Shown piece after piece: positions 1-35,632 of a stretch of 35,632 nucleotides of DNA (position 1 is the stretch's first letter; every line of letters begins with the position of its first letter). The notes below the pieces were generated by a model that worked only from the letters and a program-made list of their open reading frames with translations, was not told the origin of the DNA and did no database searches. The DNA comes from Nemertoderma westbladi. Taxonomy: Eukaryota > Animalia > Xenacoelomorpha. The position numbers were made by a program, and so were the translations under genes. Where the stretch lies: NCBI GenBank assembly GCA_032718475.1, contig JAUCBJ010003638.1, positions 1 to 35,632 of the forward strand. Reading direction: 5' to 3'.

Positions 1-3000
1 AGCCTGAATATAAACTCCTTATACTGTGGATAAACTCACATATAGCAGACATGACGGAGTTGATGGAAGATGTCCTTGGTATCGGGGAGCGATATACTCT
101 ACTTTTACAAGCGTTTGTTGATAGCTTAATACGCGGCGACGTTAGTCCAACTACTGCGGAGGACGATGGTCGTTATATCGAACCGCCAATGTCCCAAGAG
201 TAGCTCGCGCGAGTTGGGATATAGAAAATTCGCTGCTCGATATACGCGGCGTAATGGTACGTATATGGGCTTCTTAACTACTGGTCATTCTATCAATTTA
301 CACAATACGGACTATGTCGACTATATATCCTGCCCGGCGGAGTCGGAACCATAAGCTGAAATTCGAATGCGAAAATTCTATTCGAAATCGGCTCGAAAGA
401 AAAGACATTAAAGAAACAAATAAACGCGGTAACTCCAACATATATTTGGAATTCTTGATAGAAGCATTGTAACAACAAATAAATATCATCCGCGTTTACC
501 CTACCAGACGTGCGTCTTTGGTATTATTACGATAAATGCCCTAGACCCAACTAATAAACGGAAAGACATAAACATCCACGTAAACCGAAACTTGTTGACG
601 TATCACCTATGCTCACTCGGCTCGAACGATCCTGGAGTAAACCTACGATCAGAGTCCCGGAATACTCGGTCAAACCTCCTCATTCCTTAGTTGGACCTCA
701 GACCTGCGATCTTGGTGGTGTCGCGGATCCTCGCGGACTGTATTCACTGTTCAAAGATCTAGTGCTACCCTAACAATTAATCGGTAACACTCCGACAGTG
801 ATTTCTAGCTAGCCGCCCATCTTACCTAGCCGGATTGTGACGCGGACACCTAATATCACTATCCAACCGTATGGTCGTCCACGCTTAACGCGATACAACC
901 CCTCATCAAGGTGAAGGAGAGCGTTGTACGAAACGAGTTAAACGCTATTTTATAAAGATCAAAAGGGAAACCTGCGCTTGTTCAGATAAACGTAAGTTAT
1001 CACAGTGAGTCCAATCGATACACGAATTGGCCTTATCTCAATTCGTTTGGGAAATCCAGAATCTCTAAGAAGTTATCGAACTTGGACGATCCTATTTTCT
1101 GCGAGAGTTTTTGGATGAACGTATCCAGCTACGAGCGGAGGAAAATCAGCTCGAGGAGAAGCATATCGAAACGGCAGATACCTCGACCACAATCCTACAC
1201 CTTCTGATGCAATCATATTGCACCCTTCACCCAGGAGTTATGGCCCTCCTAGTAAAGTGGCTCCCCCCAAAGAGAAAAAGACTCTTGCTAGCCTCAAAAA
1301 ACTGCGTAAACGCCGTCTGCGTAAGAAAGACTAACTGTTTAGAGTATCTTTGTGTTTTAGAAACTGTGATTTTTATATTTTATAGACTGAAAATCCCATT
1401 TTCTGGGAGCGGTGTAAAAGCCTTTGCTGAATTGCCCCGTTATTTTTATTATCTTTTACATTAAAATACTCCGTAGTTGATTTAATAAGTGTAAGAGACC
1501 GTATTATTGCTGTATCTATGTTTTTAGAGGATCTAAGACCTATTTCCTCCGTATGTGTACTGTGAAAGGCATATTTTATGATTCTATGGCAATTCGTGAC
1601 GCAAAAGGGTGATAGCTACTCTTGAACAGTAGTTACTATGACTACGGTTAACAGCTGACATTCATACGTGTTGATTTCCTTTGTTCTACGGCGTCTCTCA
1701 GTTCAGTCAGCCAATGAGAGCGTTTTTGTGGCTCCTTGTACAGAGAATTTCCGAGAAATGACGCAATGCCTATGTGCAGTGCTTACATTCAGTCTTGAGC
1801 CAAAGAAAGAACGGCTTAGAAGTATTTTGTGCTGTACTGCTTTTTAGTCGTACACTAGTAGGTTTAATTATAAAGGGCATATATCCTTTAACAAACGGAC
1901 TACCTACCTGATGACTGCTGACTGATCATACATGCTGACTGCTGAAACATTGCAAACTCATAACAATCAGTGTTCAGTAGTTATTTTATACTGCTATTTA
2001 CCGTCAGTTCTTCATAATATGGTTGATGAATTATTATATTTGGAATAACGATAAACAACCCCGAAACCCAATGTTCTTGATATACCGAAGGTAAGAGAGA
2101 AGGGTTACAGATAAACGATTGTGACTTATGTTAAAGTGGTTTGAAGTGAATCTAATGTTATTTGATAGACCCTACATGAGTCAGCCTGTGTTCCTTTTAT
2201 ATGTGACTAAAATCAGTGAAGATTGTCAGATTAGTGTGCAGTATTGTGCAGCATTGTGTATGAGTGAGTCTGTTAAAGAAGCATTCCTAAAGAATGCGCC
2301 ATATATGTGAATTATAATTAAGCCATATCGTTGTGAGTAGTTTAAGTCATAACTCTGTTTATATAGATAAAGCGCCACGTCCTAAAGGAACTGTTAATAT
2401 TACCGAAGGTGAATAATATTGTCAGAGATTATATATTACTGTCAGTCGAATAATACATTAGGCTTACATAGCAATAAAAAATTAAACCGTCGAACCCAAT
2501 CTCCCGGGAATATCCAGCGGGTGAATGGTCGCGCACGGATTGGTTTCGACTAGTGTAGTGAATCAAATACTTGTCATAGACTAAAAAGCGATTTATTATC
2601 TAGAAGACATTCTAATTTGGCGGGTTAAACTGCCAAAGGTCTGAAAGCGCGAACAGCTGATTAGTGAACTATCATATGTTAGACCATATATATATATTAT
2701 ATATTGGACCTTATCAAAATAGCGGTTGTACTGGGGCGGTATATGTTGTTCTCTAACCCACTGCAATTCAATAACGCAAAGCCGCGTTTACTGTACAGCA
2801 GCACGTAATATATTTGATACTTATTATACTAACTAAACTAACAAACCGCAAGGCCTACTTACCGAAATAAATTAACTTTCAGTTAAATACAATATACTTG
2901 TTTGCTCTGTAAAAATTTTAATTAAAAACAATCCTGCCATTTAATATACCTAATTAGCATGGTTGCGTAAGCAGTATGAATTGGAATGAAATTGTGAAAT

Positions 3001-3639
3001 AATTTATTTAAACTATTATGTACATTTAGATTAAATAATAATACAGTAAGTTGGCCTACAGAAATAAACATTGATATTCGGAACAGTAAAACAATTATTT
3101 ATTTCATTCATTCAACTAACCAGAGAGACTCATAGCTCCAGTGAATATTAACATCCCGACGTTACTTTAGTAATAATATTAATGTCATTGAACCCGATAC
3201 ACACACACCTCCAATCAGCCAGTTCAATGGAGAGTGAGTGAATGGATGGCTACTAGCAGCAGCAGCAGTCTGCCTCTTACAAGCAAGGCTGACTGAATAC
3301 CTCAAGTGTTGCTGGGAATCAAGCCAACTTGGATGTTAACCAATAAATGAGCAGTATTTAATGAGAATACATTTTTTATGCCGGTTTAATTACTTTAGAT
3401 CAATTAAAGACACGATTATTAAAGCAAATCACTTGAACTAATTAAAAACTATAATAGAATGGAGTATGCGGATTACATCTGTATATTTTTTAAGTATAAT
3501 TATTGAAGTCTTATACTGTAAAACAATTAATTTCCTTTAAAAGGCAGGTTGAAAATGGTGTTTTTACCGTAATCAACTTAATTAACTAATTAACTGCTAT
3601 TATCTTAGCTTCTCGAAGGCCACACGGAAATTCTACTTG

Positions 3640-3810
3640 GAAAATTTCTAAACTTTTGCCATACAACATGTGTACCAAGTTTGGATAGATTTCATCAAAG
3701 ATTGGCCGAGTTATTAACGTTTAAAATTGAACACGACAGAACGACAGAACGACAGGTTGATTAATGGTACCACTACGCTAAGGCTCACTCACTTCGTGGC
3801 TCGCCCCACA
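3640..3810 (+). mobile_element. Possible fragment of a non-autonomous Helentron/DINE-like repeat
   Basis: catgtgtaccaagtttggatagatttcatc, then a short (acgacaga)n run at ~3732-3755 and a gctcactcacttcgtggctcgcc end. This resembles the layout of DINE/HINE elements; recognised by resemblance only. Confidence 0.25.
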
Positions 3811-4035
3811 AGAAGGGTAGAAGAGCAAAGTTAAATTAGATATATTACATACAACAAATAATTGTGCGTTGTTATACTGTACGTACGTACATATAAATAG
3901 TTCCAACACGAAAGTGAATGCTCTCAATTTATTCACAGTATATTTTAGGTCCAAAAATACATTTGATTAGAAGTGCTAATTTATTTATTAATTTGGAATT
4001 TTTTGTAGTTCTCTACACACTAGAGCCTTTATAGT

Positions 4036-7000
4036 TTATATTTCAACTGAGCTAAATCGTTTAGAGTCCAATATATATTTTGATACTGCATTAATAAGTT
4101 TGTTCAGATCCTTACATTTCTGGCCGTATAGGATTGATTTTAAGGTGATTGGTAAGTTTAGTGAGTTTAATTTGTCAACTAGGTTATGGCGGTGACTGGT
4201 GAATTCGGTGCATGAAAAGAAAAAGTGGTCTGGTGTTTCTCTGGTATCTAATTGGCAGAACGCACACGTAGGGTCATCACTCAGGTGTCTCTTAACCATA
4301 TGGTCTGCAAGACAACTACGTTCCAGGCGTATCTGGGCCAGAATAATCTGCACCGTTCGCGTGCCGGCATTAAAATAAGGATTGTCCTTTATAGTATTGG
4401 ACAAACTGGATTTAAGTAAATGTGGCAACTTTGCCTGCATAGTAGGTGAAAGTGAGTTCCAGGCACTGGTTGTTGAAGGGAAAAACGAGTTAAGATACAG
4501 TGATTTATGTGCCGAGAATTAGGTAAAATTTGTTTCGTTTCGAAGTTGGTATCTGTGTCCGTCACCTACCTGGGGTGGCAGGAGGTCAGTCAGGTATGCT
4601 GGGGCATGGCCGTGCACTATTTTACTCAGTGTTACCAAACAGTTGTTATTCCGGCGAGTAGATAAAGGTTGTATATTACACTCGTCGTACAACTTGACGT
4701 GTGATGTTCCCCGTGGTGCCCCAGTTGCCACACGTAAAACTTGCAACTCGACGTCATCGAGTGCATCTGACTGTTCCTTTGTAATATTACACCAGACAAC
4801 ATTACTATATTCTATGACCGGTCTAATATATGTTTTGTATATGGTCAGTATGGTCTGCCGTGGTAGCTTGTACTTTAGGCATTTTAAGGTTGCTAACTGT
4901 GGTGCTACCTTATCTAAGATATGTGAAACATGATCGGCCCAGGTAAGTGTAGAATTAAGTACTACCCCTAGATGCTTGTGTGTATCTACATTATCGAGCT
5001 GTTCGCCCATGAGATATAGGCTATGCTGTAGATGTGATTTGTTGGCTGGGATGGTCATAGTATGAGTTTTATCTGGATTAAATTTAACAAACCAATTGCA
5101 GGCCCACCTGTGGAGACTATTAAGTTCTGAATTCATAAAATGAGCAGAAACTGCAGGATGGGCAATTATACTGTAGATAGTAGTGTCATCTGCAAAAAGT
5201 GATACATTAGCTAACAGGACAGAGACTAGATCGTTGATATAAACTAGAAACAGCAAAGGTCCGAGGATACTTCCTTGGGGGACCCCCGCTTCGATCAGCC
5301 TTAGAGTTAGCACTGATTCTTTTCCATCATGTACAACCCTAAGAAATCTATTGTTCAAATAATCATAAAACCAGTTAAGGAGGTTCCCACGAATCCCCGC
5401 TCGATGTAGTTTGTATACCAGACCCCGGTGCCAGACTCGGTCGAAGGCTTTCGAAATATCACAGAAAATTATACGAACACCATCGCCCTCGTCCCAGGTC
5501 TGGCACCAGGAATGGTATAAATGGAGCAACTGAAAGACACAGCTGTCGCCCCTAATGAAACCTGATTGATTTTTGCATATTTTTGCCCTTATAAAGTTCC
5601 ACAGGTACTTTTTGACGACGGATTCAAATAATTTCGATAAGCAACATAAAAGTGAAATCGGTCTGTAATTTGAGCTTAAATGAGGTTCGTTTTTTTTATA
5701 GACTGGTATAACGTTACTGGTCTTCCAGCAGTCCGGGAAAATTCCTAAACGTAGAGACAAATTGAAAAGTGTGAGCAGAATAGGAATCAATACCGGAGCT
5801 AGGAATTTAATTGTTATATTGCCTATACCATCTGGACCTATAGCTTTATTAGGATTAAGGTCCTTAATTGCCTCAGCTATATCCTCATGGGTTAGTTCAA
5901 TATCTTCTAATAACGCTTCAGATTCTACCTGGTGATTGGTATTATTGGTATTGATACCGAAAGTTCCAATATGCTGACTATCTGGAGTACCAAGAGTACC
6001 AATAGGATGACTAGTACCTGGAGTACCGAAGGTTCCAATAGGCTGACTTCCTGGAGTACCAATAGGATGACTAGTACCTGGAGTACCGAAGGTTCCAATA
6101 GGCTGACTTCCTGGAGTACCAATAGGATCACTAGTACCTGGAGTACCGAAGGTTCCAATAGGCTGACTTCCTGGAGTACCAATAGGATCACTAGTACCTG
6201 GAGTACCGAAGGTTCCAATAGGCTGACTACCTGGAGTACCAATAGGATGACTAGTACATGGAGTACCGAAGGTTCCAATAGGCTGACTTCCTGGAGTACC
6301 AATAGGATGACTAGTACCTGGAGTACCGAAGGTTCCAATAGGCTGACTTCCTGGAGTACCAATAGGATGACTAGTACCTGGAGTACTGAAGGTTCCAATA
6401 GGCTGACTACATGGAGTACCGAATGTTCCAATAGGTTGACTACCTGGGGTACCGAAGGTTCCAATAGGCTGACTTCCTGGAGTACCAATAGGATGACTAG
6501 TACCTGGAGTACTGAAGGTTCCAATAGGCTGACTTCCTGGAGTACCGAGTGTTCCAATAGGCTGACTTCCTGGAGTACCAATAGGATGACTAGTACCTGG
6601 AGTGCCGAAGGTTCCAATAGACTGACTTCCTGGAGTACCAATAGGATGACTAGTACCTGGAGTACCGAAGGTTCCAATAGGCTGACTTCCTGGAGTACCA
6701 ATAGGATGACTAGTACCTGGAGTACCGAAGGTTCCAATAGGCTGACTTCCTGGAGTACCAATAGGATGACTAGTACCTGGAGTACCGAGTGTTCCAATAG
6801 GCTGACTACCTGGAGTACCGAATGTTCCAATTGGTTGACTACCTGGAGTACTAATAGGATGACTAGTACCTGGAGTACCGAAGGTTCCAATAGGCTGACT
6901 TCCTGGAGTACCAATAGGATGACTAGTACCTGGAGTACCGAAGGTTCCAATAGGCTGACTTCCTGGAGTACCAATAGGATGACTAGTACCTGGAGTACCG

Positions 7001-8187
7001 AGTGTTACAATAGGCTGACTACCTGGAGTACCGAATGTTCCAATTGGTTGACTACCTGGGGTACCGAAGGTTCTATTAGGCTGACTACCTGGAGTACCAA
7101 GAGTACCAATAGGATGACTAGTACCTGGAGTACCGAATGTTCCAATAGGCTGGCTACCTGGAGTACCGAAGGTTCTATTAGGCTGACTACCTGGAGTACC
7201 AAGAGTACCAATAGGATGACTAGTACCTGGAGTACCGAATGTTCCAATAGGCTGGCTACCTGGAGTACCGAAGGTTCTATTAGGCTGACTACCTGGAGTA
7301 CCAAGAGTACCAATAGGATGACTAGTACCTGGAGTACCGAATGTTCAAATAGGCTGACTACATGGAGTGCCAAAAGTACCAATAGTCTGACTACCTGGAG
7401 TACCAAGAGTACCAATAGGATGACTAGTACCTGGAGTACCGAATGTTCCAATAGGCTGGCTACCTGGAGTACCGAAGGTTCTATTAGGCTGACTACCTGG
7501 AGTACCAATAGGATGACTAGTACCTGGAGTACCGAATGTTCCAATAGGCTGACTACATGGAGTGCCAAAAGTACCAATAGTCTGACTACCTGGAGTACCA
7601 ATAGGATGACTAGTACCTGGAGTACCGAAAGTTCCAATAGGTAAACGCACAGATGGAATGTGCTTAACTAAATTAGTTATATGTGACTGCTCGGCAAAAA
7701 ATGTACTTAAGCATTCAGCCTTGTCTTGGGCCTCTGTATGGACCTTATCGCCGTCAATTAAGAATGGTATGCGTAGTGTTTTAACACGACCGAGGGTAGC
7801 ATTAACGACACTGTACCACTTCTTTGGGTTAGACCTTGTACCATCCTGCAGCTGACTATATAAGATTTTATCATGTTCTCTTTTTGCAACTTTAACTTGT
7901 TCTTGCACATAATTACGAAAATGTCTAAATTGTTTCCAGGACTTCGAATTGTCTACCGTACCTTTTGCCCTACTATGAAGCTTTTCCCTACGGCGGAACA
8001 ACGCCCGTAGGTTAGCATTAATCCAAGGTGGGTCTGACTGACGTGTTTTAACTACTTTATTTTTAATAAATTGAGTTCTACCTTCGATAAGTACCCGAGT
8101 AAGTTCTTTTGCTAGCATATTTGGGTCGTTCTTTATAACATCATTGAAACATGTATTTGAATCCACCCACATAGTTACTGTAACCAC
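4036..8187 (-). pseudogene. LINE ORF2, C-terminal part: linker, in-frame tandem repeat, reverse transcriptase and C-terminal CCHC domain
   Basis: ORFs 7345..8187, 4519..5790 and 4036..4440 share one frame, broken only by TGA at 7345-7347 and TAA at 4519-4521. Manual translation gives PPWIN, NPKKWY, KAECLSTFF, LEDIELTHEDIAEAIKDLNPNKAIGPDGIG, NYRPISLL, DISKAFDRVWH, GVPQGSILGPLLF, LFADD, HKHLGV, SFFPSTTSAWNSL and CAFC...ETPDHFFFSC. Confidence 0.95.
5955..7641 (-). repeat. Coding minisatellite inside ORF2, 60-nt main unit made of 27+9+24-nt modules, encoding (GTPGSQPIGTFGTPGTSHPI)n
   Basis: Plus-strand unit aataggatgactagtacctggagtacc-gaaggttcc-aataggctgacttcctggagtacc. An identical 17-mer, taccgaaagttccaata, sits at both ends (5955-5971 and 7623-7639), 1668 nt apart. 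Confidence 0.97.
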
Positions 8188-9136
8188 GCCAATCAGCAGT
8201 TTTATATAACCAATGCGTGCGTGAATGTAACGGGGGTTTTTTTATGTTAAAATTAAATATAGCTAAGGTTGGGCAGTGATCAGAAACCTCCCGAACAGGA
8301 TCACCGAAAAACAACTTATTTGGTACTTGAGAGGAAGATAAAAATGGATGAAGGTCAGAAAAAATTAGATCAATACAGGATCCAGACGCCGGTCTAGTAA
8401 TTTTGTTAATAAATTGTTTGGCATTTAAGGAGCAGCATAATTGTTGTATAATTAGTGGAGCGGAATTTAGACAATCGGTGTTAAAGTCTCCCAAAAGTAT
8501 AAAACCACTATATTTCTGTGATTGAAGTACAGTAGTGATTTTATCTTGTAGGTCAAGCCAGAACGCCTGAGAGGGGCACGTTGGAGTGTACCCGCACACA
8601 AATAATATTTTGAGTTTATTAACCCAGACATCAATAAATATTAATTCACAATTTGATGTGGAGACATTATATTTGGGTCGGTTAATATGTGGGAGGTCTT
8701 CCCTTATGAGAAATCCTACTCCACCATATCCTGAATTATCACTCCGTGGATTAACATACAAACGATATCCCGGGAACTTTTCCTCCAGTTGCTCACTTTT
8801 ACATGTATTCTTTTTAAGCCAAATTTCAGACAGTGCAATAATATCACATTCCTTTTCATTGAAGAAATTGTTCAAGGAATCGATTTTAAAATTTGGATTT
8901 TCTGTTGGAAATAAACTACGTACATTGAGGTGAGCAATATTAAAAGGCCCGGGATTTTGTTCAATATCACCGGAAAGCAATAACCTGTGTGTTGGGACTA
9001 ACGATAAATATATATTTTGAACACATCCACAAATATACGACCTACGCTGGTTAAATGGTGTGGAAAAACAATTCATTGTGCTGCCGGTCAGCGACTCCAC
9101 CACCGCCCAGGAGTTGTCAAAAACTAAGAATTTTAA
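8141..9136 (-). pseudogene. LINE ORF2, N-terminal part: 2A-like motif and APE-type endonuclease
   Basis: Motifs HLNVRSL, DIIALSEIWL, GYGGVGFLIR, ILLGDFN, SCIDLIFS, SDHCP and WLYKTADW. A frameshift near 8145-8185 separates it from the downstream ORF2 frame. Confidence 0.93.
8945..8986 (-). other. 2A-like (StopGo) ribosomal skipping motif RLLLSGDIEQNPG|P
   Basis: Exact match to the D(V/I)ExNPGP consensus with the usual upstream LLLxG, directly before the endonuclease domain. Confidence 0.9.
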
Positions 9137-9562
9137 TTAAAATTAAAATTACGATTACGAAAATTAAAACAACTCTGAAAATTCAGAGTATTAAGACGTG
9201 AGAGAACTGGTCGATGGAGGTGCCAATCGGCAGCACACAATACAATTATGAAAAGACTGCGGAGAGGAAGCCACCAAAGCGCCCAGGGTAATACGCAAAT
9301 GTCCGTCAATAGGTTTAAGATACAGTACATAACATTTTGTTCAAATGGTGGAGTTTTTAGATAACAAAACCCTATTTTATATAAAGTTAATAAGCTGTTG
9401 CTTGGCTGGAAATTCAGGCCACAAGCAAACAAGGTACTTAGAAGTAAAGTTTCTAAAAGTTTCTTTGGACCTACACCTAATATAAAACTTCGTAATCCTA
9501 CATTGGATAATTCCATTCCAAACACAGGCTCGAGTACCAGTCAGTAGCCCTTTTCCCACCAT
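9133..9562 (-). pseudogene. Possible N-terminal extension of ORF2 upstream of the 2A motif (hydrophobic, frameshifted)
   Basis: ORF 9133..9525 stops within a few bases of where the endonuclease frame opens (its upstream stop is at 9137-9139). It contains the hydrophobic run LLTDICVLPWALWWLPLRSLFIIVLCAA. The overlapping ORF 9377..9562 has the first ATG after ORF1. Confidence 0.4.
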
Positions 9563-9691
9563 TGTTTAACTTTCTCCCTTACATTAATATGTACAATGCG
9601 ATAGTATATATTACTTACTAATTTAGGGTACAGGTGTGATTATTGCAAGTCGCTGAACCTATACTGTATACGGGGACCGATCTAGGATCAA

Positions 9692-10734
9692 TCATTCTCC
9701 TTCAGAAACACTGTTGTAGTACGATGAGCCCGACGATCTACCGGTTAAGGTCCCGTCGGTTTCTTCCTCCTCAAGGTTAACCGTGCTGCTCCTCGACCTC
9801 GTTGAAATCATGTGAGAGTTAGGAGTTCCCGATGCAGCCTTTCTCCCTTTTCCTGTAGGGGCGGCTGTTCCACGGCTGGTACTCCTGGCGTTGCTGGATG
9901 ATTTGTTGTTCCGGGGAATCCTCGTGTTCCTCCTCGCGCGATTGAATCCGACTCGTATTCGTGGTCTTTGCTTCCTGGCTTGCCCAAGAAGCTCTTGTAG
10001 AACCATGTAAGTCGACGGTATCGGGATGGGTGGTGGAGAACCCTCCGGGAAGATGGATCTGAGATCCTCAAATGTTCCAACAGTTAAACCGTCGTCATCA
10101 TCCTCGTAATGGGTGATTATAATGTCGCCGTTGATCACATGAGCACTGTAGATGGCTCCTTTCTTCTTTAGCTCCTTCGCGAATTTAAGCAGCTTCATCC
10201 GATACGGAGTTAGTTGATCTGACAGATAAACGCCTTTCGGTAGGTTCCTTAAGTTGCGGAAAGCCTCCGATCTGGCACTGTGGCCGATAAAGCGCACGAT
10301 AATTGGTCGCGATAAGCTCGCGTCAGCGGAAGATTTGGGGAATTGACCTAGGCGATGGCAAACGTCGATTTTATCGGTATTAACATTCAGATCGGTAAGG
10401 ATGTCCTTCACCAATTTCAGACAGGAATCACGCGACTCGTTGGCGGACTCACTACAGCACTAACACCATGTATAAGCACACAGTTACGACGATAATATTG
10501 ATTCTGTTGATCACCGGACAAGAACATTTCTAGGAGAAGTTCTCTTTGGCTATAGACTTCATCTTTAACCTCGTCGACTCTTGCATTTATGAGATCGAGT
10601 TTGTGAGTAATATCCTTATGAAATTTCTTGTTTTCCTCGCTTAGATCCCTGAATTGGTTAGACAAGTCTTTAATAGCAGCGCTGATTTGATCGTTTGAGG
10701 TAGTTTTCCCTTCGGATTGTTTCATAGGAGGCAT
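9692..10734 (-). pseudogene. LINE ORF1 (coiled coil, L1-type RRM, basic Arg/Ser-rich tail), one frameshift
   Basis: MPP start, heptad-like region, QYYRRNCVLIHGV, frameshift near 10450-10460, then IDVCHRLG, RPIIVRF and VYLSDQLT, all typical of L1-ORF1-like RRM proteins in CR1-group elements. Confidence 0.88.
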
Positions 10735-10858
10735 GTTCTGTATTGTGATTGGTTTTTGGTCAGCTTACTGCATACTGATTTAGGGGGGTATTTAGGCTAC
10801 CGGTACTGGTGTTTATCTACAGTTCATACCTACCGGTATCAAGCCTATGCTTTGCTTT

Positions 10859-11049
10859 CCAGAGAGGAGTTGTTACACGTAGAGGGTGTAGGGATAGCAG
10901 AGAGGAGTTGGGACATAGAGGGTGTAGGGATACCAGAGAGGAGTGAAGTTTGTACACATAGAGGGTGTAAGGATAGCAGAGAGGAGTTGGGACATAGAGG
11001 GTGTAGGGATAGCAGAGAGGAGTTGGGACATAGAGGGTGTAGGGATACC
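10859..11049 (+). repeat. Isolated five-monomer copy of the 36/38-bp satellite
   Basis: gggacatagagggtgtagggatagcagagaggagtt units matching the array at 22622-35632, in the same orientation. Confidence 0.97.
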
Positions 11050-11064
11050 TACACGTTTGTGATG

Positions 11065-11227
11065 GGTTGTGGTTGTGGCTGTGGCTGTGGTTGTGGATGT
11101 GGCTGTTGCTGTGGCTGTAGCTGAGGCTGTGGCTGTGGCTGAAGCTGAGGCTGTGGCTGTGGCTGTGGCTGAGGGTGTGGCTGTGGCTGAGGCTGTGGCT
11201 GTAGCTGTGGCTGAGGCTGTGGTTGTG
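11065..11227 (+). repeat. (GTGGCT)n hexanucleotide microsatellite with GAGGCT/GTGGTT variants
   Basis: Directly visible 6-nt periodicity. Confidence 0.95.
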
Positions 11228-11296
11228 GGGAGTGCCTCAGTTCTTAAATCAGAGTCTTACAAATTCGAACGTTAATGAACAAATTCGAACGTTACT

Positions 11297-11370
11297 GTTC
11301 CATCTTGGTGTAGTGGTTGCTTTGAATTCACATCTCCAGTAGGTCGTGGGTTCGATCCTCACATGGACCA
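11297..11370 (+). pseudogene. Degenerate tRNA-like sequence (possible SINE head)
   Basis: A-box TGGTGTAGTGG, B-box GGTTCGATCC, T-arm GTGGG/CTCAC, acceptor stem GTTCCAT/ATGGACC with one mismatch. The D and anticodon arms do not fold canonically. Confidence 0.6.
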
Positions 11371-12452
11371 GGGCAGTTTTCGTTCGATCAGCAATAGGCC
11401 TAACTATACAAAATGTAGTATTATTGCCTAGTAACCAATTCATAGCTACTGTATGGTTTTCACTTTGAGACATTTCGCCCTCTAGCGGCAGACTAGGGAA
11501 CTTCAGACTACTATGTGACTCCGCAAAAAGATATAGCCTATATTGTAATAGATACCGACTGGGGGGTCAAAATTAAGTAATAATATATCTAAAAAAGTCT
11601 CAAACATCTTGCCTCATGGCTCGCCCCTCAGAACTCTTAAGCAATATACTGTAGCTTCATAGTTTTTAGGGAAAACTGGTAAACGAGATTTGTTACTTAC
11701 GCATACCTCGCAGACTTAAGTAATTAATTATACAGTAGGTTAGATCGTTTTGAGAGTAGGACCATTGGAAAGAGTCGAATACCCCAGTACAAATAAAATT
11801 AATAAAGATTAACAGGATATAGCTTGTTATAATAAAACATAAATTATAATACAGTAGAACAATTAGGGTTGTAAATAAAAACAAATTCAATAAATTGAAG
11901 ATAAACTGTATATAACTTATGTATTAAAAGAGGGCCTTATTTAATTATGTGCGGTCAGGCGCGCAGGCTGCTTCACAACACAATGTGAAAGAATGCAATC
12001 TATTGCAAACCAGATGTATATTTTAATTTCTCAGGCGATTTGACAATGGTCGTATGGTACATAAAACTACAGTATCTAGTATAGAAATGGTTGAGGATTA
12101 AATATTTTAAAGTTCGTGGCAGCCCCCACCTACGCGTTGACATGCAGTATAACTCAATATAGGATTCAATGGGGTTAGTCATGCTACGTCTAATAAGAGC
12201 CCAAACAGCCTCAGATTATTGAGGGGTTGAACCAGGACCAAACTGGCCCATTTTATTTTCGTGTGAGGGTAATTTATGTTTTGGGCCCCGCTCGCATCTT
12301 TTTATTTCATTCTATCATTACCTACTACTGTATGACAAAAAAAATACAAATGTATTGTATATTTTATCTACTGTAGTACAATCTATTCATCGCGCGTCCC
12401 TATCTGATTGATTTGTGCCAAATTAAATTGCCTTAGGCAACATTATTTGATA

Positions 12453-12482
12453 CGATTAAACAATTAATTAATTGTTTAATCG
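12453..12482. repeat. Perfect 30-bp AT-rich palindrome
   Basis: cgattaaacaattaattaattgtttaatcg equals its own reverse complement; a partial copy follows at ~12486-12512. Confidence 0.95.
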
Positions 12483-12584
12483 ACCAATTAATTAATTGTT
12501 TAATTAATTAATGACCTACTTAACACCTAAGGTGTGAAGTTGGACCAACTGTCGCCGAAGAGGGGTTCATCTTACTACATCACA

Positions 12585-12679
12585 ATATTATGCACTGGCT
12601 GGTCCTCATGGCGAAAGCAATGGTCAGGTCAGCGGTTCAGGTCAAGTGTCAAGCTAAGGAAGACTAATGGATGTTTCAT
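12585..12679 (-). mobile_element. RTE-clade LINE fragment (left part, split by the Penelope insertion)
   Basis: tgcact..gctggtcctca..gcgg..tgtcaagct aligns by eye with 16985-17075 of the longer RTE copy and continues into 16113-16330. Confidence 0.7.
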
Positions 12680-12758
12680 ATACTGATATAGGAAATATAG
12701 GTTTTCTTTTTGGAGTTATTACAGCCCTGGTGACTAACTGAGAAAACAAAACAGGTTC

Positions 12759-12805
12759 TTTATATCAATTTATTTCTGCCACTAGGGCCATCTTCAGGAT
12801 ATAAA
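12759..12805 (-). ncRNA. Minimal type I hammerhead ribozyme motif of the Penelope element
   Basis: Minus strand reads TTTATATC-CTGAAGA-TGGCCCTAGTGGCA-GAAA-TAAA-TT-GATATAAA: 8-bp stem I, CUGANGA and GAAA cores, short bulged stem II and vestigial stem III. Confidence 0.8.
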
Positions 12806-13252
12806 TCAAAACAAAACGGACAGAAACCACACCGACTACATACAGTTGCTTATATTTACATACATGTTACAATAAAAAAAATACAAAAATAGGCCTAGGT
12901 AAGTACTGAAGTAACTACAAAAAACCGCAACCAACTACAGAACTACACCACAGCGGTCATGTAGTACTGGTCTAGGTACCGGACCGGTACAGGACCCCGG
13001 GGTGGGGTGCTGCCCAATATCCCCTCCCTTGTAACTACGCGTAGTTCGTAGTTTTAGGGCCTATCCTTCTTTATATTACATATACGTGACAGCAAATTGC
13101 CTAACCAGATCCATTCAAAACAATAGTAGCAAGTAAACACGTTACGTGGGGGCTTATAGTAAATGAGCGTATTTCTACTGTACAAAATACACAATACGGC
13201 CTACAATCTGTGCGTAGTTAAGCCGCACCCTAGTTACAAATGTGACGTATAA

Positions 13253-13582
13253 CATTTAATTAGTATTGGCACCAAATAAATGAAAATATACAGTATGTAA
13301 CATGAAGCGTTCTTTACACTCATTGAGGAGCAAAACAAAATAAAATAAATTAAATATCTCCTACGAATTTTATATAATATGTTTAAAGAACTAAACTGAA
13401 AACCTTGTAAGTATTATATCCATTTAATTAGTATTGGCACCAAAATAAATGAAGATATACAGTATGTAAATTGAAACGTTTTTTACACTCATTGAGGAGC
13501 AAAACAAACTAAAATAAATTAAATTAAATATCTTCTACGAATTTTTATATATAATATGTTTAAGAACTTAAACTGAAACCTT
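13253..13582. repeat. Diverged tandem duplication, ~168-bp period, in the Penelope 3' trailer
   Basis: catttaattagtattggcacc...aaactgaaa starts at 13253 and again at 13421. Confidence 0.9.
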
Positions 13583-13860
13583 TAAACTAATTTCTAATAG
13601 ATATATTTACAATACCTAAAAATACATCGCAATATACAGTAAATAACTGAAAAACAGGAAGTATAATATCCGCACAAATTTCATATTAAATATTTCATAT
13701 ATATTAATATACTTGCCGACTCCCCCAACCTAGGGTTATCCAATATGTTGCTTAGACGCAAAATATGTAGTAAATGAGCGTATTTCTACTGTACCATAGG
13801 GTATATTAGGGTTCAAAAAATATATGTACGTAACAGTTTACTAATGAGACGTTTACTTAC

Positions 13861-14140
13861 GAGCTAGCTTCCTTTAAACTAAATTTGGGTATTAAAGCCT
13901 AAATAAATTTACAATACACAGCCCCGAAGCTTTATAATTGGTTTTTTCACGTTCCCAAAAATACGTAATCACATGCGCTTACTTTATGTTACATGTAAAT
14001 GAGCCAGATTCCTTTAAACTAAATTTGGGTATTAAAGCCTAAATAAAATTACAATACACAGCCCCGAAGCTTTATAATTGGTTTTTTCACGTTCCCAAAA
14101 ATACGTAATCACATGCGCTTACTTTATGTTACATGTAAAT
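13861..14140. repeat. Near-perfect 140-bp tandem duplication in the Penelope 3' trailer
   Basis: 13861-14000 and 14001-14140 differ at only a few positions. Confidence 0.95.
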
Positions 14141-14210
14141 CAGTTTATATGATTGATATAATAGTTTCACCACCAAATAAGAGCGGAACCGCTCGGTAAT
14201 TATATGGTGT

Positions 14211-16112
14211 TCAAATTGCGGGTTTAGACGCATTCCATGGCGGTTTAAACCTGTATATGTAATTTGCCTCGGCATGGATCCTACTCGAGTCATCCCTGAA
14301 CCTCCGGAAAGCCGTCACTCTCAGGTTCGATATTGGGCAAGACAGGAAATGCTCAAGAAGGATATACTCGACGTTGTCGCATACATCCGGTTCAGCTTCC
14401 CTTCTGTAAGCCCTCATGGTCGACCTGTGTTTCGACAGTCGTTCCCGCAGGGCTTGCTCGGTTTGACCGATGTAGAAACCTTCACCGTGAGCTGTACACG
14501 TTAAAATATAAAGAACGTTAACCGATAGACAATTGAAAGACCCTGTAATCCCCTCCCCCCACGGAGTTTCTTTAAAGTCCCTCATTGAATTACATGTTAA
14601 ACATCTAGCCCTCCCATACGGTCGGTTCCCCCTCTCCCCCCCTCCCCCCCTTTTCTCTACTAACATATTCCCCAAGTTTCTACCGGGCGTCGGTGTCATA
14701 GTGACGCTGAAACCCTCCCTGTTTAGTGCCTCCCTATGCTGTCTGATGGTATTCCTCGTTGGTCCTGCATAGCGCATGTCCATCGAGAAATATGAGACGT
14801 CCATGTCCCGTTCCTTTTCCACCCTACACCTCCCCGCCCCGGGTTTAAACTTCCCATCTACCGCCAGTCTCCTTAATCTTTCCAACAGTGCCCGTGGATA
14901 ACCCGAAATCAAACAATCTGTCAGATATCTGTCAACGGCGATATTCAACGCCTCCCCCCCTCCCGTGAGTCTGACGTATCTTTGTAATTGGCCCGACACT
15001 ACCGCCTCCAACATCCTTGCACTATGGAAACTCGAATACGGAATCGGTAATTTCCTCGACAAGGGTTTAAAATGCACCCCAGTGGTAATTCGGCCGTCCA
15101 CGTTCCTAGATAACTCCATATCAAGGAAAACTGCTCGTTCCGTCGAAAATTCAACTGTAAAGGCTATTCCCGGAGTCCCAAATACGTTACGACAACCGGC
15201 ATTGTATCGTTCTTTTATATCTTCCTTCTCGCTCGCCGTTAACCGTCCCGCGAAAATTCCTTGGCCGTCATCCACGAACGTGCGGAAGTATAAAGCGCTG
15301 TACAAGGAAATTAAATTAACATGCGAATGGATGCGGTCTACCGCTATAACGGCGATAGATTTACCCGCCGGTCCCCCCATCCCCAATCCCTTAATCAAAA
15401 CATAATATAAACGTTTGTGAGAAAAATACGTATGCTCGATGACGTATTTTAATAATAAAGCTATTTGTTGTATCGAGTAACCAGTTTCTTCGCATAAATC
15501 CTCATTTTCCCTTATCACGGCGTCCACTGTGGCGAGGGCTACTTCGTGCGACACCGACGGATACATATCCACGACGTCTAATGACATAAACGTTGCGCTC
15601 TCCAACGGTTCAGATGGTAGGAAGGATCGGGCCGATGCGGAATCCTTAGTGAAGTGAGGCATACGTTCCAAGAGGGGTTGTATAATGGAGTTCAAAAGTT
15701 TCGCTGGACGTTCCGATAGAGTTCTGCGCGTAGCTATAATTGGTCTCGCTTTTGGTGCTTTGATTCCATCGCCCCAGTCCAACCAGGTGTCGACTTCTTT
15801 GTGATCCTTGAAGAGGGGGTACATATATCCCTCAGATGGATGTCTGGGTACCAAATACCGTTTCAACGATTCATCTTTGATATTCATATCTTTAATAGTC
15901 CTAATTAGGTCGGCGCGAAATCTACTCGTTGGGTCATACTCCAGTTTGCGATAAGTTGATTCGTCGGCTAAAATTCTCTCTAGCTCCGCTTCCTTCACGC
16001 GAGTATCCACGATAATGACGTTCCCGGTTTTATCACCGCGGACGATTGATATGTCTCCATTCTTCTTTAAACCACGGATTTCCCTAAGTTGGTTTGCGCT
16101 AAGGTTTGTTTC
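14211..16112 (-). CDS. Penelope-type reverse transcriptase with C-terminal GIY-YIG endonuclease (5'-truncated, uninterrupted frame)
   Basis: Motifs NLS...IVRGDKTGNVIIVD, KARPII, SLDVVDMYPSV, GLGMGGP, RTFVDDG, FLDM, HFKP...YSSFH, Cys linker RCLTC...FNC and NVLYILTC...FYIGQT...RLSKH...EANYI...WN. Confidence 0.93.
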   Translation of the reverse strand, partial: ETNLSANQLREIRGLKKNGDISIVRGDKTGNVIIVDTRVKEAELERILADESTYRKLEYDPTSRFRADLIRTIKDMNIKDESLKRYLVPRHPSEGYMYPLFKDHKEVDTWLDWGDGIKAPKARPIIATRRTLSERPAKLLNSIIQPLLERMPHFTKDSASARSFLPSEPLESATFMSLDVVDMYPSVSHEVALATVDAVIRENEDLCEETGYSIQQIALLLKYVIEHTYFSHKRLYYVLIKGLGMGGPAGKSIAVIAVDRIHSHVNLISLYSALYFRTFVDDGQGIFAGRLTASEKEDIKERYNAGCRNVFGTPGIAFTVEFSTERAVFLDMELSRNVDGRITTGVHFKPLSRKLPIPYSSFHSARMLEAVVSGQLQRYVRLTGGGEALNIAVDRYLTDCLISGYPRALLERLRRLAVDGKFKPGAGRCRVEKERDMDVSYFSMDMRYAGPTRNTIRQHREALNREGFSVTMTPTPGRNLGNMLVEKRGGGGERGNRPYGRARCLTCNSMRDFKETPWGEGITGSFNCLSVNVLYILTCTAHGEGFYIGQTEQALRERLSKHRSTMRAYRREAEPDVCDNVEYILLEHFLSCPISNLRVTAFRRFRDDSSRIHAEANYIYRFKPPWNASKPAI

Positions 16113-16330
16113 GGATGTTTCATCCAATGTTGTATAGAGTCTGATTGGAGATGTGATCATTGTACACAATGAACCCGGCGCATCATTCTAGTGAAAGTGT
16201 CATCCATAGATTTGGTATCCTCTGCAGTTAGAAGCCAGCAAAGACTCCCATATACGAGTACTGGTTCTACTGCTGCTTTAAAGAGAATCGAACCTTTAGA
16301 TTCCGTTTTATCTTTAGACTCCCTATTTTT
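16113..16330 (-). mobile_element. RTE-clade LINE fragment (right part)
   Basis: LFKAAVEPVLVYGSLCWLLTAEDTKSMDDTFTRMMRRV; a diverged copy of ~17085-17290. Confidence 0.85.
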
Positions 16331-16650
16331 ATAACTGTTTGCGCTGTCTGGATTGTGGTCATCCTGACACACCTGCTGTTGGAATCTAATTCATGTTCAC
16401 CATCTTCCGTCAGCATTGATTGCTCGTCATTTACCCCGCTATTGATTGCCATAGAATCCGGTAGAGTATCATACTCAAGATTGATGCTATGAGAATCCGT
16501 AGGCCTAAGAGATAAAACAATCCCTACCCAATTAATATTGGCTCAACACTTTCTACAATTACCGATTGAAGTCCTGTGCCATCATCATCTCTGATATTGT
16601 TGTTGTAGGCTTCTAAAACAGATAAATCTCGATTCGTCATTGCTTCACCA

Positions 16651-16692
16651 TGAACATCTTCGCTACACTCACTACTGATTGAACATAGCTAA
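16651..16692. repeat. Remnant of the 30-bp minisatellite
   Basis: tgaacatcttcgctacactcactactgattgaacat matches the units at 18045-18135 and 18807-18981. Confidence 0.7.
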
Positions 16693-16796
16693 ACTAAACT
16701 CTATAATCGGCCTGTTGCTTTGAAACTGTGTCATTGAGATGCTGGCTTAACAAAAATATTTTGCTACCATCATGCAATCCACAATTGATAAGCCCA

Positions 16797-18030
16797 ATGC
16801 AGGGTGCATTAAGAATGCTATGCCGGCTTGTCAACAAAATTTCACCGCCACAACTCCCTATCCCCCATGACATTCGCGAGACTATTCGCATCTACAAAAC
16901 CAGTGTCCTTTAAGAGGCGTCTCACAAAAGTCATGGGCTGTCAACCATGGTTATTTTCTCCATGGGACTGCCATAGCATAAGATTGTGCACTGCACATGC
17001 TGGTCCTCACTGGGAAAATAATCTCCTGCAAAGCGGATGCGGCTTTGTTCAATTGTCAAGCTTGGGGGAACCAATGAGACACCTCCAATGTTATATAATG
17101 TCTGATTGGAGATGTGTGTGCATTGTACTTGACACAATGAACCCGGCGTAGCATTCTTGTGAATGTGCCATCCAGAGATTTGGTGTCCTCAGCAGTTAGA
17201 GCCAAGCATGGACTCCTATAGAGGAGTACTGGAACTACTGCTGCTCTAAATAATCGGACCTTAAGTTTCAGATTAATTCTCTGTGACTTCCAAATCCTGG
17301 AAAGCCTATTCAAGGCTGCCCAGGCCTTTCCCTTACGTATTCGAAGGTCCGATGATCCCAAGTAACAGAAGTCGTCCACATGCACAAGCATACCATTCTT
17401 TGAGGTTATGCACATACGAACAGATATTTCCTGAGGACTTTCAAAATTAACTGTTAAAATTTTGGCCTTCTTGAGTTAACAGAAAGACCAACACTTGAAG
17501 CAGCCTGTTCTAATGAGGTGAGGAGCTGTTCGGCTCCTTCTAGTGATTCTGAGTGTACTCCTAATTCATTAGCAAAGTCTAGATCAGTTAGGTACTTGGC
17601 AGGATTTCCTCGACTTCTTGAGCCAGTAGATAGAGGTACCATCACCCCATCATCATTATGATGATCTAAGGACATTAGTAGAACATAGTCAACCACAATT
17701 ATGAACAAGAATGGCGCAAGTGTTTCACCCTGGACGACTCTCCATAACATTTCGAATGGTTCTGTCTCACTGTCAACAGTTACTGTTGACGGTTGACTTG
17801 AAAAATAGAACAAATGTCTTTGAACCATCTTACTAATCTGATTGCTGCAAAAATTCCATCAGAAATCCCATATAATGAAAGTATGCTGAACATACGTGAG
17901 CGAGAGACTGAATCAAAGGGCTTGACGAAGTCAACAAAGCTAACAGCCAGATGTCTGTCTTTCTTTTTGGACAACTCTTCAATTATCCTTCTAAGTGAAA
18001 AAATGGGCTACATGGTCCCACGACCTTTAT
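16797..18030 (-). mobile_element. Decayed RTE-clade LINE, RT through C-terminus, multiple frameshifts
   Basis: FVDFVKPFDSV, VVQGETLAPFLFIIVVDYVL, LDFANEL (degenerate FADD), VDDFCYLGS, KAWAALNRLSRIWKS, LDGTFTRMLRRV, HISNQTLY, RIRFAG and LLKDTG...MGDRELW. Confidence 0.9.
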
Positions 18031-18044
18031 ACGGAACCCAAAGT

Positions 18045-18135
18045 ATCTCCAGCTACACTCACAACTGATTGAACATCGTCAGCTACAATCACTACTGGTT
18101 GAACATATCCAGCTACAATGACAACCGGTTGATCA
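18045..18135. repeat. 30-bp minisatellite, about three units
   Basis: ccagctacactcactaccggttgaacatct-like units. Confidence 0.85.
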
Positions 18136-18742
18136 TGTGACGGGACTGACGGAGTTGGCAGTATCAGCTCCCGACCGGTGTAGGTTGTACGCGTCGTCAC
18201 GTTTGTAAGCTGCTGGCTGAATGCTGGATACGTTAGGCCGAAGGCCGTTGAAAAACAAAGAGTTAAATTATCAGTGTTTATAATCACAGCGGTTGATAAT
18301 AGCACAGTCTGAATATAATAATATGCAATGCAAAATAACAGTAACAATGATATAGTAACAACGTAATAACGACGGTCAAAAACTATTCCGGTCTCACACC
18401 GTAAGGGAATCAACTAACTCAACTAACTAATAATCAGTGATTACAAGAGTTATATCATTGACACATATTGGTTTTAGCCCTACACTACTGGGCAGCCTCT
18501 AATACCCAATGGATGCGCTCTTGTCCTCCCCAATGTGCTTTCCTGCCCGCTATTGGCTTATATACTAATTGTCACTTCGCCACTCCCTGTTGGTGTTACC
18601 CCTTGGTGCTAGCCTCACTAGCTGGTTTCTCCCTCTGAGTTGGTTTGACCTCTCACCTCTCTCTGTGGCTTACGGCGTGTATCCCCCCCCCCCCCCCCCC
18701 CCCAGTTGGTTATGAGGTGAGATTATTATTGGTCATCTCACA
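18136..18742. mobile_element. 607-bp solo-LTR-like insertion with TGTGA...TCACA termini
   Basis: 5-bp terminal inverted repeat with TG..CA ends. Removing it restores a minisatellite unit (ttgatca|tcgtcagcta). No 4-6 bp TSD is visible. Confidence 0.5.
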
Positions 18743-18806
18743 TCGTCAGCTATATTTGTAAAATGCCACTAGTCCCTTTTTCGGTGGGTAGTGCATGTAA
18801 TTGAAT

Positions 18807-18981
18807 TCACTACCAGTTGAACATCTCCAGCTATACTCACTACCGGTTGAACATCTCCAGCGACACACACAACCGGTTGAACATCTCCAGTTACACTCAC
18901 TACCACTTGAACAGCTCCAGTTACACTCAGTTCTGGTTGAACATCTTCAGCTACACTCACTACTAGAGGATATCTACAGCT
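18807..18981. repeat. 30-bp minisatellite, five to six units
   Basis: Clear 30-nt period of taccggttgaacatctccagctacactcac. Confidence 0.92.
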
Positions 18982-19024
18982 CTATAAAGTAACTTGTAAT
19001 GGTCCAGTAGACTTGTAAATAATC

Positions 19025-19239
19025 TTGTACTTTGGAAGTCTCATGGAGTGAATAAGCATGGTGGACAGCCCATGACTTTCTCGAGACGCATCTCAAAGGA
19101 CACTGGCCTTGAAGATGCGGATGATCTAGCAAATGTCATGGGTGATAAGGAGTTGTGGGGGTATAATTTTGTGGACAAGCCGGCACAGCATTCTTAAAAT
19201 GCACCTGCAATACAGCGTGCCGATCCTAGTAGTAGTAGT
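19025..19239 (+). mobile_element. Short 3'-end copy of the RTE LINE with (TAG)n tail
   Basis: Aligns by eye with the reverse complement of ~16797-16980 (gacagcccatgacttt...aaaggacactgg...gacaagccggca) and ends in tagtagtagtag. Confidence 0.85.
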
Positions 19240-19478
19240 GTAAATGGATCCCCCCCCCCCCCCCCCCCCACCCCCAGATTTTAATAAGCCTTATAAATAA
19301 AATTAGAATAAGCTTAAATAAGCTTTACACCTTTCCAGCTATTTAAATATACTGTTAGGTGTTGAGTAGGCAACCTATTCATTTAATACTAATACCATAG
19401 ACCTACTTCAAAACTCACTCCATTAATTATTTCAAGGCCAATTATCCTATCATAGTGTGGCAAACAAACGGGCATTTT

Positions 19479-19795
19479 CGGGGTTTTATCAGAACGAATC
19501 ATTAAAAGTCCCTCTGGCATTTAACTAATAAGAAACCCCCCAATATCTAATTTAAGGGGTTTTATCAGAAATTAAATCCCATATTGAAGGTGCTTAAACA
19601 GAGTTTTTTCCTATTTAGGTGGTTTTAACAGATCAAGCGATTTTTCGACGGGATCTTATTTTGAGTTTTTCTCGGTTTAAGGCTGTTTTAACTTCTGGGG
19701 TTTTGTCAGAAGGTGGATATCAATCTAAGGTACCAGAAACACCAAAAACCTGAAAGTGGCCAAAAATCGACTTAAGGGGTTTTACCAGATTACCC
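19479..19795. repeat. Dispersed GGGGTTTTATCAGA-like motifs, possibly a DNA-transposon subterminal arm
   Basis: About five spaced copies (near 19480, 19556, 19620, 19697, 19776); the last ends in gattaccc. Confidence 0.5.
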
Positions 19796-19920
19796 ACGAT
19801 AATAAATTTGGTAAATAGGTACCCAAGGTGTATTAATGATATTTATTTGCACTTGCACTGTTGTAACCCATGACTGCAATATTGTCCCATAATTCTAAAT
19901 AAAATGCTCACGCAAAATGC

Positions 19921-20400
19921 AATATTTTATTCTCGATATTTTTCAACATTCGATATTTTAACTCTCGATATTTTTACTCTCTATATTTTTCAACACTCGA
20001 TATTTTTACTCTCGATTAACACTCGATATTTTTACTCTCGATTAACACTCGATATTTTTCAACACTTGATATTTTTCATCTCGCGTTATTTTTACTCTCG
20101 ATATTTTTTAATCACATTAATTTCCAACACTCATTATTTTTACTCTCGATATTTTTCAACACTCGATATTTTTACTCTCGATATTTTTCAACACTCGATA
20201 TTTTTACTCTCGATATTTTTTAACACACTATATTTTTCAACACTCATTATTTTCGATAATTTTCATCTCGCGTTATTTTTACTCTCGATATTTTTTAATC
20301 ATGCTAATTTTCAACACTCGTTATTTTTACTCTCGATATTTTTACTCTCGTTATTTTTACTCTCTATATTTTTCAAGTCTCGATATTTTTCCCCATTACC
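19921..20400. repeat. T-rich 15-18-bp tandem array (ctcgatatttttact / ctcgatatttttcaaca)
   Basis: Directly visible repeats of CTCGATATTTTT; the array ends in ccccattacc. Confidence 0.9.
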
Positions 20401-20630
20401 GTTTACAGCGAGACTATTTTCTAGAGAATTAATTTTTGTATAGATAGAGTGTACAAGGCGCGTACGAGAAAAGCGAGATTGAGGAGTTTGGCGGAAGGCT
20501 CGCGAGCCTACCATTCTATTGGATCTCTCACGACCAATTGGAACCAAAGGAGATGACACCCAACTCTTCGATAGCATTACCTTCGCTCAATGCTTGTCGC
20601 AGAGGCTACAGATAGATACCTCACGTAGAG

Positions 20631-22212
20631 ATGACACGAGAGCCTCAACCTTACCCTACTCAAGCGGTAGCGCCAGTTGTGAGGATATCTAATTTCCCCA
20701 TCAGCATATCAACTCGTGCGGATACAAAATACGAGATCCCTACAGTGGAACATCCGGAGATTATAACGAACCTGGATTTCCTCCCATCAGTAATGTTTAG
20801 TGATATGTTAGAGGCTTCGGAGTTGCGGAGAGTAACAGTACAGAAGATTGTACGCAACGTGCCTCCACATATTACTGACTTTAAGGAAGTTGATCGAGCG
20901 GGAGTGGATATCGCATTTGTGTCTTGAGAGGATTCTTGACGAGGACAATCCGTTTATGGATCGGAGTCGGCATGTTTGAGACTGATACCGATATTGCGAC
21001 CAACTGAATGGGGGAAACCCATCAGTTTTGAAGACAAGAAGGTTTTCGGAAAGATTTGGCAACCCTCGGAGGAGTTACTCGATGAGTGGGATGCGACGAG
21101 TCGATCTTTGCGCGAGAACGGATATATGTTTTACGAGAATGAGGGTGGAAGCCATCAACAGAGCCTCACCTCGAAAACCATTCATATTCGAGCGCCAGAT
21201 GGAGTGTTACACGTCTTCAGCCATGCCGATGCCGGAGGAGACAACTCGACGGCACGCCATGATAACGAGGACGATTAATTCTTTGGATCTAGCTTGTAAC
21301 ATAGAAGCTAGGATGCTAACAAAGGCAGTGTGCGACGTCATGTTAGATAAGAGCATTGTGAAGATCGGATCTGGAGTGCGGGATGATCTCATCAGCGACT
21401 TTGCAGGGATGCCCAAGGAAGAAGACAGATTGCCTACGGTGTACATGGACACTAGACCCCTTTTGCTCTGGGCGATAGAGCAAGGATACTTCAGAGAATA
21501 TAATACCCTAAAAACTGGAACTGGATATATCTCATATTTGATGTTTAGTTGGAATTATAAGGAGAGCAAGAGGAACAAAAATATGGATGTATATGGAGAA
21601 GGTGATACGCCTAACATCAATGAGTTCGAATCACAGTTGAAGTGGAGAGGATGCGTATACTGGGCAATTACCTCACCTCTGCGGATAATCTTACAATATT
21701 ATTTGGCTATAAAGTCATCGTTTAATGTGTGTTTCATCGCCGATATAGTATCTAGGACTCTAAAGCGACACCCGCTATGTCTTGGAGAGGGACATACAGT
21801 TTATGAAGGAGGGAGGATGCATACCGATGTGTTTCGTCGATTCCTTCACCCATTCTACAACACCGACGGTCACTGTGATGCTTTTACGTGTGCGAGATTC
21901 AGTGTCTTTCACGAAGTTTATCGCATCCACGCAGGAAGTCTCGTTGACAGACCGTCGATGTTAACATTAGTACCCTATGAAGGGGAACGCCACGCGGAGA
22001 TTACAGACCCGGAAGAATCATAGAAGTCGGGCGCGCCTACCATTCATCACCCCGATGGCGATTCGACCGAGTCCATGATAATCAATGAGCTGTTGCGGCA
22101 AATTATCGCAATAGAGGGGAATCTTCCGAGGAAGACACAAACCAAGATTCGTCAACTCAAGAGAAGCGACGCTATGGTATGTGTAACACACACACACACA
22201 CGTGTCTTATGA
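20631..22212 (+). pseudogene. Decayed intronless DEDDy-type (WRN/EXD-like) 3'-5' exonuclease-like frame
   Basis: ORFs 20631..20927 and 20976..21278 share a frame (two TGA between them), then shift to 21028..22023, which stays open past its TAG to 22212. Ordered motifs YMFYENEG, TIHIRAPDGVLHVF, VMLDKSIVKIGSGVRDDL, YMDTRPL and W...PL...QYYLA resemble Exo I, II and III of this family. Confidence 0.55.
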
Positions 22213-22621
22213 TTCTGTTTTCTGTTCTACTGATATTATACCCTTTTGACTGTCTTTTCTGTTGGCAGTAATGTTTTACGCTAGTGTTTGGCTGACTCAC
22301 TGGCTCGTATTATACCCATATAAATCACACCGCGGCAAGTCTACAGTAGTTTAGGTCCATTTGCGGTAGTTAGGATTCGCTACGCGGGGATTGTTTTCTC
22401 GTGAGTTTGGTCTGTTTCTGTAGACTGTACATATGCCTCACCGGTTAGGGACTGGTCACCCTGATTATCAAGTTAGCCCGGGAAATTGATTCGCCCAAGT
22501 TTAATGGAAGACATCAGGCAACGATCTCGCCAGTAGTAGTTTGTGTACTTTGGTATCTATTATTTAGGCCCGATTGTTGGGATTTTACAGTAGATATTGT
22601 ACAACAGTTACTGGACTTTAC

Positions 22622-25600
22622 AGTAGGGGTAGCAGAGAGGAGTTGGTACACATAGAGGGTGTAGGGATACCAGAGAGGAGTCGGTACACATAGAGATTGT
22701 AGGGATAGAAGAGTGGAGTTGGGACATAGAGGGTGTAGGGATAGCAGAGAGGAGTTGGTACACATAGAGGGTGTAGGGATACCAGAGAGGAGTCGGTACA
22801 CATAGAGATTGTAGGGATAGCAGAGAGGACTTGGTACACATAGAGGGTGAAGGGATAGCATAGTGGAGTGGGACATAGAGAGTGTAGGGATATCAGAGAG
22901 GAGTTGGTACATAGAGATTGTAGGGATAGAAGAATGGAGTTGGGACATAGAGAGTGACTACGGGATACCAGAGAGGAGTTGGCACATAGAGATTGTAGGG
23001 ATAGAAGAGTGAAGTTGGGACATAGAGAGTGACTACGGGATCCCAGAGAGGAGTTAGTACACATAGAGGGTGTAAGGATAGCAGAGAGGAGTTGGTACAC
23101 ATAGCGGGTGTAGGGATAGCAGAGAGGAGTTGGGACATAGAGGGTGTAGGGATAGCAGAGAGGAGTTGGTCCATAGAGAGTGTAGGGATAGCAGAGATGG
23201 AGTTGGGACATAGAGAGTGACTACGGGATACCAGAGAGGAGTTGGCACATAGAGATTGTAGGGATAGAAGAGTGAAGTTGGGACATAGAGAGTGACTACG
23301 GGATACCAGAGAGGAGTTGGGTCATAGAGGGTGTGGGGATAGCAGAGATGAGTTGGTACACATAGAGGGTGTAGGGATAGCAGAGAGGAGTTGGGACACA
23401 TAGCGGGTGTAGGGATAGCAGAGAGGAGTTGGGACATAGAGGGTGTAGGGATAACAGAGATGAGTTGGGACACATAGAGGGTGTAGGGATAGCAGAGAGG
23501 AGTTGGTACATAGAGGGTGTAAGGATAGCAGAGAGGAGTTGGTACACATAGCGGGTGTAGGGATAGCAGAGAGGAGTTGGGACATAGAGGGTGTAGGGAT
23601 ACCAGAGAGGAGTCGGGACATAGAGGGTGTAGGGATACCAGAGAGGAGTTGGGACATAGAGGGTGTAGGGATAGCAGAGAGGAGTTGGGACATAGAGGGT
23701 GTAGGGATAGCAGAGAGGAGTTGGGTACATAGAGGGTGTAGGGATACCAGAGAGGAGTTGGTACACATAGATGGTGTAGGGATAGCAGAGAGGAGTTGGT
23801 ACACATAGCGGGTGTAGGGATAGCAGAGAGGAGTTGGGACATAGAGGGTGTAGGGATAGCAGAGAGGAGTTGGTACATAGAGGGTGTAGGGATAGCAGAG
23901 AGGAGTTGGGACATAGAGGGTGTAGGGATACCAGAGAGGAGTTGGGACATATAGAGGGTGTAGGGATAGCAGAGAGGAGTTGGTACACATAGCGGGTGTA
24001 GGGATAGCAGAGAGGAGTTGGGACATAGAGGGTGTAGGGATACCAGAGAGGAGTTGGGACATAGAGGGTGTAGGGATAGCAGAGAGGAGTTGGGACATAG
24101 AGGGTGTAGGGATAGCAGAGAGGAGTTGGTACACATAGAGGGTGTAGGGATACCAGAGAGGAGTTGGGACATAGAGGGTGTAGGGATAGCAGAGAGGAGT
24201 TGGGACATAGAGGGTGTAGGGATAGCAGAGAGGAGTTGGGACATAGAGGGTGTAGGGATAGCAGAGAGGAGTTGGTACACGTAGATGGTGTAGGGATAGC
24301 AGAGAGGAGTTGGGACATAGAGGGTGTAGGGATAGCAGAGAGGAGTTGGTACACGTAGATGGTGTAGGGATAGCAGAGAGGAGTTGGGACATAGAGGGTG
24401 TAGGGATAGCAGAGAGGAGTTGGTACACTAGATGGTGTAGGGATAGCAGAGAGGAGTTGGGACATAGAGGGTGTAGGGATAGCAGAGAGGAGTTGGTACA
24501 CGTAGATGGTGTAGGGATAGCAGAGAGGAGTTGGGACATAGAGGGTGTAGGGATAGCAGAGAGGAGTTGGTACACATAGCGGGTGTAGGGATAGCAGAGA
24601 GGAGTTGGGACATAGAGGGTGTAGGGATAGCAGAGAGGAGTTGGTACACATAGCGGGTGTAGGGATAGCAGAGAGGAGTTGGTACACGTAGATGGTGTAG
24701 GGATACCAGAGAGGAGTTGGGACATAGAGGGTGTAGGGATAGCAGAGAGGAGTTGGTACATAGAGGGTGTAGGGATAGCAGAGAGGAGTTGGGTACATAG
24801 AGGGTGTAGGGATAGCAGAGAGGAGTTGGGACATAGAGGGTGTAGGGATAGCAGAGAGGAGTTGGGTCATAGAGGGTGTAGGGATAGCAGAGAGGAGTTG
24901 GTACATAGAGGGTGTAGGGATAGCAGAGAGGAGTTGGGACATAGAGGGTGTAGGGATAGCAGAGAGGAGTTGGTACATAGAGGGTGTAGGGATAGCAGAG
25001 AGGAGTTGGTACACATAGCGGGTGTAGGGATAGCAGAGAGGTGTTGGGTCATAGAGGGTGTAGGGATAGCAGAGAGGAGTTGGGACATGGAGGGTGTAGG
25101 GATAGCAGAGAGGAGTTGGGACATAGAGGGTGTAGGGATACCAGAGAGGAGTTGGGACATAGAGGGTGTAGGGATAGCAGAGAGGAGTTGGTACACATAG
25201 CGGGTGTAGGGATAGCAGAGAGGAGTTGGGTCATAGAGGGTGTAGGGATAGCAGAGAGGAGTTGGGACATAGAGGGTGTAGGGATAGCAGAGAGGAGTTG
25301 GTACACGTAGATGGTGTAGGGATACCAGAGAGGAGTTGGGACATAGAGGGTGTAGGGATAGCAGAGAGGAGTTGGTACACATAGAGGGTGTAGGGATAGC
25401 AGAGAGGAGTTGGGTCATAGAGGGTGTAGGGATAGCAGAGAGGAGTTGGGACATAGAGGGTGTAGGGATAGCAGAGAGGAGTTGGTACACGTAGATGGTG
25501 TAGGGATACCAGAGAGGAGTTGGGACATAGAGGGTGTAGGGATAGCAGAGAGGAGTTGGGTCATAGAGGGTGTAAGGATAGCAGAGAGGAGTTGGTACAC

Positions 25601-28600
25601 ATAGCGGGTGTAGGGATAGCAGAGAGGAGTTGGTACATAGAGGGTGTAGGGATAGCAGAGAGGAGTTGGGACATAGAGGGTGTAGGGATAGCAGAGAGGA
25701 GTTGGGACATAGCGGGTGTAGGGATAGCAGAGAGGAGTTGGGACATAGAGGGTGTAGGGATAGCAGAGAGGAGTTGGGACATAGCGGGTGTAGGGATAGC
25801 AGAGAGGAGTTGGTACATAGAGGGTGTAGGGATAGCAGAGAGGAGTTGGGACATAGAGGGTGTAGGGATAGCAGAGAGGAGTTGGGACATAGAGGGTGTA
25901 GGGATAGCAGAGAGGAGTTGGTACACGTAGATGGTGTAGGGATACCAGAGAGGAGTTGGAACATAGAGGGTGTAGGATAGCAGTAGCAGAGAGGAGTTGG
26001 GACACGTAGAGGGTGTAGGGATACCAGAGAGGAGTTGGGACATAGAGGGTGTAGGGATAGCAGAGAGGAGTTGGGACATAGAGGGTGTAGGGATAGCAGA
26101 GAGGAGTTGGGACATAGAGGGTGTAGGGATAGCAGAGAGGAGTTGGTACACGTAGATGGTGTAGGGATACCAGAGAGGAGTTGGGACATAGAGGGTGTAG
26201 GGATAGCAGTAGCAGAGAGGAGTTGGGACACGTAGATGGTGTAGGGATACCAGAGAGGAGTTGGGACATAGAGGGTGTAGGGATAGCAGAGAGGAGTTGG
26301 GACATAGAGGGTGTAGGGATAGCAGAGAGGAGTTGGTACACATAGCGGGTGTAGGGATAGCAGAGAGGAGTTGGTACACGTAGATGGTGTAGGGATACCA
26401 GAGAGGAGTTGGGACATAGAGGGTGTAGGGATAGCAGAGAGGAGTTGGTACATAGAGGGTGTAGGGATAGCAGAGAGGAGTTGGTACACATAGCGGGTGT
26501 AGGGATAGCAGAGAGGAGTTGGTACACATAGCGGGTGTAGGGATAGCAGAGAGGAGTTGGGTCATAGAGGGTGTAGGGATAGCAGAGAGGAGTTGGGACA
26601 TGGAGGGTGTAAGGATAGCAGAGAGGAGTTGGTACACATAGCGGGTGTAGGGATAGCAGAGAGGAGTTGGTACACATAGCGGGTGTAGGGATAGCAGAGA
26701 GGAGTTGGGTCATAGAGGGTGTAGGAATAGCAGAGAGGAGTTGGTACACGTAGATGGTGTAGGGATAGCAGAGAGGAGTTGGGACATAGAGGGTGTAGGG
26801 ATAGCAGAGAGGAGTTGGGTCATAGAGGGTGTAAGGATAGCAGAGAGGAGTTGGTACACGTAGATGGTGTAGGGATAGCAGAGAGGAGTTGGGACATAGA
26901 GGGTGTAGGGATAGCAGAGAGGAGTTGGGTCATAGAGGGTGTAAGGATAGCAGAGAGGAGTTGGTACACATAGCGGGTGTATCGATAGCAGAGAGGAGTT
27001 GGTACACGTAGATGGTGTAGGGATAGCAGAGAGGAGTTGGGACATAGAGGGTGTAGGGATAGCAGAGAGGAGTTGGGTCATAGAGGGTGTAAGGATAGCA
27101 GAGAGGAGTTGGTACACGTAAATGGTGTAGGGATAGCAGAGAGGAGTTGGGACATAGAGGGTGTAGGGATAGCAGAGAGGAGTTGGGACATAGAGGGTGT
27201 AGGGATAGCAGAGAGGAGTTGGGACATAGAGGGTGTAGGGATAGCAGAGAGGAGTTGGGTCATAGAGGGTGTAAGGATAACAGAGAGGAGTTGGTACACG
27301 TAGATGGTGTAGGGATAGCAGAGAGGAGTTGGGACATAGAGGGTGTAGGGATAGCAGAGAGGAGTTGGGTCATAGAGGGTGTAAGGATAACAGAGAGGAG
27401 TTGGTACACGTAGTTGGTGTAGGGATAGCAGAGAGGAGTTGGGACATAGAGGGTGTAGGGATAGCAGAGAGGAGTTGGGTCATAGAGGGTGTAAGGATAG
27501 CAGAGAGGAGTTGGTACACATAGCGGGTGTATCGATAGCAGAGAGGAGTTGGTACACGTAGATGGTGTAGGGATAGCAGAGAGGAGTTGGGACATAGAGG
27601 GTGTAGGGATAGCAGAGAGGAGTTGGGTCATAGAGGGTGTAAGGATAGCAGAGAGGAGTTGGTACACGTAAATGGTGTAGGGATAGCAGAGAGGAGTTGG
27701 GACATAGAGGGTGTAGGGATAGCAGAGAGGAGTTGGGTCATAGAGGGTGTAGGGATAGCAGAGAGGAGTTGGTACACATAGGGGGTATAAGGATAGCAGA
27801 GAGGAGTTGGGTCATAGAGGGTGTAGGGATAGCAGAGAGGAGTTGGTACACATAGGGGGTATAAGGATAGCAGAGAGGAGTTGGGTCATAGAGGGTGTAG
27901 GGATAGCAGAGAGGAGTTGGTACACATAGGGGGTATAAGGATAGCAGAGAGGAGTTGGGTCATAGAGGGTGTAAGGATAACAGAGAGGAGTTGGTACACG
28001 TAGATGGTGTAGGGATAGCAGAGAGGAGTTGGGACATAGAGGGTGTAGGGATAGCAGTGAGGAGTTGGGTCATAGAGGGTGTAAGGATAACAGAGAGGAG
28101 TTGGTACACGTAGTTGGTGTAGGGATAGCAGAGAGGAGTTGGGACATAGAGGGTGTAGGGATAGCAGAGAGGAGTTGGGTCATAGAGGGTGTAAGGATAG
28201 CAGAGAGGAGTTGGTACACATAGCGGGTGTAGGGATGGCAGAGAGGAGTTGGGACATAGAGGGTGTAGGGATAGCAGAGAGGAGTTGGGACATAGAGGGT
28301 GTAAGGATAGCAGAGAGGAGTTGGGTCATAGAGGGTGTAAGGATAGCAGAGAGGAGTTGGTACACGTAGATGGTGTAGGGATAGCAGAGAGGAGTTGGGA
28401 CATAGAGGGTGTAGGGATAGCAGAGAGGAGTTGGGTCATAGAGGGTGTAAGGATAGCAGAGAGGAGTTGGTACACGTAGATGGTGTAGGGATAGCAGAGA
28501 GGAGTTGGGACATAGAGGGTGTAGGGATAGCAGAGAGGAGTTGGGTCATAGAGGGTGTAAGGATAACAGAGATGAGTTGGTACACGTAGATGGTGTAGGG

Positions 28601-31600
28601 ATAGCAGAGAGGAGTTGGGACATAGAGGGTGTAGGGATAGCAGAGAGGAGTTGGGTCATAGTGGGTGTAAGGATAACAGAGAGGAGTTGGTACACGTAGA
28701 TGGTGTAGGGATAGCAGAGAGGAGTTGGGACATAGAGGGTGTAGGGATAGCAGAGAGGAGTTCGGTCATAGAGGGTGTAAGGATAGCAGAGAGGAGTTGG
28801 TACACATAGCGGGTGTATGGATAGCAGAGAGGAGTTGGGTCATAGAGGGTGTAAGGATAGCAGAGAGGAGTTGGTACACGTAGATGGTGTAGGGATAGCA
28901 GAGAGGAGTTGGGACATAGAGGGTGTAGGGATAGCAGAGAGGAGTTGGGTCATAGAGGGTGTAAGGATAGCAGAGAGGAGTTGGTACACGTAGATGGTGT
29001 AGGGATAGCAGAGAGGAGTTGGGACATAGAGGGTGTAGGGATAGCAGAGAGGAGTTGGGTCATAGAGGGTGTAAGGATAGCAGAGAGGAGTTGGTACACA
29101 TAGCGGGTGTATGGATAGCAGAGAGGAGTTGGGTCATAGAGGGTGTAGGGATAGCAGAGAGGAGTTGGGACATAGAGGGTGTAGGGATACCAGAGAGGAG
29201 TTGGTACATAGAGATTGTAGGGATAGCAGAGAGGAGTTGGTACACATAGAGATTGTAGGGATAGAAGAGAGGAGTTGGTACACACACATAGCGGGTGTAG
29301 GGATAGCAGAGAGGAGTTGGGACATAGAGGGTGTAAGGATAACAGAGAGGAGTTGGTACATAGAGATTGTAGGGATAGCAGAGAGGAGTTGGGACATAGA
29401 GGGTGTAGGGATAGCATAGTGGAGTTGGGTCATAGAGGGTGTAAGGATAGCAGAAAGGAGTTGGTACACATAGCGGGTGTATGGATAGCAGAGAGGAGTT
29501 GGGTCATAGAGGGTGTAAGGATAACAGAGAGGAGTTGGTACACATAGCGGGTGTATGGATAGCAGAGAGGAGTCGGTACACATAGAGATTGTAGGGATAG
29601 AAGAGTGGAGTTGGGACATAGAGGGTGTAGGGATACAAGAGAGGAGTTGGGACATAGAGGGTGTAGGGATACCAGAGATGAGTTGGGACATAGAGGGTGT
29701 AGGGATAGCAGAGAGGAGTTGTGATACGTAGAGGGTGTAGGGATACCAGAGAGGAGTTGGGACATAGAGGGTGTAGGGATAGCAGAGAGGAGTTGGTACA
29801 CATAGCGGGTGTAGGGATAGCAGAGAGGTGTTGGGTCATAGAGGGTGTAGGGATAGCAGAGAGGAGTTGGGACATGGAGGGTGTAGGGATAGCAGAGAGG
29901 AGTTGGTACACGTAGATGGTGTAGGGATACCAGAGAGGAGTTGGGACATAGAGGGTGTAGGGATAGCAGAGAGGAGTTGGGTCATAGAGGGTGTAAGGAT
30001 AGCAGAGAGGAGTTGGTACACATAGCGGGTGTAGGGATAGCAGAGAGGAGTTGGTACATAGAGGGTGTAGGGATAGCAGAGAGGAGTGGGGACATAGAGG
30101 GTGTAGGGATAGCAGAGAGGAGTTGGGACATAGCGGGTGTAGGGATAGCAGAGAGGAGTTGGGACATAGAGGGTGTAGGGATAGCAGAGAGGAGTTGGGA
30201 CATAGCGGGTGTAGGGATAGCAGAGAGGAGTTGGTACATAGAGGGTGTAGGGATAGCAGAGAGGAGTTGGGACATAGAGGGTGTAGGGATAGCAGAGAGG
30301 AGTTGGGACATGGAGGGTGTAGGGATAGCAGAGAGGAGTTGGTACACGTAGATGGTGTAGGGATACCAGAGAGGAGTTGGGACATAGAGGGTGTAGGGAT
30401 AGCAGTAGCAGAGAGGAGTTGGGACACGTAGATGGTGTAGGGATACCATAGAGGAGTTGGGACATAGAGGGTGTAGGGATAGCAGAGAGGAGTTGGGACA
30501 TAGAGGGTGTAGGGATAGCAGAGAGGAGTTGGGACATGGAGGGTGTAGGGATAGCAGAGGGGAGTTGGTACACGTAGATGGTGTAGGGATACCAGAGAGG
30601 AGTTGGGACATAGAGGGTGTAGGGATAGCAGTAGCAGAGAGGAGTTGGGACACGTAGATGGTGTAGGGATACCATAGAGGAGTTGGGACATAGAGGGTGT
30701 AGGGATAGCAGAGAGGAGTTGGGACATAGAGGGTGTAGGGATAGCAGAGAGGAGTTGGTACACATAGCGGGTGTAGGGATAGCAGAGAGGAGTTGGTACA
30801 CGTAGATGGTGTAGGGATACCAGAGAGGAGTTGGGACATAGAGGGTGTAGGGATAGCAGAGAGGAGTTGGTACATAGAGGGTGTAGGGATAGCAGAGAGG
30901 AGTTGGTATACATAGCGGGTGTAGGGATAGCAGAGAGGAGTTGGTACACATAGCGGGTGTAGGGATAGCAGAGAGGAGTTGGGTCATAGAGGGTGTAGGG
31001 ATAGCAGAGAGGAGTTGGGACATGGAGGGTGTAAGGATAGCAGAGAGGAGTTGGTACACATAGCGGGTGTAGGGATAGCAGAGAGGAGTTGGTACACATA
31101 GCGGGTGTAGGGATAGCAGAGAGGAGTTGGGTCATAGAGGGTGTAGGAATAGCAGAGAGGAGTTGGTACACGTAGATGGTGTAGGGATAGCAGAGAGGAG
31201 TTGGGACATAGAGGGTGTAGGGATAGCAGAGAGGAGTTGGGTCATAGAGGGTGTAAGGATAGCAGAGAGGAGTTGGTACACATAGATGGTGTAGGGATAG
31301 CAGAGAGGAGTTGGGACATAGAGGGTGTAGGGATAGCAGAGAGGAGTTGGGTCATAGAGGGTGTAAGGATAGCAGAGAGGAGTTGGTACACGTAGATGGT
31401 GTAGGGATAGCAGAGAGGAGTTGGGACATAGAGGGTGTAGGGATAGCAGAGAGGAGTTGGGTCATAGAGGGTGTAAGGATAACAGAGAGGAGTTGGTACA
31501 CGTAGATGGTGTAGGGATAGCAGAGAGGAGTTGGGACATAGAGGGTGTAGGGATAGCAGTGAGGAGTTGGGTCATAGAGGGTGTAAGGATAACAGAGAGG

Positions 31601-34600
31601 AGTTGGTACACGTAGTTGGTGTAGGGATAGCAGAGAGGAGTTGGGACATAGAGGGTGTAGGGATAGCAGAGAGGAGTTGGGTCATAGAGGGTGTAAGGAT
31701 AGCAGAGAGGAGTTGGTACACATAGCGGGTGTATGGATAGCAGAGAGGAGTTGGTACACGTAGATGGTGTAGGGATAGCAGAGAGGAGTTGGGACATAGA
31801 GGGTGTAGGGATAGCAGAGAGGAGTTGGGTCATAGAGGGTGTAAGGATAGCAGAGAGGAGTTGGTACACGTAGATGGTGTAGGGATAGCAGAGAGGAGTT
31901 GGGACATAGAGGGTGTAGGGATAGCAGAGAGGAGTTGGGTCATAGAGGGTGTAAGGATAACAGAGAGGAGTTGGTACACGTAGATGGTGTAGGGATAGCA
32001 GAGAGGAGTTGGGACATAGAGGGTGTAGGGATATCAGAGAGGAGTTGGGTCATAGAGGGTGTAAGGATAACAGAGAGGAGTTGGTACACGTAGATGGTGT
32101 AGGGATAGCAGAGAGGAGTTGGGACATAGAGGGTGTAGGGATAGCAGAGAGGAGTTGGGTCATAGAGGGTGTAGGGATAGCAGAGAGGAGTTGGTACACA
32201 TAGCGGGTGTAGGGATAGCAGAGAGGAGTTGGGTCATAGAGGGTGTAGGGATAGCAGAGAGGAGTTGGTACACATAGATGGGTGTAGGGATAGCAGAGAG
32301 GAGTTGGGACATAGAGGGTGTAGGGATAGCAGAGAGGAGTTGGGTCATAGAGGGTGTAGAGGATAGCAGAGAGGAGTTGGTACACGTAGATGGTGTAGGG
32401 ATAGCAGAGAGGAGTTGGGACATAGAGGGTGTAGGGATAGCAGAGAGGAGTTGGGTCATAGAGGGTGTAAGGATAGCAGAGAGGAGTTGGTACACATAGC
32501 GGGTGTAGGGATAGCAGAGAGGAGTTGGGACATAGAGGGTGTAGGGATAGCAGAGAGGAGTTGGGACATAGAGGGTGTAGGGATACCAGAGAGGAGTTGG
32601 TACATAGAGGGTGTAGGGATAGCAGAGAGGAGTTGGTACACATAGAGGGTGTAGGGATAGCAGAGAGGAGTTGGTACACATAGCGGGTGTAGGGATAGCA
32701 GAGAGGAGTTGGGACATAGAGGGTGTAAGGATAGCAGAGAGGAGTTGGTACACTAGAGGGTGTAGGGATAGCAGAGAGGAGTTGGGACATAGAGGGTGTA
32801 GGGATAGCAGAGATGGAGTTGGGTCATAGAGGGTGTAAGGATAGCAGAGAGGAGTTGGTACACGTAGAGGGTGTAGGGATAGCAGAGAGGAGTTGGGACA
32901 TAGAGGGTGTAGGGATACCAGAGAGGAGTTGGTACACATAGAGGGTGTAGGATAGCAGAGAGGAGTTGGTACACTAGAGGGTGTAGGGATAGCAGAGATG
33001 GAGTTGGGACATAGAGGGTGTAGGGATACCAGAGAGGAGTTGGGACATAGAGGGTGTAGGGATACCAGAGAGGAGTTGGGACATAGAGGGTGTAGGGATA
33101 GCAGAGAGGAGTTGGGACATAGAGGGTGTAGGGATACCAGAGAGGAGTTGGGACATAGAGGGTGTAGGGATAGCAGAGAGGAGTTGGTACACATTGTGGG
33201 TGTAGGGATAGCAGAGAGGAGTTGGTACACATTGTGGGTGTAGGGATAGCAGAGAGGAGTTGGGACATAGAGGGTGTAGGGATAGCAGAGAGGAGTTGGT
33301 ACACATAGAGGGTGTAGGGATAGCAGAGAGGAGTTGGGACATAGAGGGTGTAGGGATACCAGAGAGGAGTTGGGACATAGAGGGTGTAGGGATAGCAGAG
33401 AGGAGTTGTGACACGTAGAGGGTGTAGGGATACCAGAGATGAGTTGGGACATAGAGGGTGTAGGGATACCAGAGAGGAGTTGGTACACATAGAGGGTGTA
33501 GGGATAGCAGAGAGGAGTTGGGACATAGAAAGGGCGTAGGGATACCAGAGATGAGTTGGGACATAGAGGGTGTAGGGATACCAGAGATGAGTTGGGACAT
33601 AGAGGGTGTAGGGATACCAGAGAGGAGTTGGGACATAGAAAGGGCGTAGGGATAGCAGAGAGGAGTTGGTACACATTGTGGGTGTAGGGATAGCAGAGAG
33701 GAGTTGGTACACATTGTGGGTGTAGGGATAGCAGAGAGGAGTTGGGACATAGAGGGTGTAGGGATAGCAGAGAGGAGTTGGTACACATTGTGGGTGTAGG
33801 GATAGCAGAGAGGAGTTGGGACATAGAGGGTGTAGGGATACCAGAGATGAGTTGGGACATAGAGGGTGTAGGGATAGCAGAGAGGAGTTGTGACACGTAG
33901 AGGGTGTAGGGATACCAGAGATGAGTTGGGACATAGAGGGTGTAGGGATACCAGAGAGGAGTTGGTACACATAGAGGGTGTAGGGATAGCAGAGAGGAGT
34001 TGGGACATAGAAAGGGCGTAGGGATACCAGAGATGAGTTGGGACATAGAGGGTGTAGGGATACCAGAGATGAGTTGGGACATAGAGGGTGTAGGGATACC
34101 AGAGAGGAGTTGGGACATAGAAAGGGCGTAGGGATAGCAGAGAGGAGTTGGTACACATTGTGGGTGTAGGGATAGCAGAGAGGAGTTGGTACACATTGTG
34201 GGTGTAGGGATAGCAGAGAGGAGTTGGTACACATAGAGGGTGTAGGGATAGCAGAGAGGAGTTGGGTACATAGAGGGTGTAGGGATAGCAGAGAGGAGTT
34301 GGTACACATTGTGGGTGTAGGGATAGCAGAGAGGAGTTGGGACATAGAGGGTGTAGGGATACCAGAGATGAGTTGGGACATAGAGGGTGTAGGGATAGCA
34401 GAGAGGAGTTGTGACACGTAGAGGGTGTAGGGATACCAGAGATGAGTTGGGACATAGAGGGTGTAGGGATACCAGAGAGGAGTTGGTACACATAGAGGGT
34501 GTAGGGATAGCAGAGAGGAGTTGGGACATAGAAAGGGCGTAGGGATACCAGAGATGAGTTGGGACATAGAGGGTGTAGGGATACCAGAGATGAGTTGGGA

Positions 34601-35632
34601 CATAGAGGGTGTAGGGATACCAGAGAGGAGTTGGGACATAGAAAGGGCGTAGGGATAGCAGAGAGGAGTTGGTACACATTGTGGGTGTAGGGATAGCAGA
34701 GAGGAGTTGGTACACATTGTGGGTGTAGGGATAGCAGAGAGGAGTTGGGACATAGAGGGTGTAGGGATAGCAGAGAGGAGTTGGTACACATTGTGGGTGT
34801 AGGGATAGCAGAGAGGAGTTGGGACATAGAGGGTGTAGGGATACCAGAGATGAGTTGGGACATAGAGGGTGTAGGGATAGCAGAGAGGAGTTGTGACACG
34901 TAGAGGGTGTAGGGATACCAGAGATGAGTTGGGACATAGAGGGTGTAGGGATACCAGAGAGGAGTTGGTACACATAGAGGGTGTAGGGATAGCAGAGAGG
35001 AGTTGGGACATAGAAAGGGCGTAGGGATACCAGAGATGAGTTGGGACATAGAGGGTGTAGGGATACCAGAGATGAGTTGGGACATAGAGGGTGTAGGGAT
35101 ACCAGAGAGGAGTTGGGACATAGAAAGGGCGTAGGGATAGCAGAGAGGAGTTGGTACACATTGTGGGTGTAGGGATAGCAGAGAGGAGTTGGTACACATT
35201 GTGGGTGTAGGGATAGCAGAGAGGAGTTGGGACATAGAGGGTGTAGGGATAGCAGAGAGGAGTTGGTACACATTGTGGGTGTAGGGATAGCAGAGAGGAG
35301 TTGGGACATAGAGGGTGTAGGGATACCAGAGATGAGTTGGGACATAGAGGGTGTAGGGATAGCAGAGAGGAGTTGTGACACGTAGAGGGTGTAGGGATAC
35401 CAGAGATGAGTTGGGACATAGAGGGTGTAGGGATACCAGAGAGGAGTTGGTACACATAGAGGGTGTAGGGATAGCAGAGAGGAGTTGGGACATAGAAAGG
35501 GCGTAGGGATACCAGAGATGAGTTGGGACATAGAGGGTGTAGGGATACCAGAGATGAGTTGGGACATAGAGGGTGTAGGGATACCAGAGAGGAGTTGGGA
35601 CATAGAAAGGGCGTAGGGATAGCAGAGAGGAG
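22622..35632 (+). repeat. Satellite array of 36/38-bp monomers, at least 13 kb, running off the window end
   Basis: Consensus gggacatagagggtgtagggatagcagagaggagtt (36 nt) and ggtacacatagcgggtgtagggatagcagagaggagtt (38 nt), with strong purine/G strand bias. Confidence 0.99.

Follow-up and report, generated by a model that had tools for sequence, protein, structure and literature searches.

An in-frame minisatellite of 562 codons in ORF2 of a LINE of Nemertoderma westbladi

The DNA considered here, a stretch of 35,632 nucleotides from Nemertoderma westbladi (contig JAUCBJ010003638.1, assembly GCA_032718475.1), is called the window. It harbours a LINE on its minus strand, which was compared, on both sides of its repeat array and at the borders of that array, with contigs of four sequencing runs from three studies (X1 to X4). 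From the 5′ to the 3′ end, the features are:

10735..10848, minus strand: 5′ end and 5′ UTR of the LINE, the portion common to the runs; contigs of X1, X3 and X4 match as far as 10848
9692..10734, minus strand: ORF1, disrupted in the window copy into two ORF halves by 8 extra bases at 10450
8945..8968, minus strand: predicted 2A-like motif DIEQNPGP before the endonuclease, fitting the motif in the accessible text of PMC3708506
8276..8929, minus strand: APE-type endonuclease domain of ORF2 (PF03372, E 1.6e-10)
8163..8166, minus strand: window-only 4-base duplication, an exact tandem copy missing in all four runs, which puts endonuclease and linker out of frame with each other
7642..8162, minus strand: tower-like linker; helices at high pLDDT, superposing on L1 ORF2p from residue 274
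~7731-7687, minus strand: helix equivalent to the PIP-box helix of L1, as judged from its position
5956..7641, minus strand: in-frame minisatellite array of 562 codons, made up of 53 modules (27, 33 or 36 nt)
7623..7638, minus strand: first member of an exact direct repeat of 16 bases that bounds the array; the sequence occurs exactly twice in the window
7345..7347, minus strand: lone TGA inside the array, in one module only
5955..5970, minus strand: second copy of the 16-base repeat
4966..5697, minus strand: reverse transcriptase (RT) domain (PF00078, E 1.9e-32)
4519..4521, minus strand: window-only stop late in ORF2, a sense codon in all four runs
4207..4395, minus strand: C-terminal zinc-binding region of ORF2 (PF13966, E 2.1e-6)
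3808..4035, minus strand: 3′ UTR remnant, truncated at 3808 by a very high-copy element

The attributes are those of a LINE: the APE endonuclease is N-terminal in ORF2, a non-LTR-type RT follows downstream, and in the runs they stand in a single frame. ORF2 ends at 4036. The solved structures closest to the RT are R2 and human L1 ORF2p. The element is putatively of the CR1 type; none of the homologs listed carries a clade name. The 8 bases at 10450 are absent in all three covering runs, where the frames of ORF1 are joined to about 345 codons; searches of Pfam and PDB yielded no match that would name it. The linker had been read as an ORF of its own. It stands apart because of the 4 extra bases at 8163 and, since these are lacking in all four runs, endonuclease and linker share one frame. 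Beyond 10848, the contigs of X1, X3 and X4 go on as (AT)n, and the 5′ flank of the window differs. Past 3808, contigs of X1 and X3 carry other sequence for about 250-280 bases, a continuation absent from the window; the neighbouring element reaches a depth of up to 6.6e5. No target-site duplication, i.e., no copy of at least 8 bases of the 5′ flank, was found within 1-4100, the 3′ end of the element being replaced at 3808, and for this reason independent insertions can only be inferred. Rfam gave no match in 1-22600.

The array (minus strand, 7641-5956) consists of modules rich in Gly, Thr, Pro and Ser. These four residues account for 72% of its composition, charged ones for 1.2%. Translation of the minus strand bears out what had been read from the sequence alone: linker, array and RT share one frame, the TGA at 7345-7347 is the sole stop inside the array, and the length of about 556 residues is correct (556 codons without the leading PIGTFG, 562 with it). 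The modules are indeed all multiples of three: 32 measure 33 nt, 16 measure 27 nt and five 36 nt, to which the earlier division into 9, 24 and 27 nt is equivalent. The offsets of exact internal repeats of at least 75 nt are divisible by three in 23 of 23 cases. The open frame itself was rejected as a sign of coding. In a shuffled 60-mer a given frame stays open 40% of the time, which makes openness alone weak evidence, and two further frames are open across the array, minus frame +1 (one stop) and one plus frame (none). The complete lack of frameshifts was likewise dismissed as evidence; only about 1.3 would be expected from the flank rate, which is an estimate, and the difference is not significant.

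The 14-mers of the array occur nowhere else in the window, and an exact 29-base motif from it found no match in metagenome contigs. A protein scan of the latter gave nine distant loci (27-55% over the best segments), which were set aside. No protein matched the array at E 0.001 among 7992 candidates, and none of the best 150 of 1.84 billion proteins had its best stretch inside it. Pfam offered no family, and the best Atlas score was 0.87 with low recognition.

That this part of ORF2 is normally short proved correct. In the 361 of 385 homologs in which the loop could be measured (24 were left out), it comprises 13-45 residues with a median of 24, and none exceeds 45; here it comprises 596. A loop of 664 residues in one homolog (P0139) was spurious: the RT is repeated in that protein, and with nearest-domain pairing the loop disappeared.

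Structure prediction, which had been proposed as a check, left residues 176-744 of the AlphaFold2 model at a pLDDT below 50, the array without secondary structure. The superposition of the model on human L1 ORF2p (8c8j) takes in 403 residues, drawn from either side of the array, with Z 32.5 and an rmsd of 3.5. Both flanks are docked as in the human protein, a docking driven by homologs that lack the insert. FoldIndex is slightly positive for the array (0.13). A simple disorder index was therefore discarded as support, and the disorder call rests on the AlphaFold2 model and the composition. The array is thus predicted to be unstructured, with the tower and the PIP-like helix still docking on the RT. 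In human L1 ORF2p, according to the accessible text of Baldwin et al. 2024 (PMC10830420; PDB 8c8j, 8sxt, 9hdo), the tower spans residues 239-440 and the PIP helix 404-419. The window protein has the same tower-RT fold, and its RT side aligns from L1 residue 452, so that the insert maps to about L1 420-440. L1, in contrast, has no insert there; identity is 18-22%, and the PIP-like helix is a candidate here by its position. Of the long disordered spacer that had been postulated between endonuclease and RT, the predicted disorder and the variable make-up have stood, but the actual site is the tower-RT junction, behind the equivalent of the PIP-box helix.

The runs tell the window copy apart from its family. 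Four of its defects were tested: the 8 bases at 10450, the 4 at 8163, the stop at 4519-4521 and an in-frame 6 bases at 5301. They are absent in every covering run, which implies that the window holds a decayed copy. (Cover has gaps at 7646-7867 in X4, at 5933-5990 in X3 and above ~8990 in X2.) The 24 coding differences listed between window and runs (8 synonymous, 15 missense, one stop) are what neutral decay would produce in the window copy, and all five window-only indels listed are gains, four of them short local duplications. On the linker side, contigs of X1, X2 and X3 cover the first 42 bases of the array without branching and at the depth of the flank; on the RT side, contigs of X1, X2 and X4 pass through 5955-5990, again at flank depth. 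Border contigs stop 30 bases past the last edge-specific base, presumably because the 31-mers there become shared between modules. No contig or read in the runs spans the whole array, and no array-free joint was seen at either border among the contig ends listed, which belong to contigs that drop rare variants. Array bins reach 21-30 times the flank depth in three runs (1399/67, 3188/139 and 5513/182), as against about 12 times expected from the window's own array; such depth is not equal to copy number and is uneven across the array (67 versus 145 in X1, 176 versus 71 in X4). The main contigs have, roughly, 3-9 times the depth of contigs resembling single-locus ones. The make-up of the array also differs between window and runs: a 67-base block, present in the window once whole and partly twice, has 4-7 times the flank depth in X1 and X2. 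An assembly artefact was rejected, as both array borders were found in independent runs. Taken together, the absence of the tested defects, the flank-level depth at which contigs cross into the array at each border and the 21-30-fold depth of the array itself support the view that the array is part of the intact element as other samples show it and is not confined to the window copy.

Two relatives are also seen. A sister lineage, about 90% alike, exists in the runs; its copy seen whole is a deletion derivative in which 5862 is joined to 8625. A separate contig of 1521 bases (X1 and X2, depth ~22) holds diverged modules. Its module exit resembles that of the window in register, 13/19 with one codon gap (p ~0.002), a match scored by eye on about 80 displayed letters in one post hoc test.

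Does the array bear the mark of selection on a protein? Read in the ORF2 frame, 10/17 of the changes propagated between modules are synonymous, against an expected share of 0.27-0.31 (p 0.005-0.015). For all array changes the count is 10/22, with p 0.04-0.10, which rises above 5% once transitions are weighted. Synonymous changes are not enriched in the other five frames, so that the excess suspected earlier holds on a formal six-frame count, and in the ORF2 frame only. The seven propagated missense changes are G>C, G>R, I>N, P>T, G>S, F>L and H>D; two of them are also present in run contigs. The changes are linked in blocks, and the excess rests on such linked changes. A case in point is GTFGT at 7366-7380 and 7561-7575: the four synonymous differences claimed for it are there, but the two sites are both copies of one block, which also carries P>T and G>C. 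The catalytic domains of the sister copy show a stronger excess, with 10/11 and 12/16 synonymous. The excess in the array is real, though modest. The idea of a protein-constrained domain thus keeps its footing in the ORF2 frame and loses some of its force by the linkage and the comparison with the catalytic domains; as a functionally constrained domain or spacer, the array is a candidate at most. Single-module changes number 3-5 versus about 12 expected from the divergence of the window copy (p 0.003-0.02). They are too few, which suggests that the array turns over after insertion.

We consider it rather probable that a minisatellite has grown by tandem duplication in a short variable loop of ORF2, in a lineage that kept copying, and is translated as a tolerated disordered loop. 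Other samples contain the element undamaged, again with this repeat at either border, and the enzyme with which the family copies itself therefore probably works in spite of an enormous flexible insert, which it would mostly tolerate. Human ORF2p can, by the accessible text of PMC13103738, function as two co-expressed fragments, which fits such tolerance. In a genome prone to duplication, a 16-base seed would have been doubled and then expanded through slippage or unequal exchange, with unit lengths divisible by three preserving the frame. Lineages gaining a stop or frameshift in the array would cease copying, because a LINE needs the ORF2p that it encodes, and those with disruptive residue changes would copy less well. 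The resulting G/T/P/S loop would be uncharged and free of stops, would vary in length and would show a slight excess of synonymous changes, and the window copy would be an older, dead insertion of the array-bearing lineage. In short, we prefer to read the array as a VNTR that arose by duplication in a loop tolerant of it and that selection has kept open to translation.

The array could instead have grown in one or a few genomic copies without a working ORF2p. Such copies would be static, would have multiplied by DNA duplication or would depend on a relative without the array that copies them in trans, and units in multiples of three would be enough to keep the frame. The two other open frames, the turnover after insertion, the rough copy number together with the missing target-site duplication, and the existence of the sister lineage would all suit such an origin. 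We nevertheless deem it unlikely: over the parts covered, no ORF defect is listed for the array-bearing form, as against several in the window copy; the contig ends listed include no array-free joint; the sister copy that is seen whole arose by deletion; and an excess of synonymous changes is confined to the ORF2 frame.

One may also go further than the duplication-born VNTR. In its strongest form, the claim would be of an autonomous, recently active family with an ORF2p of about 1,700 residues or more, its endonuclease-tower and RT halves tethered by a VNTR-encoded disordered chain of more than 550 residues. Such a chain would be selected at the protein level, would have persisted from an older subfamily onwards and would take part in transposition. 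We regard this as improbable in its entirety. Still more doubtful is a selected functional spacer, in which length or chemistry (uncharged, Gly/Pro-rich, with regularly spaced Phe/Ile) would help the element, e.g., by a longer reach of the endonuclease-tower half or in RNP assembly. The synonymous excess of the propagated changes speaks for it, as does the retention, in samples of three studies, of a repeat that adds at least 1.7 kb to the RNA; the 1521-base contig hints that the repeat predates the current family. Against it stand the absence of any loop above 45 residues in the 361 homologs, missense changes that spread freely, a repeat without any protein match and a module make-up that varies between samples, and the hint of an older relative comes down to those few displayed letters and their single test. 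Finally, the array might be spliced out of the translated RNA between CCAG-GT sites, all in the same codon phase, to leave a near normal ORF2p while the unspliced RNA is copied, but this is very improbable: there are 35 AG-GT-purine sites, and CCAG-AT in the last module might serve as an acceptor with the frame preserved, yet the array contains neither GTRAG nor a donor with G at +5 (0 GTRxG), no pyrimidine tract of at least 8 precedes an AG, GT is lost in 13 of the 32 long modules, the unit offers only AG-GT-purine cores in place of the consensus 5′ splice site that marks a 'mirage' minisatellite, and spliced RNA should yield array-free DNA copies, which are missing from the contig ends listed at both borders.

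Should the family indeed retrotranspose with over 550 additional residues where tower and RT meet, this would be a natural and very tolerant insertion site in non-LTR RTs. No other part of a LINE is considered as conserved as ORF2p. Such a site would bear on the docking of the tower and the PIP-like helix on the RT and on the placement of cargo or tags in retrotransposon-based tools, and the element would offer a system in which dated insertions trace the course of a coding VNTR. Arrays of this kind break up short-read assemblies, and similar cases may therefore be under-reported. In the literature searched, we found no description of a coding repeat inside a LINE ORF2, Repbase, Dfam and most subscription papers lying outside that search.

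The nearest known systems share single traits with the element. CR1-group APE-type non-LTR elements with a 2A-like peptide, as presented in the accessible portion of Odon et al. 2013 (PMC3708506), have ORF1 and an ORF2 with APE endonuclease, RT and a C-terminal zinc-binding region. GDIEQNPGP, at 8971-8945 and directly before the endonuclease, conforms to their pattern GD[V/I]ExNPGP and would form the N-terminus of ORF2; a 2A-like motif is present in 83/239 compared proteins (the window's own being in the count base) and, by that text, is insufficient by itself for ribosome skipping. What sets the present element apart from this group is the 562-codon repeat in the otherwise short loop; its own place in the CR1 group is putative. 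The length polymorphic region (LPR) of mammalian L1 ORF1 gains and loses motifs of 3, 9, 21 and 33 bp in frame within the coding region of an active LINE lineage; as far as the available part of PMC5872511 describes it, that region concerns few motifs in the ORF1 coiled coil, in contrast to 53 modules, predicted to be disordered, in ORF2, which is there called the most conserved part. The present array would extend the LPR idea to ORF2 at a far larger scale. PROsat, HinfI/SCR1 and Pvc 20 are likewise tandem repeats related to ORF2 sequence but, in the text of PMC9659126 at hand, host satellites containing LINE pieces, whereas the array lies in frame within an otherwise intact element. In L2 LINEs the interval between endonuclease and RT is functional and contains a tail-binding region (Hayashi et al. 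2014, PMC4176376, in its accessible part). A putative counterpart here is a basic stretch starting with Pro-Trp about 130 residues before the array; judged by the position of the motif, the array lies downstream of this stretch and leaves it uninterrupted.

A single LINE occupies the minus strand from 10848 to 3808. Its ORF2 carries an APE endonuclease, a reverse transcriptase (RT) and a C-terminal zinc-binding region. The element is of the APE type and bears a 2A-like motif, as do the 2A-bearing LINEs of PMC3708506. Its main features are:

10734-9692, minus strand: ORF1
8971-8945, minus strand: 2A-like GDIEQNPGP ahead of the endonuclease (motif match)
7641-5956, minus strand: the array, 562 codons, between the tower-like linker and the RT
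7345-7347, minus strand: the sole TGA inside the array

The nearest ATG upstream of the 2A-like motif (9078-9076) is a Leu codon in all three covering sequencing runs. The array is built from 53 modules. Of these, 32 measure 33 nt and encode GTPGSQPIGTF, 16 measure 27 nt and encode GTPGTSHPI, and 5 measure 36 nt. G, T, P and S make up 72% of its residues, charged ones 1.2%, and an exact 16-base direct repeat flanks it (7638-7623 and 5970-5955). The sequence-only reading had described a long modular in-frame repeat with one stop, and the 562 in-frame codons, the one TGA and the module structure bear this out. The open frame alone is weak evidence, because two frames besides that of ORF2 are open across the array and a given frame stays open with a chance of 40% when the unit is shuffled.

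Among known phenomena, the length polymorphic region of L1 ORF1 (PMC5872511) comes closest; it is far smaller and lies in the other ORF. ORF2-derived satellites (PMC9659126) are host repeats, unlike this array within a LINE. The literature searched, which lies outside Repbase, Dfam and most subscription papers, holds no description of a coding VNTR in a LINE ORF2; protein and Pfam searches returned no protein matching the repeat.

Is the array constrained as protein? Each distinct change was scored once against the module majority, leaving aside the 9-nt extension, between-type differences and the leading partial module. This yielded 22 changes, 17 of them in at least two modules. Of these 17 propagated changes, 10 are synonymous in the ORF2 frame (expected fraction 0.27-0.31; p 0.005-0.015, optimistic like the p values that follow, because array changes are linked in blocks). 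With two edge changes added that are probably present in the runs, the count is 10/19 (p 0.014-0.037). Other frames show no enrichment, the two other open ones scoring 4/17 and 5/17. The synonymous excess claimed by the sequence-only reading thus holds on formal counting for the propagated changes, less so for all changes (10/22, p 0.04-0.10); none of the five single-module changes is synonymous. Among the propagated changes are seven missense ones, two of which (P>T and G>C) are seen in run contigs as well, and some of the propagated changes may be neutral. The signal is real and specific to the ORF2 frame; it is modest, and the catalytic domains show a stronger one. Single-module changes fall below the 12 expected from the divergence of the window copy (p 0.003-0.02); the array therefore probably kept turning over after insertion.

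The element was compared with contigs from four DNA runs of three studies (X1 to X4; X1 and X3 are one sample). Extra bases private to the window are missing from every covering run: 8 in ORF1 (10450), 43 at 9139-9181, 4 at 8163, 6 at 5301 and 4 at 3879. All five listed indels are gains, four of them short local tandem duplications; the mutation pattern is duplication-biased. The stop at 4519-4521 is likewise missing from every covering run. Once the window-only bases are removed, ORF1 is one frame, and without the window-only defects endonuclease, linker, array and RT share one frame of ~1,700 codons. Over the covered parts, the window copy shows decay that the run form lacks. At least 24 coding differences separate them (24 listed: 8 synonymous, 15 missense, 1 stop), which fits neutral decay of the window copy. 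That array-bearing copies are dead or mobilised in trans is the rival that survives best, and it is unlikely. In a sister copy, ~90% alike, the endonuclease has 10 synonymous differences out of 11, and the RT together with the C-terminal part has 12 out of 16; this group of elements therefore diverged under selection. The sister copy, found in X1 and X2 (a loose end in X3), is internally deleted: 5862 is joined to 8625, so that the array and the linker are gone and the endonuclease is incomplete.

The 5' neighbour of the element in three runs differs from the window's, and the main contigs are roughly 3-9 times as deep as apparently single-locus ones. Multiple insertions of the array-bearing element are only likely, because read depth is not a copy number and is inconsistent across the array (X1 67 vs 145, X4 176 vs 71).

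Run contigs were compared over both LINE flanks and the array ends; none crosses the whole array or covers the TGA at 7345-7347, rare forms are dropped, and the border contigs are the following. On the linker side a single contig in each of X1, X2 and X3 spans ~8040 to 7600 at flank depth, reaching 42 bases into the array. On the RT side contigs of X1, X2 and X4 cross 5955-5990 at flank depth and extend past the compared stretch by 21, 21 and 177 letters, respectively. The ends at 7600 and ~6011 lie 30 bases beyond the last edge-specific base; the contigs stop, as expected, where 31-mers become common to several modules. We infer that an array-free form of similar depth should have branched or run into the opposite flank. 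The ratio of array-bin to flank depth is 21 (X1), 23 (X2) and 30 (X3), where the array as it stands in the window would give ~12; X4 covers the array with a single 132-base contig. A 67-base block, whole once in the window, reaches a depth 4-7 times that of the flanks in X1 and X2; array make-up therefore varies among copies or individuals.

Loop length at the array site was measured by two flank-built profiles in a pooled set of 385 homologs. In the 361 measurable ones it is 13-45 aa (median 24), in the window 596; the homolog databases, mostly short-read contigs, under-sample long arrays because such contigs break there. The array directly follows a conserved FF helix and (L/I)P motif, with hardly any homolog residue aligned within it. 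Its RT side aligns with human L1 ORF2p from residue 452, and PMC10830420 gives 239-440 for the L1 tower and 404-419 for its PIP helix; the alignment would thus place the insert at the tower-RT junction, after the PIP-equivalent helix. In an AlphaFold2 model of the ORF2 piece, read through with X and built with 93 homologs, residues 176-744 have pLDDT <50 and lack secondary structure; the flanks are confident. Both flanks (model 1-1085) superpose jointly on L1 ORF2p 8c8j (chain 274-793; Z 32.5, rmsd 3.5, 403 residues). This predicted docking around the insert is compatibility, not proof, since the modelling homologs lack the insert.

A short seed in ORF2's most variable loop was probably duplicated and expanded within a copying lineage, and dependence on its own ORF2p would have purged any lineage that acquired a stop, a frameshift or disruptive residues. 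That the enzyme tolerates the insert is plausible, because L1 ORF2p can function as two co-expressed fragments (PMC13103738) and a basic stretch ~130 aa upstream of the array is uninterrupted; it resembles the tail-binding region of L2 LINEs (PMC4176376). That the array acts as a functional tether in ORF2p is doubtful, and a functional spacer is still harder to credit. Its removal by in-frame splicing is most improbable, the array having no consensus donor.

The repeat may be old. A 1521-base contig in X1 and X2 (depth ~22) holds diverged modules matching 7574-7639 and 7591-7634 and leaves them, in register, via sequence like the window's exit (13/19 with one codon gap, p ~0.002, one post hoc test on ~80 letters). 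Its module flanks are below the likeness cut-off. It may represent an old relative that carries a short array in this position, a hint at the age of the repeat.

Around the LINE, further repeats and ORFs are found:

11068-11228: (TGTGGC)n run, after 36-base units
13861-14140: 140-base tandem duplicate behind the 658-codon ORF
14211-16187, minus strand: unbroken 658-codon ORF, faint RVT_1 match (E 0.19)
17056-17858, minus strand: remains of another decayed RT element, in fragments (RVT_1 E 0.0013; DUF6451 E 2.1e-6)

We take the C-terminal motif of the 658-codon ORF to be GIY-YIG-like and the ORF to be presumably Penelope-like. A 345-codon ORF (20986-22023, plus strand) has no Pfam match. Directly outside the LINE's 5' end lie five 36-base units (10860-11047), which belong to the family of the 13-kb satellite at 22623-35632 (132 of 170 18-mers common). 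In X1, X3 and X4, (AT)n precedes the element at 10848; it could be an AT microsatellite target preference or part of the element's head. The LINE's 3' end is replaced by a very high-copy element starting at ~3808 (3702-3810), with summed depth up to 6.6e5 and many different neighbours.
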